Source: Rubripirellula sp.
Lineage (GTDB): Bacteria; Planctomycetota; Planctomycetia; Pirellulales; Pirellulaceae
NCBI GenBank assembly: GCA_965216875.1
Contig: OZ244207.1
Span: 6,496,001 to 6,560,000 of the forward strand
DNA: 64,000 nucleotides
Direction: 5' to 3'
A program made the translations under genes and the position numbers. Every line of letters starts with the position of its first letter. Position 1 is the stretch's first letter. This document shows, one piece after another, positions 1 through 64,000 of the stretch. Below the pieces are notes generated by a model. The model was not told the DNA's origin. It did not search any database and saw only the letters and a list, made by a program, of their open reading frames with translations.

Positions 1-1880
1 GGCGATTCCGGCATCGGTGTGATGTCATCAACGATCAACTTTGCTTTACCGTCGGCGTGATAGAATTTGCCGTCTGCAAAGAGGCGTCGTTGTTGTTCCG
101 GTTCCGCTCCGCCTTTGGCTTGTTCGGCACTCCAAGGCCATTGCAGTCCGCCCAGTTTGTCGATTTGTTCGTAGCCATTGACGCCGGTGATGTCACAGGG
201 CTGTCCTTCGCTTGCCCGTTGCATGATCCGAAAGACCGCCTCGGGATTGGTCCACTCGGCAAACATGTCGCCGACGCCCCAGTAATGGGCGATGCCTCGG
301 AAAATATGGAAGTCGGCCAGGGCTTGTCCCGGTGCGGGGCGAACCTTCTTGAGCAGTCCGTATCGCCGTTCGCTGTTGATGAAGGTTCCTTCCTTTTCAC
401 CCCATCCAGCGGCTGGCAAGATCAGGTCAGCTTGTTCGGCAGTCTCGGTCGAGTCGTACATGTCTTGCACGACCAGGAAATCAAGTTGCTCGATCAATTC
501 GTGGAAGTCGCCCTGGTCGATCCAGCTATGTGCGGGGTTGGTGGCGATGACCCACAAGCCTTTGATTTCACCGTTGCGAATGCCGTCGACGATTCGGTCG
601 TAACTCCAACTGCCTTCGGTCGGGATGGTTTCGACATCGATGCCAAGGACGTCGGCAACCTTTTGGCGATCCGCTTCGCTTTCGAATTTGTGATGCCCGA
701 ATAGGTTCGTCGTGTTGCTCCAAAGTCGCGAACCCATCGCGTTGCATTGACCGGTAATGCTGTTGGCACCCGTTCCCGGCTTGCCAATGTTCCCGGTGAT
801 CAAGGCAATGTTGATGATCGCTTGAGCCGTCCGCGTCCCCTCGTAGCTCTGGTTGACACCCATCGTCCACCACAGCGAGGCTGCGTCGGCGTCGGCAATG
901 GTGTCGGCGGCGCGACGGATGGTGTCGGCAGGGATGCCGGAGGTTTCGGCAACCGTTTCGGGGCTAAAGCTTTCGACGTGTTGGCACAGTTCGTCAAAGC
1001 CCGTCGTGTTGGCATCGACAAACGCCCGGTCGACTTTGCCCGATTGGATGATGTGATGAGTGATCGCGTACAGCAGCGCCAAATCAGACTTTGGCTCGAT
1101 CTGCAAATGTTGGGTCGCTGCCATCGCCGTTTCGGTTCGGCGCGGATCAATGACAATGATCTCGGGAGATTTTTCGTTTCGCAAGACGCGTTCCCACATG
1201 ATCGGGTGGCCGATACAGGGGTTGGAGCCAACGAACACGATGCAATCGCTTTGTTCGAAATCGTCATAGGTGTATGGCGGTGCGTCAAAGCCGAACGATT
1301 CTTTGTAGGCCGTCACGGCAGTGGCCATGCATTGACGTGTGTTTCCGTCGCCGTGCTTGATGCCCATGCCAAATTTGGCGACCGCACCAAGCATCGCCAT
1401 TTCTTCGCAGGGGATTTGGCCAGTGCTTAGGAAAGCGATCGAGTCGTTGCCATGTTCGGCCTGGATCGCTTTCATCTTGGACGTGAACAGCTTGAACGCT
1501 TCATCCCAAGAAACGGCTTTGCGTGTTCCGTCACTTTGTCGAACAAGTGGCTCGGTTGCCCGGTCGTCGGCTTCCAGCACACGCAGCGCTTCCCAGCCTT
1601 TTGGACAGGCCATGCCGAGGTTGACGGGATAGGCTGTCTCGGGAGTTAGGCCGATGCCTTCGCCGTCGCGGACGTGCAATCGCAAGCCGCAACCGGTCGC
1701 GCAAAAGCCGCAAGCCGCAGTGGTTGTGGCGTCAGCCTGCATCGACTCATGCGTCATTCCCAAGCCGTGTTCGCCGGGATGCAACAGAAGTTCGCGCGTC
1801 ATTTTGCCGTCACGTTGCTGGAGCAACTGTGGCAACTGGACCGATTTGCGAGATTCGTTTGGCGTCAGTGTTTGGCTCAT
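1..1880 (-). CDS. nasA: Molybdopterin oxidoreductase, assimilatory-type nitrate reductase catalytic subunit (3' end runs off the window)
   Basis: Absent from the ORF track (no stop in window). Read manually from ATG 1880: [12 protein letters not shown]...[10 protein letters not shown]...[14 protein letters not shown], the CxxCxxxC...C [4Fe-4S] motif of Mo-bisPGD enzymes. No twin-Arg signal. ATGA overlap with the upstream stop. Downstream of nrtABCD. Confidence 0.88.
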
Positions 1881-3601
1881 CGCAGCGTCCCCGGCATTCG
1901 GTCGTAAACCACGCTGCTGAAATACAACAGCCTTTCAAATCCCTCGCCGACGGCAAGTGTCAATGCACCGCCGATCGCCAATGGCAACGCTAGCGAAGGC
2001 AACGCGATCACCGAGACCGTTGCGGCAATCAGAAGCCCGAGCGATGCGAGTCCCATTGCGATGCGAGTCTTGACCAGTGGCTTGAGTTCCCGAGCAACCA
2101 GAGCGCGGCTGCGGCGATCGTAGTCGTCGCCTCCGATCCCGCCGGTAGGCTTGAATTGCAATCGGTTTTCCCAGTCGAGTTTGATTCCCAAAGCCGCGAC
2201 GCCAACGATCAACGCGATCGCTGTTAGCGGGCTCGATGCTTGAGCGTAGATCATTGCGACGGCGGTCCAGGCTGCACCGGCAGCGAGCGTTGTTCCAAAG
2301 AACCGCTTCAAGGTTCGTGAGTGACGCCATAGCACTCGCTTGGTTGCGATGTAAATCATCGCACTGCAGTACAACCCAGCGACACCAAAGAGAATCGATG
2401 TGCCAAGCAAAGCCTTGGCAACCCAGGTTGGGACCCAAGCATTGACCGTTTCGGCAAGGCCTTCGCTGATCACAGGCAACCACAGGAGTCCAACGGCAAG
2501 GGCAAGGATCCCGGCGAACTTCCCAAGCACCACCGCTTCGCGGCTAAGCCAGCTTGTCCGAAGTCCGAGGAAGATGCGCCAGGACCGCAAAGGTTGTCCG
2601 AGGTGCATCGGTGCAAGGTTCAAACCAATCGCAGCGATGACAAAGGCGACAAGTGCATTGATACGGGTCGCCATGATCGGCATCTCTTCGCCGCCGAACC
2701 AAAGGATTGAAGCGGCGATCCGTTCAATCAACAACATCCCGACAGAGATTTGAGTTCCAACCAACATCAGGGCGAGTGGCCAATGGTCTTCGGCCACCTC
2801 GTCGACACCTTGGTCGTGCGGTTGAGCGTCGAGGAACGCTTCGACGTTGCCCGATGGGCTGGCATAGTTGGTCGTTGGCTGGGTGATGTCTGAGGGTGCA
2901 GTTCCCGGCGCGACTTGAGCGGGGAATTGTGCGACTTCGTTTTCGTCGACGATTTGAATCGAGATCGCTTCGTTGGGACACGATTGAACACATGCGGGTG
3001 CTTCGCCCACACTGAGCCGTTGGTGACACATGTCGCATTTGCGAACGATCCCAAGTCGATCGCTGTACTGTGGCACTTCGTAGGGGCACATCATCGTGCA
3101 GTACTTGCAACCAATGCACTGGTCGTCCAAGTGACGGACGATGCCGGTTTCGGGATCTTTGTCGTACGCTTTGACGGGACATCCGCTCAAGCAGCCTGGT
3201 TCGACGCAGTGATGACAAGCGGAGGTGACGTGTTGGATTCGCGATTCCGGCTGGCCGATGGTCACCGTGCCGACACGCCGCCAGCTTTCGTTCTCTTCCA
3301 GCCCGTTCATCGTGTGACAGGCAACCACGCAGGCTTTACAGCCACTGCATGCGTCAAGGTCAACGCGAAAGGCGTACTGTTGCCCTGGTCCAGGCGCGGT
3401 CGCGGGCAACAAACTGCGATAGTACGCCGCTTGAGCCGGCTCTTGTTCAGGAAGGTCGCCCGCATCATGCAACGCACTAAACCGCTCGACCGCAGTCAGC
3501 GTTTGCTGCTCGGACAATAACATTTCGACCAAATCGAACTTGGGCTCGTTCGATGCGTCGTCGCTATGTTGATCGGTTGGTGAAGGGAGCGTTGTGGACA
3601 T
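1877..3601 (-). CDS. Fused 4x[4Fe-4S] ferredoxin (DmsB-like) + DmsC/YnfH-type membrane anchor
   Basis: Cys groups [37 protein letters not shown] and KCDMC..ACVQSCP, followed by about 8 hydrophobic helices with [13 protein letters not shown] (DmsC/NrfD-type signature). Confidence 0.9.
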
Positions 3602-3607
3602 GAGTTC

Positions 3608-4525
3608 CTAGAAGTACAGCGCGGTGACACTTGCTAACTTGTCGCCATCAAAGAAAGGAATGGCCAACCCGCTTGTTGGTTTGGTCGGCAATTCGCCTAG
3701 CGTTCGGCCCGCAGCCAGACGCTCGGGATCATCCGTCAGAGCCGCAGCACCGCGAGATGCGGCGAGTCCCGGCAAGCCGGCATCGGCCGGCAACGTCGTC
3801 TGTTCAGGCAGCGCGAACGGAGCACCGGCGTCGCTGAACGCACCGCCGACCAACGAAAAGCCAGCATCGGTGACGTTCCAGACTTCCATGGCTTGGGCAA
3901 GTGGCGAGACGGCAGAACTGATCAGCAAGACCGAGCTATGGAAGTTGTCCGATGCGATCGGAATACCAATCGCGGTTTTGAGCAATTCGGCCGATGCACC
4001 GGCGGCTCGCAGGAACCCAGGATGGTTTGGCAGGTCGTCGTGAATCACACTCGAACGCTGTTGCCAAACTTGGCCAGGCAGTCCGTTTCCTTTTTCGAAA
4101 CGAACGAAGGAGCTCACGTTCTGGAAACGCTCCATGCGGCCATAGAAGCCAGCCTTGAGCGAAACTTCTTCGTAGATGCCGATGGGTTCCCAAACTTCGA
4201 AGACGCCGACAACGTTGTCTTGGCCGTCGCAAAGCTTCTTTGATGAAAGGACAACGACCGAAACGATTTGTCCGCTACGGTAAACCGGTATCGCGATCGA
4301 CGCCGAAGCGTCCGAAGGAAGCGATCCTGCGTCGGTGCACACTTCGGCCGAGCCCGATTGGATCGCTTTTTGCGCGATCGATTCGGCCGGCGCGCCGATG
4401 GCGCCCGCGATTTGGTTATCGGCGATGTCATAAACATTGACATCGCACAAGAACGAATTGGATGGTAACGAGGAAATAGACAAGAGATCGAAAAACCGGG
4501 AACGAGGGAGGGGGCCGATTGTCAT
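3608..4525 (-). CDS. GAF-domain protein (tandem GAF-like, no output domain); start uncertain
   Basis: FEKGNGLPGQVWQQ...FLRAAGA...TAIGIP and a second AGLPGLAA...GLAIPF segment are GAF-like. Tight operon spacing. Confidence 0.65.
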   Translation of the reverse strand: MTIGPLPRSRFFDLLSISSLPSNSFLCDVNVYDIADNQIAGAIGAPAESIAQKAIQSGSAEVCTDAGSLPSDASASIAIPVYRSGQIVSVVVLSSKKLCDGQDNVVGVFEVWEPIGIYEEVSLKAGFYGRMERFQNVSSFVRFEKGNGLPGQVWQQRSSVIHDDLPNHPGFLRAAGASAELLKTAIGIPIASDNFHSSVLLISSAVSPLAQAMEVWNVTDAGFSLVGGAFSDAGAPFALPEQTTLPADAGLPGLAASRGAAALTDDPERLAAGRTLGELPTKPTSGLAIPFFDGDKLASVTALYF

Positions 4526-4546
4526 CTTGACGTCGCGGGTCGTTGT

Positions 4547-5413
4547 TTAGACCGTTTCAGCAACTTCATTGGCGGATTCGGAAGACTCTTCTTCCGCTTT
4601 CTTCGCTTCCAAAGCTGCCAGATCCTCCTTGAGTTTTTTGTGATCCTGATCTTCGAGGAAGTGGATCATGTCGCCCCGTAAGTCGTAGTAATCGGGATGC
4701 TCAAGCACTTCGGCTCGGACGCGCGGGCGATCGAAAGGCATGTCAAAGATCTTGCCCACGCGAGCACGCGGCCCGTTGGTCATCATCACGACTCGGTCGC
4801 TCATAAACAGAGCTTCGTCGACATCGTGGGTGATCATCATGGTGGTGACCTTGTCACGCACCAGGATTTCAAGAAGCACTTCTTGCAGTTCCATCCGCGT
4901 CAACGAATCGAGCATGCCGAACGGTTCGTCAAGCAATAGCATCTTGGGGCGCAGAGCGAACGCGCGAGCGATGCCAACACGTTGTTGCATCCCTTGGCTG
5001 AGGTCCGATGCTCGCATGTTCAGGCTGTTGCCAAGACCGACAAGCGAGAGGTAGTAGCCCGCCAGGTCGCGGCGATCGGCCTTGGTCGCATGCGGGTAGA
5101 CTTGGTTGACTCCGAGCATGACGTTTTCCATCGCTGTCATCCAAGGCATCAAGCAAGGCGACTGGAAAACGACACCGCGGTCAGGACCTGGGCCACGAAT
5201 TTCGTGGTGATCGACCACGACACCGCCGTGAGTGATGTCGTTGAGTCCGGCGACCATGGTCAACACGGTGCTCTTGCCACAACCGGAGTGCCCGAGCAGG
5301 CAAACGTATTCGCCTTGTTCCATGTTCAGGTTGAACTGCTCGACAATGATCGCAGGACCATTGGGCGTGTCGTAGGTTTTTCCGAGATTGAACATCTCGA
5401 CGTAACCGGCCAT
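4547..5413 (-). CDS. nrtD: Nitrate ABC transporter ATP-binding subunit
   Basis: Walker [10 protein letters not shown], signature [37 protein letters not shown] is typical of NrtC/D. Confidence 0.88.
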
Positions 5414-5460
5414 TTCTGTTTCTTTCGCTTAGGTGGAGGGGGATTGCGAAGTCTTGTTTG

Positions 5461-5500
5461 GCGTTGCTGTAGCGTTGGGAGCGTTGCTGTAGCGTTGGGA
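5461..5500. repeat. Exact 20-bp tandem duplication (GCGTTGCTGTAGCGTTGGGA x2)
   Basis: Seen directly between the two ATPase genes. Confidence 0.9.
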
Positions 5501-5501
5501 G

Positions 5502-6443
5502 CTAGGCGTTCGGATTGATGAACGCTTTGCTCGGCAGCGACAGGTCGGCGGGCTTGATGTCGGGCAAACGGAATTCAGTCGTCGATTCCGCAGATTCCTT
5601 ATCACGCGAGCGTTGGCGCACGGCGACCAGGTAGTTGGTCACGGCATTTCGCAGTCCTTTGAATGTTTCGTTGTGGTTCAACTCGGTTTTGTTGCGAGGA
5701 CGATCGAGTTCGACCGTGAACGCAGGGCCAAGTGAAGCGCGAGGGCCGGGGTTGAGTGGGACGATGCGGTCAGCAACGAGAATCGCTTCGTCGACGTCGT
5801 TGGTGATCATCACGCACGTTTGTCGCTCCTCTTCCCAGATCTTGAGGATCTCTTCCTGCATCACACTTCGCGTCAGCGCGTCGAGAGCCGAAAGCGGTTC
5901 GTCCAACAACAGGACTTTTGGTTTCATCGCCAGCGTCCGTGCCAGCGATGTACGTTGACGCATGCCGCCAGAAAGTTCATGAGGCCGACGATGGGCAGCG
6001 TGGCTCAGACCCACCATCTCGATGAACTTCTCGACATGATCTTTGCGTTCTCCCTTGCTCCAATCTTTGAAGACACGATCAACCGACAAGGCAATGTTGC
6101 CCCGAACGGTCAACCAAGGCAGAAGCGAGTAGTTCTGAAACACGAGGCCGCGATCCGGTCCAGGACCAGTGATCACTTCGCCATCCATCGTGATTTCCCC
6201 AGCATCGGGGCGAATCAATCCGGCAAGCAGCTGAGTGAACGTCGTCTTACCGCTACCCGAAAACCCGACCACCGCAAGAAACTCGCCTTCGCGAATATTC
6301 AAGTTGATGTTGGTCAGGACTTCGTTTCGAGTGACGCCGCTACCGTAACCCTTGCTAACGTTCCGAAGCTGCATCAGCGGCTCGGGTGTCGACTCGGTTA
6401 AACGGTTGGAGATTGCGGGACGTGGAAGGACAGCAACGCTCAT
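5502..6443 (-). CDS. nrtC: Nitrate ABC transporter ATP-binding subunit (NrtC-like, lacking the C-terminal regulatory domain)
   Basis: [46 protein letters not shown]. Confidence 0.82.
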
Positions 6444-6503
6444 CGTGTTTCTTCAGTTCGTACAAGTTGGAGATGAGAAAGGAAAACCCATGCGAGGCGG
6501 AGC

Positions 6504-7622
6504 CTATGCGGGAGCTGGGTTGCCGAAACTCACCAGGTTTCGCAAGCAGATCATGATTCGGTCGAGGCACAGACCAATCAGGCCGATGATGATCACGCTG
6601 AATGCGATACGTGCGTAGGTAACGCTGCTACCGTTTTGGAATTCGTCCCAGACGAATTTTCCAAGCCCAGGGTTTTGGGCCAACATGTCAGCGGCAATCA
6701 GAACCATCCAACCCACGCCAAGACTGATCCGCATTCCAGCGAACATCAGTGGCAAACTTGCAGGCAAGATGATCTTGAAGAGTTGCTGCGACCACGAAAG
6801 CTTCAGCACTTTCGCGACGTTCATGTAATCCTTGTCCACGCTGGCAACGCCAAGAGTGGTGTTGACCAAAGTCGGCCATAACGAGCAAAGACAAACGGTG
6901 GTTGCCGAAATCAGAAACGCTTTGGGGAACAGGGGTTCGCCATCGGTTTGACCGCTGTAGGCCCAGATGATGACCAGGCCAGCGAGCGGCAACCATGCGA
7001 GTGGGCTAACCGGTTTGAAGACCTGGATCAATGGAGTCAACGCCGCGTTGAACCAAGGGCTCATGCCGCAAAGCACACCCAGTGGTACAGCGATAAAGGT
7101 GGCGATCGCAAAACCAAAGAAGACCGTTTTGAGGCTTGTTTTGATCTGGTCGACAAAGGTGGGTGCACTCGAGGGTTGATAGTTGGCTGCGATGACAGCT
7201 TTCTTTTTCAACGCCAATGCATTTGCCTGGCAGAGTTCTTTGTCTTTGCCGCTGACGGTTCCTGCTTTCTTTTCGTAAGCCTTGGCTTGGGCCATGAAGG
7301 TGACCGCTTCTTTCAGCTTGGCTTGTTTCTTAACAGCATCCTGAGCCTTCTGCTCTTTGTGCATCGCAAACAGTTCGGAACCTGCTGCCCACGTTGATGC
7401 GGGACTTGGCAATTGCATGCTGTCGGTCACGACGTACTTTGCGGCCAATGTCCAGCCACCCAGGAACAACGAGATCGCGGCGATAGGCAGGAACACAAAC
7501 TTTGCGATGCCTTTGAACTGTTCCTTTGGATCTTCGCCGGCGGCTAGCCGCACAAAGGGTTCCAAAATGGGGAGCCCTGCGACGTTGCAGAATCGCAGTG
7601 CATTTCCTCGCCAATTAGCCAT
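6504..7622 (-). CDS. nrtB: Nitrate ABC transporter permease
   Basis: PLIQVFKPVSPLAWLP, SLWPTLVNT, GMRISLGVGWMVLIAADML, GLGKFVWDEFQN. Confidence 0.88.
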   Translation of the reverse strand: MANWRGNALRFCNVAGLPILEPFVRLAAGEDPKEQFKGIAKFVFLPIAAISLFLGGWTLAAKYVVTDSMQLPSPASTWAAGSELFAMHKEQKAQDAVKKQAKLKEAVTFMAQAKAYEKKAGTVSGKDKELCQANALALKKKAVIAANYQPSSAPTFVDQIKTSLKTVFFGFAIATFIAVPLGVLCGMSPWFNAALTPLIQVFKPVSPLAWLPLAGLVIIWAYSGQTDGEPLFPKAFLISATTVCLCSLWPTLVNTTLGVASVDKDYMNVAKVLKLSWSQQLFKIILPASLPLMFAGMRISLGVGWMVLIAADMLAQNPGLGKFVWDEFQNGSSVTYARIAFSVIIIGLIGLCLDRIMICLRNLVSFGNPAPA

Positions 7623-7810
7623 GATCTTGTCGTTAACTTTCGTGGAGGGGGTCTAAGTTAAATTGGTTGTTCGGTGTTTGTTTTGTTTGGCAATCCACGG
7701 CCAGGCCGGACACAGGGCACCGGACCCTGCATCCGACCCGTATTGGCCGCTTCACGAACCAAGTGACCGAGGCGGTCAGCCACAAGGTTCGACAGCTTGC
7801 AAGGTTGGTG

Positions 7811-9301
<1,491 letters not shown>

Positions 9302-9374
9302 GGGAGGCAACCTTACGTTCGTGGGGTGCAAAAGTCATTGGGTGTAATACCTCTTGCGAGCCGCCACTGCCGAG

Positions 9375-9413
9375 GTTGCAACATTCCCGACCGGTGCTCG
9401 GAAACGTTACAAC
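9375..9413 (-). promoter_or_regulatory. 5'-leader stem-loop of the nrtA transcript
   Basis: Minus strand GTTGTAACGTTTCCGA-GCACCGG-TCGGGAATGTTGCAAC: 16-bp stem whose three imperfect pairs are all G-U on the transcribed strand; begins about 12 nt after the -12 element. Confidence 0.6.
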
Positions 9414-9422
9414 GGGCCTAAA

Positions 9423-9438
9423 TGCAACAGCCGTGCCA
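9423..9438 (-). promoter_or_regulatory. Sigma-54 (-24/-12) promoter for the nrtABCD-GAF-dmsBC-nasA operon
   Basis: Minus strand TGGCACGGCTGTTGCA, a perfect match to TGGCACG-N4-TTGCW. Confidence 0.8.
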
Positions 9439-9579
9439 AAACCACTTTGAGAGTTTTCTTTCGCATTCGCGAAGCGTGTTGATTCCGCCCCAGTGCGCAA
9501 CAATGTGAACCTTCCCCACCTTGTTGCTGAACATTCATCTCCGTTTCTTTTCCAAAGACCCGCTGGTTCATTGGGCAGC

Positions 9580-9596
9580 TGCCTGAGAATTAGGCG
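9580..9596. promoter_or_regulatory. Putative NtrC-type enhancer site
   Basis: TGCCT-GAGAATT-AGGCG, a 17-bp imperfect palindrome about 145 bp upstream of the sigma-54 promoter. Confidence 0.4.
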
Positions 9597-9656
9597 AGTG
9601 CCGAAAATCCGCGCAACTGCGGTAGGGGTGGCAAGGTAGGTTGTGGGGTAGTGCCC

Positions 9657-9750
9657 GTGAGCCCCCGGACGTGAGGCCTCGGGCGCGGCCCCGTTGGCAC
9701 GGTTTTGTGCCGTGTTAGGGGCCCAGCGTTCAGGGCCAGGGCGCTTACGC
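9657..9750 (-). repeat. REP-like family B, degenerate copy
   Basis: GTGAGC..CGTGAGGCCTCGGG...CGCTTACGC matches the copy at 49270-49370. Confidence 0.6.
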
Positions 9751-9785
9751 TTTACATGACCGCCAGGATTCACGGCCTTTCCCGC

Positions 9786-9920
9786 GCTCCAACAATCACC
9801 CTCCCGCTTGCGGGAGGGTCGGACGCAAAGTCCGGGGAGGGAACGATCTCAAATTATGCAACCCTCTCCGGGCCTTAGAGCCCGACTCTCCCAAGGGAGA
9901 GTGTTGACATGCGCAGTTTC
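9786..9920 (+). repeat. Palindromic intergenic repeat family A, copy 1
   Basis: GCTCCAACAATCACCCTCCCGCTTGCGGGAGGGTCGGACGCAAAGTCCGGGGAGGG...GAGCCCGACTCTCCCAAGGGAGAGTG; near-identical at 25051 and 59453, diverged at 50747. Confidence 0.92.
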
Positions 9921-10345
9921 TAGCCCGCAGCGCGTTGCGACTCGTGCGCTGCTTTGAGCATCACCGTGCTCAACGTGGTGTAGGTCTCCGTCCAGGCTTC
10001 TTTCACCTCCTCGGTAAAGTCGTCACCAAGACCTTGTTCGAGCGTCCACAACAAGGCGGCTCCTACGGTTTCGTAACTGTCGTCCGGGACACCGTAGCCG
10101 ACGTGCCGGCGACCAAGGTCTTCCACCGCCGGAATGATCGATTCGAGTCGGGTTAAGGATGTGACAGCGAGGTTCAAAGTGGCCATTAGCTTCTTGCCCT
10201 GCTCACTCATGTCTCCTTTGAAGAGCGATTGGAGCGAGGGGTCGAGGGTAAAGAGCCGGCCGTAAAAGAGTTGTGCGGCTTGCTCGGAGATGGGTTTGAC
10301 CTTTTCCCAGCTGGTTTGGACCAATTCAATTTGTTCGGGGGTCAT
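9920..10345 (-). CDS. Single-domain globin (flavohemoglobin/Vitreoscilla-Hb-like)
   Basis: LFYGRLF (B10 Tyr), QGKKLM (E7 Gln), LGRRHVGYGV (proximal His), VGAALLWTLEQGLG. Confidence 0.93.
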   Translation of the reverse strand: MTPEQIELVQTSWEKVKPISEQAAQLFYGRLFTLDPSLQSLFKGDMSEQGKKLMATLNLAVTSLTRLESIIPAVEDLGRRHVGYGVPDDSYETVGAALLWTLEQGLGDDFTEEVKEAWTETYTTLSTVMLKAAHESQRAAG

Positions 10346-10470
10346 TGGGTAGTTCTCTCGTTGGAGGGATCAAAGTGGTAAGGCGATTCGTTAGGAGCGA
10401 ATCAACTCGAAAGGATTGGGGGACCGGCATCCATGCCGACGCGACATCCCTGTTCGTTCATGCCAATCCA

Positions 10471-11112
10471 TTAAGGAAGGGGAACACGGACGAGGACGCC
10501 CCCCATGACGTCATCCTTGCCAAACTCTGGATAGTCATCACCGCGATTGGAGTGATCGTTGTGGCAACTCCAGCAAGCTTCGGCGACAGCTCGGTCGGGA
10601 TAGACCGCGACGAAGTAGTTTTTGCCACCGAGCGTTTCTTCGCCGTAAAAGTTCTCGCCGGGGTTGTCGCTCAAGAAATCAAGCGCCTTGGTCTCGAACT
10701 CGCTCTTCGGTTTGTGCTGTTCATTCAATGGCCACTTGCTGCGCAGTGAATAGGTGAAGCCAGCTTCCGGGTTTTCATCGACGAGCTCGGCGCCCATCCG
10801 GAACATTTGTGCCGGAAGCGGGATCGCGTTGTCCGTGTCGGACCAGTACTCGTCGGCGGTGACCGGAGCGTCCTGTTTCTTGAGATTTGTGACGACATGT
10901 TTGGCGTAGACCGTTCGGTCAGCCATCATCACGGCATGCACGCCATCGGCAAACATGCGTGGCGTGATACCAGCAGGCGGTGTCGACGACGCTTCCGAGG
11001 AACTGCAACCGGTCAGCATAAGGGTGGTCAGGACGATGACGACGCAAAGGCCGCCCACGCATTGTTCGATCTTGAACTCGCGTGATGCCGGGCGTTCGAA
11101 GAGACGGTTCAT
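10471..11112 (-). CDS. Monoheme c-type lipoprotein, DUF3365/Tll0287-like
   Basis: Lipobox LTGC, IPLPAQMFR, single CWSCH near the C-terminus, terminal VMGGVLVRVP. Confidence 0.78.
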   Translation of the reverse strand: MNRLFERPASREFKIEQCVGGLCVVIVLTTLMLTGCSSSEASSTPPAGITPRMFADGVHAVMMADRTVYAKHVVTNLKKQDAPVTADEYWSDTDNAIPLPAQMFRMGAELVDENPEAGFTYSLRSKWPLNEQHKPKSEFETKALDFLSDNPGENFYGEETLGGKNYFVAVYPDRAVAEACWSCHNDHSNRGDDYPEFGKDDVMGGVLVRVPLP

Positions 11113-11277
11113 AGTAGGTTTCTTTCACTTAGGTTGAGGGATCATGTTCGGTTTTGTTGACGCGAAGTCGTTCGCGGTACCAGCTCTCGCCAGAATCCTT
11201 CGGCAGGAAGTCAGTACCGCGAACCTTCGCATGCGATCGTTGCAATTACGGTGGGTGCATCGTTTTTCGGTTCACGT

Positions 11278-12717
11278 TCATTTCCCCGTGTTCGACTTTT
11301 CTCGAGTCCGCTTGCGCGCCTTGCGGGCCTGTTCTTTCAGCTCGAACCAGTCGTGAGCCATCCGCACACTCTCGTTTCGCTCAAGCGGAACGTCGGCGAA
11401 ACAGGAGTCAACGAGTTGGGGGTCCGAAAGCGCGCTCAACGAATACTCAAGTCCGTGGCAGTGCCCACAAACTTCTCGAGCCATCGTTTCGTTGGGCCGC
11501 AGGTTTGCGTTTTGGTCGTGGTTGACCCACACATCCCCGTCCTTTTCCAGACGTGGCATGTGGCAAGTCGCACAACTGACTCCGCTGCCAGCTGGAAGCT
11601 CGCCAGCAAGCTCTTTGTTCCAGAGATCTGCGTGAGCTGTGGTGTCGTAGGCGATCGTGTGTGCGTCGGCATGACACTGTTTGCAAGCACCAACGGATGC
11701 CCACTCGGTGTCAAATCGATGCCCGCCATGGCAACTGTTGCAAGTCAGCTCTCGATGGGCCGAGTCGGTGTGCATCGGCAGCCGGGCAAGCGATGGTGAC
11801 ATCGGCGAAAGGCCGACTGCCAATCGCATCCCGTGGCGACCGGTGACAAAGGACTCGGTTTGCGCTTCGTGACATTGACCACAGGCGTCCATCGAAACCG
11901 CATCGGACCAGTCTTTGGATTCGACGTCCGCGTGACAGGCACTGCAATTCACACCGGCAGCGGCGTGAGCCGTGCTGGCCCAGTCGTCAAGGATCGATTG
12001 GTCAAGTTGCTGATCGGTCGGACCGTCGTGTTGATGTGCTTGGAGTGATTGATCGTTGGCCTGTTTGGACTCCTTCCCTACTAGGGATGAGTCCCACGAC
12101 GTGAGGAAATTGCGAAGGGGAACGCGCGCTTCGGCAAGGTGATCGCTTTGTCCGAAGTGATCGTTGAGGTATTTCTCGTAGAGCGCACGATTGTCGTGGT
12201 AATTGTGACATCCAGCCGTCGAGCAACTGGTGTAAGAAAGGTCTGCGTGGCTCGGTCGGGAGTCGGCGACATCTTGATGACAGTGCCAGCAGTAGTCGTT
12301 GGGGACGGTTAGACCCATGGCCGAGGTTTGTTCGGGAACATGTTCCCGATGACACGTCAAACAGTTTTGTGCATCAAGCACAAGCAGCATGTCGGCGTTG
12401 GTCGGATCGTTGAATTTTTTGGCAGGATGCGTGTCGCTGGCGATTCGTAGTTGGTCGGCATGGCATCGATTGCACGCGTCCTGCATCACGGCGCCGACGG
12501 CCCCGGCGGCCGATTGGTCTTCCATCGCAGGCGCATGACAAGCATTGCAATCCAATTCGATTTGGTAATGACCGTGCGTGGTCTTGCCCGGCAGGAACGT
12601 GGTTTTGATCGATGATGCAGGTGCCAACAGCGCGTAGCTAAGGTAGCCTGCGATCACGAGGTTCAGGACCAACCAAGTTGTCCAACTGCGAGCATGTTTG
12701 CGAAGCATCGTTTCCAT
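11278..12717 (-). CDS. Membrane-anchored multiheme cytochrome c (10 CxxCH + 1 CxxxxCH)
   Basis: Start taken as METMLRKH (ATG 12717, 5 nt after the upstream stop). N-terminal TM. Motifs CNACH, CNRCH, CLTCH, CWHCH, CSTAGCH, CSACH, CGQCH, CNSCH, CKQCH, CATCH, CGHCH. Confidence 0.9.
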   Translation of the reverse strand: METMLRKHARSWTTWLVLNLVIAGYLSYALLAPASSIKTTFLPGKTTHGHYQIELDCNACHAPAMEDQSAAGAVGAVMQDACNRCHADQLRIASDTHPAKKFNDPTNADMLLVLDAQNCLTCHREHVPEQTSAMGLTVPNDYCWHCHQDVADSRPSHADLSYTSCSTAGCHNYHDNRALYEKYLNDHFGQSDHLAEARVPLRNFLTSWDSSLVGKESKQANDQSLQAHQHDGPTDQQLDQSILDDWASTAHAAAGVNCSACHADVESKDWSDAVSMDACGQCHEAQTESFVTGRHGMRLAVGLSPMSPSLARLPMHTDSAHRELTCNSCHGGHRFDTEWASVGACKQCHADAHTIAYDTTAHADLWNKELAGELPAGSGVSCATCHMPRLEKDGDVWVNHDQNANLRPNETMAREVCGHCHGLEYSLSALSDPQLVDSCFADVPLERNESVRMAHDWFELKEQARKARKRTREKSNTGK

Positions 12718-12722
12718 CACCC

Positions 12723-14765
12723 TCAGTCGCTGAACCAGTAGAAACTGAGAATGTGAAACGCAATCAGCAGCGGCAATGGCCAGAACAGCCAGAGGTGCAA
12801 ACGCGTCAGTCGGGGCCGCCAACATCGCAGCAGCATCGCCCACGATCCCTCCAATCGTGACTCGATGCTGCTGGCGATGCCGGCAAGCGTCCCGAAGATG
12901 GCCGTTCCAATGAAGACCAGCGAAAGAACCAAATTCAAGTTCTCGCCAAGGCGAAAGCCGGTATGCACGGCGATCGCAACAATGGCGGCTGTCCCCAAAA
13001 TGGCGTGTACGGCACGCCATAACCCATAGCTTCCAAACTGAAATCGGCTGATGCGTTTTCGCAGCGAGAAGATCATCCCCACAAGCATCAAACCGAGAAG
13101 CGTGAATCCGCTGAACTGACGCGCCACATCATCGCGCCAAAGCCAATCGATTTTTCGGTGTCCGTCGCGAACGCTTTCGGCCAGTGGGATAGGCGATGCG
13201 AGGATCAAGCCCACCAACAAGATCAAGCCAACGATCGAAGCAACCAGAACGGGTGTCGCGGCGGGTACTCGCGTCCCTTCCGATTTCTGCCCGGCAAGTT
13301 CGCATACTAACGATCGACAACTTCCGCACGCCGTTGATGCACCTGTGGTCTCGGCGAGTGCGTCCGGGCACGTCGTGCCGGCGGCAACCAAGTTTGCTAG
13401 CGCACCTTTGGTGACAGCGCGGCACGCGCAGACAATGCTTGATGCGGGCCATTGGGTTACCGAAAGCGTTCCGGTTTCTGGCCAGGGATTGCCAGTCAAT
13501 CGGAATCGCCGACGATGCCACGGCCACAATCGCGTCTGCCGGTGCACGGCCTGTCGAATCTGTGGCAACTCTTTCCATTGTCCGACACTTGCTGCGCCGA
13601 CGACGCAACCTTGATGAAGGATCAATTTGCGATAACAGTTGTCGGCCTTGAAAGTCAGCGTGATTCCATCCGGTTCGTCACCGATGGCGCGACCAAGCGC
13701 CGCAACGTCAACGCCAAGCAGCTTCAGTTCGGCCGACTCATCGGCACCCTCGAATGTTTCGTCGCCGCCAACGAGACGCGAAGCCAAGACATCCGCCATG
13801 CGGTAACAAGGAGCAACCAAGCCATACACGTGATCTCGGAAGCTTGCGCACTCACCGATCGCATGAATCGTTGGGTCACTGGTCGCAAGGTCCTCGGCAA
13901 TGGAAATTCCGCCACGCGGACCCACATCAAGTCCACACTCTCGAGCCAATTCGTCGTTCGGAATGACGCCCGCTGCAATGATCAAGATGTCGGTTTTGAG
14001 CGGTTTTGCATTGTCGAATCGAATCTCAAGTGTTTTGTCGTCCGTGGCCGCGATCGATCTGGCTCGACGCGTCAAATGAACATCTACTCCCAACGTTTCA
14101 ACGCGTTCTTTCAACAGTTCAGCGGCGCGCCAATCGAGTTGTCGTGGCATCAACCGGCCAGCCATCTCGACAACACTTGTTTGCAGTCCGAGATCAAAGA
14201 GGACTTTGGCTGCTTCCAATCCGAGCAGACCGCCTCCCATCACGACTCCGATCTTGGCCCGCCTTTCACGGACAAATTCGCCGATTCTCTCGAGATCGTC
14301 TAAAGTTCGATAAACGAAAACGCCCGGTTGATTGGCACCTTCGAGTTTGGGCAGGCGGGCACGCGAGCCGGTTGCCAAGACAAGCTGGTCGTACGGATGG
14401 ACATTCGCCTGGTCGTCAATGATGCAGCGTTGCTGGCGATCGATCTTGACGATCCGACGGCCAGTATGAAGTGTGATCTGATGGGTTTCGTACCAATCGG
14501 AGTCCGCAAGTTCGAGGGATTTGGGCGAACTGCCTTGCAAGCACTTTGAAAGATTCACCCGGTCGTAGGCAGGTGTTGGCTCTTCGCCAAAGATCGCGAC
14601 ATGAAAGTTGTCGATCGCGTTGCTTGAAACCAAACGCTGGCACAACCCATAACCAGCCATCCCGCCACCAACGATCAATAGTCGTGGCAAGACGCGGCTC
14701 GGGCGCACAGTCGAATCGTACGTCGATTGACTTGGTTGCGATGCAGCTTCGGTTGCGACAGCCAT
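12723..14765 (-). CDS. NirB-like FAD/NAD(P)H oxidoreductase + BFD [2Fe-2S] + C-terminal His-rich membrane domain
   Basis: GGGMAG, YDRVNLS, LVLATGS, GGGLLGLE, IGECAS..GLVAP, LKLLGVDVA (NirB N-terminal half); VCACR...CGSC; then about 5 TM helices with AVH, AVHTG, RLH, AFH. No sirohaem/[4Fe-4S] domain. Confidence 0.85.
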   Translation of the reverse strand: MAVATEAASQPSQSTYDSTVRPSRVLPRLLIVGGGMAGYGLCQRLVSSNAIDNFHVAIFGEEPTPAYDRVNLSKCLQGSSPKSLELADSDWYETHQITLHTGRRIVKIDRQQRCIIDDQANVHPYDQLVLATGSRARLPKLEGANQPGVFVYRTLDDLERIGEFVRERRAKIGVVMGGGLLGLEAAKVLFDLGLQTSVVEMAGRLMPRQLDWRAAELLKERVETLGVDVHLTRRARSIAATDDKTLEIRFDNAKPLKTDILIIAAGVIPNDELARECGLDVGPRGGISIAEDLATSDPTIHAIGECASFRDHVYGLVAPCYRMADVLASRLVGGDETFEGADESAELKLLGVDVAALGRAIGDEPDGITLTFKADNCYRKLILHQGCVVGAASVGQWKELPQIRQAVHRQTRLWPWHRRRFRLTGNPWPETGTLSVTQWPASSIVCACRAVTKGALANLVAAGTTCPDALAETTGASTACGSCRSLVCELAGQKSEGTRVPAATPVLVASIVGLILLVGLILASPIPLAESVRDGHRKIDWLWRDDVARQFSGFTLLGLMLVGMIFSLRKRISRFQFGSYGLWRAVHAILGTAAIVAIAVHTGFRLGENLNLVLSLVFIGTAIFGTLAGIASSIESRLEGSWAMLLRCWRPRLTRLHLWLFWPLPLLIAFHILSFYWFSD

Positions 14766-14851
14766 AGGCGGAGGGAGAACCCATGCAAGGGCGCAGTTGC
14801 CGCCTTCAACTGATGTTATTCATGTAATGGGCCAAGCTGTCGGGATCGCAG

Positions 14852-14883
14852 ACAACGTTTGCAACCGCTCACGCAAACGTTGT
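14852..14883 (-). promoter_or_regulatory. Leader inverted repeat upstream of the NirB-like gene
   Basis: Perfect 11-bp arms ACAACGTTTGC / GCAAACGTTGT with a 10-nt loop. Confidence 0.6.
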
Positions 14884-14907
14884 TAAAGCGAGCCGGAATG
14901 CAGGTAA

Positions 14908-14923
14908 TGCAACCGCCGTGCCG
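14908..14923 (-). promoter_or_regulatory. Sigma-54 (-24/-12) promoter for the NirB-like/multiheme operon
   Basis: Minus strand CGGCACGGCGGTTGCA with correct GG-N10-GC spacing; 13 of 16 positions identical to the nrtA promoter. Confidence 0.72.
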
Positions 14924-15053
14924 AAACGGATTCGGATGTCGTCTCAAGATCGTCTGTCGCCGGAACGAAGAGCGCAACCGTCAGTCATGGGCGCGATCCG
15001 AGCCACAGAGCGGTGTGAATTAGAAAATGTCAGTGCTCAAAACTAAGCCTGAG

Positions 15054-15070
15054 TGCACGTTAACTTTGCA
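15054..15070. promoter_or_regulatory. Putative NtrC-type enhancer site
   Basis: TGCAC-GTTAACT-TTGCA, one mismatch from TGCAC-N7-GTGCA, about 130 bp upstream of the sigma-54 promoter, with weaker TGC-starting sites on either side. Confidence 0.45.
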
Positions 15071-15369
15071 CGGTTGCGCAATCGTTAGGCCGCTGAAGAG
15101 GCCAAGTGCTCGTTGACTAGGCAAACTTTGCCGATTGCGACGTTCAGCCCGCTTTTCAGGGCCAGCTCCGAGAAACGAATCGCGAATACCGCAGGAATTC
15201 GCAACGATTTCGCCACGATCTACCGATGCATGAAAAACATCGCCTCAATCGGCGAGCGTACGATCGCACGATGGATTGTGTGTTTTTCAGGCGGTGAGCG
15301 ACACAGAATCCATGTTGCTGCGACGAAATCGATAGAGAAGAACAAATCCAGGAAGGGAGTCTCACTGCC

Positions 15370-16971
15370 ATGCGCGTTAAACGAACACGCCGCCGGTGGA
15401 TTGTGGCCGCGGCCATTTCCGCTGGTTTCTTCGCCAGCCCTGTGCTGGCATACGACGGAGAGGGAGGCGATGCAGCGCTTCAACCTGTCCCACTCGAAGA
15501 CCCATCCGCTTCCGACCAGGTTGTTGATCAACCTGTCGTGATGGAAGAGGAAGCCGAAGCGGTCGCGATTGCCGAACCGGTCGCATCCGTACCTTGCAAT
15601 TGCTGCAACAGCTACTGCTGCACCAAGAAGAAGAAGGAAGCGGCTACCGCAAAGATGAAAGGTGCCTACAAAGGCGTCTTCTATCAAAACGACTATAGCT
15701 ACCTCAATGACCGCTGCTACGATGGCCCCAGCTTCCTGGGCGATCGTCTGAAAGGTCTCCACTGTGGCAAACTCGACATTGGTGGCGAAGCACGCGTTCG
15801 TTTCCACAGCGAGAACAACCACCGTGGTCTCGGTCTGACCGGACGCGATGACCGCTTCTGGTTGACACGTGTTCGCGCGTTTGCCAACTACCGCGTCACC
15901 GAGAACATTCGCGTTTACGCTGAATACCTCTACGCCGACTCGGGCGGGGAAACGTTCAACAATCGACCGATCGAAGAAAACCGCGGTGAGTTGCAAAACG
16001 CACTCGTTGACTTGCAGCTAACCGAGCGTTTGTCGACTCGAATTGGTCGTCAAGAACTGCTCTACAGTGCACAGCGATTGGTTTCGCCGCTGGACTGGGC
16101 CAACACTCGTCGCACCTTCGACGGTGTTCGCGGAATCTACAAGGGCGACACCTGGACGCTTGATGGGTTCTTCGTGCATCCCGTGCGTCGTACAGCTGCT
16201 TTCGAAGACAAGATTGACAAGACCAATAACGACATCGACTTCTGGGGCATCTACGCCACCAGCGACAAGTACGAAATCGGTTTGGTCGAAGGCTACTACT
16301 TGGGTCTGAAGCACGACATCTTGAACTTCGATTTCCACACCTTTGGAAAGCGAATTTCGGGAACAAGCGACCGAGGCATCATGTATGACCTCGAAGGTGG
16401 CTTCCAAGTTGGCGAAAACAGCAACGGTTCAAGTCACGGCGCTTTCTTCTCGACCACTGGTTTGGGCAAGAAACTCAGCATCTGCACTCGATGCGGCGAA
16501 TGGAACCCAATCGTCTGGTTCTTCTACGATTACGCTTCGGGCGAGAAGGATTTCAACCAAGTCGGTGTTGGCGACGATGGCTTCCATCACCAATTCCCAC
16601 TGGCTCACAAGTACAACGGTTTCATGGACTTGTTCGGACGTCGTAACTTGCACGACATCAACGCACAGTTCATCACTCCGATCTTGGGATCGAAAGTCAA
16701 GTTGCTGCTGTGGTACCACTACTTCCGATTGGCAGAGCGAACCACGCCATACAACGTGAACATGACTCCGTTCAACACCGTGGCTGCTGCTGGAAGCCGT
16801 GACCTGGGTCACGAGATCGACGTGTTGTTCAACATCAACCTCAACCCACGTAACAACGTTTTGGTTGGTTACTCGTTCTTCAGTGCTGGTGACTACTACG
16901 ACACCACACCAGGTGTTCCAACCAACGCTGACGCAGACTTCTTCTACATGCAGTATCAAACTCGCTTCTAA
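15370..16971 (+). CDS. Alginate export (AlgE-like) outer-membrane beta-barrel porin
   Basis: Signal peptide, RIGRQELLYSAQRLVSPLDWANTRRTFDG, amphipathic beta strands, C-terminal YQTRF. Confidence 0.82.
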   Translation: MRVKRTRRRWIVAAAISAGFFASPVLAYDGEGGDAALQPVPLEDPSASDQVVDQPVVMEEEAEAVAIAEPVASVPCNCCNSYCCTKKKKEAATAKMKGAYKGVFYQNDYSYLNDRCYDGPSFLGDRLKGLHCGKLDIGGEARVRFHSENNHRGLGLTGRDDRFWLTRVRAFANYRVTENIRVYAEYLYADSGGETFNNRPIEENRGELQNALVDLQLTERLSTRIGRQELLYSAQRLVSPLDWANTRRTFDGVRGIYKGDTWTLDGFFVHPVRRTAAFEDKIDKTNNDIDFWGIYATSDKYEIGLVEGYYLGLKHDILNFDFHTFGKRISGTSDRGIMYDLEGGFQVGENSNGSSHGAFFSTTGLGKKLSICTRCGEWNPIVWFFYDYASGEKDFNQVGVGDDGFHHQFPLAHKYNGFMDLFGRRNLHDINAQFITPILGSKVKLLLWYHYFRLAERTTPYNVNMTPFNTVAAAGSRDLGHEIDVLFNINLNPRNNVLVGYSFFSAGDYYDTTPGVPTNADADFFYMQYQTRF

Positions 16972-16999
16972 TCGAGCGACTGCGGAAACGTAGAACAGA

Positions 17000-17046
17000 A
17001 AACAAAACGCTCCCGTGGATACGATCCGCGGGAGCGTTTTTTGTTT
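17000..17046. terminator. Bidirectional intrinsic terminator
   Basis: AAACAAAACGCTCCCGTGGAT-ACG-ATCCGCGGGAGCGTTTTTTGTTT between convergent genes. Confidence 0.85.
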
Positions 17047-17071
17047 GCTTGATTGGCGCTGCGGCGACTCG

Positions 17072-18943
17072 TTACTTCAGGCCAACGCTCAGCCAACCGC
17101 TCGAGGCGTCCACCAACGCCGTTTCGAAGACACGGCCACGCAAGGATTTGATTCTTGCTTCCTGCGAAATCTCCATCGAACGGTCGAGCAAGGTTTCGGG
17201 AAAGACCTTGCTGAACTTGGTTTGGATCGCTGGCTTCAAGCCTGCCTGTGTGACGGTCAAGCGTTTGCGTCCGGGGAAGTTCACTTCGACTTCGCCATCA
17301 CGGACCAGGATGAGCTTGCCTTCTTCGGTAGACGCGACTTGATAAATCGCGGTGATCTCCATCGAGCGTTTGAGTTCGCGCCGCCCTTGAGTGAATTTTG
17401 TCCCGCGGACACCGATGCGGATTTTCTGGTCGCGAGCTTCGAACACAATCGGTTGCAAACTTGCAAAGCTGATTTCGAACGACGGCTCGGTAGGTTCGCC
17501 CTCTTTCTGAGGTGAGGACATGTCGCGACCCACCGCCTTCATCAAGCGATTGAGTTGGCTTTCCTTGAGCGTTCGTCCCGCCAGAACAGGGCTGAACGCG
17601 TTGTTGATCACCGACTCGTGAACTTGGAACAAGGCTCCGAAATCGGCATCGACGTTCGGTGGGGAGACAACCGTCGAAAGTTGGTCGCCAGTTCGAAACA
17701 CCGAATCGACACTTACCCAATCGCTTGTCGACGTCCATGCGCGCGACGGCTCGGAAAGGGACAAGCGTTGCAGAAGCGACCTCAGGTTGTCGAGCCGTCC
17801 GGGAGGTCCACCCGCCAAGGCGTCGTCGGTTCGTTGCGTGAAGTTGTCGGCAACTTGTCGACGCATTCTCGACAGCGCGATGCGATCGGCGCGAGGCTTC
17901 TGCTGTGCTGCTTTCTTGCGAGCGATGTTTCGAACCAACCGCATCTTGTGTTCGATCGCACGTATGTCGGTTCGCAATGCGGCTTGAACTTGTGTGGGTT
18001 CCATGTGAACGCCCGAATCATCAAAGTTCACGATTCGCGTCGCCGTGACGTCACCGCAGCCAACGGTGCGAAGACGCACCGGTCCGTTGTAACCGGTGTT
18101 GTTGCTGGTCACCGTGCCAGCAAGCGATACCTCAAGACGAACGCTACCGGTTGCTGGAAGCAAGTCGGCCGAGACCACACCGTTCATGGTCGCTTGTCCA
18201 ACGATCCGAGTGCCCAAGATGCAGTCGTAAACCGGACGGGTTTGAACGACGTCTTGGTGAACGGCTTCTTGTACCAGACCTTCGCTAATCAAGATCGCGA
18301 CATTGGGATGGTCAAACGTGTTGCGGACCGCGGTGATGGCGCCGGGGGCTTGCCCCGACGAGTGAATCGAAGCAACCAATGCCGAAATCGCTGCAATGTC
18401 GCCGGACGAAGGCGAAGCATCGAGCTGGCTGATGCGGCTTGCCAACGATTCAAGTTGTTTGCTGATCCCTTCGATTGCCTTTTCTTTGTTGCGAAAGCGA
18501 AGTGAATCAATCAGCTGTGAAAGGTTGTCACGCAGTTTCGTAAGCGGTTCGAGCTCGAGCCCCTCGTGGGTTCCGATCAGCCGATATCGCAGTGCCACCG
18601 CTTCACGACCAATCACCGGTACTTCACTACCTTCGGTGAGTGCTTGGTGAAGCGGATCAAGTTCCAAGTAATCAAGCCAAGATTGTTCGTTGTCGCCAGA
18701 TGTGTTCGTGCCGAAGAAAGACTTGACCGCTGAAATCTGATCCAGCACGAGTGGGCGGGCCGATTCGTAGTCGGGAAGCCGCGAAGCATCCAAGTCGGTC
18801 GCTGCCGCCTTGATTTCGGCCACCATTTGCTCACGTTCGGCGTCGGTCAACGTTGCTGCGACCGGTTGGCAGCAGGCAACCGAGAACAGGCCGGCTGCGG
18901 CAAGCAAAGCAATGGGGGAACGAAAAAGTGAATGCAAAGGCAT
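17072..18943 (-). CDS. Secreted hypothetical protein
   Basis: 623-aa ORF with a signal peptide, helical N-terminus and beta-rich C-terminus. Confidence 0.75.
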   Translation of the reverse strand: MPLHSLFRSPIALLAAAGLFSVACCQPVAATLTDAEREQMVAEIKAAATDLDASRLPDYESARPLVLDQISAVKSFFGTNTSGDNEQSWLDYLELDPLHQALTEGSEVPVIGREAVALRYRLIGTHEGLELEPLTKLRDNLSQLIDSLRFRNKEKAIEGISKQLESLASRISQLDASPSSGDIAAISALVASIHSSGQAPGAITAVRNTFDHPNVAILISEGLVQEAVHQDVVQTRPVYDCILGTRIVGQATMNGVVSADLLPATGSVRLEVSLAGTVTSNNTGYNGPVRLRTVGCGDVTATRIVNFDDSGVHMEPTQVQAALRTDIRAIEHKMRLVRNIARKKAAQQKPRADRIALSRMRRQVADNFTQRTDDALAGGPPGRLDNLRSLLQRLSLSEPSRAWTSTSDWVSVDSVFRTGDQLSTVVSPPNVDADFGALFQVHESVINNAFSPVLAGRTLKESQLNRLMKAVGRDMSSPQKEGEPTEPSFEISFASLQPIVFEARDQKIRIGVRGTKFTQGRRELKRSMEITAIYQVASTEEGKLILVRDGEVEVNFPGRKRLTVTQAGLKPAIQTKFSKVFPETLLDRSMEISQEARIKSLRGRVFETALVDASSGWLSVGLK

Positions 18944-19144
18944 CGCAGTCGCCTGGGGGATTCGGAGAGTCTGGGCGGTCCAGGGGCTATTCTAAGTCGA
19001 GCTGCGATTAAACGTGAGGCCAGTTCCGCAATGGCGAGTCAATATTCATGGCGCTCTGCGTTCGTAGTACCGAGCTTTAGCCGGAATCTTCAGGCTCTTC
19101 CGCCCTAAGGGCAGGACTCGAATCGAGAGGCTGTGGATTCATGG

Positions 19145-19228
19145 GAGCCGTGATCGCGTAAGCGGCCGGGCCTTGCACCCCTTTTGCGAATCTCGGGGGC
19201 CCGACGCTAGCTAGCGCGTTCCGCTCAC
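19145..19228 (+). repeat. REP-like family B copy
   Basis: GAGCCGTGATCGCGTAAGCGGCCGGGCC...GGGCCCGA...CGCTCAC. Confidence 0.8.
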
Positions 19229-19234
19229 GCCAGG

Positions 19235-19864
19235 TCAGGGCAACGGCGTCTGGAAACTCAAGGCATCGCACAAGCGAGTCAATGCGGGGTCGAAATCCTC
19301 ATTCTTGCCATGCGTCCAGACCTCTACCAACAGATCGATGTCGCCATCGTTCATCCGGCCATAAAGTCGGCTCGTGTGACGGAAGATGGGGTCGTTGGGA
19401 TCAAGCCAATCGATTGCGACCTGGTCATATCGCCGTGTGACGACATCGGCGTCTAGCAGAGGGGTGTCGCTACCGGTCGGCGTGGTGTCGGCGTCGCCGG
19501 TTTGTTCGAGCGTCTGGGATTCGTCCTGGTTGAGTTTGCTCAGGTCGACTTCGCTCTTCAGCGGTGGCCACTGCTTGAACAGGAAGGGGCGGATTCGGAC
19601 GATCAGATTGGATGATTCGCAGACGTAAGTGACACGCCGCGCTTTGTGGTCTTTTGCGGTTGCAAGAAGCGTCCAGCCATCGCTTGGTGCGACGGAGATT
19701 CCGAGGGACTGGAACGAGACCGATTCACCGGATCGGCGAACGATGTCGACTCCTTGCGGTTCATCATTTCCTCGAAAACCGTAGTACCCAAGCATCAGGA
19801 TGACGCCGATCGTGATCAGCGTCATGGGCGAAAGTTCGATAGGAGGCCGTTCGGGGCGATTCAC
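19235..19864 (-). CDS. Hypothetical membrane-anchored protein
   Basis: 209-aa ORF with one N-terminal TM; co-oriented directly after the cyclase gene. Confidence 0.6.
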   Translation of the reverse strand: MNRPERPPIELSPMTLITIGVILMLGYYGFRGNDEPQGVDIVRRSGESVSFQSLGISVAPSDGWTLLATAKDHKARRVTYVCESSNLIVRIRPFLFKQWPPLKSEVDLSKLNQDESQTLEQTGDADTTPTGSDTPLLDADVVTRRYDQVAIDWLDPNDPIFRHTSRLYGRMNDGDIDLLVEVWTHGKNEDFDPALTRLCDALSFQTPLP

Positions 19865-19898
19865 TTCACGCGTCCACGCGTTTTAGCTTGCAGAGGTT

Positions 19899-21716
19899 CT
19901 AAAGCTTAGGCAGATCGATCACACCATTCCATGTATCGGGCGGCACACGGTTGTGTCGCAAGATCGTAGCCAACAAAGCATCCTTGGGGCGATCCCAAGC
20001 GGGCAAGGCGTGAAGTTTTTCGTACGCATCGTTCCAACGTCCGGCGATAAGGTCATCGAGACTTTGTTCGTAGGCCAAGATCTGTTGATCCGAAAGAACG
20101 GGGCCCTCGTTTTCTGGTGACAGCAGTTCAAAGATGTCGACTGGCGTGTCCAAGCCCGCTGGGCGAACGCGCGCGAGTCGGCGAGTTCGAAAACGCTCGT
20201 CATTCGAATCGGCAATGGCTTTGGCTGTGGCTTCATCAAGGATCACTTCGGATCCGAAATTTTTCGTGACCCCTTCAAGACGACTGGCCAAGTTGACCAC
20301 CGGGCCGAACGCCGTCACTTTCACTTGGTCAACGGTACCGATTCGCCCCGCGACCGCTTGTCCGGTTGCGATGCCGATCCCGCAATGAAAGCCCTCGTCG
20401 GCCGCAGCATCGTGATTGCTTTGACGTATCTTCATTGCTGCCATCGCAGCACGAATGGCGGAATCAGACTGTTCGAGCGGCCAGCCCCAAAAACCCATTG
20501 CCGCATCGCCGTGAAAGTCGCCAATCACGCCACCCGTATCAAGGATGTGACGCGTCATGACGCCGAGCGCGTCGCTGACAAACTCCAACAACTCGAGCAA
20601 GTGACTCGCGTCGCGTTCGCTACGCCTTGAAAAGCCACGCAAGTCGCAGAACATCACTGATAGTTCGGCAACGCGCGGTTCCAAAACGGCATCGGTGTCG
20701 CGTCCGGCCAGAGCTTGCATCACCACCGGTGCAAAGAAATGCCGAATAGCAGCTTGCCGTCGTTCCAAACGCCGGCTTTGACGAAGGTTTGCAATGGTTG
20801 TGCCAACGAGTTCCGCAAACTTGACATCGTCCTGAAGCTCATCCGGCACAGCCTGCAACGACTTGCTGACGTCAAAGCCGGGTGTCGACATCAATTGCCC
20901 GGTGACATACAGGGCCCAGCCAGGACACGCCTCGCTGCGCAAGGGAACGCAAAAGGCCCAGTCAGCATCTTCACTCGCCGTGTAGGTCGAAAGGTCGTGT
21001 CGAATACCCGTCCACACGTTCAAGACGCTCTCGCGTTTTTCAACCGCACCACGAACAAGCTTCGCACTGACCGGCGGCCCTTCGCTTCCCGGTACGCGGC
21101 TGTCGTAGTGCAGAATCTCCACTTCCTGTTCATCAAGTGAAGGTTGATCGACTGAACGTTCCGATCCAATCGATTCGGGCCCAACGGAGACGATGGCAAC
21201 GGCCGATGCCGACGGCGTTGCTTGCAGCAGCACACCCGTCACACGAACAAGCAACTCTTCGTCACTTCCGCTGCTGGTGATCAAGTCGGGCAGTCGGCTG
21301 AGCATTTCGATGCGGCCGGCTGCGTCCCGGAAATGACGTCGCCGAAGGATCGAAAGGTCGTAAGCGTGCTCGGTCACTTCACCAGCGGCGGATGAGTCTG
21401 ATGCGCCCGGTCGATTGGCGAGGGTGAAGGTGGTGTGCCCAATCACAAAGTGCTCGCCGGCCACCATCACGAATTGCGCCGACTTTTCGCCTCGATGGAA
21501 GACCGAGTTTCGTGCCGAGGGCATGCAACTGACGCGAACACGGTCGCCGGACAATGGCGTCAGCCGCACATGGGCGCGCGAGATCATCGAGTCCCAAGGG
21601 ACATTCCAATCAGCGTCGGCTCGTCCAAGGATCACTTCAGCCCCCGAAGTTGCATCGGGCAATTCTCGGCGCCAGCGGTTTTCGTGGGCTGGTCCCTGTG
21701 CGATCAAGTCGGGCAT
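19899..21716 (-). CDS. FHA-GAF-class III nucleotidyl cyclase (start MPDLIAQ)
   Basis: FHA (ILGR...MISRAH); cyclase motifs VMFCDLRGFS, GDFHGDAAMGFWG, GIGIATG, GPVVNLASRLEG. Confidence 0.88.
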   Translation of the reverse strand: MPDLIAQGPAHENRWRRELPDATSGAEVILGRADADWNVPWDSMISRAHVRLTPLSGDRVRVSCMPSARNSVFHRGEKSAQFVMVAGEHFVIGHTTFTLANRPGASDSSAAGEVTEHAYDLSILRRRHFRDAAGRIEMLSRLPDLITSSGSDEELLVRVTGVLLQATPSASAVAIVSVGPESIGSERSVDQPSLDEQEVEILHYDSRVPGSEGPPVSAKLVRGAVEKRESVLNVWTGIRHDLSTYTASEDADWAFCVPLRSEACPGWALYVTGQLMSTPGFDVSKSLQAVPDELQDDVKFAELVGTTIANLRQSRRLERRQAAIRHFFAPVVMQALAGRDTDAVLEPRVAELSVMFCDLRGFSRRSERDASHLLELLEFVSDALGVMTRHILDTGGVIGDFHGDAAMGFWGWPLEQSDSAIRAAMAAMKIRQSNHDAAADEGFHCGIGIATGQAVAGRIGTVDQVKVTAFGPVVNLASRLEGVTKNFGSEVILDEATAKAIADSNDERFRTRRLARVRPAGLDTPVDIFELLSPENEGPVLSDQQILAYEQSLDDLIAGRWNDAYEKLHALPAWDRPKDALLATILRHNRVPPDTWNGVIDLPKL

Positions 21717-21937
21717 GAACGGTCGGTTTGGTAGACGCGATGAATGGTGGATCCCTTTCCCTCGGAGGTGGAAGCGAATCCGGAACGATCGAAGCGAACG
21801 AGTCCCGCGAAACGAGCGTGAAACACGGATTTTACATCGTACATCATTCAAACCCCATCGGAGGGCCAAACTGATCTGGACACTCCACCCCCTGAAAAGC
21901 GAAAGAGAGCTATCACGTACCCGAAAGCCCAGCAACC

Positions 21938-22471
21938 ATGACGCAAGAGCAAAGCCGCTACTCCAATCTTCGCGACAGCTTCACCGCACTTCGCGAGTTT
22001 ATCGTCGTTGTCGCGATGCTTTCGTTGTTGTTTGTGCCTGGACGTGTTCGCGCCGTGCTTGACGATGCGGGGATCCGGTCGCTCGCCGGCGTCGAGTTCG
22101 ATACCCAAGAATTGGAAAAGTCCGAGCGGGCCGTCGAAGATGCGCAGCGTAACGTCGCCAAGTTGCGACGAGAGCTTTCGATTGTCAAAGATTCGCTCTT
22201 CCAGGCCAAGCAAACCCAAGGGATTCAGGCTCGCTTTGATTTGGAAGATGCGTTTGCGCACCTCGATACGGCTCAACGCGAAATCATCGAGACTGAAGCA
22301 AACTTGAATCAGTGTGCCGAGACGAACCTCAATATCTTGCAGCGGCACGGCATCAACCGAGAGCAGAAAGCGATCGCGCAGCAATCCTACGAAGTGCCGT
22401 TTGATCTCGATCATGATCATCCAACGCAACCCTATTCGACCAAGCTCGACGACGCGTTGTTGCAACGCTAG
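21938..22471 (+). CDS. Hypothetical TM + coiled-coil protein
   Basis: N-terminal hydrophobic helix followed by a heptad-rich segment; fills the gap between neighbours. Confidence 0.6.
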   Translation: MTQEQSRYSNLRDSFTALREFIVVVAMLSLLFVPGRVRAVLDDAGIRSLAGVEFDTQELEKSERAVEDAQRNVAKLRRELSIVKDSLFQAKQTQGIQARFDLEDAFAHLDTAQREIIETEANLNQCAETNLNILQRHGINREQKAIAQQSYEVPFDLDHDHPTQPYSTKLDDALLQR

Positions 22472-23736
22472 GCGGATTGCGAGGCAGAAGTCTCGGTCGC
22501 CGCAATGGCAGCAGCGCGGCCGGTGCTGAATGCCGCCTGGAAATTGAAGCCGCCGATCGGTCCGTCAACGTCCAGGACTTCACCGGCAATGTAAAGTCCG
22601 TCGGCAAGACGACTGGCCATCGTCTTTGAGTCCACTTCATTCAGGGCGACACCACCTGCGGTCACTTCCGCTTTCTCGAAGCCTTTGGTTCCGCTGATCG
22701 GCAGTTCAAGACGCTTGAGCTGTTCGGCTAACTTGTGAGCCGACTTGCTGGATAATTCCGCAAGTGTCGTCTGAGGCGTCAGACGTTGGTCGCCGACCGA
22801 GCCAACGACCGCATCGATGACCCGTTTGGGCAGGCTTTCGGAAAGCAGTGTCGACAGTCTTCTCTTCCCTGCTTCACCCTCTCGCTGCTGAAACTGTTGT
22901 TGCAACTGCTCGTGGCTGATGGAGGGGACTAAATCAACGGTCAAGCGAACGTCGCCAAACGAACGGGCTGCCGTGATCGCACCGGAAACATCCATCGCGG
23001 CTGGCCCCGAGAATCCAAAGTGCGTGAACAGCCACGAAGACTCACGCTGAGCCAACTCTTTTTTCCCCTTTCCTTTTCCCACCGGCCGAACGGTTGCAAC
23101 CACGTTGTCGAGCGTGATGCCGGAAAGGTCATGCGTCCACGGAAAGCCACCCACCAGCGGAACGAGCGCCGGGCGCGGAGGCACAATCGTATGCCCTACA
23201 CGGCGGAGCCAATCGTAAGCATCGCCGGTCGTACCGCATCCCGGCCAGCTCTTGCCTCCAGACGTGATGATTAACCGGTCACAGGTCAGCGTTTCTTCGT
23301 CGAGCGACACATTCCATTGATGGTTCTGGTGTGCGATACCGCGCACAGGACAATCGCGCCGTAGTTGGACGCCGCAGTCGACGGCCTGTTGGTGAAGTGC
23401 ATCACGGACGTGAAGAGCACGGTCGCTCTGGGGAAAGATCTTTCCGGTCGATTCGATTTTGGTTGGCACGCCCAGCCGCGAAAACATGTCGACAACGGCG
23501 TCGGGAGGAAAGCCGCCAACGCTCGGTTGAAGGAAGCGTCCCGCTTTTCCAAACGCCTTTGTAATCCCCCTCGCATCGGTGTTCTGCGTCAAATTGCAGC
23601 GTGTGCCACCCGACATCAAGATTTTGACGCCCGTCTTGGGATTCTTTTCGAGCAGGGTCACACGAGCGGACCGTTTGGCGGCTTCGGCGGCCGCGACCAG
23701 ACCAGCGGCTCCCGCACCAACAACAATAATGTGCAC
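22468..23736 (-). CDS. HI0933/YhiN/BaiN-family flavoprotein
   Basis: GAGAAG, KILMSGGTRCNLT, SGGKSWPGCGTTGD, LFTHFGFSGP, VTAGGV, GEVLDVDGPIGGFNFQAAFSTG. Confidence 0.92.
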   Translation of the reverse strand: MHIIVVGAGAAGLVAAAEAAKRSARVTLLEKNPKTGVKILMSGGTRCNLTQNTDARGITKAFGKAGRFLQPSVGGFPPDAVVDMFSRLGVPTKIESTGKIFPQSDRALHVRDALHQQAVDCGVQLRRDCPVRGIAHQNHQWNVSLDEETLTCDRLIITSGGKSWPGCGTTGDAYDWLRRVGHTIVPPRPALVPLVGGFPWTHDLSGITLDNVVATVRPVGKGKGKKELAQRESSWLFTHFGFSGPAAMDVSGAITAARSFGDVRLTVDLVPSISHEQLQQQFQQREGEAGKRRLSTLLSESLPKRVIDAVVGSVGDQRLTPQTTLAELSSKSAHKLAEQLKRLELPISGTKGFEKAEVTAGGVALNEVDSKTMASRLADGLYIAGEVLDVDGPIGGFNFQAAFSTGRAAAIAATETSASQSA

Positions 23737-23902
23737 TAAATCCCTTTATTCCGTACCATCGTTAATTGCGACAATTTTATCCTTGCCCCTATGCAAAACT
23801 GTAGTGAATATCGATTGATAAGTAAGACGCAAGCGCCCGAGGTGGATAAGGAAGAGTAGCCTCGAGTGCAGCCATTCGAAAACGCATGCGTTCGACGTCA
23901 TT

Positions 23903-25012
23903 ATGTCTACAGCTCAAAATACCCTTCCGGAAAAAAAGTCATTCTCCTTCGCTGAAGCTCGCAGTCTGATAGGAGATCTGAATCGGCCTAATCCTGTGAT
24001 CTACTGGACCGATTTCTTGGTTTCCATTCTGATCGGACACGCGGCCATCACCACGATGGACGTTCTCATCCGTCGCTATCCGGATGTACCTTGGCTCGTA
24101 CCCGCTGTCATTGCGTTGTACGTCACGACGGTGATCGCCTATATGCGGTCATTGATGTTCATTCACGAGCTGATCCATCTGCCCAAGGGCAAGTTCCTGG
24201 GTTTCCGTTTCATCTGGAACGCGCTCTGCGGGATTCTGTTCTTCGTGCCGTCGTTCTTGTACTACCCGCACGTTGATCATCATCGACGCAAGCACTACGG
24301 GACGGAACATGACGGCGAATACTTGGCGCTCAGCCACAACGGTCGGTGGATGATCGTCGGCTTCATTGTGCAGGCGCTCGTGATTCCATTCCTGGGTCTG
24401 GCGAGATTCTTGATCATCAGTCCGATTTGTTGGGTGATTCCGGGTGCACGACGTTGGGTGCATATTCACGCATCGACCATGCTGGTTGATCCGACCTACG
24501 AACGTAAGGATGCCAATCCAAAGTTGATGCGTACCGTCGTCCTGCAGGAAGTCTTCTGTTTTGCGTGGTGCGTCTTCTTTATCTGCCGCGGCCGGATTCT
24601 CTTTGGTCACTGGCTCGACCAATTCCTATTGATCGCCTACTGCGTCGGAGTCGGTTTGCTGGTACTCAATGAACTGCGAACGCTTGGCGCGCACCGGTGG
24701 ACGAACGTCGAAGGCGAAATGACCTTCGAAGAACAACTCTTGGATTCGGTCAACTATCCCAACAACGGATGGATCACCGAGATCTGGGGACCGGTCGGGA
24801 CGCGTTACCACGCTCTGCATCACTTGTTCCCCAGCCTGCCGTACCACAACTTGCCAGAAGCACACCGACGCCTTAGCGAAGGGTTGCCGGCCGAGTCGCC
24901 TTATCACAAGACATCGGCCAAGAGTTTGACCAGCGAGATCATGGCACTGTGGAAACGGGCTGCAAAACAGCGCAAGGAAAAGTCATCCACCGTTGACTTG
25001 CAGCATTCCTAA
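23903..25012 (+). CDS. Membrane fatty-acid desaturase family protein
   Basis: Three His boxes HELIH, HVDHH, HALHH plus TM helices. Confidence 0.88.
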   Translation: MSTAQNTLPEKKSFSFAEARSLIGDLNRPNPVIYWTDFLVSILIGHAAITTMDVLIRRYPDVPWLVPAVIALYVTTVIAYMRSLMFIHELIHLPKGKFLGFRFIWNALCGILFFVPSFLYYPHVDHHRRKHYGTEHDGEYLALSHNGRWMIVGFIVQALVIPFLGLARFLIISPICWVIPGARRWVHIHASTMLVDPTYERKDANPKLMRTVVLQEVFCFAWCVFFICRGRILFGHWLDQFLLIAYCVGVGLLVLNELRTLGAHRWTNVEGEMTFEEQLLDSVNYPNNGWITEIWGPVGTRYHALHHLFPSLPYHNLPEAHRRLSEGLPAESPYHKTSAKSLTSEIMALWKRAAKQRKEKSSTVDLQHS

Positions 25013-25050
25013 CGCAGTTTGCAGTGAGCCGAACGCGCAAGTTAACGCGA

Positions 25051-25181
25051 GCTCCAACAATCACCCTCCCGCTTGCGGGAGGGTCGGACGCAAAATCCGG
25101 GGAGGGAATCCATACAAACCCTCTCCGTGCCTTAGAGCCCGACTCTCCCAAGGGAGAGTGTTAACATGCGGACTTTCGAAG
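25051..25181 (+). repeat. Palindromic repeat family A, copy 2
   Basis: Near-identical to 9786-9920. Confidence 0.92.
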
Positions 25182-25206
25182 TGAGCCCTTCTTCCCTAGT
25201 TCTAGC

Positions 25207-25283
25207 TAGCCACGCTCGTCAGCGAGTGGTGGTTGTGGAAAGCGGTCAATCGATGAAAACCACCTTCAGGCGAAGCTAGCGAC
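25207..25283 (+). repeat. Degenerate REP doublet, family C
   Basis: TAGCCACGCTCG..GAGTGG ... CCACCTTCAGGCGAAGCTAGCGAC; TAGCCACGCTCG recurs at 30709. Confidence 0.55.
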
Positions 25284-25328
25284 GGCACGAGATGACGTGC
25301 ATGACTTCTCGGCTTGCAGCATATCGAA

Positions 25329-25370
25329 CATGCCGGATCCGCGTCGCTGCCGCTCCTCGATCCGGCCTAC
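25329..25370 (-). repeat. GTAG-type REP, family D
   Basis: Minus strand GTAGGCCGGATCGAGGAGCGGCAGCGACGCGGATCCGGCATG; second copy at 30752-30793. Confidence 0.8.
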
Positions 25371-26326
25371 ACTGCCAAACCGCCAGTGCGGAAGAAACGT
25401 CGCCGAATCCACCAGACGAACCCGAGTCCTGGCAAGATCATTGTCAGCAGCCACGGTGTCACTGCGATCAATCCGACCACCATGTCTTGGGCAAAGCGTG
25501 AAAGGTCGGCCACCGAACCATTCCATGAGGAAGAGGCTCGTGACGAAAACGTCGGTGCAGCCGCTGGTTGGTACTCTTTCTGTTCACGGCATCGAATCGT
25601 GATCGTGGCGAGGCTTGTTCGGTCCTTGAGGTAACGGATTCGGCCTTCCATCCGCTCGATTTCTTCACGGACGCGAGACAGCTCTCGTTCGATTTCCAAG
25701 ACGTCAGCCAATTTGCCGCTTCGCTCCTGCAACATTTCGACGATCCGGCCTTCGAGCGTGCGTTTATTCTTGATTCGAGCTTCGATGTCGACGAATTCTT
25801 CAGTCACATCTTGGGCGTTTTCACTTCTTGATTCAGCGAAGCCCAACGCGCTGATCCCACTCAAGAATCCACTGTACTGGCTCGCGGGAACACGTACCGT
25901 CCAAGTTCCCGATTGTTGATCTTGATAGCGACGATCGGTGTTGGAGCTGGCGACAAATCCACCGTATTGCTCGACCAAGGTCGGTAACTGGGATTCGAAT
26001 CCTTTGTAGTCGTCGACCACCAAGCCAATCGTTGTGTTGTAAATGATCTTGCGGTTGCTTGCCGCTTGCTCCGTTTTTCGCGGCTGGTCGTCGCTTGCTG
26101 TCGCGTCAGCAGCTTGAGTCGCGAATCGAACGGCACCCTTAGTCACGGCGGTCGGCAGGCTATCGACCACAGCCTCCTCGATGATCGCTTCCGATTTGGG
26201 AAAGGATTCGGCGGGCATCATGTCGGTCGACACCGCGACGTATTCGCTTCCGCATCCAACGACAAAAACGAGTAACCCGATGACACAGAGCGTGTTTGAG
26301 GAACGTTGCGAAGTTTTGCGTGACAT
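25367..26326 (-). CDS. DUF4349-domain lipoprotein (start MSRKTSQ)
   Basis: Lipobox VVGC, RKIIYN, TVRVP, QDVTEEFVD, LEIERELSRVREEIE, C-terminal TM. Confidence 0.85.
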   Translation of the reverse strand: MSRKTSQRSSNTLCVIGLLVFVVGCGSEYVAVSTDMMPAESFPKSEAIIEEAVVDSLPTAVTKGAVRFATQAADATASDDQPRKTEQAASNRKIIYNTTIGLVVDDYKGFESQLPTLVEQYGGFVASSNTDRRYQDQQSGTWTVRVPASQYSGFLSGISALGFAESRSENAQDVTEEFVDIEARIKNKRTLEGRIVEMLQERSGKLADVLEIERELSRVREEIERMEGRIRYLKDRTSLATITIRCREQKEYQPAAAPTFSSRASSSWNGSVADLSRFAQDMVVGLIAVTPWLLTMILPGLGFVWWIRRRFFRTGGLAV

Positions 26327-26435
26327 CAGGCTTGCTTTGCTACGAGGAAGGTGGCGTTGCAAGTACGACGACGCAGCCAACGGTTCGGATTTGACTTTTG
26401 TCAAAAAAGTTCCGTGAGCTCGAAAGGGTGTGGAT

Positions 26436-28241
26436 CTACACCAGATTGTCCAAGATCGAAGCCTGATTCAGGTGCAGTGAAAATGGGTTCGTATCGCTGT
26501 CAGAATGGAGCCGAACCCGCTCGCCGAGCTTCGTTTGGTCTAACGGAATCGCTGCCGCAGATTCGACGGCCGGTCCGAGCCTGACCATGACGTTCCCGCA
26601 TGAAGTTCCGTTGTCGTAGTGCAAGGCATACAAGCCTTGTTCGATATCGGTTTCCACCCGCAGGTGTTGGTCATCAAGAAGGCCCCTGCCGATCCATTGC
26701 TTTCGGATCGAGAGCAAGTCTTGGTACCAGCGTCGCAGTTCGGCGCTGCCATCGGTCGCGCAACCGATTTTCGACTCACTATAGGCTTTGGCATCGACCG
26801 GCAGGATCCCGCTCGACCAATCGTGTTGCGGGTATTCGCGTCGACGCCCTTCGACCACCGCGTCGCGCAGAGCGGCGTCACCAAAATCGACAAAGAAGCG
26901 AAACGGGTTTTCACACGCAAACTCTTCGCCCATGAATAGCATGGGGATCGCAGGCGAAAGCAGCAGCAAAGCGGCGGCAGCTTTTTGAGTATCAAGGGAT
27001 GTCAGTTGGTGGAATCGTTTTCCGAGCGGGTGGTTGCCAATGAAGTCGTGGTTTTGGATGGAGTAAATCATTGGGTGAGTGTCAACACGCTCGCCCTTCT
27101 CTACTCTTCCGCGTTGACGGTGCAGCGTGCCCTCGTAGACAAAGCCCATGTGCATTGTCTGGTGAAGGTCGCTGCCAGTTTCATAGCTGCGATGGCAAAG
27201 CTGTTCGCCGGGACGCACGACCGCAAAGACGCTGTGCAGAAAGTCGTCGCACCATTGAGCATCAAAGCCGACACCCCCTTCTGACGCAGGGCGAATCATT
27301 TCCGGATCGTAGACGTTCGATTCTGCGATCAGAGCGGCGGGGCGTTTGTTGTGCTTTGACCATTGGTTAACCGCTTCGGCGATTTCATACGCGACATGTG
27401 TTGGACTGTCGTCGCACATGCAGTGGATAGCATCGACACGTAGAGCGTCGAGGTGGTATTCGTCAAACCAGTGGATCGCGTTGGCGATAAAGAAATCACG
27501 CACCGCGCGCTCGTTCGATGCTCCATCAAGGTTGGGTGCGTCGCCCCAGGGTGTCGCATGCTTGTCCGAAAAATAGTCGCCCCAATGCCCAAGGTAGTTT
27601 CCCTCGGGGCCAAGGTGGTTGTAGACGACGTCCAAAACGACCGCCAAGCCTTTGGCGTGAGCGGCGTCAACAAGGGACTTCATCGCATGGGGTGTGCCAA
27701 AGTTTTCAGTGGGCGCAAACAAGCTGACGCCGTCATAGCCCCAGTTCCAACGACCTGCCGACGCGGCGACCGGCATGAGTTCGATCGCGGTCACACCGAG
27801 GTCAACAAGTTCGTCCAACCGTTTGATCGCTGCGTCAAACGTTCCACCCTCGGTGAAAGTGCCGATGTGCAGTTCGTAGATGACCCATTCACGCAGTCCA
27901 ATCCCTTTCCAATCTCGGTCGGACCACGGAAACTCGCGGGCGATGACTTCGCTCGCTTGGTGAACCCCCACCGGTTGGAACCTCGAGGCCGGATCGGGTC
28001 GCCAAGTCCCGCCGCCGTCGCCAATGAAATAGCGGTCACCGGCGCGCACGCCGTCAAATTCGCCCGAGTGAAAGCCGCCCGCTTCTTGTGTTAACGCAAG
28101 TTGCAGATTCCGCTCGGGGATTTGCACATAAAGCTGTTCATGCGCTGGCGCCCAAATCCGAAAGCGACACCGGTTGTCATCGACTTGGACGGCGCCGAAG
28201 TGTCGATTCAGTTCATGGGGCGGGAAGGTCGGGAGATTCAT
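26436..28241 (-). CDS. treZ: Malto-oligosyltrehalose trehalohydrolase (GH13)
   Basis: FRIWAP, PDPASRFQP.GVH, IYELHIGTFT, WGYDGV, DVVYNHLGPEGNY, LRVDAIH, QNHD, PMLFMGEE. Confidence 0.9.
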   Translation of the reverse strand: MNLPTFPPHELNRHFGAVQVDDNRCRFRIWAPAHEQLYVQIPERNLQLALTQEAGGFHSGEFDGVRAGDRYFIGDGGGTWRPDPASRFQPVGVHQASEVIAREFPWSDRDWKGIGLREWVIYELHIGTFTEGGTFDAAIKRLDELVDLGVTAIELMPVAASAGRWNWGYDGVSLFAPTENFGTPHAMKSLVDAAHAKGLAVVLDVVYNHLGPEGNYLGHWGDYFSDKHATPWGDAPNLDGASNERAVRDFFIANAIHWFDEYHLDALRVDAIHCMCDDSPTHVAYEIAEAVNQWSKHNKRPAALIAESNVYDPEMIRPASEGGVGFDAQWCDDFLHSVFAVVRPGEQLCHRSYETGSDLHQTMHMGFVYEGTLHRQRGRVEKGERVDTHPMIYSIQNHDFIGNHPLGKRFHQLTSLDTQKAAAALLLLSPAIPMLFMGEEFACENPFRFFVDFGDAALRDAVVEGRRREYPQHDWSSGILPVDAKAYSESKIGCATDGSAELRRWYQDLLSIRKQWIGRGLLDDQHLRVETDIEQGLYALHYDNGTSCGNVMVRLGPAVESAAAIPLDQTKLGERVRLHSDSDTNPFSLHLNQASILDNLV

Positions 28242-28320
28242 GGGCGTCCAGGTTCGGCCGAGGAGTCGTTAAACTGAATACCCACACCTTCGAGTTTCTG
28301 ATGTTGTCAGGCAATCCCTC

Positions 28321-29544
28321 ATGAAATCGATACTGACAAAGGCGACGGCGACGTTTGGACAGTTTCTGGTCCTTTGTGGTCTGCTCGCGATGCCAAAGTA
28401 CAGCGAGGCGGATGAAGCCGTTCGCGCACTGCGGATCGCGACCTACAACGCTTCGCTTTATGGCGACAAGTCAGGCCAGGTCCTCAAGCGATTGCGCACT
28501 GGAAAGGATCCACAAGCAAGCAAAGTCGCAACGATCGTACAAACGGTTCGCCCCGATATCCTGCTGATCAACGAAATCGATTACGAAGCTGACGGTGCGG
28601 TCGCCGACACGTTGGCACAAAAGTACTTTGCGGTCTCGCGCGGCGGCCAAAAGGCCATTCACTATCCCCATGTTCTGGCGATCCCAAGCAATACCGGTAT
28701 CGATTCGGGATTGGACCTCAACCGTAACGGGCAATTGAAGGAACCCAATGATGCCTGGGGATATGGAACGTACCCTGGTCAATACGCGATGGCGGTGTTC
28801 AGCCGTTTTCCAATCGACGAGGAAAACCTGCGTACCTTCCAAAAGTTCCTATGGAACGAAATGCCGAGTGCCCTGCGACCGGTCGATCCCAAAACAGGAC
28901 AGCCTTATTACGCCGACGCTGTTTGGTCGGAGTTGCGGTTGTCGAGCAAGAATCACGCTGACGTTCCCGTCAAGGTTGATGGGCAATCGATTCACATATT
29001 GGCAAGTCATCCGACTCCGCCAGTTTTTGACGGCGACGAAGATCGCAATGGTTGTCGCAACCACGATGAGATCCGTTTTTGGGTTGAGTATCTGAACGCC
29101 AAAGCCGATTACCTAGTTGATGATGGTGGAGTTTCGGGTGGACTGAATCAAAAAGCGTCGTTTGTGATCATGGGGGATCTGAATTCGGATCCCGAGGCGG
29201 GTGATTCGCGTCGCGAAGCCATTGAGTCGTTGATCAAACACCCGCGCGTGACCGATCCTCAGCCAACAAGTGAGGGTGGAGCCGAGCTGCCGCAAAGCTC
29301 TTTCACGGGCGATCCGGCCAGACACACGGCGCAATTCGGACGAAACCGATCCATGCGTATCGACTATGTCTTGCCTAGTCGTCAGCTCAAGTTGATCGAC
29401 AGTGGAGTCTTTTGGCCCAAGCGGCAATCGCCACAGTACGGATTGATCGAAGCGAGTGACCATCGCATGGTTTGGATCGATATTGCCCTTCCCTCTTCGG
29501 CCATTCCGCAACCGTCCAACCCGAAACAGTCCGACCAGCAATAG
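28321..29544 (+). CDS. Secreted endonuclease/exonuclease/phosphatase family protein
   Basis: RIATYNASL, LLINEID, SHPTPPVFDG, MGDLNSD, RIDYVLPS, ASDHRMVW. Confidence 0.88.
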   Translation: MKSILTKATATFGQFLVLCGLLAMPKYSEADEAVRALRIATYNASLYGDKSGQVLKRLRTGKDPQASKVATIVQTVRPDILLINEIDYEADGAVADTLAQKYFAVSRGGQKAIHYPHVLAIPSNTGIDSGLDLNRNGQLKEPNDAWGYGTYPGQYAMAVFSRFPIDEENLRTFQKFLWNEMPSALRPVDPKTGQPYYADAVWSELRLSSKNHADVPVKVDGQSIHILASHPTPPVFDGDEDRNGCRNHDEIRFWVEYLNAKADYLVDDGGVSGGLNQKASFVIMGDLNSDPEAGDSRREAIESLIKHPRVTDPQPTSEGGAELPQSSFTGDPARHTAQFGRNRSMRIDYVLPSRQLKLIDSGVFWPKRQSPQYGLIEASDHRMVWIDIALPSSAIPQPSNPKQSDQQ

Positions 29545-29550
29545 ACAGAT

Positions 29551-30711
29551 ATGCCGAAGACTGTTCTCGCGATGATCAGTTCGATGCGTGGCGGCGGCAG
29601 CGAACGCCAGACGCTTCACCTATTGCGACACTTGGATCGATCAACATTCAGGCCGCATCTCTACGTGACCTCGCGCGACGGGGCACTGATGGACGATGTT
29701 CCAAGCGATGTTGTGATCCACGCCTATAGTGACCAGCAAGCATCGAGCGGATTCTATTACCCCGGTCGCGCCCTCAACCAGCAGGTGGCGCACCTGCGCG
29801 AGGTGATCACAGATCATTCGATCGATGTGATCTACGATCGAACGTTCCACATGACCCTCGTTGCAGGTCAGGCTGCGGCAGAGCTTGGTGTGCCAAGGGT
29901 CTCGACCATCGTCTCTCCGCCAGATCGAGCGTTGCCGCTGGTCGAAAAACGGTTTGTTGGTCTCAAGCGACGACGGCTCGCTCGAGCTTATCGACAATCC
30001 AAAACGGTGGTGGCAGTCTCTCGACAAGCAAGTGAATCGGCCGAGCGGTATTACGGTTTGCCACCTGCAAGCGTTGAAGTGATCGCAAATGGAGTCGATG
30101 TCGATCGTTTGCGTCAAACAGCCAGGTCAGGTCACGCCAAGCCAAGTGATCGCTTGCGGTTGGTTTGCGTTGGTCGGATGACTGAAGAAAAAGGCCACGC
30201 CGATCTGATCGAAGCCATCAAACGTCTTGATGAGGCTTGGCCCGAAACGCTTTCACCGATCGAGTTGACCCTTGTCGGTGACGGTCCACTGCGCGAGTCT
30301 TTGGCACAGCAATGCCAGTTGGCGGCCTTCAAAAAGCATCGCGTTCGGTTCATCGGAGCGGTGTCGGATGCGGCATCCGAAATCGCTGCCGGCAACGCGC
30401 TTGTGTTGCCGTCCCACTTCGAAGGTATGCCCAATGTCGTGCTCGAAGCGATGGCGTTGGAGGTTCCGGTGATCGCAACGAGAGCGGGTGGAACGGTCGA
30501 GCTCGAGCAAGACGAGCCGACGCTCTTTTGGGCGGACCCCGCTAATCCGCTACAGCTTGCTGATGCAATTTTGGCGTTTGCAAAGGACCAAAACGCGGGC
30601 GGCGAAGCAACCGCGAGGCATGTGAAAGCAGCAGACGATTTGATCTCGCGAAATCACGACATTCGGTCCAATGTCCGCAAGATCGAAGATCTTTTGGGTA
30701 AAGCCCTTTAG
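29551..30711 (+). CDS. Glycosyltransferase family 4
   Basis: GGGSER, IANGVD, VGRMTEEKG, PSHFEGMPNVVLEAMA. Confidence 0.9.
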   Translation: MPKTVLAMISSMRGGGSERQTLHLLRHLDRSTFRPHLYVTSRDGALMDDVPSDVVIHAYSDQQASSGFYYPGRALNQQVAHLREVITDHSIDVIYDRTFHMTLVAGQAAAELGVPRVSTIVSPPDRALPLVEKRFVGLKRRRLARAYRQSKTVVAVSRQASESAERYYGLPPASVEVIANGVDVDRLRQTARSGHAKPSDRLRLVCVGRMTEEKGHADLIEAIKRLDEAWPETLSPIELTLVGDGPLRESLAQQCQLAAFKKHRVRFIGAVSDAASEIAAGNALVLPSHFEGMPNVVLEAMALEVPVIATRAGGTVELEQDEPTLFWADPANPLQLADAILAFAKDQNAGGEATARHVKAADDLISRNHDIRSNVRKIEDLLGKAL

Positions 30712-30810
30712 CCACGCTCGCGAGTGCGTGGAATTGGGAAGTGTTCAAGATCATGCCGGATCTGCGTCGCTGTCGCTCCTTGATCCGGCCAACACGATGA
30801 TCCGGCCTAC
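30709..30810. repeat. REP mosaic: family C (30709-30731) + family D (30752-30793) + extra GATCCGGCCTAC
   Basis: Direct matches to 25207 and 25329; lies between convergent genes. Confidence 0.75.
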
Positions 30811-30825
30811 GCACTCAAAGCTTGG

Positions 30826-31674
30826 TTAGGAACGAACCAGTTCTTCGACGAGCGGAATCACATCTTTGTCGTAAGTGAAGCCGACCGATTCACCGCTGTC
30901 GGAAAAGACTTTGACCAACTTGCCATCTTTCCCATAGATCAGCACGGCGGGAATCGAATCAAGTTCGGTCGCTGAATAGATTTCGTCACTCGGCGTGCGA
31001 CTGATGTACGTAGTGAATTCGGCTCCAACACTTTGCACGAATGATTGGACGCGCTCGGCATAGTATTCGGGCGGCCGTGATTTTCGACCGTCGTAGTCCA
31101 TGTCGACGGCAACGCATTGGACCGATTCGCCATGTTCTTTGTGCAATCGAACCAATCCGGGAAATTCTTTCAGGCATGGTTCACAGGCGAGCGACCAGAG
31201 ATCGACGACCGTGATTTGGCCTGAACCGGTGGCGACCGTTTGGATTTCATCCCAAGTCCCGTACTCCACGGGGCTCGTTGTACTGGCACCGGCTTCCGCA
31301 GGCGGTTCGGTTGACAGGTCGGCATCGGATGGCAATTCGAGCCCGCCTGATTTCGACGCGGGAGTCTCGGAGGACTGGCCAGGATCGGCATCGCTGGGAA
31401 GCTCAAGGCCACCTGGCGGTTGAGGGGCGGTGGTGTTGGAATCGGCTGCGGACGGATCAGCGGAAGAGGCCGAGCTATCTGAAGACGCACCTTCATCGGT
31501 CGCTGTTCGTTCCGGCGGAGAAACGACATCGTTTTCGGCGGAATTCGATCCGCCGCCACAACCGACGCTCGTCACCAGCATCAAAACTGCCAGCGAGAAG
31601 GGAAAAAGGGTCGAGATTTCTGTCAGTCGGTTGGGGCGACCAAGTTGATCGTCCGCATGCATATTTTCACTCAT
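30826..31674 (-). CDS. TlpA-like thioredoxin lipoprotein with Pro/Ser-rich linker
   Basis: Lipobox SVGC, duplicated GGLELPSDAD, VVDLWSLACEPCLKEFP (CxxC). Start uncertain (31674 or 31662). Confidence 0.8.
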   Translation of the reverse strand: MSENMHADDQLGRPNRLTEISTLFPFSLAVLMLVTSVGCGGGSNSAENDVVSPPERTATDEGASSDSSASSADPSAADSNTTAPQPPGGLELPSDADPGQSSETPASKSGGLELPSDADLSTEPPAEAGASTTSPVEYGTWDEIQTVATGSGQITVVDLWSLACEPCLKEFPGLVRLHKEHGESVQCVAVDMDYDGRKSRPPEYYAERVQSFVQSVGAEFTTYISRTPSDEIYSATELDSIPAVLIYGKDGKLVKVFSDSGESVGFTYDKDVIPLVEELVRS

Positions 31675-31838
31675 CGACCTATCCGTCTGTATTTCGGCGG
31701 GTGAAGCTAGTTCTTGGTGATCCGTTCGAATTTGATTACGCCAGATCGCCCGATCGACTAGATTGTATCGCGTGGGTGACAATCCGGACACAACAATCAA
31801 CTTGAAAGAGAGCCGAGCGAAATACCGTGGATGGGGAC

Positions 31839-32453
31839 ATGTCGACAACGCAGCTGGTGGTCGCCTCGAAGCAAGGCGATAACGAGGCGCTGGGACGATT
31901 GCTCGAGCAGTATCGCGGTTACCTGCTGATGCTAGCTCACCGCTATCTGTCCGATCGCTTGCGGCGTCGTGTGGATCCGGCCGACATCGTTCAGCTGACC
32001 TACCTTGAAGCCAAGCGTGATCTTCCTGCCTTCCGCGGTGAAACTCCCGCCGAGTTCGCTGGATGGTTGCGCGGAATGCTCAAGAACAATGTGGCGACGG
32101 CGGTGACGCGCCACGTTACCACACAAAAGCGTTCTCTCACGCGCGAAGTCGATGCTTCCCCACGACCCGGAAGCGATTCCGCAGGTGCTTGGATACAACA
32201 GTTGCCCGGCAGCACGACCAGCCCAAGTGGCGTCGCGATTCGATCGGAGGCGGTGATGGCTTTGCTTGAATCGTTGCACGAACTTCCCGAGACCCAAGCG
32301 GAAGCGATTCGATTGCGATACATGGAAGGACTTCCGCTAGCGGAGATTGTCGAGCGTATGGGAAAGAGCGATACCGCAGTCGCAGGACTGCTCAAACGCG
32401 GACTGCAAAAGTTGCGAACGATCATGGACACCCAAAGCAGCCCCTGGCTCTAG
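31839..32453 (+). CDS. ECF sigma-70 factor, planctomycete type
   Basis: GDNEALGRLL, RVDPADIVQ, FAGWLRGML, LPETQAEAIRLRYMEGL..EI..RMG...AGLLKRGLQKLR. Confidence 0.92.
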   Translation: MSTTQLVVASKQGDNEALGRLLEQYRGYLLMLAHRYLSDRLRRRVDPADIVQLTYLEAKRDLPAFRGETPAEFAGWLRGMLKNNVATAVTRHVTTQKRSLTREVDASPRPGSDSAGAWIQQLPGSTTSPSGVAIRSEAVMALLESLHELPETQAEAIRLRYMEGLPLAEIVERMGKSDTAVAGLLKRGLQKLRTIMDTQSSPWL

Positions 32454-32648
32454 CCAATCAGAGTGCTAGCTTTCGGATTGGACCAACATGCTGGCCAAAT
32501 CATGACCCGGCTCAACCAACCCCAGCGCAGACACCGATCGCCAACGCATCAACGGAGCGCCTCACAATTTCGAGAATGAGGCCTTAAACGTACGGCCTGT
32601 TCCTTTTCACTTTTCCTAGCCGGACTCGTTCAAGTCCCGAATGTATCG

Positions 32649-34808
32649 ATGGCTGAACCGCCCACCGACGATCCTCTCGACGAAGCTTTCGCAGCCTACT
32701 TGCGATTGTGCGATACCGGTGAAGTCACCAGCCGGGAAGAGTTCCTTGCGCAGTTCCCGGAATTCGCAGACGAACTGAAAGAGTTAATGGAACAGGCCGA
32801 CGTCATCGGTCGCGTGACATTGAGTGGTGCGCCGCAAGGATTGGGCGAAAACGCGGAAGTGGTTCCCGGTGCCGACACCATTTCATCTCACGCTGGTGAC
32901 CCAGCCGATTCGGGAGGCGATCCGGCGGCGACCCTACCGATGGCCAATCGGCGCAAAGGGGATCCCGGTCCAACATTGCCATTCGACCTTGGCGATTATC
33001 AATTACTTGAAGTGATTGGTCGCGGCGGTATGGGTGTGGTCTATCTGGCCAAACAAAACCATCTCGACCGAATGGTCGCCGTGAAAATGATTCGGGGCGG
33101 CATGCTTGCCGACGAAGCGGATGTCCGTCGGTTCTATACCGAAGCTCAGGCGGCGGCACGCCTTCATCACGCAGGAATCGTCTCGGTTCATCAGTTCGGA
33201 CGCCGCGCGGGACACCACTTCTTTTCGATGGAATACATTCGCGGCACCGACCTGCAGCGAAAAATTGACAGCAGTGTGATGGAGCCCGAAGAAGCGGCTC
33301 GCTATGTACGCGATGTGGCGCGTGCCATTCACCACGCTCACCAAAACGGTGTGTTGCATCGCGATTTGAAGCCTGCCAACGTCCTGATTGACAAGCAGAA
33401 CCAGATCCACGTGACTGACTTTGGATTGGCCAAACACATGGATGCCGACAGTAGCGTCACCCATAGCGGTGCTGCTGTCGGAACGCCTCACTACATGGCT
33501 CCCGAGCAAGCTGGTGGGCATAGTGATCGCGCCAGTCGTCACAGCGACATCTACTCGCTCGGCGCTGTTCTTTTCGCGTGCCTTGCTGGTCGGCCGCCGA
33601 TCATTGCCGACACCGTCGTGCAAACGCTTGTCCAGGTCGTCCACAATCCAGCGCCGCCACTGCGTTCGGTTCGGGCTGACGCTCCAATGGATTTGGAAAC
33701 AATCGTCGCCAAATGTTTGGAAAAGAACCCCGCTAAGCGGTACGACACGGCCGAGCATTTGGCCGATGAACTTGACGCCTATCTTGAAGGACGCCCGATC
33801 GATGCCCGGCCTCGGTCGCGAGCGATGCGGGTTTGGCATTGGATCGAAGGGGTTCCGGTCGTCGGTGCCCTCACCGGGCGCCGCGTATTGAATGCATCGG
33901 AGAGTCATCGTCGCTTTCAAGCCGCGTTGCTCTTGTTCGCGTCGTTGTCTCCGTTCCTGTTGGTGGGGGCAATGGTGATTTGGAATCGCCACCTTCAATC
34001 GATGCCCGCCGACATTGCCATTGGCGGCGGATTGACCGGAGGCGTCTACAACGATTTCTCGGACGAGCTGGCGCAGCGAATTCAAGCCGCGTACGACGTG
34101 CCTGCTAAGGTCGTTCAAAGTGGTGGATCGGACGACAACCGCGAAAAGTTGCTCTCACGTGCGATTGATCTTGCGCCGATGCAGGCAACGGCGATCATTG
34201 GCGACGACCTTTGCGTGGTGGCACCCCTCTTCTATGAAGCCATTCACGTTTTAGTGCAAAAGGAATCGCAAATCACTTCGGTGCGTGAGCTTGGCGGACG
34301 AAGTGTTGCGGTGGGACCGGTCGGAAGCGGGTCGCGCGTCACGGCTGACCTCGTTTTTCAGTCGCTCGGGTTAAGTGACAACGTGGATCGAAAGTTGGTG
34401 CCGTGGACAACACTTGCCGAGCCCGACGCACCCGAGGCCGCGATCATCTGTATTGGCCGAGGCAGCCCTCTGGTGACCGAACTGCTGGGAAGTGGTGATT
34501 GGTCGCTGTTGTCGCTGCCGATGGCGAATCAGATTTCGGAACAGCATCCGACGTTACGAACCATCACCATTGCTCAGCGACACTACGAACAGGCTGCGTT
34601 ACCGGAACAAGGCATTGCGACGGTTGGCACAACCGCGTTCTTGGCGACGATTCAAGATGCGCCAAGCGAGCTTGTGACGGGAACCCTCGAGGCGCTTTAC
34701 CAAGACCCTCCGATTATCGGTTTGATCCCACGCGATCGAGCGGCCGAGTGGCATGGCCTCGATTTCCACCCGGCAGCGCGCGACTATTTCTTTCACAGCG
34801 ACCGATAG
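32649..34808 (+). CDS. Hanks-type Ser/Thr kinase - TM - TAXI-family solute-binding domain
   Basis: GRGGMGVVY, VAVK, HRDLKPAN, DFG, GTPHYMAPE; TM; then GGGLTGGVY, SGGSDDN, LFYEAIHVLV, VGPVGSGS, FHPAARDYF. Confidence 0.9.
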   Translation: MAEPPTDDPLDEAFAAYLRLCDTGEVTSREEFLAQFPEFADELKELMEQADVIGRVTLSGAPQGLGENAEVVPGADTISSHAGDPADSGGDPAATLPMANRRKGDPGPTLPFDLGDYQLLEVIGRGGMGVVYLAKQNHLDRMVAVKMIRGGMLADEADVRRFYTEAQAAARLHHAGIVSVHQFGRRAGHHFFSMEYIRGTDLQRKIDSSVMEPEEAARYVRDVARAIHHAHQNGVLHRDLKPANVLIDKQNQIHVTDFGLAKHMDADSSVTHSGAAVGTPHYMAPEQAGGHSDRASRHSDIYSLGAVLFACLAGRPPIIADTVVQTLVQVVHNPAPPLRSVRADAPMDLETIVAKCLEKNPAKRYDTAEHLADELDAYLEGRPIDARPRSRAMRVWHWIEGVPVVGALTGRRVLNASESHRRFQAALLLFASLSPFLLVGAMVIWNRHLQSMPADIAIGGGLTGGVYNDFSDELAQRIQAAYDVPAKVVQSGGSDDNREKLLSRAIDLAPMQATAIIGDDLCVVAPLFYEAIHVLVQKESQITSVRELGGRSVAVGPVGSGSRVTADLVFQSLGLSDNVDRKLVPWTTLAEPDAPEAAIICIGRGSPLVTELLGSGDWSLLSLPMANQISEQHPTLRTITIAQRHYEQAALPEQGIATVGTTAFLATIQDAPSELVTGTLEALYQDPPIIGLIPRDRAAEWHGLDFHPAARDYFFHSDR

Positions 34809-34954
34809 AGTCTGCTCGTCATAATCGTCACAACTCCTCTCGTTGGAGATTCACATTGACGACATGGTGACCTTCTGTGCCCCTCGCTTCGTGGTGTGAG
34901 CCATCCGAAACCTAGAGTTTGGCAAACCACCTCGGTAGGTCCGACTGAAGGTCT

Positions 34955-36868
34955 ATGACGACAGAGAGCAGCGAAACGCAGTCCCCACGCACGGCTGAAA
35001 GACCGTCTGAGGACAACCTGCGCGATCACCACGGCTCGCTGCGCAGCAAGCTGGTGCTTTCTTTGGCTGCGATGTTCTTCGTCTTCCTTACGATTGACGA
35101 AATGGTTCGTCAGCAGGTGATCAAACCCGAATTCGCGGCACTTGAACGTGCGGGCGCGATTCGCGATGCAAATCGAGTGATGGCGGCGATCAACGCGAAC
35201 GTCGATCACCTCAGCGATTTGGCCGAACATTGGGCCGGTACGGCGGATCTCGAGCATCTGCGTGAAGACGTTGGCTTCAAAGAGCAACAACAACCCCACC
35301 TCGACCAAGAGAATATGGAGTGGGTTGCCGCGGTAATGAATGACGGGAGCTGGCGCTGGCTACAACGCAGTCGAGCCATCGAAGCTGCCGGAATCGCGGA
35401 CACTGACTTTCGCGAACTCGCTGGTCTTTGCCTGGAATCCGACACACGATTGTTGCGCGGAATGACTCGCATTGGCGGTCAGTCACTGATGATGTTCGCC
35501 GCTGTCGAATCACCATCGGCCGATGACCCAGGTCCGCAGTGCAGTCGGCTGGTCGTGGGCCGGGCGGTTGACCAGGCTTTGGTCGAAACGCTCCGCAAAC
35601 AAACACAAGTTGATTTCACGTTGCAATCACTTCGTGACGGATCACGCGAGAAGAAGCTTAGCGTTTGGGAAGCTGACGATTCGATCTTGGTCGTCGAATT
35701 CCAACTCGCTGGGCTCAACAACCAACAACTAGCAAACCTTTATGTGCAAGTGCCGCGCGACATCACGGCACACAGCAGCCATACGAACTCGGTCGCTCGC
35801 AACTCGTTTATCTTCGGAGCCGTTGGCGCACTGTTGCTGCTTCTGCTGTTGTTGCAGCGAATCGTCATTGGCCCACTGACATCGATCCGTGAACACTCCG
35901 ATCGAGTTGCCGAGCAGGGGTTGGAAACGGATCCCTTGGTTCTGCCTAGCAACGACGAGATCGGCGAACTCGCATCAGCATTCGACAACATGATGCTTCG
36001 GTTGCGAGACACCCAGACACAACTCGCCGAAGCCTCTCGGGCCGCAGGACGCAGTCAAGTCGCAAGCACCGTGATTCACAACGTTGGCAACGTTTTGACA
36101 AACGTCAACAGCTTGCTGGATGTTGCGGCTGGGCGTGTTGACGGACTTCGGATCGAACCGCTCAGCAAGCTCGCGGATTGTTTGCGAGGAGCCGAGGGTA
36201 CCGACGGAGGGTTGATTGATGCGACGCCAGATTACCTTCAAGGTCTCGCCGAGTCGCTCGATTCGGACCGCGAAACCATTTCACAGTTGATTTCGACGTT
36301 GCACGACAACGTCCGCCACATTCACGATGTGATTCGCGACCAACAACGACATACAGGCCACGAATTAAAGCGTCAGTCAATCCGCCTCCAGGATGTGGTG
36401 GACGAGGCGATCGGATGCTGCCGCGCTCGGCTGGACCAAGACAACGTGCAAGTGAGTGTCAATGGTGACATCGATGTCGACGTTCAAAGTGATCATTCGC
36501 TGCTGTTGCAGACCGTGATCAACGTGATCGGAAACGGACGTCACGCGACGCGTTTGGTTGACCAACCGCGCACGATCGACATCATCGGCAAAACGAACAA
36601 CGATTCGGTCAGCGTGTCGTTTCGCGATAACGGCATCGGAATGAATGAAGAGACGCTCGCACGTGTCTTTGACGCACACTTCACGACCAAGAAAACGGGA
36701 AGCGGACTCGGATTGCATTTCTGTGCGATTACGTTGAAACGACTCGGCGGATCGATCGAAGCAACCAGCGATGGACCGGGACAGGGCGCGACGTTCATCG
36801 TCACGCTGCCGTTAGCCGAGAGTAGCCAACGCTTGAATTCGACCCAGGCAGCGGGGGCGTTGGCATGA
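34955..36868 (+). CDS. Sensor histidine kinase (CHASE4-like, HAMP, HATPase)
   Basis: Two TMs, NDEIGELA (HAMP), IHNVGNVL (H box), DNGIG, FTTKKTGSGLGL, GQGATF. Confidence 0.9.
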   Translation: MTTESSETQSPRTAERPSEDNLRDHHGSLRSKLVLSLAAMFFVFLTIDEMVRQQVIKPEFAALERAGAIRDANRVMAAINANVDHLSDLAEHWAGTADLEHLREDVGFKEQQQPHLDQENMEWVAAVMNDGSWRWLQRSRAIEAAGIADTDFRELAGLCLESDTRLLRGMTRIGGQSLMMFAAVESPSADDPGPQCSRLVVGRAVDQALVETLRKQTQVDFTLQSLRDGSREKKLSVWEADDSILVVEFQLAGLNNQQLANLYVQVPRDITAHSSHTNSVARNSFIFGAVGALLLLLLLLQRIVIGPLTSIREHSDRVAEQGLETDPLVLPSNDEIGELASAFDNMMLRLRDTQTQLAEASRAAGRSQVASTVIHNVGNVLTNVNSLLDVAAGRVDGLRIEPLSKLADCLRGAEGTDGGLIDATPDYLQGLAESLDSDRETISQLISTLHDNVRHIHDVIRDQQRHTGHELKRQSIRLQDVVDEAIGCCRARLDQDNVQVSVNGDIDVDVQSDHSLLLQTVINVIGNGRHATRLVDQPRTIDIIGKTNNDSVSVSFRDNGIGMNEETLARVFDAHFTTKKTGSGLGLHFCAITLKRLGGSIEATSDGPGQGATFIVTLPLAESSQRLNSTQAAGALA

Positions 36869-38874
36869 CCCAAACATTTTCTGCCGTAAGACGCGTGTTG
36901 ATCGTCGACGACCAACAGGCGATTCACGACACATTCGAACGTGTTTTTGCCTCGAAAAAATCGGGCAACGATGCACTCGCCGAGTTTGAAGCCAAGTTCC
37001 TTTCGGGCTCGGGAAAACATGCCGAATCGCCGGCTCACAAAGGCGAACCCCAATACGATGTCGCGCATGCCACCAGCGGCGAACAGGCGTTGGAGCTCGC
37101 GCAGCAAGCCGAAGACCAAGACGATGGCTTTCTGGTTGCCTTCGTCGATATGCGCATGCCGGGCCTTGATGGACTCGAAACGACCGAAAAGCTCTGGGAG
37201 ATCACGCCGAATCTGCAGGTCGTGATTTGCACCGCCTATAGCGACCATATGTGGGACGACGTCCTAAAGAAGCTCGGCTACAACGATCGATTGCTGCTGT
37301 TGCGAAAGCCATTCGAATCGGATGAAGCACGCCAATTGGCGCTCGCACTGAGCGAAAAGAGCCGGCTGGCGATGATCCAGAAACAACGATTCGAGGATCT
37401 GGGTCGCGAAGTCGAATGTCGGCGCCGAGCCGAAGACAACATGCGGGACATGGCCCACCGCGATTCGTTGACCGCCCTTCCCAACCGACAGTTCTTGCTT
37501 GAAAAGCTGGACGAAATCGTCAATCGGCACCGCGATCACCGCGACCTGCCACAAGATGCCGTCCTGTTTCTTGACTTGGACAACTTCAAGATCATCAACG
37601 ACAGTTTGGGACACGACGCCGGCGACGATCTTCTTAATCAAGTCGCCTCGCGGCTGAAGGAATGCGTTCGCGAACACGACACCGCGACTCGCGTGGGTGA
37701 AAAAGAAGGCAAAACCGTTCGCCTGGGTGGCGACGAGTTCGTGATCCTGCTTGAACAGTTGAGCGATTCGAAGGATGCATTGGCGGTGGCCGAACGCATC
37801 GTCAAACGCATTAGCGATCCGTTTCAGCTCGGCGACCGATTGGTCACGATTGGAACAAGTGTTGGCGTCGCCTATATCGATCACAATATCAATGATGCTA
37901 GCGAGGCGTTACGCAACGCAGATACCGCGATGTATCGCGCGAAACACACGGGCAAAGGTCAGATTTCGATCTTCGATCAAACCATGCACGAAGCGGTTGT
38001 CGCACGCATGGAACTTGAGGACCGCCTCCGCCACGCCGTGCAACATGAAGCGTTTGAGTTGCACTACCAACCGATCGTCAATCTATCGTCAGCAACCATC
38101 CAGGGCGTTGAAGTTCTGCTGCGTTGGCGCGATGGCAGCGGCGAATATGTGCCGCCCGGTCACTTCATTCCGATCATTGAAGAGATCGGCTTGATTCGAC
38201 AGGTTGGAGAGTGGGTGCTCGAGACCGCGATGAACGAGTTTGGCGCGTTGCTCGGCAGATTGCCCGACCAATGTGGTGATGTCTACCTTGGCGTGAATGT
38301 CTCGCCCCGACAAATGGGCGACCTGTTTTTCCTTGAGCGTCTCAACAAAATCATCAAGACCGCGGGCTTTGACCGGCGTCTGTTGAAGTTGGAGATGAAC
38401 GAAGCGGGCGACACGCGGCACAGCCAGCTTTGTTTCGAAACAATGCAGGACCTGCATGCCTCGGGTGTTGGCATCCAAATTGATGACTTTGGCAAAGGCC
38501 ATTCGTCTTTGAATTGTTTCCAAGCCTATCCCATCGAAACGGTGAAGATCGATCGTAGCTTTACCGCTTCGATTGCCAGCGACCATAGTCACGCTGTGAT
38601 CACTCAGGCGATCGTGCAGTTGGCTCACCACCTAAACGCGAAAATCATTGCCGAAGGTGTCGAGTCGCAAGATCAACTCGAGTCGCTGCGGAAATGGGGA
38701 TGCGATGCGGCACAGGGATACCTGTTTGCTGCCCCGTTGACTCTAGGCGAACTCAACGAGTTGCTGCTCAATCAGAGTGCCAGCAAAGGCATTCAGATGC
38801 TTCGCAGTGGTGCAATGCCGTCGCTTGCGTTTGACGGCAATGCGACTCAACAGATCAACTTGACCACTAGATGA
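36865..38874 (+). CDS. REC-GGDEF-EAL response regulator
   Basis: LIVDD, DMRMPG, RLGGDEF, EVLLRW, IDDFGKG, KIDRSF, AEGVE; ATGA overlap with the kinase. Confidence 0.92.
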   Translation: MTQTFSAVRRVLIVDDQQAIHDTFERVFASKKSGNDALAEFEAKFLSGSGKHAESPAHKGEPQYDVAHATSGEQALELAQQAEDQDDGFLVAFVDMRMPGLDGLETTEKLWEITPNLQVVICTAYSDHMWDDVLKKLGYNDRLLLLRKPFESDEARQLALALSEKSRLAMIQKQRFEDLGREVECRRRAEDNMRDMAHRDSLTALPNRQFLLEKLDEIVNRHRDHRDLPQDAVLFLDLDNFKIINDSLGHDAGDDLLNQVASRLKECVREHDTATRVGEKEGKTVRLGGDEFVILLEQLSDSKDALAVAERIVKRISDPFQLGDRLVTIGTSVGVAYIDHNINDASEALRNADTAMYRAKHTGKGQISIFDQTMHEAVVARMELEDRLRHAVQHEAFELHYQPIVNLSSATIQGVEVLLRWRDGSGEYVPPGHFIPIIEEIGLIRQVGEWVLETAMNEFGALLGRLPDQCGDVYLGVNVSPRQMGDLFFLERLNKIIKTAGFDRRLLKLEMNEAGDTRHSQLCFETMQDLHASGVGIQIDDFGKGHSSLNCFQAYPIETVKIDRSFTASIASDHSHAVITQAIVQLAHHLNAKIIAEGVESQDQLESLRKWGCDAAQGYLFAAPLTLGELNELLLNQSASKGIQMLRSGAMPSLAFDGNATQQINLTTR

Positions 38875-41380
38875 TCGCCAACGGGTCCCGTTTGGATTCC
38901 AGTGTTCCGCGCGTCACGCCCACACTGTTGGTCGCCTTGAGCGTTCGCCAAACGTCTTGCGAACCAATCTCTTTACGCAGCAGACGCTGATAGATTTCGA
39001 TCGCTCTTTTCGTTTCGCTCGGGTTCTGCTGCAGCAATTCGATGCGAAACCAATTCACACCCATTTGCGTCAATTCGGTGACGGTTTCGGCGCCGCTCTG
39101 GGGCGTCGCGTTATAGAGAGTGTTTCGGCAAGCCACATCGGCCTGCAACGGATGTTCGGCACCCACGCGATCACGCAGTTCAACGACGTGATCATCACAT
39201 GGCCGACCGCAATTGGTTTTGTTGGTGCCAGGCGATAAGACGCTGCAAAACACACAGTGCTCCATATGGAACATTGGCATGTGCTGGTGAATCACGACTT
39301 CCATCCAGCTCGGCGGCAAACTTTCAATGAGCTCGGAGAGTTGGTCGCGATTGAGATCGTAGGACGCAGTGACCCGCTCGCAGCCGAGTTCACGTAGCCA
39401 TTGGGCTGATCGATGATTGGCGACGTTCAAAGAAAAGTCTGCGATCACGGGTATGCCCGCCTCGGTGCCAAAGCGAATCGCCGCAAGGTTGCGTGCCAAC
39501 AAGAAATCGGGCTTGCGTTTTGCGATTGCCTTGAGTAATCCCATCTCGGACGGTTTCTGGATTCGCACGCTCGCAAGCGCGATCGGCATTTGATTCGATC
39601 GGCAGACTTCGACAGCCGTTTGGTATTCACGAATGTCGTGAAAATCGGCGTAAAGCACTTCGGGGCGGTCGTGCGATTCGGCAGCCGATTTGACTTGATC
39701 AATGGTTCGGCAGAGCACCACCAGCTTTGGCGCGACATGATCGCGAACATCCGTTTCCGGCGTGATTCGGTCGAGCATGCGTTGCCCACCAACGACATCG
39801 ATGGTGCGCGCGGGCGGTTGGTCGAGTCGGGCGATCAGCTGTTCAACCAGGTCACGTCGCAACTGGTTCAACATGCCGACGGGAACCATTGGGTCGTGGT
39901 GGATTTCTGCGGTGAACGTGCCCAGGACAAAGGGTGTTCCGCCAAGTCGCTCGAGCTTTTCTTGCAGCATCGATCGCGTTGCGGGACGCGTCCGAGCCGC
40001 CTGCAAGGGATCCGGACCGTGGACGGTTTCACGGATACCTGCGACCGATCCGGTTAACGCAATCGGTTTTCCCGTTTCAGCTTTGACGGCCAAATCAAGC
40101 GTTTGTCGACGCGTCGGATCTTCAGATGAAAAGGTTTGACGTAGCTTTCGATTCAGTTGTGGGTCGTCATTCTTGAACACCTTGGCGTCGAGCTGAATTC
40201 GATTCCAATCGATCTCGCCGCGGCCAAATCCAATCCATGCGTTCTGACCCGCTTCGAGCTTTTTGCAACGCTCGCCGACATCGTTGTGCAACGAGTAGAT
40301 GCGCCCACCTTGGTCTTCGTTGCCGTCGTAGCCGACGATCGCAAGTCCGTCACCAAGGGCAACCGGAGCATCAAGCCAAAGTTTGATTTGTTCGGAATCC
40401 TCTTCAATGATCGTGCCAAGTTCGATTCCACGCTTGGCCGATTGAAGTCCGGGGACAAGCCGTTTGTGGTCATTGCCCTCGAGCCAACCTGGCGTGAAGC
40501 CACGTGAAAACGATAACTCCATTTCCCGCCGATCGTCGTGATCGATTTTGACCGTTCCATCGCGGTAGGCTTGATCGATCGCTTGGCGGTAGTGTTTGGT
40601 GATGTTTGCAACGTATTCGGGGGTCTTCAGTCGGCCTTCGATCTTGATCGATGCGACGCCCGCATCAATCAAGTCGGGGATCGCTGCATAGCCGGCGAGA
40701 TCCTGTGGCGAAAGCAGGTACTTCACGTCACCCAAGTCGCGGTCACGACCATCGCAGATAAGTTCGTAAGGCAAACGACAGGCTTGCGCGCATTGCCCGC
40801 GATTGGCACTGCGTCCACCGAGTGATTCGCTGGTCAAGCATTGCCCCGAATAGGCAACGCAAAGTGCGCCGTGGATGAACACCTCAAGCGGCATGTCGGT
40901 GTTCGCTGCGATCTTGCGAATTTCGGCAAGCGAAAGTTCACGAGCCAGAACCACACGTGCGAGATGAAGCTCTCGTGCCACCGCAATCGTCTCGGCGCTG
41001 GTCAAACTCATTTGCGTCGATGCATGGATCTCGAGCTCGGGGCAGATCGCACGAACGAGCTTCGCGACGCCAAAATCTTGGACCAACACCGCATCGATTC
41101 CCGACGTCGCTACCGCTTCAACCACTTTGACGAGCCGCTCGAGTTCCGAGGGGAACACGAGCGTGTTCATCGTCACGTATCCACGCACGCCACGCCGCCT
41201 CAGCAGCTTTGCCAGCTCGGGAAGGTCAGGGATGCCAAAGTTTTTCGCGCGGTAGCGCGCGTTGAACCCACAGTCCAAACCGAAATAAATCGCGTCGGCA
41301 CCGTTCTCGATCGCGGCGCGCACGCAATCCCAGTCACCGGCGGGGGCGAGAAGTTCGACAGGAGGTTGGTTGGCGGACAT
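38867..41380 (-). CDS. Peptidase U32 family, RlhA/YdcP-like RNA hydroxylation protein (start MSANQPP)
   Basis: ELLAPAG, HASTQM, LAREL, HGALCVAYSGQC...SANRGQCAQACR, KIEGR; long C-terminal extension. Confidence 0.88.
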   Translation of the reverse strand: MSANQPPVELLAPAGDWDCVRAAIENGADAIYFGLDCGFNARYRAKNFGIPDLPELAKLLRRRGVRGYVTMNTLVFPSELERLVKVVEAVATSGIDAVLVQDFGVAKLVRAICPELEIHASTQMSLTSAETIAVARELHLARVVLARELSLAEIRKIAANTDMPLEVFIHGALCVAYSGQCLTSESLGGRSANRGQCAQACRLPYELICDGRDRDLGDVKYLLSPQDLAGYAAIPDLIDAGVASIKIEGRLKTPEYVANITKHYRQAIDQAYRDGTVKIDHDDRREMELSFSRGFTPGWLEGNDHKRLVPGLQSAKRGIELGTIIEEDSEQIKLWLDAPVALGDGLAIVGYDGNEDQGGRIYSLHNDVGERCKKLEAGQNAWIGFGRGEIDWNRIQLDAKVFKNDDPQLNRKLRQTFSSEDPTRRQTLDLAVKAETGKPIALTGSVAGIRETVHGPDPLQAARTRPATRSMLQEKLERLGGTPFVLGTFTAEIHHDPMVPVGMLNQLRRDLVEQLIARLDQPPARTIDVVGGQRMLDRITPETDVRDHVAPKLVVLCRTIDQVKSAAESHDRPEVLYADFHDIREYQTAVEVCRSNQMPIALASVRIQKPSEMGLLKAIAKRKPDFLLARNLAAIRFGTEAGIPVIADFSLNVANHRSAQWLRELGCERVTASYDLNRDQLSELIESLPPSWMEVVIHQHMPMFHMEHCVFCSVLSPGTNKTNCGRPCDDHVVELRDRVGAEHPLQADVACRNTLYNATPQSGAETVTELTQMGVNWFRIELLQQNPSETKRAIEIYQRLLRKEIGSQDVWRTLKATNSVGVTRGTLESKRDPLAII

Positions 41381-41541
41381 GCGCTCAGTATGACCGCTCG
41401 TTTCGTTGACGCTATCCGTGATTTCCGAAATGGACGACTCCGCGTCCCCTCGATCGACCCGTCTTTCGAACGACGAGCGGCAAGACCCGGCGACTTCGCA
41501 CGGGAGATTTCGTCCAGTCGCGGTTGTCGCAACAATGGGGC

Positions 41542-43356
41542 ATGGCAACTTCCATTGATGCAATCCTGAACCTTGTCGAGCACGACGCCCAATCGGCACG
41601 TTTTCTGATCAAGGCCGCGCGACTCAAAATGCGAGACGCCCCCGATCAGTTGGCCGAGCTGACCGATGAACGTACCGAGGCCTTTGTTGATCTCGCCAAG
41701 CACTATTTGCCAGAGTTGTCTCACCAATCGTTGGCCAACGCGTGGGCGGAAGTGCGGCACAAGATCCGCGATGTGCTGCTGGTGCGCGACGATCTTGCTC
41801 GGCAACATCGCCGGCGGATCGACGCACTCGAGGCTCGTAAAGACGATCGAGTTTGCCAGCGCGAAGCGATCGCGAAAGACCTCGAAAAGGCCCGCTTGGA
41901 TTTGATGTCCAAGACTGGGAACGCAGAAAAGGTGCTGAGGGAGAATCCCAGGGTCGCAGCGTGTATCGAAGCGATCGAAGACGTCGATGCCGAAATCGAA
42001 CAGGCGATCACGGCACTCGAATATGCCCAGTCCGACGCCGCAAAGAAGTTACCCGACTACGAAGCCTCGTCCCTCTTCGGCTACCTACGAGAGCGGCACT
42101 TCGGCACGCCGGAATATGACGGTCGAGGATTGGAGCGTCGCTACGATCGTTGGTTGGCAAAGTTGATCAACTACCGCGAGGCCAAAGCTTCCTACGATCA
42201 TTTGACGACCGTTCCCAAGGAACTGCAAAGACTCGTTGAAGAGAAGCGTGCGCGGTATCAAGACTTGCTTGAACAGCTTTCGGACGTGCGGCGGGCCGCG
42301 ATGCACAAGTTCTCCGTTGGTACACAAGAGCTCCTGTGGGAGCAGCTTGCCAAAGACCTTCAAGCCAACACCGCCCAAATCGAAACGATCGAGCACGAGA
42401 TCCATGTGCTCGAGAATGAGTTGGCGACGATCGAACACGTTACTGGTGAGCATTACCAGACGGCCCTCGAAATCTATCGCGAGTTTTTGACGACGCTCGA
42501 TGCTGACATCTTGAAAGTCTACGCTGCCTGCACATCTTCGCCGGTCGATGACGAGATCTGCGCTCGGTTGCGTGGGATTGAAGATGAAATCGCATCGGTG
42601 GACAACGACACCCAGTGGTTGCGGGACGAAGTCGCCGGTCATCAAAAACAACTCGCGGGACTCGCCGAACTGGCTGGCCGCCTGCGTCGGCACCAACAAG
42701 AAAGCAATCATCTGATCGAATGTGTCGATGAGGCTTCGGTACGAGCTTGGCTCGACCAGTTGCGTGATCGACGAATGACACCCGCGCAGATCTGGCAAGG
42801 TCTGCGTGGCGCATGTGTCAAACCGCTGCGCCGTCGTCTCGGTTTGAACGATCCGGAACGAGATCAATCGGAGACGCTAGGTTCGGATGTCGTCCCCTCG
42901 GAGGCTGAGTTGGGGCCGGTCGAAGCAACTTTTCTCGCGGCGTCAGGTTTCGCTGCTCAACCCAAGGGTCACCGACCAACTGATCCCTTGGACATCGTTC
43001 TGGTTGATGAAGATGCGGCTCCCACTCAGGTGAGCGGGTTTCGTATGTTTGCCTTTTGTCGCACTCGGCACGATGCATTCGCAGTCACGCGATTGTTAGA
43101 TGCGCACGGAATTCGAGCCTTTTTGCACAATCACGAATTTGGGCGTTCGCCATCCTCCGCTGGCATTCATGGGCTCGAGGAAATCGTTGTGATGGTCGAT
43201 CCCCGGCGCTACAGCGACGCCGTTGAGGTGATTCGTTCGCTGCAAGCATCGCATTTGTCGAGTTGGGTCTGCTCGCAATGCAATGCCGATGTGGATGCTG
43301 GCTATCAAGTCTGTTGGCAATGCGAACTGCATCGAGTCACCGCGTTTGCGCGATGA
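41542..43356 (+). CDS. Long coiled-coil protein with C-terminal DUF2007-like domain and C4 zinc ribbon
   Basis: Heptad-rich body; LLDAHGIRAFL; WVCSQC..VD....VCWQC. Confidence 0.7.
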   Translation: MATSIDAILNLVEHDAQSARFLIKAARLKMRDAPDQLAELTDERTEAFVDLAKHYLPELSHQSLANAWAEVRHKIRDVLLVRDDLARQHRRRIDALEARKDDRVCQREAIAKDLEKARLDLMSKTGNAEKVLRENPRVAACIEAIEDVDAEIEQAITALEYAQSDAAKKLPDYEASSLFGYLRERHFGTPEYDGRGLERRYDRWLAKLINYREAKASYDHLTTVPKELQRLVEEKRARYQDLLEQLSDVRRAAMHKFSVGTQELLWEQLAKDLQANTAQIETIEHEIHVLENELATIEHVTGEHYQTALEIYREFLTTLDADILKVYAACTSSPVDDEICARLRGIEDEIASVDNDTQWLRDEVAGHQKQLAGLAELAGRLRRHQQESNHLIECVDEASVRAWLDQLRDRRMTPAQIWQGLRGACVKPLRRRLGLNDPERDQSETLGSDVVPSEAELGPVEATFLAASGFAAQPKGHRPTDPLDIVLVDEDAAPTQVSGFRMFAFCRTRHDAFAVTRLLDAHGIRAFLHNHEFGRSPSSAGIHGLEEIVVMVDPRRYSDAVEVIRSLQASHLSSWVCSQCNADVDAGYQVCWQCELHRVTAFAR

Positions 43357-43407
43357 TCGCGAGAGAATTGGGCGGCCCAAGGATTGGCCCTTTAACGAAT
43401 ACGGCCG

Positions 43408-44574
43408 TTAAAGAATTGGGCCAACGTAATAGTTGTGGTCCTTCTCTTCGGCGCTGCCCGGCCACTGACGATTAAGCAAGTGGGTGGCTTGTTGCTTTTC
43501 GAGATCGGAAAACCATCTCCATGGGATCATGAAGACCAAGCGTTCGCGGTGATTGTGCACTTTGATTCCTCGCTCGGAGCAGCGGAAGTGTTTCAGGGCG
43601 ACACCTGAGTAGCCAACGGCGTAAAAGGCATTCCCAAGCACGATCATGTTTGGTGTCACCATCACATCAAATTCGCCCACCACGCCGCGCGTTCGCCACA
43701 ACTGAATCAAACCGACCACCAGAACGACAAGGGACAATCCGACAACGATGAATGGCATCACGTAGGCCATCGATTCATCGCCGGTGAGATGGTAGTGCGG
43801 CGGCGGATCGATGACCCAGGGCTTGAGACTGCGGCGCAAGTAATACGCGTAGAGACAACCTGCGACAGCGACAAGAGAAATCGTGGTCCCGCTGGCAAAC
43901 CAAATCCACCAGCGCATCGTCCCGATCAAGTCCTTACCGGTGAGTTCACCCTGGATGCGAAACGCGTCGGTTTCACCTGTCAACTCGGTGATTTGATTGA
44001 ACATGGGACGCGCATCTTCCGGTGGGTCGACCGGGGCATGGGTCGACCACGTTTTCTTGATGTCCGATTCGATGATTGGCAACGACTCGGTGATCATCGG
44101 TGGCCGAATGACCGCGTTTTCCTTCAGGAACAGTTGATGATGAAATTGGTCCGTGGGCATCGACAGGCACATCGACGGTCCAGCCACTGCAAAGATGCGC
44201 TGATCGACGCGGCCTCGGACGTCACCACATAGCCCGCGACACGCTTTCACAAAGCCTCTGCCACTTCGATGAATGATTGACGACGGCCAAAGAGCACCGG
44301 CGATGAAGACGATCGGCGTCAATAGGCAAACGAAACTGCCACCAATATCCCCAAGCCATGTCGCAACGATCGACAGAAACCAGACGACAAGCAGCAAGGC
44401 CATGGCTAGATTGATCAGATGACTTGAACGCGTGTTTCGACGAACCTGAATGCCCTCGAGCGACCAATCCGATTCAAACTCCAGACCAAGCGACGGCTTG
44501 TGTTCGCCCTCGCTGAAAGGGGCACCCGCTTCGTTGGTTTCTGGCGGAGACTGATAGGGATTGGGCGAGTCCAT
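43408..44574 (-). CDS. Hypothetical membrane protein (NPYQSP N-terminus)
   Basis: MDSPNPYQSP start typical of planctomycete membrane proteins; two TM pairs. Confidence 0.65.
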   Translation of the reverse strand: MDSPNPYQSPPETNEAGAPFSEGEHKPSLGLEFESDWSLEGIQVRRNTRSSHLINLAMALLLVVWFLSIVATWLGDIGGSFVCLLTPIVFIAGALWPSSIIHRSGRGFVKACRGLCGDVRGRVDQRIFAVAGPSMCLSMPTDQFHHQLFLKENAVIRPPMITESLPIIESDIKKTWSTHAPVDPPEDARPMFNQITELTGETDAFRIQGELTGKDLIGTMRWWIWFASGTTISLVAVAGCLYAYYLRRSLKPWVIDPPPHYHLTGDESMAYVMPFIVVGLSLVVLVVGLIQLWRTRGVVGEFDVMVTPNMIVLGNAFYAVGYSGVALKHFRCSERGIKVHNHRERLVFMIPWRWFSDLEKQQATHLLNRQWPGSAEEKDHNYYVGPIL

Positions 44575-44590
44575 GTTGGAATTGCCCTCG

Positions 44591-45244
44591 TTAAGGTTTG
44601 TTCCAGATGACCGGTTTCTTGCGCCGTGGGTAGAGTTCACAACATAGGTCGCATTTTGTTCCGTCACATCCTCGAGCCGTGCAGTACTCGCGGCCATAGA
44701 AAATGATCTGCAAATGCAATTTGTTCCAAGCCGACTCGGGAAAGAGTTTCTTTAGGTCGCGCTCTGTCTGCACCACACTCTTTCCGCTTGAAAGTCCCCA
44801 GCGCTGAGCCAAACGATGGATATGCGTGTCGACCGGAAAGGCCGGCACATGAAACGCCTGAGCCATCACAACGCTTGCCGTCTTGTGGCCCACACCAGGC
44901 AGTGCTTCCAGCTCTTCAAAGGTACGCGGAACTTCGCTGTTGTGTTCGTCAACGACGATAGCGGCCAGCTTTGCCAAACTTTTTGCTTTTTGTTTGGAAA
45001 GCCCCAATGGTCGAATGATTTCTAGGATTTTCGCTTCACCAAGTGCCTTCATTTTTGCGGGGGTTCCCGCCACTTCGAACAACGCCGGAGTGATTTCGTT
45101 TACCTTTTTGTCGGTACACTGAGCGCTCAAGAGTACGGCAACCAATAAGGTGAACTCATCATGGTGATCCAAGGGGATCGGAGGCTCGGGATACAGCTCC
45201 GAAAGCCGTTCCATCACCACTTCCGCTCGTTCCTGCTTCTTCAC
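44591..45244 (-). CDS. nth: Endonuclease III
   Basis: LLVAVLLSAQCTD, HhH LPGVGHKTA, FPVDTH, C-terminal Cys cluster; GTG start VKKQER. Confidence 0.92.
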   Translation of the reverse strand: MKKQERAEVVMERLSELYPEPPIPLDHHDEFTLLVAVLLSAQCTDKKVNEITPALFEVAGTPAKMKALGEAKILEIIRPLGLSKQKAKSLAKLAAIVVDEHNSEVPRTFEELEALPGVGHKTASVVMAQAFHVPAFPVDTHIHRLAQRWGLSSGKSVVQTERDLKKLFPESAWNKLHLQIIFYGREYCTARGCDGTKCDLCCELYPRRKKPVIWNKP

Positions 45245-45265
45245 GCCGCAATTATCCTGAATGCA

Positions 45266-47338
45266 ATGAGGCCAAAACCAATCAATCGTTTTCTGCTTGC
45301 CGCGGCAGCCACCTTCGCCATTGCGATTGCGTGGATCGGGACGCTGCCATCTGCATCGGCGAAACAGTGGCATCTTCTACCCGGTGCTATCCACGATGTC
45401 GAGCTGACCGAGCAAAACGAGACATTTCAGATACGCACGACAGGATCGGATCCCTATCTGACTGGGCGACTTGCGGAACCGCCAAAGAAGAACGATCGGA
45501 TTCTCGAATTCGAGTATTTTTGTCCCTCCGGAATCAAAGGGGCGACAGCTTATCTCGGCCCGCCAATCTCCGAGGCCTCGCGCGTCGACCTGCCCGACCT
45601 TCCCATTGCCGAAGGTTGGCAAACTTACACGGCTGACTTGCAAGAGAGGCTCGGCAAACCCATTCCCCAACACGTTCGCTTGCTGCGGCTCGATCTTGGA
45701 GTTCAATCCGATCGTCGGATTCAAATACGCGGCCTCCATCTGCGCGCGATGAACGCACGAGAAATCGAAGCTCTCAAGAATCGCGAAGCACGCGACCAAG
45801 CCAAACGCGACGACGCCGAGCGGATCGCAAACTACCTCGCCGACTCGCAATCGGATTCGTTTACAGTGGACGTCACCGGGGATGAAATCGTTTTCGAATT
45901 TCTTCATGGCATTGAGGATGCTGAATCTTGCGAGCTCGAGGAATTCAAACCGAACCAATCCATCGCCGATCAGAATGCCGAGGCGTTGGTGCGCGTTGAA
46001 TTGACTCAAAAAGGCAGCTCCTGGGTCGGGCGGTTGCCGCGAGTCGTTGGCAACTACGATCGAGTTTGCAGTGGTTGGAGGCTGGCGCGAATTGGCGAAA
46101 ACAGGGCAACGTCACCACGTCGTTATCCGCGCCGCATTGCTTCGGCCGTCGAAAGCGCCTCAAAGCAAGAGCTGGTTCCTCTGTCGCAAAAAGGTTTGAG
46201 CGGCTTCAGCCCACGCGGTCCGAAACAGGATTTGATCGATCTCGGAATCCGGGGCGTCACCATCAACTTGGTCCTGAATCGGTTTGTCACCCGACAGGCA
46301 GGTCCCGGGCGCGAGAAGATCGATGTCGCAGGTGAACCTGTCTACTTCGACGCACGCATCTTTGATCACTACGATCGGATGATCGATTTTGCGCGAATGC
46401 ATGACATTGTGGTGTCGGCGATCGTGCTTATCCCCCGATCGAAGAATGCTGCATCACGCTCGCCACTTGTGCATCCCGAAGCGGAAGGCGGCGTCTACGC
46501 GATGCCTGATTTGAAAACGTCACGTGGCGCTTCCATTTATCGGCACGTCCTCGAACGCATCGCGCAGCGGTACAACAACCACGAAGCTTCACCGGGCGAG
46601 ATCACAAATTGGATCGTTCACAACGAAGTCGATTTTCACCCGGTTTGGACCAACATGGGGCGTCAGCCGCGCGAGGTTTACACCGAAGCCTACTACCGCT
46701 CGATGCGGCTGATTCACAATGTCGCCCGCAAACACAATCCGCACGCTCGCGTCTTCGTTTCTTTGACTCATCATTGGGTCGTTCCTGATGATGGAAAATG
46801 GAAACAGCTCGCGCCGCGAGAGGTGATCGAAACGTTGCAGCGATACAGTGAAATCGAGGGGGATTTTGCTTGGGGCGTTGCCTACCATCCTTACCCACAG
46901 AGTCTGTTCGCAAAAGTTGCCTGGCAAGACAAGAACATCAGTGGCGATTTTGAGACGCCTCTGATCACGATCCAAAATCTTGAGGTGCTGGGCAAATTCT
47001 TGAGCCAGCGGTCAATGCGCAATGCGGATGGCAACCTCCGACCGGTCATCTTGAGCGAGCAAGGTTTTCACTCGCACGGCTACGAAGCCGACGCGTTGGC
47101 CGACCAAGCCGGTTCGCTCGCCTACACGATGAAGCGGATCGCCAAAATGCCGTGGATCGAAACGTTCCACTACCACCGCTGGATTGATCATCCCGACGAG
47201 GGTGGATTGTTGGTTGGCCTGCGTACCCTGCCAACGCCAGAGCATCGATTTGGCAAACCCAAGCAAGCCTGGCACGTCTACCGCGCGATCGGCACAGCTG
47301 ACGAAGACAAAGCAACCAAAGGGCTGCCCTCGCCGTAA
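45266..47338 (+). CDS. Secreted DUF5722-like putative glycoside hydrolase (clan GH-A-like)
   Basis: Signal peptide, WIVHNEVD, AYHPYP, VILSEQGF. Confidence 0.7.
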   Translation: MRPKPINRFLLAAAATFAIAIAWIGTLPSASAKQWHLLPGAIHDVELTEQNETFQIRTTGSDPYLTGRLAEPPKKNDRILEFEYFCPSGIKGATAYLGPPISEASRVDLPDLPIAEGWQTYTADLQERLGKPIPQHVRLLRLDLGVQSDRRIQIRGLHLRAMNAREIEALKNREARDQAKRDDAERIANYLADSQSDSFTVDVTGDEIVFEFLHGIEDAESCELEEFKPNQSIADQNAEALVRVELTQKGSSWVGRLPRVVGNYDRVCSGWRLARIGENRATSPRRYPRRIASAVESASKQELVPLSQKGLSGFSPRGPKQDLIDLGIRGVTINLVLNRFVTRQAGPGREKIDVAGEPVYFDARIFDHYDRMIDFARMHDIVVSAIVLIPRSKNAASRSPLVHPEAEGGVYAMPDLKTSRGASIYRHVLERIAQRYNNHEASPGEITNWIVHNEVDFHPVWTNMGRQPREVYTEAYYRSMRLIHNVARKHNPHARVFVSLTHHWVVPDDGKWKQLAPREVIETLQRYSEIEGDFAWGVAYHPYPQSLFAKVAWQDKNISGDFETPLITIQNLEVLGKFLSQRSMRNADGNLRPVILSEQGFHSHGYEADALADQAGSLAYTMKRIAKMPWIETFHYHRWIDHPDEGGLLVGLRTLPTPEHRFGKPKQAWHVYRAIGTADEDKATKGLPSP

Positions 47339-47360
47339 CGAGTTGCGACCCCGATGGGTT

Positions 47361-49160
47361 TTAGAACTTTGCCGCTCCATGCATTTCGGCCAATTCTTCG
47401 GCCGTCATCTTGGCGACCTCGCGGTCATAGGTCAGCAGGCCGTTGACTTCGCCTTCGACATCGGTCGTCTGTGTGTAGACGCCGCCTGCAACGCCGCGTC
47501 GTCGCAGGTCCATCAGCGTTTCGAACGATTTCTTGTAGCGCGACGTGTACTCTTGCTTGGTTTGAGGAAGCCCGCCGTAGCCCCAGTTGCGCATTTCGAT
47601 GTTCCATTGGTGACCTTTGACGACCAACCCGTGACCGCCGAATTCGCCGACCACTTTCACATAATCATTCAGTCGGCGGTCTTCGAATGGAAACATCGGC
47701 TCGGGATAGTTGTGTCGGTCTGCCACGTCGCCGACCGGAAAGAAGTTTCCGCCGCTGGCGATGTTGACTAACCGCGTGATGTCGAGGTTCTCCATCGTTT
47801 GGCCGATCCGTACCGTTTCGTGTTGTCCCCAGCGTTCGTTGAAAGGGACCCACATGACGATTGATGGGTTGTTTCGCAAATTGCTGACCATGGCTTTCAG
47901 TTCGGCCATGAATTGATCGTGTTGGTCTTTGGGCCAAACATCTTCCACGGGGTTGGGGGCGAGTTTGCTCCAGAAAGGTCGTCCCCCTGTGCTGGGCATG
48001 TCCTGCCAAACGAGCATTCCTACACGATCACAGTAGCTATAGAAACGTCGCGGTTCGATCTTGATGTGTTTACGGATCATGTTGAATCCGGATCGTTTCA
48101 GATAGTCGACGTCGAACCGCATCGCTTCGTCACTGGGTGGCGTTAGCAACCCATCAGGCCACCAGCCTTGATCGAGTGGCCCATAGTGAAAGATGACGTT
48201 GCCATTGAGCGTCATGCGAACGTGACCAGCGGGCCCGCGTTTGACCCCCACTTCTCGCATCGCGGCGTACGATTCCACTCGATCAATCACGCGTCCATCA
48301 CCACCAAGAAGTTCAATCGTGATGTCGTAAAGGTGGGGCGTGTCGGGAGTCCAGTGTTTTGCATTCGGAATCCGAACACTTAGCGAAGCGTCAGCCATAC
48401 CGACAACCCGATCGCCGTCACGAACGGTAATCCGCAACTCTTCGCCGTCGACAGGATCACCACCGAGTGTTGGCAAGACACGCAAGGTTCCTTCGCCCAA
48501 TCGCGGCTTCATCTTGACACTCTTGATGCGACGATCCGGAATCTGTTCGAGCCAAACCGTCTGCCAGATTCCCGAGACACGTGTGTAATAAATGCCACGT
48601 GGCTTGAGCGTTTGTTTGCCGAGTGTTTGAAGGGGCGCCGTTTTGTCGATGACGCGAACGACAAGCTCGTTGTCACCTTGTTCCACGGCGTCGGTGATGT
48701 CGAAGGAAAACGGATCGCTGCTGCCAACGTGTTTGCCGACACTCTTGCCATTGACGAAGACTTCGCAGTCGTAGTCGACCGCTTCAAAGTTCAATCGCGT
48801 GCGATGTCCGGGCCGTGGCTTGTGCGAAAAACTGCGTCGATACCAAAGCACTTCCTTCGGATCGAGCAAATGGCCTACGCCACTTAGCGCTGACTCGATC
48901 GCGTACGGTACCAAGATCTTGCCGTCGAAAGTTTTTGGCGCAGCCTTGTTGGCTTCGCTAGTAACCTTGTAATCCCAAAGCCCGTTGAGGTTCGTCCATG
49001 ACTCGCGAACAAACTGCGGTCGCGGGTATTCCTGCCAAGCGTTCTCGGGTGTGACCTCTTTTCCCCAACGGGTCAGCATGGTGTTCTCGACCGGCGACCA
49101 TTGGGCAAAGCCAGGAGCGCAAACGAGCAAGAAGGCGGCGATGAAAAGGTGACGAACCAT
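47361..49160 (-). CDS. Glycoside hydrolase family 2
   Basis: Signal peptide, YPRPQ, LNGLW, SGIWQTVWLE, GPLDQGWWPDG, RKHIK, WVPFNE, VGEFGG, YTQTTDVEGEVNG. Confidence 0.9.
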   Translation of the reverse strand: MVRHLFIAAFLLVCAPGFAQWSPVENTMLTRWGKEVTPENAWQEYPRPQFVRESWTNLNGLWDYKVTSEANKAAPKTFDGKILVPYAIESALSGVGHLLDPKEVLWYRRSFSHKPRPGHRTRLNFEAVDYDCEVFVNGKSVGKHVGSSDPFSFDITDAVEQGDNELVVRVIDKTAPLQTLGKQTLKPRGIYYTRVSGIWQTVWLEQIPDRRIKSVKMKPRLGEGTLRVLPTLGGDPVDGEELRITVRDGDRVVGMADASLSVRIPNAKHWTPDTPHLYDITIELLGGDGRVIDRVESYAAMREVGVKRGPAGHVRMTLNGNVIFHYGPLDQGWWPDGLLTPPSDEAMRFDVDYLKRSGFNMIRKHIKIEPRRFYSYCDRVGMLVWQDMPSTGGRPFWSKLAPNPVEDVWPKDQHDQFMAELKAMVSNLRNNPSIVMWVPFNERWGQHETVRIGQTMENLDITRLVNIASGGNFFPVGDVADRHNYPEPMFPFEDRRLNDYVKVVGEFGGHGLVVKGHQWNIEMRNWGYGGLPQTKQEYTSRYKKSFETLMDLRRRGVAGGVYTQTTDVEGEVNGLLTYDREVAKMTAEELAEMHGAAKF

Positions 49161-49269
49161 AGCCAAGGTGTCCGGCGTAGAATGGAAGGAAGCGCTGCGA
49201 GGTGACAGTCTATTTGATCCGCTCGGTGAATGAGAGGAAGGAACCACGGATAGCACGGATGATTGCCGA

Positions 49270-49370
49270 GTGAGCGGCTTTGGCGTGAGGCCTCGGGCCC
49301 TGACCGCGCGCAGGTAGCGTGCAATGCCCGGCCGCTTACGCGATCACGGCTCAATTGAGTGGACTTGGGA
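49270..49370 (-). repeat. REP-like family B copy, bracketed by GAACCACGGATA direct repeats (49241, 49372)
   Basis: Reverse complement matches 59805-59913. Confidence 0.82.
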
Positions 49371-49424
49371 CGAACCACGGATAAAACGAATCACACGAAT
49401 GTTGGAAACGGGGATAGGAGCGGC

Positions 49425-50708
49425 ATGAACCGAAGGGACGACGACATCACCGCGCCACTGCTTGATCGCTTGCGCAAACTTGAGTGTCCGACCTCGTTTG
49501 CAGATGTGATTGGTGCGATGGAGGCGACCGATGCCATTTCTCCGATGCGCTCGTTCGAACGACTGGAGGAGGCACTGGAGCGTTTCCCAAGATTCATCGG
49601 CGAGTGTGTCCCACGGATTTGGCACTGGGCCGTCGAGGCGTCTTCGGAACTACCGGCCATCCCTTTGCTAGACGAGACAGGCGTCGTGACGTTGACGCAG
49701 CGCGAGTGTTTGATCGTCTTGTCGAACGCTTTTCTTTGTACCTATGCCGGCCGAGTGAGCGACGATTGTCTCAGCGGTGATCGTTTGCCGTCGATCAACT
49801 TCGACGAGCTTTACGGCGGTCATGGTTGGGGGAATGTCGAAGTTGAAAAGCTCATGATGTTGCTTTCGTACTTTGAACAGATGTGCCAGCGCGACGAAGC
49901 TGGTGACGCGCTGGATCGACGAATAGGATTCCATCGGCGACGTGCATCGGAATCGTCTACCGAGAATTGGGGCCAGTGCGAGCAATTGCTGAGACCCGTG
50001 AGCGTTGCCGAGCTTGGTGAATCGCTTGATGACGCCAAGTCGATGTATCGCGTCGATTTCGCGAATCGCATCATCGGTGGAGCGGCGATCGCGTTTGGCA
50101 ACGTGCAAGAAGAAATCATGTTCTGTGAATGCCCAGAAATGATCGTCGCACGATTGTTCTGCCCGGCGATGCGAGACGATGAAGCCATCGTGATCGTAGG
50201 CGCCGAACAATTCACTCAGCATTCAGGCTACGCCGGTTCATTGCGCTACGAAGGGCGTTATCGCGATCAATCCGAAATTTCTGACGGACAGCTTCAGTCT
50301 TACGTTGTCGCGCTCGATGCGCTCGATTTGCGAGGCCGAAATCCACAGAGCCAATACGACTCGTCACTTATCCAGCGGGATCTAACCAAAGCCTGGGCAG
50401 GTTTCGACGAACCGGGCACGCCAGAAGTGGTCGCGACAGGCAACTGGGGATGTGGCGTTTTCGGTGGCGATGCAGAGCTGAAGACTTTGATTCAATGGCT
50501 CGCGTGTAGTCGCGTCGGAAAAGCGATGGCCTACTTTCCGTATGATCATCGTGGCTTGGCTAAACGTCTCGGCCCACTTGCAAACGCACTGATCGAGCAA
50601 AGGGTGACGGTTGGCCAGTTGGCAAGGTTTCTGTTCCAAACGCTCGAGCCAAATGACGTCTTTGATCAAGTCGCCAGAGAATTTGGTATGCAGAATCTTA
50701 ATGGTTGA
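49425..50708 (+). CDS. Poly(ADP-ribose) glycohydrolase, canonical (eukaryote-like) macrodomain type
   Basis: VDFANRIIGGAAIAFGNVQEEIMF..CPE.IVARLF, GAEQFTQHSGY, ALDAL, RDLTKAWAGF, ATGNWGCGVFGGD, LIQWLACS; AGGAG upstream of ATG 49425. Confidence 0.88.
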   Translation: MNRRDDDITAPLLDRLRKLECPTSFADVIGAMEATDAISPMRSFERLEEALERFPRFIGECVPRIWHWAVEASSELPAIPLLDETGVVTLTQRECLIVLSNAFLCTYAGRVSDDCLSGDRLPSINFDELYGGHGWGNVEVEKLMMLLSYFEQMCQRDEAGDALDRRIGFHRRRASESSTENWGQCEQLLRPVSVAELGESLDDAKSMYRVDFANRIIGGAAIAFGNVQEEIMFCECPEMIVARLFCPAMRDDEAIVIVGAEQFTQHSGYAGSLRYEGRYRDQSEISDGQLQSYVVALDALDLRGRNPQSQYDSSLIQRDLTKAWAGFDEPGTPEVVATGNWGCGVFGGDAELKTLIQWLACSRVGKAMAYFPYDHRGLAKRLGPLANALIEQRVTVGQLARFLFQTLEPNDVFDQVAREFGMQNLNG

Positions 50709-50746
50709 TCTAGCTCTAAATGTCACGCACTGTTTCAACAGAAACT

Positions 50747-50846
50747 ACCCTCCCACTTGTGGGAGGGTCGGGCGCTAAAGCCCGGGGAGGGCCGTTTGAG
50801 GTGCCCCTCACCGGGCCTGAGAGCCCGACTCTCCCAAGGGAGAGTG
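50747..50846 (+). repeat. Palindromic repeat family A, diverged copy 3
   Basis: ACCCTCCCACTTGTGGGAGGGTCGG...GAGCCCGACTCTCCCAAGGGAGAGTG with compensatory stem changes. Confidence 0.85.
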
Positions 50847-50877
50847 CCAGTCGGATTCATGGCATTTTGAGCATGAC

Positions 50878-52041
50878 CTACGCGTTTTCGATGAGTGTCA
50901 GGTTGTCTCGGTGGACGACGCTCTCGTAGGGTCGATGACCGAGGATGTCGGCGATCTTGTCACTTGGTTGTCCCAGGATCCGCTCGACTTCCGATGAAGG
51001 GTAGTTGCACAGACCACGGGCGAACTCCTGGCCGCTGGGTCCGCGAAGTGAAACCACACTGCCCTGTTGGAATTGGCCTTCGACGTTGGTGATGCCGATG
51101 GCTAACAGGCTTGAACCCTTTTCGCAGACCGCTTTGGTGGCACCGGCGTCGAGTGTCAAGTTGCCAGCGACTCTTGCGGCACTGCCGATCCAGCGGCGGC
51201 GACCACGAATTGATTTTTCGGGCGCAAGAAAGAGTGTGCCGACATCTTGGCAATCAAAAACTTTGTCGAGGACTTGGTCATCATGTCCCGGCGCGATGAT
51301 CGTCGGATGTCCATGTGAGGTCGCCACGCGGGCTGCCTCCAGTTTGCTTGCCATTCCCCCTTTGCTCATCCCTGACTTTTTGTCGATCGCCAGCGCGGTG
51401 ATGGAATCGTCAATCGATTCGACCAGAGGGATTCGTTTGCTTTGCGGTAATTCGGGTGATCCGTCGTACAACCCGTCAACATCGGAGAGGATGATCAACA
51501 ACGCTCCGCCAAGAAGCCCTGCGACTTGAGCGGCCAGGCGATCGTTGTCGCCAAAGGTGGTCATCAATTCTGAGACGGCGACGGAATCGTTTTCGTTGAC
51601 GATCGCTATTGAGTTGTAGGCGTGGATTTGCGTCAACGCGTTGCGAACGTTCAGGTAGCCGCTGCGTCGCCTCAGGTCTGAAGCGGTCAACAAGACTTGC
51701 GCGGCGTGTCGGCTATGTTTGGCAAAGGCCGTTTCGTAGGCTTGGATCAGATCGGTCTGGCCGACGGCCGCAACCGCTTGCAGTTGGGCGAGTCCCCCCG
51801 GGCGTCGATTGAGTCCTAGTTTGCCCATGCCGGCACCAACAGCACCGCTGCTGACCATCACCGTTTGCCGCCCCGAGTCGGCGATCCGACAAAGTTGGGC
51901 GGCCAGCAAGTCGACGCGCGCGCGATCAAGTTTGCCTTCCGGAGTGGTCAGGACACGCGTGCCCACTTTGACGACGACGCTTTGGGCGTTGTCGATCACC
52001 AAGCGGCGGGGATCGTCACTGGAGGGGGCAGACGCGTTCAT
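50878..52041 (-). CDS. proB: Glutamate 5-kinase
   Basis: VVVKVGT, VSSGAV, NENDSV, FGDND, GGMASKLEAA, C-terminal PUA domain (VVHRDNL). Confidence 0.95.
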   Translation of the reverse strand: MNASAPSSDDPRRLVIDNAQSVVVKVGTRVLTTPEGKLDRARVDLLAAQLCRIADSGRQTVMVSSGAVGAGMGKLGLNRRPGGLAQLQAVAAVGQTDLIQAYETAFAKHSRHAAQVLLTASDLRRRSGYLNVRNALTQIHAYNSIAIVNENDSVAVSELMTTFGDNDRLAAQVAGLLGGALLIILSDVDGLYDGSPELPQSKRIPLVESIDDSITALAIDKKSGMSKGGMASKLEAARVATSHGHPTIIAPGHDDQVLDKVFDCQDVGTLFLAPEKSIRGRRRWIGSAARVAGNLTLDAGATKAVCEKGSSLLAIGITNVEGQFQQGSVVSLRGPSGQEFARGLCNYPSSEVERILGQPSDKIADILGHRPYESVVHRDNLTLIENA

Positions 52042-52376
52042 TTCGATGCTGGCGCGCTCGATTCGAGGTGGTTTACAAAAAAGTTTTTTCAATCTTTTGC
52101 GGCACGATTGCGTTGTCGAGCCGATCAGATTGTCATGGGGAATCGACGAACCTGGAAGGCCATCGTAAATTCAGATACAAGAGAGCAACGCCTGCTCAAA
52201 CGAGTTCGCCCCACTTTGGCGAGGTCGCAAAACCGTCAGTCACGGCTTTCTAGCCTAATTCCCGTGTTTCGGGCAACGTCCTGGAACGACAAAAAGCCGT
52301 CACTCATCGTTTTGCGACTGCACCAAGTACTGCCCCAACCGGCGCAGCAACGACCCCCGAAAATGAATCACTCGTT

Positions 52377-53993
52377 ATGAGCGAAATACATCACGAATGT
52401 GGTGTCGCCGCGATCTACCATCTCTCAGGTCGCGGCCGAAGTCCTATGTGTACCGAGGATGGTCCGCGACAAATCTCGCGGTTGCTTCCCCGCATGCTGC
52501 TGGACATCCAAAACCGCGGACAACTCGCTGCGGGGATGACGACCTACGACCCGGACCGCCCCACCCTGTTGCGCACACGCAAGGACGTTGGCACGGTGAC
52601 CGAAGTCTTTCGGCTCAACCATCGCGCCAAAGCCGAAAACTTGATGCGGCACCTCGCCGGTCGTGCTGCGATCGGACATGTGCGCTATGCAACCTGCGGC
52701 CAAGATGATCGCAGCTACGCACAACCGTTCGAACGCGAACACATTCACAAACGCAAGTGGTTTAGCTTCTGTTTTAACGGCCAGCTTTCCAACTACAGTT
52801 TGTTGAAAGAACGGTTGTTGGCTGATGGCGATCATCACCTTTCGCTCGACACAGATACCGAAATCATCATGCATGAGATCGGTCGTGTGCTTAGCAAAGC
52901 GCCGCGTCGAATGGATTGGATCGAAGTTCTCAAGCAAACCTGCGCCAACTTTGACGGCGCCTACAGCCTTGCCGTGTTGACCGCCGAAGGCGAAATGGTC
53001 GTCGCTCGCGATCCGCTTGGAATGAAGCCGATGTGTTACGTACACGAAGGCCCGCTCTTTGCCGCCGCAAGCGAAAGCGTCGCCCTGTTGAATCTTGGCT
53101 TCGACAACGACCAAATCAAATCGCTTCCTCCCGGGCACGCGATTTTGATCGATCCCAAGAATGGATTGCGCATCGAACGCTTTGCCGAGCCCCAAGATCC
53201 TGCTCACTGCTTTTTCGAGTGGATCTACTTTGCGAACGTCGCCAGTACTTTGGACGATCGCAGCGTCTATCTCAGTCGCACGGCGCTCGGCGTCGAGTTG
53301 GCTCAGGCGGAACGCGAATTCGGACAAGTCGATATCGATCGAGACGACACGATCATCGTGCCTGTTCCCGACACCAGTAAAGCGGCTGCCGACTCGATGG
53401 CTTTCGAGTTGTCGATTCCCTGCCAAGAAGGATTGATCCGCAATCGCTACGCCGGTCGTACATTTATCGAAGGTGGCCGCGCACGCAAAGCCAAGGCAGC
53501 GTCCAAGTACACGCCGCTTCGCGAAGTGCTCGAAGGGAAACGAGTCATCTTGGTCGAGGACTCGATTGTGCGAAGCACAACGATGAATGTGCTTCTCGAT
53601 CGTATTCGTGATGTGGGAGGCGCCAAAGAGATTCACGTTCGCGTTGCCTGTCCCCCGATCATCGCTCCCTGTTTTTACGGGATCGATATGAGCACCATCG
53701 ACCAGTTGATCGCGCCAAAGTACTTCTCGGTACGAGGTGAGCTGACCCCCGAGGCTCAACAGCGACTCGCCGACGATTTGGGCGCCGACACCTTGCGCTA
53801 CCTTCCGGTCGAGGCGATTGCACGCGCGATCGGCAAACCGAGCGAACACTTGTGCCAAGCATGTGTGACCGGAAAGTACCCGACCCAATGCGGCCAGCAT
53901 CTGTATCAGATCGCATTGGACAACCGTGGTTCCAAGGTCGACAGCAAGCGAACGTACGAGCAGCTCGCCGCCGCGATGGCAGGTGAGACCTAG
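52377..53993 (+). CDS. purF: Amidophosphoribosyltransferase
   Basis: [49 protein letters not shown]. Confidence 0.95.
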
Positions 53994-54490
53994 TCATCGC
54001 CGAGAGCATGGTCGGCGAGTTCAGACAACGCTTCAAGGATCATGCGTTCGCAAATCGATTCCGCCTCGTCGCGAGTGTGTTTTCCGCGCTCTAAGTTCTC
54101 AGACCAAGCCGTTTGCAGTCCCTTTCCGTTGACGCAAACGTGAATCTGGTCCTGATGCGATCTCGGTGGGTCCGTTGGTAAAGCGGCAACCAGCGCCAAG
54201 CCATACCAGGCATCGATCTTGCGGTCGTCACTCAGTTTTCGGCACCGGTGGTAGGCAACACTGGCGAGCTGTTTTGCTGTTGGTAATGATGCACTTGGTC
54301 CGGCCGGCGCGCTGCCAAGGTAGTCGTGCATCGATGCACGCGAGTAAGGAACGACGGCTTCAACGAATGTCCGCGATGCACCGGCTTGGGAAAAACAGCG
54401 GCCGATTGCGTTGCAGCCGCCGCCGGACATCACCATCGCAACGGCACAGGGCGATTGACGCAGTTTGTTGTGTAGCGTGTTCCAATCCAT
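53990..54490 (-). CDS. CinA C-terminal-like protein (start MDWNTLH)
   Basis: SGGG...[15 protein letters not shown] resembles the CinA/PncC fold. Confidence 0.6.
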
Positions 54491-54583
54491 GTCGATTGAT
54501 TCTAGTGAACGCGGCCGTGATGGAGGCAATCCAATGGATGCAAATTGCCGTCGCATAGGCAGTAGGCATTCTCGGCCAAGGTC

Positions 54584-55891
54584 CTAGGGCGACGGGATTC
54601 GGCGTAGCGAGCCACGCACGAACCGCATCGGCGTTGCGTCAGCGAGACTTGCGGGCGGATCGGCGACCAATTCGCCAAGTTGTCGGATTTGCAAGTGACC
54701 ATCAACACGGATGTCACGCGCGATCAGGCTGCCGGTCAGAATCAGATGATGGTTGTCGACAAGCGGGTCGAGTCGAAAGTCGTTCGTCGTATAAATCAGT
54801 CCGGTGAGCGACGTCGCATAAACATCGGTCTGGTCGCTATCGGAGTCTGTACCGGCATAGGGCATGATCGGGGGATTGAAGTTCACGCCGCGATCGTCTT
54901 CATCAAGAGTTGCTTCGATGTCGTACAGGTGGATGTTGGAGTCGGTTACCAAGATCGCGTCGGCCGCGCCTGGGTGACGCCAAACAATACCGCCACGAAT
55001 CTCGATATCTGCGGCATTGTAAATCGCAAGGGTGGCTTCGATTCGGGAGTTCTGGATTCGAATATCGAACCCGCCCGCATTGATCCAATAGATTCCGTTG
55101 GGGTCAACACTGCCGTAGGGATTCACGGTCTTTGAAAGTACAACGTCGCGGATGGCGCGGTCGCCGCCCGACCAACCGAGTGCGCCGCGTGGAATTCGCG
55201 TACCTTTCGAAATGTATTCACTGACGATGTCGCTCGTCGGCATGCTGACGGCACTGGTCGCGCGGTCGCCTCGCAGATAGACATAGGATTCGATATTGCC
55301 TGCGCACTCGAGTCGGGGTGCCGTGATGATGCCCCATGAGTTGGTCTTGCAATCATCATGGACTTGAATGCTGCCTTCGGCCGCAATGGTCCCGCCATCT
55401 TCCACTCGAATGTCGTCCGATGCCGTGACGCTGTAGTGCAAGATTTGGAATGGATTGGGGTCCGATTCCAGCGTTGCCACAATCGCAGCTTCGGCACGTC
55501 CCACCGAGGCATGAATGGTGAGGTCGACAGCGTCGGAAAGGTCATCGGCCAAGTTCCCATCGACGTCGACAAATCGATGACGCACCGTGCCTTCGTTCAC
55601 GGAGACACCATCGACCGTGGTGCCGTACCAATTAGTGAACGCGTTGTTGGTTGAATTGTCTCGCCATAGAGAACTCGTTCTCATGCCAGATGCGATTCGA
55701 TGAAGCTCGTTTTCGGCAAGCCGGAGCGCAGATTGCCGCGAGAGTCGATCGTTTTCCGCTCGCAGGTTCGACGTCGACATGGCAAGTGCACCAGCGACCG
55801 CCGTCATGATGATCAACGACGTGAAAAGAACGGCCAAGTAGATGAAGCCGTTGCGGCGCGACGCGTTTGGAGAGGTTCGCAGCGTTCTCAT
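54584..55891 (-). CDS. PilX/GspK-like minor pilin
   Basis: RRNG|FIYLAVLF hydrophobic helix lacking Glu+5; last of four coupled pilin genes. Confidence 0.7.
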   Translation of the reverse strand: MRTLRTSPNASRRNGFIYLAVLFTSLIIMTAVAGALAMSTSNLRAENDRLSRQSALRLAENELHRIASGMRTSSLWRDNSTNNAFTNWYGTTVDGVSVNEGTVRHRFVDVDGNLADDLSDAVDLTIHASVGRAEAAIVATLESDPNPFQILHYSVTASDDIRVEDGGTIAAEGSIQVHDDCKTNSWGIITAPRLECAGNIESYVYLRGDRATSAVSMPTSDIVSEYISKGTRIPRGALGWSGGDRAIRDVVLSKTVNPYGSVDPNGIYWINAGGFDIRIQNSRIEATLAIYNAADIEIRGGIVWRHPGAADAILVTDSNIHLYDIEATLDEDDRGVNFNPPIMPYAGTDSDSDQTDVYATSLTGLIYTTNDFRLDPLVDNHHLILTGSLIARDIRVDGHLQIRQLGELVADPPASLADATPMRFVRGSLRRIPSP

Positions 55892-56502
55892 CAGTCGGCA
55901 TCCGGGTGATTGCGAAGCGGAGCACTAATCGACATCTGTCGCTGTGAATAACGCAGATCCACTTGCCGCCAACGTTCATAGGAAATCGACTCCGGCAAAT
56001 TGGTCGGGACGTTCGACACAATCGCATCGGCCGAGGCTCGCGTTCCGTCTGGGGCGTCGCAATTGACCACGATTCGGCGGAGAGGATCGGAGTCGTCGTT
56101 GCTGGTGACGATCCCGGTGGCGTCGCCGATCGCAGGGGTCACCGTCACCGAGATTGTCCAACCGTCAAAGCCGTCCATCGCTACGCCGTTGCGAAACGTC
56201 GGTGGACTCTGCGTGAAGTTGTGATAGTCGTCGACATCGTCGTACGTGTTGCGATCGGCCGCATCTTCGTCGGATTCAATTCCATAGACGGGCGATTCTC
56301 GGTCCTGGAATTCTGCTGCCGAGATTTCGTCCAGCATCCAGCCAACGATCCACTGTGCATCGCTTGCGGTTCGGTTTTCGGCATCGTTTCGCATCAGGTT
56401 GGCCGAGGCGGTTAGCGAAACCAACAGCACCGTCGAAACCAAGACAAGCGAAACCATGATTTCAATCAACGTGACGCCATCACGCATTTTTGAAGGGATC
56501 AT
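55891..56502 (-). CDS. PilV/GspI-like prepilin (start MIPSK)
   Basis: RDG|VTLIEIMVSLVLV; YDDVDDY; ATGA overlap with the upstream gene. Confidence 0.8.
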   Translation of the reverse strand: MIPSKMRDGVTLIEIMVSLVLVSTVLLVSLTASANLMRNDAENRTASDAQWIVGWMLDEISAAEFQDRESPVYGIESDEDAADRNTYDDVDDYHNFTQSPPTFRNGVAMDGFDGWTISVTVTPAIGDATGIVTSNDDSDPLRRIVVNCDAPDGTRASADAIVSNVPTNLPESISYERWRQVDLRYSQRQMSISAPLRNHPDAD

Positions 56503-57566
56503 TGTTCGACTCCGACGCGGATCCCTGTGTGCAACACATAGCCGTAGTCGTACGCCTGCCACAGGCGCGGCGTTGTTGTGATTTCTGGCGACGGTCCCGT
56601 ACGAACCGCCACTCCCACCGATGTCTGTGAGCTGCCATTGCCACCGGTGACGCGAACAACATCGGTAAAGGATGCGACTCCGAGCGTACCGTTGGGCCAA
56701 GGGTCCCCATCGCCGGCAAAGACTTGCACGTTTAGTTGCCCGGCCAAAAAGCCATCGCGGTCTTCAAGGATGGTTGGATTGAATTGGGGCAGGACGGGCC
56801 AAGCATACGGCGTCGCTGTGTCTCGCCAATCGATCGGTGACGAAGTGTTTGCGTTTTCGATTGCCAGGATCGCCGCTGCGATCGAGGAGGCGGGCGAGAT
56901 ATTGAGCGTTAGCGTTTCGGGGATCGAGCTGTTGTGGATTTGGTAATAGTTGAAGGCTCGCGAGTTAGAGACCGAAAGCGTGCTAATGGTTTGCCAGCCC
57001 GGCGAGTCGACGTCGACTCGGTCGGGTGTTCGAGCGGAAATGCACAGCAAGAGCAAGTCGCCTTCCTGGCAGCTCGGCGGAAGGTCAATGTCGATGGACG
57101 TCGTGATTCCATTGGTCGCCGCGGTGTTGGTTGAGCGAACCCGCGCGAATTGGCTGGACTGTATCAGTGTGGGCGCGGTGTAGCCGTCGACTTGAAACTG
57201 AGACGCTGGGGCCTCGGTGTCGTAGGGAACTGCTGGTCCACTTTCAACTTGACGCGTCAGGCCGTCCGCCGAGGTCTGGTACCAAATGCGTTCGAGCGTA
57301 CCGCTTTCGGGATTGGCTCGCGTGATCTGAAAACCATTGCCGCTGTTTTCATCGACATCCGTTGCATAGCGGAGGTCCGAGGCAAGGCGGTCCGTGATCG
57401 CGCGATCGTGCCAAACCGACGCGTTGTCCGGAGGTGTTTCAAGCAGCCGTGTGCTGATCATGATGGTCGCCGCAAGCGAAGCGACCAGGATTGACGCTGA
57501 AATCAATGCGACGATCAGCTCAATCAGAGTGAATCCATGTCGTGGTTGTTTGCGGAGTCGGTCCAT
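56499..57566 (-). CDS. PilW/GspJ-like prepilin with C-terminal beta domain
   Basis: RHG|FTLIELIVAL class III signal. Confidence 0.8.
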   Translation of the reverse strand: MDRLRKQPRHGFTLIELIVALISASILVASLAATIMISTRLLETPPDNASVWHDRAITDRLASDLRYATDVDENSGNGFQITRANPESGTLERIWYQTSADGLTRQVESGPAVPYDTEAPASQFQVDGYTAPTLIQSSQFARVRSTNTAATNGITTSIDIDLPPSCQEGDLLLLCISARTPDRVDVDSPGWQTISTLSVSNSRAFNYYQIHNSSIPETLTLNISPASSIAAAILAIENANTSSPIDWRDTATPYAWPVLPQFNPTILEDRDGFLAGQLNVQVFAGDGDPWPNGTLGVASFTDVVRVTGGNGSSQTSVGVAVRTGPSPEITTTPRLWQAYDYGYVLHTGIRVGVEQ

Positions 57567-58126
57567 TACAGGCTTGCTCCAAAATCAACTTCGACTTCGC
57601 GCGCTTGCCCAACGCCAACGCCATTGCCTTGGTCTTGGATGATCAATCTGCGCACCGTCGTCGCGCCCGTGCCAGGCGTGATTTCAATTTCGAATGCCGT
57701 CCCGTCAAACGCGAGCACAAGGGATCCGTCAGCCAATGGGGTCGAACCGACGTAGGGGACGCCTTCGAAATTGAACGAAAGCGAAGTGTTCGAATCGAAG
57801 TCTGCGGTGAGCGTGAATGCGGGGTCGTATTCGTCGCGGATCGAAATGTAGATCAGTTCGCCGTGTCGTTCTGGGAAGTCGACTTCGCCACTGCCATAGC
57901 GATGCGACGTGTTGCTGCAGTGAAACGTTGTTGTGCGTGCTTCGTTGACGGCGACGCGACGGATATAGTCGATGTGGGCTGCCGTCTGGCGTGCGGCCAC
58001 TTGCAATTTGGTGCGCCGGATCGAGTCGGTGAAGCGTGGCGCAGCAAGCGCAGCCATCAGCCCAAGAATCAAGATCACGATCGTGACGTCGACCATGGTC
58101 AGGGCGCGGTGGCGGCGAGGCGACAT
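57566..58126 (-). CDS. GspH/FimT-like prepilin (start MSPRRHR)
   Basis: RA|LTMVDVTIVILILGLMAALAAPRF...AARQTAAHIDYIR. Confidence 0.72.
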   Translation of the reverse strand: MSPRRHRALTMVDVTIVILILGLMAALAAPRFTDSIRRTKLQVAARQTAAHIDYIRRVAVNEARTTTFHCSNTSHRYGSGEVDFPERHGELIYISIRDEYDPAFTLTADFDSNTSLSFNFEGVPYVGSTPLADGSLVLAFDGTAFEIEITPGTGATTVRRLIIQDQGNGVGVGQAREVEVDFGASL

Positions 58127-58149
58127 GCGTGCGGGCTCGAGAGCGGTGA

Positions 58150-58181
58150 TGGCATCGCAAAACACGCGTTTTGCGTTACCA
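58150..58181. promoter_or_regulatory. Stem-loop 24 nt upstream of the pilin cluster
   Basis: TGGCATCGCAAAAC-ACGC-GTTTTGCGTTACCA. Confidence 0.45.
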
Positions 58182-58308
58182 AAACCTACGTCATTGCCTT
58201 GTTGCAAACGCAGCACAAGCACGGCGAAGATCGCCGCGATCGAGAGCCTAATCGTTGCAGAGGTTAGGTCTGCTACAACCCGAACTCAATCGCAATGCCA
58301 ATGATTGC

Positions 58309-59271
58309 CTACCATCCCAGGACATAGGCAAAAACCAGCGGCGCCACGATGGAGGCATCGCTTTGGATCATGAATTTGGGGGCTTCTGCCGAGAGTTTCT
58401 GCCAGGTGATTTTCTCGTTGGGGACCGCTCCGCTATAGCCGCCGTAGCTGGTGACCGCATCGCTGACTTGGCAAAAGTAGCTCCAGAGCGGAATCTCTTC
58501 TTTCAGGTCTTGGATCAACATCGGAACGACACAAACAGGAAAGTCGCCCGCGATCCCGCCGCCAATCTGGAAAAAACCGATTGGGTGATCGCTGCTCGTT
58601 TCGCGGTACCAAGAGGCCAAACGCTCCATCTGTTGCGTGCCCGTTGCGATCGCAGAATGGTTGGCGACAGTGCCGTCAATCACGCGCGCGGTAAAGATGT
58701 TTCCGAGCGTCGAATCTTCGAAACCAGGGACAAAGACAGGCACGCCAGCATCTTTGGCGGCGGCAACCCAGCTGTGCTCGCGTGGGATCTGGAAATGCGT
58801 GGCGAGGTCTTCGTCATCGAGAAGGTCGAACATGAAATCCGATGGCATTCGCTGCGATGAGCTGCTCGCGGCTTCCTGCCACAGCTTGGTGACGCGGTGC
58901 TCGATGTGGCGCATCACGGTTTCAGGTATGCAGGTGTCGGTGACTCGATTGAACCCTTGGTCGAGAAGAGCGACTTCATCTTCGGCTGACAGAGCACGCC
59001 AGTTTTCGACGATTCTGTATTCGTCGTGAGCAACCAGATTGAAGAGGTCCTCTTCCAGGTTGGCAGCAGTGCATGTGATCGCGTGGACTTTGCCCGCTCG
59101 GATCATTTCAGCCAGCGAAATGCCGAGCTCGCCGGTACTCATTGCCCCAGCGAGGGTGACCATCATCTTTCCCCCACCCTCAACAAGATCACGGTAGCTA
59201 CGAGCCGCAGCAACCAATTCGCGGGCATTGAAATGTCGAAAGTGAGTATCGAGGAATTCAGAGACGTTCAT
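58309..59271 (-). CDS. Deoxyhypusine synthase-like protein (probable homospermidine synthase)
   Basis: FRHFNA, TLAGAMST, ANLEED, NRVTDTCIPE, GFFQIGGGI, YSGAVPNEKITWQK, SDASIVAPL. Confidence 0.88.
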   Translation of the reverse strand: MNVSEFLDTHFRHFNARELVAAARSYRDLVEGGGKMMVTLAGAMSTGELGISLAEMIRAGKVHAITCTAANLEEDLFNLVAHDEYRIVENWRALSAEDEVALLDQGFNRVTDTCIPETVMRHIEHRVTKLWQEAASSSSQRMPSDFMFDLLDDEDLATHFQIPREHSWVAAAKDAGVPVFVPGFEDSTLGNIFTARVIDGTVANHSAIATGTQQMERLASWYRETSSDHPIGFFQIGGGIAGDFPVCVVPMLIQDLKEEIPLWSYFCQVSDAVTSYGGYSGAVPNEKITWQKLSAEAPKFMIQSDASIVAPLVFAYVLGW

Positions 59272-59452
59272 CGTTTCGCGGCCAAAGAGGATCGGGAGGC
59301 CCAAAATGCTAGCGGATTCCCAGAAAAGGTGTGCAAGACTCATTTTCTCGCCAAGCACTTGCTGAGAATTTCAGCGTCCTTCGACAGGGGACAGGCACCT
59401 AGTGCTGGAGTTACCGTGCCATGAGGTGAAGTGTTTGCCCAGGTTCACGCGT

Positions 59453-59576
59453 GCTCCAACAATCACCCTCCCGCTTGCGGGAGGGTCGGACGCAAAGTCC
59501 GGGGAGGGAATAGCCCTCTCCGGGCCGTGGAGCCCGACTCTCCCAGGGGAGAGTGTTGAAATGCGCAGTTTCGAAG
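59453..59576 (+). repeat. Palindromic repeat family A, copy 4
   Basis: Near-identical to 9786 and 25051. Confidence 0.92.
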
Positions 59577-59787
59577 CCTAGTGGAAGCGAAATTGCAATC
59601 CGCAGCACTAGCAAGGGGACAGGCGGATCAACCCAGGGGACAGGCGCTTGGCATGAACCGGGCATGAACCGGGGACAGGCACCTGTTTACAGCCAGGTCC
59701 ACTTTCGACTTGCCATGGGGACAGGGACTTGCCATGGGGACAGGCACTCATCTAGGGGACAGGCATTTGTGCTACGAATTGCGTTTT

Positions 59788-60245
59788 CAGCAGCAGAAGT
59801 CTTTGCCCAAGTTCACACAACTGAGCCGCGATCGCGTAAGCGGCCGGGCCTTAGTCGCCTTCACACTCGCTGCGCGTCGGCAAGGGCCCGAGCCCTGACG
59901 GCCAGCGGCTCACGAGATGCTCTGTCCCCGCTCGGATCGTTTGGTGCCTGTCCCCCGCGCGGTCCGCTTCAACATCTCCGGATTCTGCTAGTGCTCTGTC
60001 CCCGTCAAAGGTGCACTTCCAGCAGCAGAAGTCTTTGCCCAAGTTCACACAATTGAGCCGCGATCGCGTAAGTGGCCGGGCCTTAGTCGCCTTCAAACTC
60101 GCTGCGCGTCGGCAAGGGCCCGAGGCCTGACAGCCAGCGGCTCACGAGATGCTCTGTCCCCGCTTGGATCGTTTGGTGCCTGTCCCCTGCGCGGTCCGCT
60201 TCAACATCTCCGGGTTCTGCCAGTGCTGTGTCCCCGCCAAAGGTG
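59788..60245 (+). repeat. Tandem duplication with 232-bp period; each unit holds a family B repeat (59805-59913, 60037-60145)
   Basis: CAGCAGCAGAAGTCTTTGCCCAAGTTCACAC begins at 59788 and 60020; the units differ by scattered substitutions. Confidence 0.92.
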
Positions 60246-60778
60246 GCCCGATTGCCTTGCGCGGTGCCTGTCCCCTGTTTCCATCAGGTGCCTGTCCCCT
60301 GTTTGCGCCCTGTTTGCGCAGGTCTCGCGCTAGTGCTCTGTCCCCGTGTTTGGGGGAATCCCTGCGGGTGGGGGGATGGGTTTTGGAAAAAAAGATTTCG
60401 TGCATCGATGCACGAGCTCGATCGGTGAACCGTTGTCGCCTGATAGGTGTCGGAAATGCTATCGACGGCTGGAGTTACGGCACGATCCTCCGTGCCTGCA
60501 CAATTCGGGCCAGATTATCTCAGTTGCCCTTTTCGTCATTTGCCGGATCTGATAGGTTCTCAGAGTGATCACCGGCCCAGTTGAAGCGTTCTACCTCCAC
60601 CTTTGCCCATTTTTCACCGCCTCGGCATCCGCAATCGCCGCGACGGCATGGCAATTCTTTTACCTAGCTCGTCTTTCCCAGCGAGCTAACGGTTTGCGCT
60701 GAACGTCTCGACTGACGCCACAAAACATTTCAACGGGCCGATAAACCTATTTGGCTTTCGAAGGAGCTTTCACCAACG

Positions 60779-63700
60779 ATGGCAACCACGACCAAGCGTC
60801 GCCTTGAGCCCACTAGTGTTCGTCATTTCGGAACGGGACTCGGATCGTTCGAGCTACCCGACCTGACTGCGCTGCAAACTGTTTCTTATTCCGCTTTCCT
60901 TCAGGAAGAAGCCGATCCGAAAAAACGTAAGGATCATGGCTTGGAAAGCGTTCTCCGCGAGATTTTCCCGATCAGCAGCTATGACGGGAACACCACGCTT
61001 GAGTACCTGTACTACGAACTCGGCAAACCTCGCTATACCAGTCAAGAGTGCCGTCAGTTGCGTCTGACCTACGGTCGGCCACTGCGCATTTGGTTGCGAC
61101 TGAATCGCGAAGAACCACGCGAGGAAGAAGTCTATCTGGGTGACCTGCCGATCATGATGGGTGGCGGTGAGTTCATCATCAACGGTGCCGAGCGCGTCGT
61201 GGTGAGCCAGTTGCACCGAAGCCCCGGTGTCGACTTTGTTCTCGAGCAAGACACCACGACCGATCGCAAGCTGCCAAGTTGCCGCGTGATCCCAGAGCGT
61301 GGTTCGTGGATCGAAGTCAACGTCACCAAGAAAGACGCGCTGACCGTCCGCATCGACCAAAGCGGCAAGTTCGCAGCGACGACGTTGCTGCGGGCAATGG
61401 ATCCAAAGTTCTCGACCGACGCCGATCTGCTCAACGCGTTCTACGAAACCGAAACGCTCAAGATCAGTGGCGGTCGCAGCGCTGCGAAAATCGAAGGCAA
61501 GATCGCAGTCGATGACGTCGTTTACCCAAGTGACAGCGATCGCGCCGGCGAAATCATCGTCGAAGCAGGTCACAAGATCACCAAGGAGGTCGCCGAAACG
61601 ATCTGCACCGCTGGTGTCAAATCGATCGACGCAATGGAATCGCCAAAGATTCCTTTGATCTTCAACACGTTGGCTGAAGACAACACCGCCAGTCACGAAG
61701 AGGCTTTGCTGCGTATCTACCAACGCCTGCGTCCCGGTAACCCGCCGCAGCTTGAAAAAGCACGCACGCTGTTCACTGAAAAGTTCTACGACGAAAACCG
61801 TTACCGCCTCGGCAAGGTGGGTCGTTTCCGCTTGAACCGCAAACTCGATCTTGGCGTCAGCGAGTCCGAAATGACTCTGCGCCCCGACGACATGATCGCG
61901 GCGATTCGCTACTTGATCGATCTGTTCGACACCGAAAGTGGTGCCGAGATCGACGACATTGACCACTTGGGTAATCGTCGTCTGCGAACGATTGACGAAC
62001 TGGCTTGCGAAGAACTACGCAAAGGCTTCCTGAAGCTTCGTCGTACTGTCCAGGAACGAATGAGCATCAAAGATGCCCAGGACATGTCGCCTCGTACGCT
62101 CATCAACCCCAAGAGTGTTTCAGCAGCGATCGACTACTTCTTTGGTCGCGGTGAACTCTCGCAAGTGGTTGACCAAACGAACCCGCTTAGCCAGTTGACT
62201 CACGAGCGACGCCTGTCGGCTCTTGGTCCTGGTGGTTTGAACCGAAAGCGTGCGGGCTTTGAAGTTCGTGACGTTCACATTTCGCACTACGGTCGTATCT
62301 GTCCAATTGAGACGCCTGAAGGTACGAACATTGGTCTGATCAGTTCGCTGGCGATTTACGCCGGTGTTGATGATTACGGATTCTTGGTCACGCCCTACCG
62401 CAAAATCAAAGAAGGTAAGGTGACTGAAGAAACCGTGTGGCTGCGGGCCGACGAAGAGAGTGAGTCGTACGTCGCTCCGGCCGATACCGAAGTCAACAGC
62501 GGTGCACTGGTTGCCGGGCCAAACATGATCGCCCGTTTCCGCAGTGACTTCGAAATCGTTCAGCCAACCCAGGTCGACTACATGGACGTTGCTCCATCGC
62601 AAATGGTCGGCGTCTCGGCTGGTTTGATTCCGTTCCTCGAGCACGATGATGCCAACCGTGCGTTGATGGGATCGAACATGCAGCGGCAAGCTGTGCCACT
62701 GTTGGTTGCTGAACCACCGATCGTCGGCACCGGTATGGAACGCGAAGTTGCACGCAACAGTGCGATGGTCGTTCGTGCTCGCCGCGCTGGCAAAGTGACT
62801 TACTGTGACTCGACTCGCATCGAGATCGGCAGCGATCACTACGACCTGAAGAAGTACCAAGGTTTGAACGAGCGAACTTGTTTGAACCAGCGTCCGATCG
62901 TCAACGTTGGCGACAAGGTCGAAAAGAATCAAATCATCGCCGACGGTGCCGCAACGCAAAACGGTGAACTCGCACTCGGTCGAAACGTGTTGGTCGGCTT
63001 CATGTCGTTCGACGGTTTCAACTACGAGGATGCGATCATCATCAGCGAAGAGTTGGTTCGCAACGACACTTACACTTCGATTCACATCGAAGACTTTGAC
63101 GTCGAAATTCGCGAAACCAAACTCGGCCGCGAAGAGTTCACTCGCGACATTCCGAACGTTTCCGAAAAGGCTCTTCGTAACCTCGACGAGTCAGGGATCG
63201 TTCAAGTCGGTACCTACGTCAAGCCAGGCGATATCCTTGTTGGTAAGGTCAGCCCGAAGAGCAAGACTGAACTGACACCGGAAGAAAAACTGTTGCACGC
63301 GATCTTTGGTCGTGCCGGTGAAGACGTCAAAAACGATTCGCTTGAAGTGCCCTCGGGCATCGAAGGGATCGTCATCGACACCCAGAAGTTCTCTCGCCGC
63401 TTGAGCTTGTCCGAAGACGAGCGAAAGATCTTCGAGAAAGAACTCAAGGACATGGAGACCGAGGGCAACGCCGAAATCGCAAGCTGCTTCGAAGCACTTG
63501 TTCGCGATCTCGAAGCTGCTGCTGGAAGCAAGCTGAAGGACGCAACCGGCACTCCTCTGGCCGACGGCCAAGATCCTAAGTTCGTTGCCGAACGAGCGAC
63601 CGCTTTCCGACTTGATCACGTCCTTGACCAAATCAAGAGCGAAGACAAGAAGAAAGAGGTCGAGAAGGTTTACCAACAGCAATGGGGTAACGTCGAAACC

Positions 63701-64000
63701 GCAATCGATGTTCGCGACCGCAAGCTCAACAGCATGAAGCGTGGTGACGAGCTACGCAGCGGCGTGCTTCAAATGGTCAAGGTTTACATCGCTACCAAGC
63801 GTGTGATCAGCGTCGGTGACAAGATGGCTGGTCGTCACGGTAATAAGGGTGTGATCGCAAAGATTTTGCCGATCGAAGACATGCCCTTCCTGCCTGATGG
63901 CACGCCAATCCAAATCATGCTCAACCCACTTGGTGTTCCTAGCCGAATGAACGTGGGTCAGATTCTCGAGACTCACCTCGGTTGGGCCGGTGCGAAGCTT
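60779..64000 (+). CDS. rpoB: RNA polymerase beta subunit (runs off the window)
   Basis: Read from ATG 60779: [11 protein letters not shown]...; [78 protein letters not shown]. Confidence 0.98.

Follow-up and report, generated by a model that had tools for sequence, protein, structure and literature searches.

A predicted eukaryote-type poly(ADP-ribose) glycohydrolase, probably acquired horizontally, in a planctomycete genome that also encodes two WGR-PARPs

A gene at positions 49425..50708 (+) of the window, by which we mean the whole 64,000-nucleotide stretch of Rubripirellula DNA analysed here (C1:6496001-6560000), is assigned by its sequence and predicted structure to the canonical, eukaryote-type poly(ADP-ribose) glycohydrolases (PARGs), with an accessory helical domain followed by a macro domain. 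Its product is probably a horizontally acquired, active and cytoplasmic enzyme acting on the poly(ADP-ribose) (PAR) of the cell's own PARPs; catalytic activity, substrate, partnership with the PARPs and direction of transfer are all proposed here. The genome, complete in a single contig, carries this eukaryote-type eraser together with two PARPs bearing H-Y-E triads, and the organism may thus run a complete eukaryote-like signalling cycle.

The + strand open reading frame spans 49359..50708 and would encode 449 residues if read from a GTG. The ATG at 49425 is preferred and is likely the true start because a Shine-Dalgarno-like AGGAG (49416..49420, +; direct sequence reading) precedes it by 4 nt, the database gene call (P0001) has 427 residues, and the N-termini of 25 aligned relatives line up with it. 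This start gives 427 residues and a stop codon. The in-frame extension from the GTG (49359..49424, +) overlaps a dispersed repeat (49319..49369), lacks matching residues at the relatives' N-termini, and is probably not translated. The span originally singled out, 49241-50846, does contain the gene, while the remainder comprises both intergenic flanks. In line with the signal peptide having been described as absent, simple inspection, as opposed to a predictor, found no signal-peptide-like stretch, with a longest hydrophobic run of 2 within the first 50 residues and a maximum Kyte-Doolittle mean over 15 residues of 0.85.

Residues 56-159 (49590..49901, +) match the accessory helical domain PARG_cat_N (PF20811, 60.3 bits, E = 2.8e-16; curated cutoff 25.6 bits) and form helices in the structural model, and residues 180-378 (49962..50558, +) match the macro-fold catalytic domain PARG_cat_C (PF05028, 218.1 bits, E = 1.3e-64; curated cutoff 26.3 bits) over positions 2-205 of the 207 in the profile. 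Neither PF10021 (DUF2263) nor PF01661, the MacroD/TARG1-type macro domain, matched the protein at E <= 0.01, and bacterial-type PARG chains were absent from its phmmer matches in the PDB. The best-matching solved structures were animal PARGs, those of Drosophila, mouse, rat and human (phmmer, 1.5e-57 to 1e-52). An AlphaFold2 model of the 427 residues (pLDDT 92.3, pTM 0.92) yielded Foldseek TM scores of 0.82-0.86 against human, mouse and rat PARG (query-normalised, ~435 columns including the N-terminal part), 0.74-0.76 against Tetrahymena PARG, and 0.31-0.33 against the bacterial-type PARGs of D. radiodurans (5ZDC) and T. curvata (3SIH). Profile matches and predicted fold thus agree with the original prediction of a canonical PARG as opposed to a DUF2263 protein or another macrodomain.

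The motifs quoted in that prediction are all present. The catalytic loop reads DFAN-x3-GGA-x7-QEE (residues 211-230; 50055..50114, +), comprising N214, G218, G219, A220, Q228, E229 and E230, the last of which occupies the alignment position of the catalytic Glu in animal PARGs. LTQRECLIVLSNAFLCT is located at residues 90-106, and ATGNWGCGVFGGD (residues 337-349; 50433..50471, +) is identified as the putative diphosphate-binding loop by alignment to animal PARGs. The SGYAG at 50223..50237 (+) aligns to TGYAE in mouse PARG, its Tyr269 falling on the adenine-clasp Tyr of the mouse and Drosophila enzymes. On the human numbering of Rack 2020, Tyr269 is the probable equivalent of Tyr795. The GVF at residues 344-346 aligns to GAF of animal PARG and fits the G[A,V][F,Y] diphosphate patch, with human Phe902, as defined in the accessible text of Rack et al. 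(2020), which also places an Asn before the catalytic Gln-Glu-Glu in canonical PARGs and an Asp in microbial ones. N214, G218, G219, Q228, E229, E230, Y269 and F346 are invariant in all 26 aligned relatives, and the QEE with its preceding Asn is retained in 59 of the 61 members of the clade to which the protein belongs. The earlier remarks that the QEE is preserved and that Ala (A220) replaces the third Gly in the GGG-x6-8-QEE signature both hold. This Ala recurs in 55/61 clade members, 15/28 members of the sister group and 2/167 other canonical PARGs, with G (5) or S (1) in the remaining clade members. Since G, S and A all occur, the position is variable inside the Pfam family, and on these alignments the Ala is a lineage trait, not a private lesion. 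It may affect catalysis, and this departure from the textbook signature counts against the reading of an active enzyme.

Comparison with characterised systems places the protein closest to vertebrate and insect PARGs (human 4B1H, mouse 4FC2, rat 3UEK, Drosophila 8ADJ), with which it shares the accessory helical and macro architecture, the Asn-x3-GG-x-QEE loop, the Tyr clasp and the G-[A/V]-F diphosphate loop; identity over the structural alignment by Foldseek is 28-30%. Unlike these enzymes, it consists of 427 residues without an N-terminal regulatory or targeting region, carries GGA in place of GGG, and is encoded on a bacterial chromosome. The PARG of Tetrahymena thermophila (4EPP, 4L2H) is likewise minimal, with 436-439 residues resolved and without the vertebrate regulatory domain; it is more distant than the animal PARGs (phmmer E = 4e-31, 22-23% identity), and its eukaryotic host is described as having many PARG paralogues (Perina 2014, in the portions available). 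Bacterial-type PARGs (DUF2263/PF10021; T. curvata 3SIH, D. radiodurans 5ZDC, H. aurantiacus) apply the same QEE logic on a macro fold to the reaction predicted for the window protein, and occur in bacteria, sometimes with a PARP. They lack the accessory domain found here, and are described in the accessible parts of two reviews as single-domain proteins with Asp for Asn and a ribose cap that makes them strict exo-enzymes (Rack 2020, Mikolcevic 2021).

Phylogenetically, the protein belongs to a clade of ~61 short bacterial proteins that falls together with longer PARGs, euglenid and unnamed, and lies within a 51-row set including euglenid sequences at 99% SH-aLRT. Clade members sharing the Ala are 37-61% identical. 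Cluster look-up put names on two euglenid transcripts only in the 28-row sister group, a scan of metagenomes yielded none of the contigs encoding its members, and the 12 members and neighbours examined with regard to that group contained no extra Pfam domains. The clusters nearest to it in a protein atlas are eukaryote-dominated, which we record as a lead and not as evidence. Canonical PARG also occurs, usually with PARP, in a second bacterial clade of Polyangiales-type myxobacterial MAGs (L012-L028). This clade is 31-40% identical to the window PARG, keeps GGG in 16/16 members where the window protein has GGA, and falls inside a separate set with different protist sequences (again 99% SH-aLRT), grouping with marine-protist transcriptomes, one labelled pelagophyte, and one giant-virus MAG. 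A single bacterial clan was rejected (AU p = 0.0004; 52 rows, LG+G4), and, to judge from these trees, the second clade arose separately, by its own acquisition. As the trees, among them a mixture-model tree of 111 rows, are unrooted, and as only two euglenid transcripts bear names in the 28-row sister group, the direction of transfer is one that we infer: a protist-type PARG is the most likely ancestor of the small bacterial clade.

Horizontal acquisition is likewise the best reading for the window gene itself, as the original prediction had it, given a patchy distribution and the absence of the gene at the corresponding junction in relatives. Its composition is mildly atypical (GC in the 14th, GC3 in the 6th and codon usage in the 28th percentile of 3310 long ORFs), a weak signal for recent transfer, which suggests that any transfer was not recent or that the donor was of similar composition. 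Full-length canonical PARG occurred in 0/440 other genomes of the phylum, and PARP above cutoff in 4/440. A PF05028 match in genome G018, considered as a second PARG, was partial (44 bits), derived from a different PARG-like family of ~335-378 residues, and was left uncounted. The gene is flanked by a GH2 glycosidase (47361..49256, -; Pfam), divergent from it and forming one edge of the junction, and by proB (50878..52092, -; Pfam), a convergent gene for glutamate 5-kinase with a PUA domain. The latter is the final gene of a conserved block, p269-pil435-CinA-purF-proB, whose synteny is kept in G001, G002 and G016 and breaks off at the proB 3' end. In G002 the orthologue of GH2 (81% identical) is separated from proB by ~100 kb, and another gene lies upstream of it. 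PARG is absent beside the proB or GH2 orthologues of same-genus genomes; it sits at a synteny breakpoint, or rearrangement junction, between GH2 and proB, and with the phylum-wide counts this argues against a widespread, vertically inherited gene in this lineage. The neighbours of other clade members are ordinary bacterial genes, and no neighbour was found to be conserved clade-wide.

Canonical PARG is nevertheless not unique to this bacterium. An alignment-based scan of contigs gave 25 loci, a lower bound since the scan was pattern-based, and evidently an undercount because an HMM survey found canonical PARG of the other clade in 15/201 genomes of one order alone, that of G043, a Polyangiales MAG. 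In this order PARP was present in 14/15 genomes with full-length PARG vs 21/186 without, or, minus the three genomes that prompted the survey, in 12/12 vs 21/186, counts which come from related, non-independent genomes. The canonical eraser thus tracks PARP almost perfectly there. In the window clade, PARP exceeded the cutoff in only 2/8 carriers (G000 and G046, as against G041, G042, G047, G048, G649 and G650; MAG completeness is not given), so that the strong co-occurrence derives from the other bacterial clade. For bacterial PARGs in general, the available text of Perina 2014 reports that presence does not track PARP, most PARG-bearing bacteria being without one.

The gene is solitary in the window, as claimed, and the window holds no PARP, the genome's only two PF00644 matches lying outside it at C1:4671085 and C1:214345. 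It is not solitary in the genome, however. The two PARPs have WGR + PARP_reg + PARP and WGR + PARP architectures, with H-Y-E triads intact in alignments to PARP4 and PARP2, and elsewhere the genome encodes one bacterial-type PARG (PF10021, 2e-46), four PF01661 macro proteins and two ARH enzymes. A search of the genome for DarT (PF14487) gave no match, a weak blank since control genomes gave none either. One PARP, PARPa, is directly upstream of Macro-HEAT/ARM-SWIM-RT and adjoins a type XIII retron; G046, which has a PARG of the window type, carries the PARPa-Macro module at 62-67% identity, as do G043 and G044, which belong with the Polyangiales-type PARG clade, so that the two clades share it. 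PARG was linked to PARP or macro genes in 0/26 genome loci and 0/83 viral and metagenome loci. Herpetosiphon aurantiacus and Clostridioides difficile CD160 likewise combine an H-Y-E WGR-PARP with a PAR glycohydrolase in one genome, and their PARylation is reportedly reversed in vitro by the cognate PARG (Mikolcevic 2021, accessible portion). Their erasers are bacterial-type PARGs, as the available review text reads, whereas that of the window is eukaryote-type and unlinked to its PARPs. The phylum of the window genome is not among the six which the same portion lists for bacterial PARPs (Mikolcevic 2021).

Because two PARPs, a bacterial-type PARG, and ARH and macro genes share the genome, turnover of the cell's own PAR is the foremost candidate function for the canonical enzyme. 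By homology, its macro-domain cleft would bind a PAR chain by its terminal ADP-ribose, with Tyr269 and Phe346 holding the adenine and straining the distal ribose and Asn214 contacting the 3''-OH. Glu230 of the QEE would then protonate the leaving 2'-OH of the ribose-ribose O-glycosidic bond, releasing ADP-ribose mainly in exo mode; exo cleavage with a weak endo side activity is the pattern that characterises canonical PARGs. The protein-proximal unit would stay in place, in keeping with descriptions of canonical PARGs as cutting ribose-ribose bonds and leaving that unit (Rack et al. 2020, Mikolcevic et al. 2021, as far as accessible). The substrate would most likely be PAR from the genome's own two WGR-PARPs, and either the macro protein whose gene adjoins PARPa or the ARH enzymes would take off the last ADP-ribose. 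Insertion, or else retention, at the rearrangement junction probably put the gene between GH2 and proB.

The bacterial-type PARG and the two ARH enzymes could themselves clear PAR, and the canonical PARG may thus be redundant or use another substrate. It might act on foreign ADP-ribose polymers, or on ribose-ribose-linked ADP-ribose signals of phage or toxin conflict, as a part of defence or counter-defence. The lack of a detected PARP in 6/8 window-clade carriers and the variable junction are compatible with such a role, as are the proximity of one PARP to the type XIII retron, which brings PAR chemistry near a candidate defence system, and the proposal, in the available text of Perina 2014, of alternative roles on the grounds that most PARG-bearing bacteria are without PARP. 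We nonetheless consider it rather unlikely: 0 families of PADLOC-DB 2.0 matched the protein at E <= 0.001, no defence, toxin or mobile gene adjoins PARG in the window (Pfam) or in 9 relatives' loci, and the protein has the active site of a standard PAR hydrolase. Canonical PARGs are moreover described, in the review text available, as unable to take off protein-proximal mono-ADP-ribose, for which reason the originally suggested reversal of toxin or phage ADP-ribosylation is less supported than PAR turnover. The suggestion that eukaryotic PAR is scavenged, whether from prey, hosts or detritus, fares worse. Glycoside hydrolases lie nearby (GH2, DUF5722), and environmental PAR recycling is named as possible for bacterial PARGs (Perina 2014, in part), but without an export signal or hydrophobic N-terminus, a shared operon with the divergent GH2, a PARG beside the GH2 orthologue in G002, or adjoining transporter or nucleotide-salvage genes, a nutritional role is very improbable.

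Two further readings concern history and integrity. Were the bacterial clade ancient, inherited vertically or passed laterally among bacteria, eukaryotes might have obtained canonical PARG from such bacteria and the window gene would be a relict. Unrooted trees permit this, the minimal bacterial forms (about 400-430 residues, without regulatory extension) suit it, and eukaryotes are reported to have repeatedly adopted ADP-ribosylation systems from bacteria (accessible text of Mikolcevic 2021). It is made improbable by the placement of bacterial sequences in at least two places, each with different protists, by the rejected single clan, by the empty phylum-wide survey, by reports of canonical PARG across all eukaryotic supergroups (Perina 2014, available portion), and by the 889 representative clusters at E <= 1e-30, mostly long, eukaryote-like proteins. 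That the enzyme is instead a catalytically dead or decaying remnant, at most an ADP-ribose binder, is hinted at by the replaced third Gly. We judge this highly unlikely, as the frame is intact over 427 residues, all other active-site residues are conserved, the fold is predicted with high confidence, and an Ala shared by 55/61 clade members at 37-61% identity implies long purifying selection.

An active canonical PARG turning over the cell's own PAR, the reading we favour, would provide a compact 427-residue enzyme without a regulatory domain for biochemistry, a prokaryotic setting for studying the full PAR cycle, and a clear instance in which a signalling eraser moved between eukaryotes and bacteria more than once. 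A more elaborate and, in our estimation, unlikely scenario would have a complete PAR cycle of eukaryotic style, put together from parts that were transferred separately (a WGR-PARP as writer, canonical PARG as chain eraser, macro or ARH proteins as terminal erasers) and wired to the type XIII retron. Retron msDNA, or a disturbance of it while phage infects the cell, would activate PARPa, with PARG resetting the signal. Protist PARGs would have been captured at least twice by bacteria already holding the PARP-Macro module, so that the eukaryotic pair of writer and eraser was rebuilt convergently. The family assignment as such is not new, since proteins of this kind already receive the name 'poly(ADP-ribose) glycohydrolase' from database pipelines. 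In the accessible portions of the literature, canonical PARG is 'found primarily in higher organisms' (Rack 2020) and counted in eukaryotes only (Perina 2014), and our search of the available literature found no paper on canonical PARG in bacteria, planctomycetes or myxobacteria.

Some local features of the intergenic flanks complete the description. A scan for sigma-70-like promoter sites returned 0, a result that is uninformative for such an organism, and among the records listed as containing the stretch none is RNA. The gene is flanked by repeats, as first described, to which no special significance attaches. The upstream copy (49319..49369) has 190 genome-wide copies at <=4 mismatches, its family recurring in the window at about 19145, 59806 and 60038. 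Downstream lie a palindromic repeat of family D4 (50747..50786; 172 copies at <=4 mismatches) and one of family D2 (50803..50863; 125 copies at <=4 mismatches), the latter usually paired with D4. As the families differ on the two sides and number ~125-190 copies each, they are generic intergenic elements and not a matched cassette pair. Read on the - strand, the stem of the D4 repeat doubles as a terminator-like hairpin.

The frame encoding the window protein is open at 49359..50708 on the + strand. We take the ATG at 49425 as its start because an AGGAG lies 4 nt upstream, the collection's own call (P0001) is of the same 427 aa, and the N-termini of 25 relatives align there; an alternative upstream GTG falls within a dispersed repeat. 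Inspection of the N-terminus revealed no hydrophobic stretch, which argues for a protein that is probably cytoplasmic.

The original prediction, a eukaryote-type poly(ADP-ribose) glycohydrolase (PARG) in a bacterium, is confirmed by motifs, Pfam and a structure model. All of the motifs it quoted are found in this frame. Pfam assigns PARG_cat_C (1.3e-64) and PARG_cat_N (2.8e-16), with no match to DUF2263 (PF10021) or Macro (PF01661), and so settles the proposed comparison of PARG_cat (PF05028) with DUF2263 in favour of the former. A sequence comparison with solved structures ranks Drosophila, mouse, rat and human PARG first (1.5e-57 to 1e-52) and Tetrahymena PARG next (4e-31); bacterial-type PARG is missing from these matches. 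AlphaFold2, run on 26 sequences, gave a confident model (pLDDT 92.3, pTM 0.92). Over ~435 columns this model fits human, mouse and rat PARG with a TM of 0.82–0.86; the Tetrahymena enzyme follows with 0.74–0.76, whereas the bacterial-type enzymes of D. radiodurans and T. curvata reach only 0.31–0.33. Each testable sequence and fold feature of canonical PARG is present apart from the third Gly of GGG, and the protein does not fit the bacterial type. The gene thus almost certainly adds a new bacterial representative to an enzyme family already known; NCBIfam had no model for the protein. Annotation pipelines already call such bacterial proteins PARG. A full-text literature search turned up no publication describing the canonical enzyme in bacteria, and the portions of Perina 2014, Rack 2020 and Mikolcevic 2021 available to us treat it as eukaryotic.

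The canonical-PARG residues described in the accessible part of Rack et al. 2020 have counterparts in N214, G218, G219, Q228, E229, E230, Y269 and the diphosphate-loop G-V-F, all of them invariant in the 26-sequence alignment. The Ala noted at the third GGG position is indeed present. GGA occurs in 55 of the 61 sequences of the window's clade (five have GGG, one GGS) and in 15 of 28 in its sister group; GGG is found in 162 of the 167 other canonical PARGs in the set. Judged by these sequences, GGA is a lineage trait rather than a private lesion. The enzyme is probably catalytically competent.

No full-length PF05028 match turned up in 40 relatives, two of them same-genus genomes (84% and 97% complete), or in 400 genomes sampled evenly across the phylum. 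Partial matches only (42–45 bits) occurred in five of these 440 genomes and were not counted, since they belong to a different family of roughly 335–378 aa. Members of that family (L145 910–1917; L004 456–1592; L143, L144, L146) come from further genomes of the phylum and from the order that includes G043, a MAG with the title Polyangiales. Their match covers the C-terminal half of PARG_cat_C alone (42–50 bits); they carry the diphosphate loop TGFWGCGAFGG but a divergent catalytic loop, and may form a PARG-like macro family not described before.

Among 185,579 species genomes, a pattern-based scan recovered 25 canonical PARG loci, all in MAGs and several on contigs of 87–792 kb. By title, one is from Planctomycetia, three from Verrucomicrobiota, one from Riflebacteria and three from other proteobacteria, with most of the remainder from Myxococcota or 'Deltaproteobacteria'. 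Its count is too low, as an HMM survey of G043's order alone shows, with full-length PARG in 15 of 201 genomes. A representative library of 1.84 billion proteins held 889 PARG clusters at E ≤ 1e-30, a small minority of them short bacterial forms. One metagenomic protein of 1500 aa (P0121) contains two complete tandem PARG units, with two PARG_cat_N and two PARG_cat_C stretches.

For phylogeny, 271 HMM-matching sequences were trimmed to the PARG envelope and 256 with broad coverage kept, the 15 partial sequences dropped including L004, L011 and L029. FastTree was run on all 256, and IQ-TREE (LG+C20 PMSF, SH-aLRT) on 111 picked to thin dense clades, omitting 145. In both trees the window protein belongs to a clade whose members are short (61 rows in the large tree, median ~406–420 aa) and which includes all named GGA-type MAG sequences. 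This clade is nested in a 99% SH-aLRT set (51 of 111 rows) with longer unnamed proteins and transcripts of two phagotrophic euglenids, Entosiphon and Ploeotia. Polyangiales-type PARGs form their own clade (96%; 16/16 GGG) within a separate 99% set containing marine-protist transcriptome sequences, one with a pelagophyte source label, while a long-branched Verrucomicrobiaceae sequence (L026) lies outside both main bacterial groups. Constraining these two groups together lowered the log-likelihood by 86.5 units (AU p = 0.0004, from 52 rows under LG+G4, with groups defined once the tree had been seen).

We read these trees, which are unrooted, as suggesting that the gene crossed between eukaryotes and bacteria independently at least twice. 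Movement from eukaryote to bacterium is the simplest direction, and rather likely the true one, because the family is general in eukaryotes (Perina 2014, as far as the text was accessible) and patchy in bacteria. Three PARGs came from the viral collection, two of them on contigs labelled giant-virus MAGs, and giant viruses might have acted as carriers. One of the three (L060 3041–4057, giant-virus MAG contig) pairs with a marine-protist transcript (99% support) inside the Polyangiales-containing set; the remaining two form a pair.

The block p269-pil435-CinA-purF-proB is kept in two same-genus genomes (G001, G002) and one of the same family (G016), in all of which synteny stops exactly at the proB 3' end, with neither PARG nor GH2 beyond it. 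In G001, proB adjoins mem429-nth-DUF5722. The G002 GH2 orthologue (81% identity) lies ~100 kb away, still beside nth, with a different 275-aa gene in the place expected for PARG. PARG is therefore lineage-specific and occupies a rearrangement junction. In composition the gene deviates only mildly from the norm (GC 54.8%, 14th percentile; GC3 58.9%, 6th; codon usage, 28th; among 3310 long ORFs). The flanking repeats that had been described are real, but they belong to different families on each side (D7 upstream, D4/D2 downstream), each with ~125–190 copies genome-wide, and gave no evidence for a cassette. Each of the D4/D2 and D7 families has four copies in the window, where genome-wide counts would predict ~1.3–1.5 per 64 kb. 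At 59780–60243, a 232-nt unit in two tandem copies (94% identical) includes copies of a dispersed repeat that also lies upstream of PARG.

The description of the gene as solitary holds for the window, which contains no PARP, but not for the genome, a single 8.26 Mb contig (99% complete). For several of its genes the closest relatives with a name are Planctomycetota MAGs, so the genome is probably that of a planctomycete. It encodes two PARPs, both distant from the window: PARPa (WGR, PARP_reg and PARP; ~480–500 aa) and PARPb (WGR and PARP; 577 aa). In alignments to human PARP4 and PARP2, both show the H-Y-E triad motifs (His, Tyr and Glu). There are also four macro genes, one immediately after PARPa, two ARH genes, one ~7 kb from PARPa, and a bacterial-type PARG (PF10021, 2e-46). 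The last, of 278 aa (L058 7574–8407; G000:C1:4459573–4460406), has a PQQ/beta-propeller protein on one side and a Ser/Thr protein kinase on the other, and neither PARP is linked to it. DarT had no match in this genome, a weak blank given that control genomes also had none.

PARP above cutoff is present in only four of the 440 genomes of the phylum, and Planctomycetes are not among the six phyla for which bacterial PARPs are listed in the sections of Perina 2014, Rack 2020 and Mikolcevic 2021 available to us. In the order of G043, PARP accompanies full-length PARG in 14 of 15 genomes, against 21 of 186 without PARG (Fisher p = 2e-11, with kin not independent), and in 12 of 12, against the same 21 of 186, once the three genomes that led there are removed. 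No PARG adjoined PARP or macro genes at 26 genome loci or at 83 viral and metagenome loci, nor was there a clade-wide conserved neighbour. The PARPa-Macro pair is 62–67% identical to pairs in G046, with a window-type PARG, in G043 and G044, with PARGs of the other clade, and in G176, where none was found. It has more than 100 close metagenome relatives, some named Isosphaeraceae, Gemmataceae, Sandaracinaceae and Myxococcota. For canonical PARGs of bacteria as a whole, partnership with PARP is thus well supported; for the window gene and the genome's own PARPs it is only plausible, if slightly favoured, because just two of the eight carrier genomes in its clade have PARP. The original interpretation, of a horizontally acquired or relict enzyme serving PAR turnover, reversal of phage or toxin ADP-ribosylation, or scavenging of eukaryotic PAR, is partly supported: the gene was most likely gained horizontally, and would most likely erase PAR chains made by the genome's own PARPs. 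Specialists may find the PARG/PARP co-occurrence and repeated acquisition more surprising than the gene itself.

Two further gene associations were observed. In L057 (G000:C1:4662000–4681999; 8117–17429), HEAT/ARM, SWIM and reverse-transcriptase genes come immediately after PARPa and its macro gene and give very strong matches to PADLOC type XIII retron models (WGR_XIII 8.5e-92, SWIM_XIII 4e-190, RT_XIII 9e-167), with an ARH gene next in line; the retron classification paper makes no mention of PARP. A HEAT/ARM homologue also follows PARPa-Macro in G176 and G046, and a reverse-transcriptase fragment lies immediately upstream of the PARPb orthologue in G016. At two myxobacterial PARG loci, the PARG stop codon coincides with the start of a DUF3293 protein, which in one case is fused to an HD domain, and at two more PARG has a calcineurin-like metallophosphoesterase next to it or close by (L009 1820–3025, L010 1333–1950, L006 1495–3156 and L064 5200–6495 for these neighbour cases); both may be downstream ADP-ribose-processing partners.
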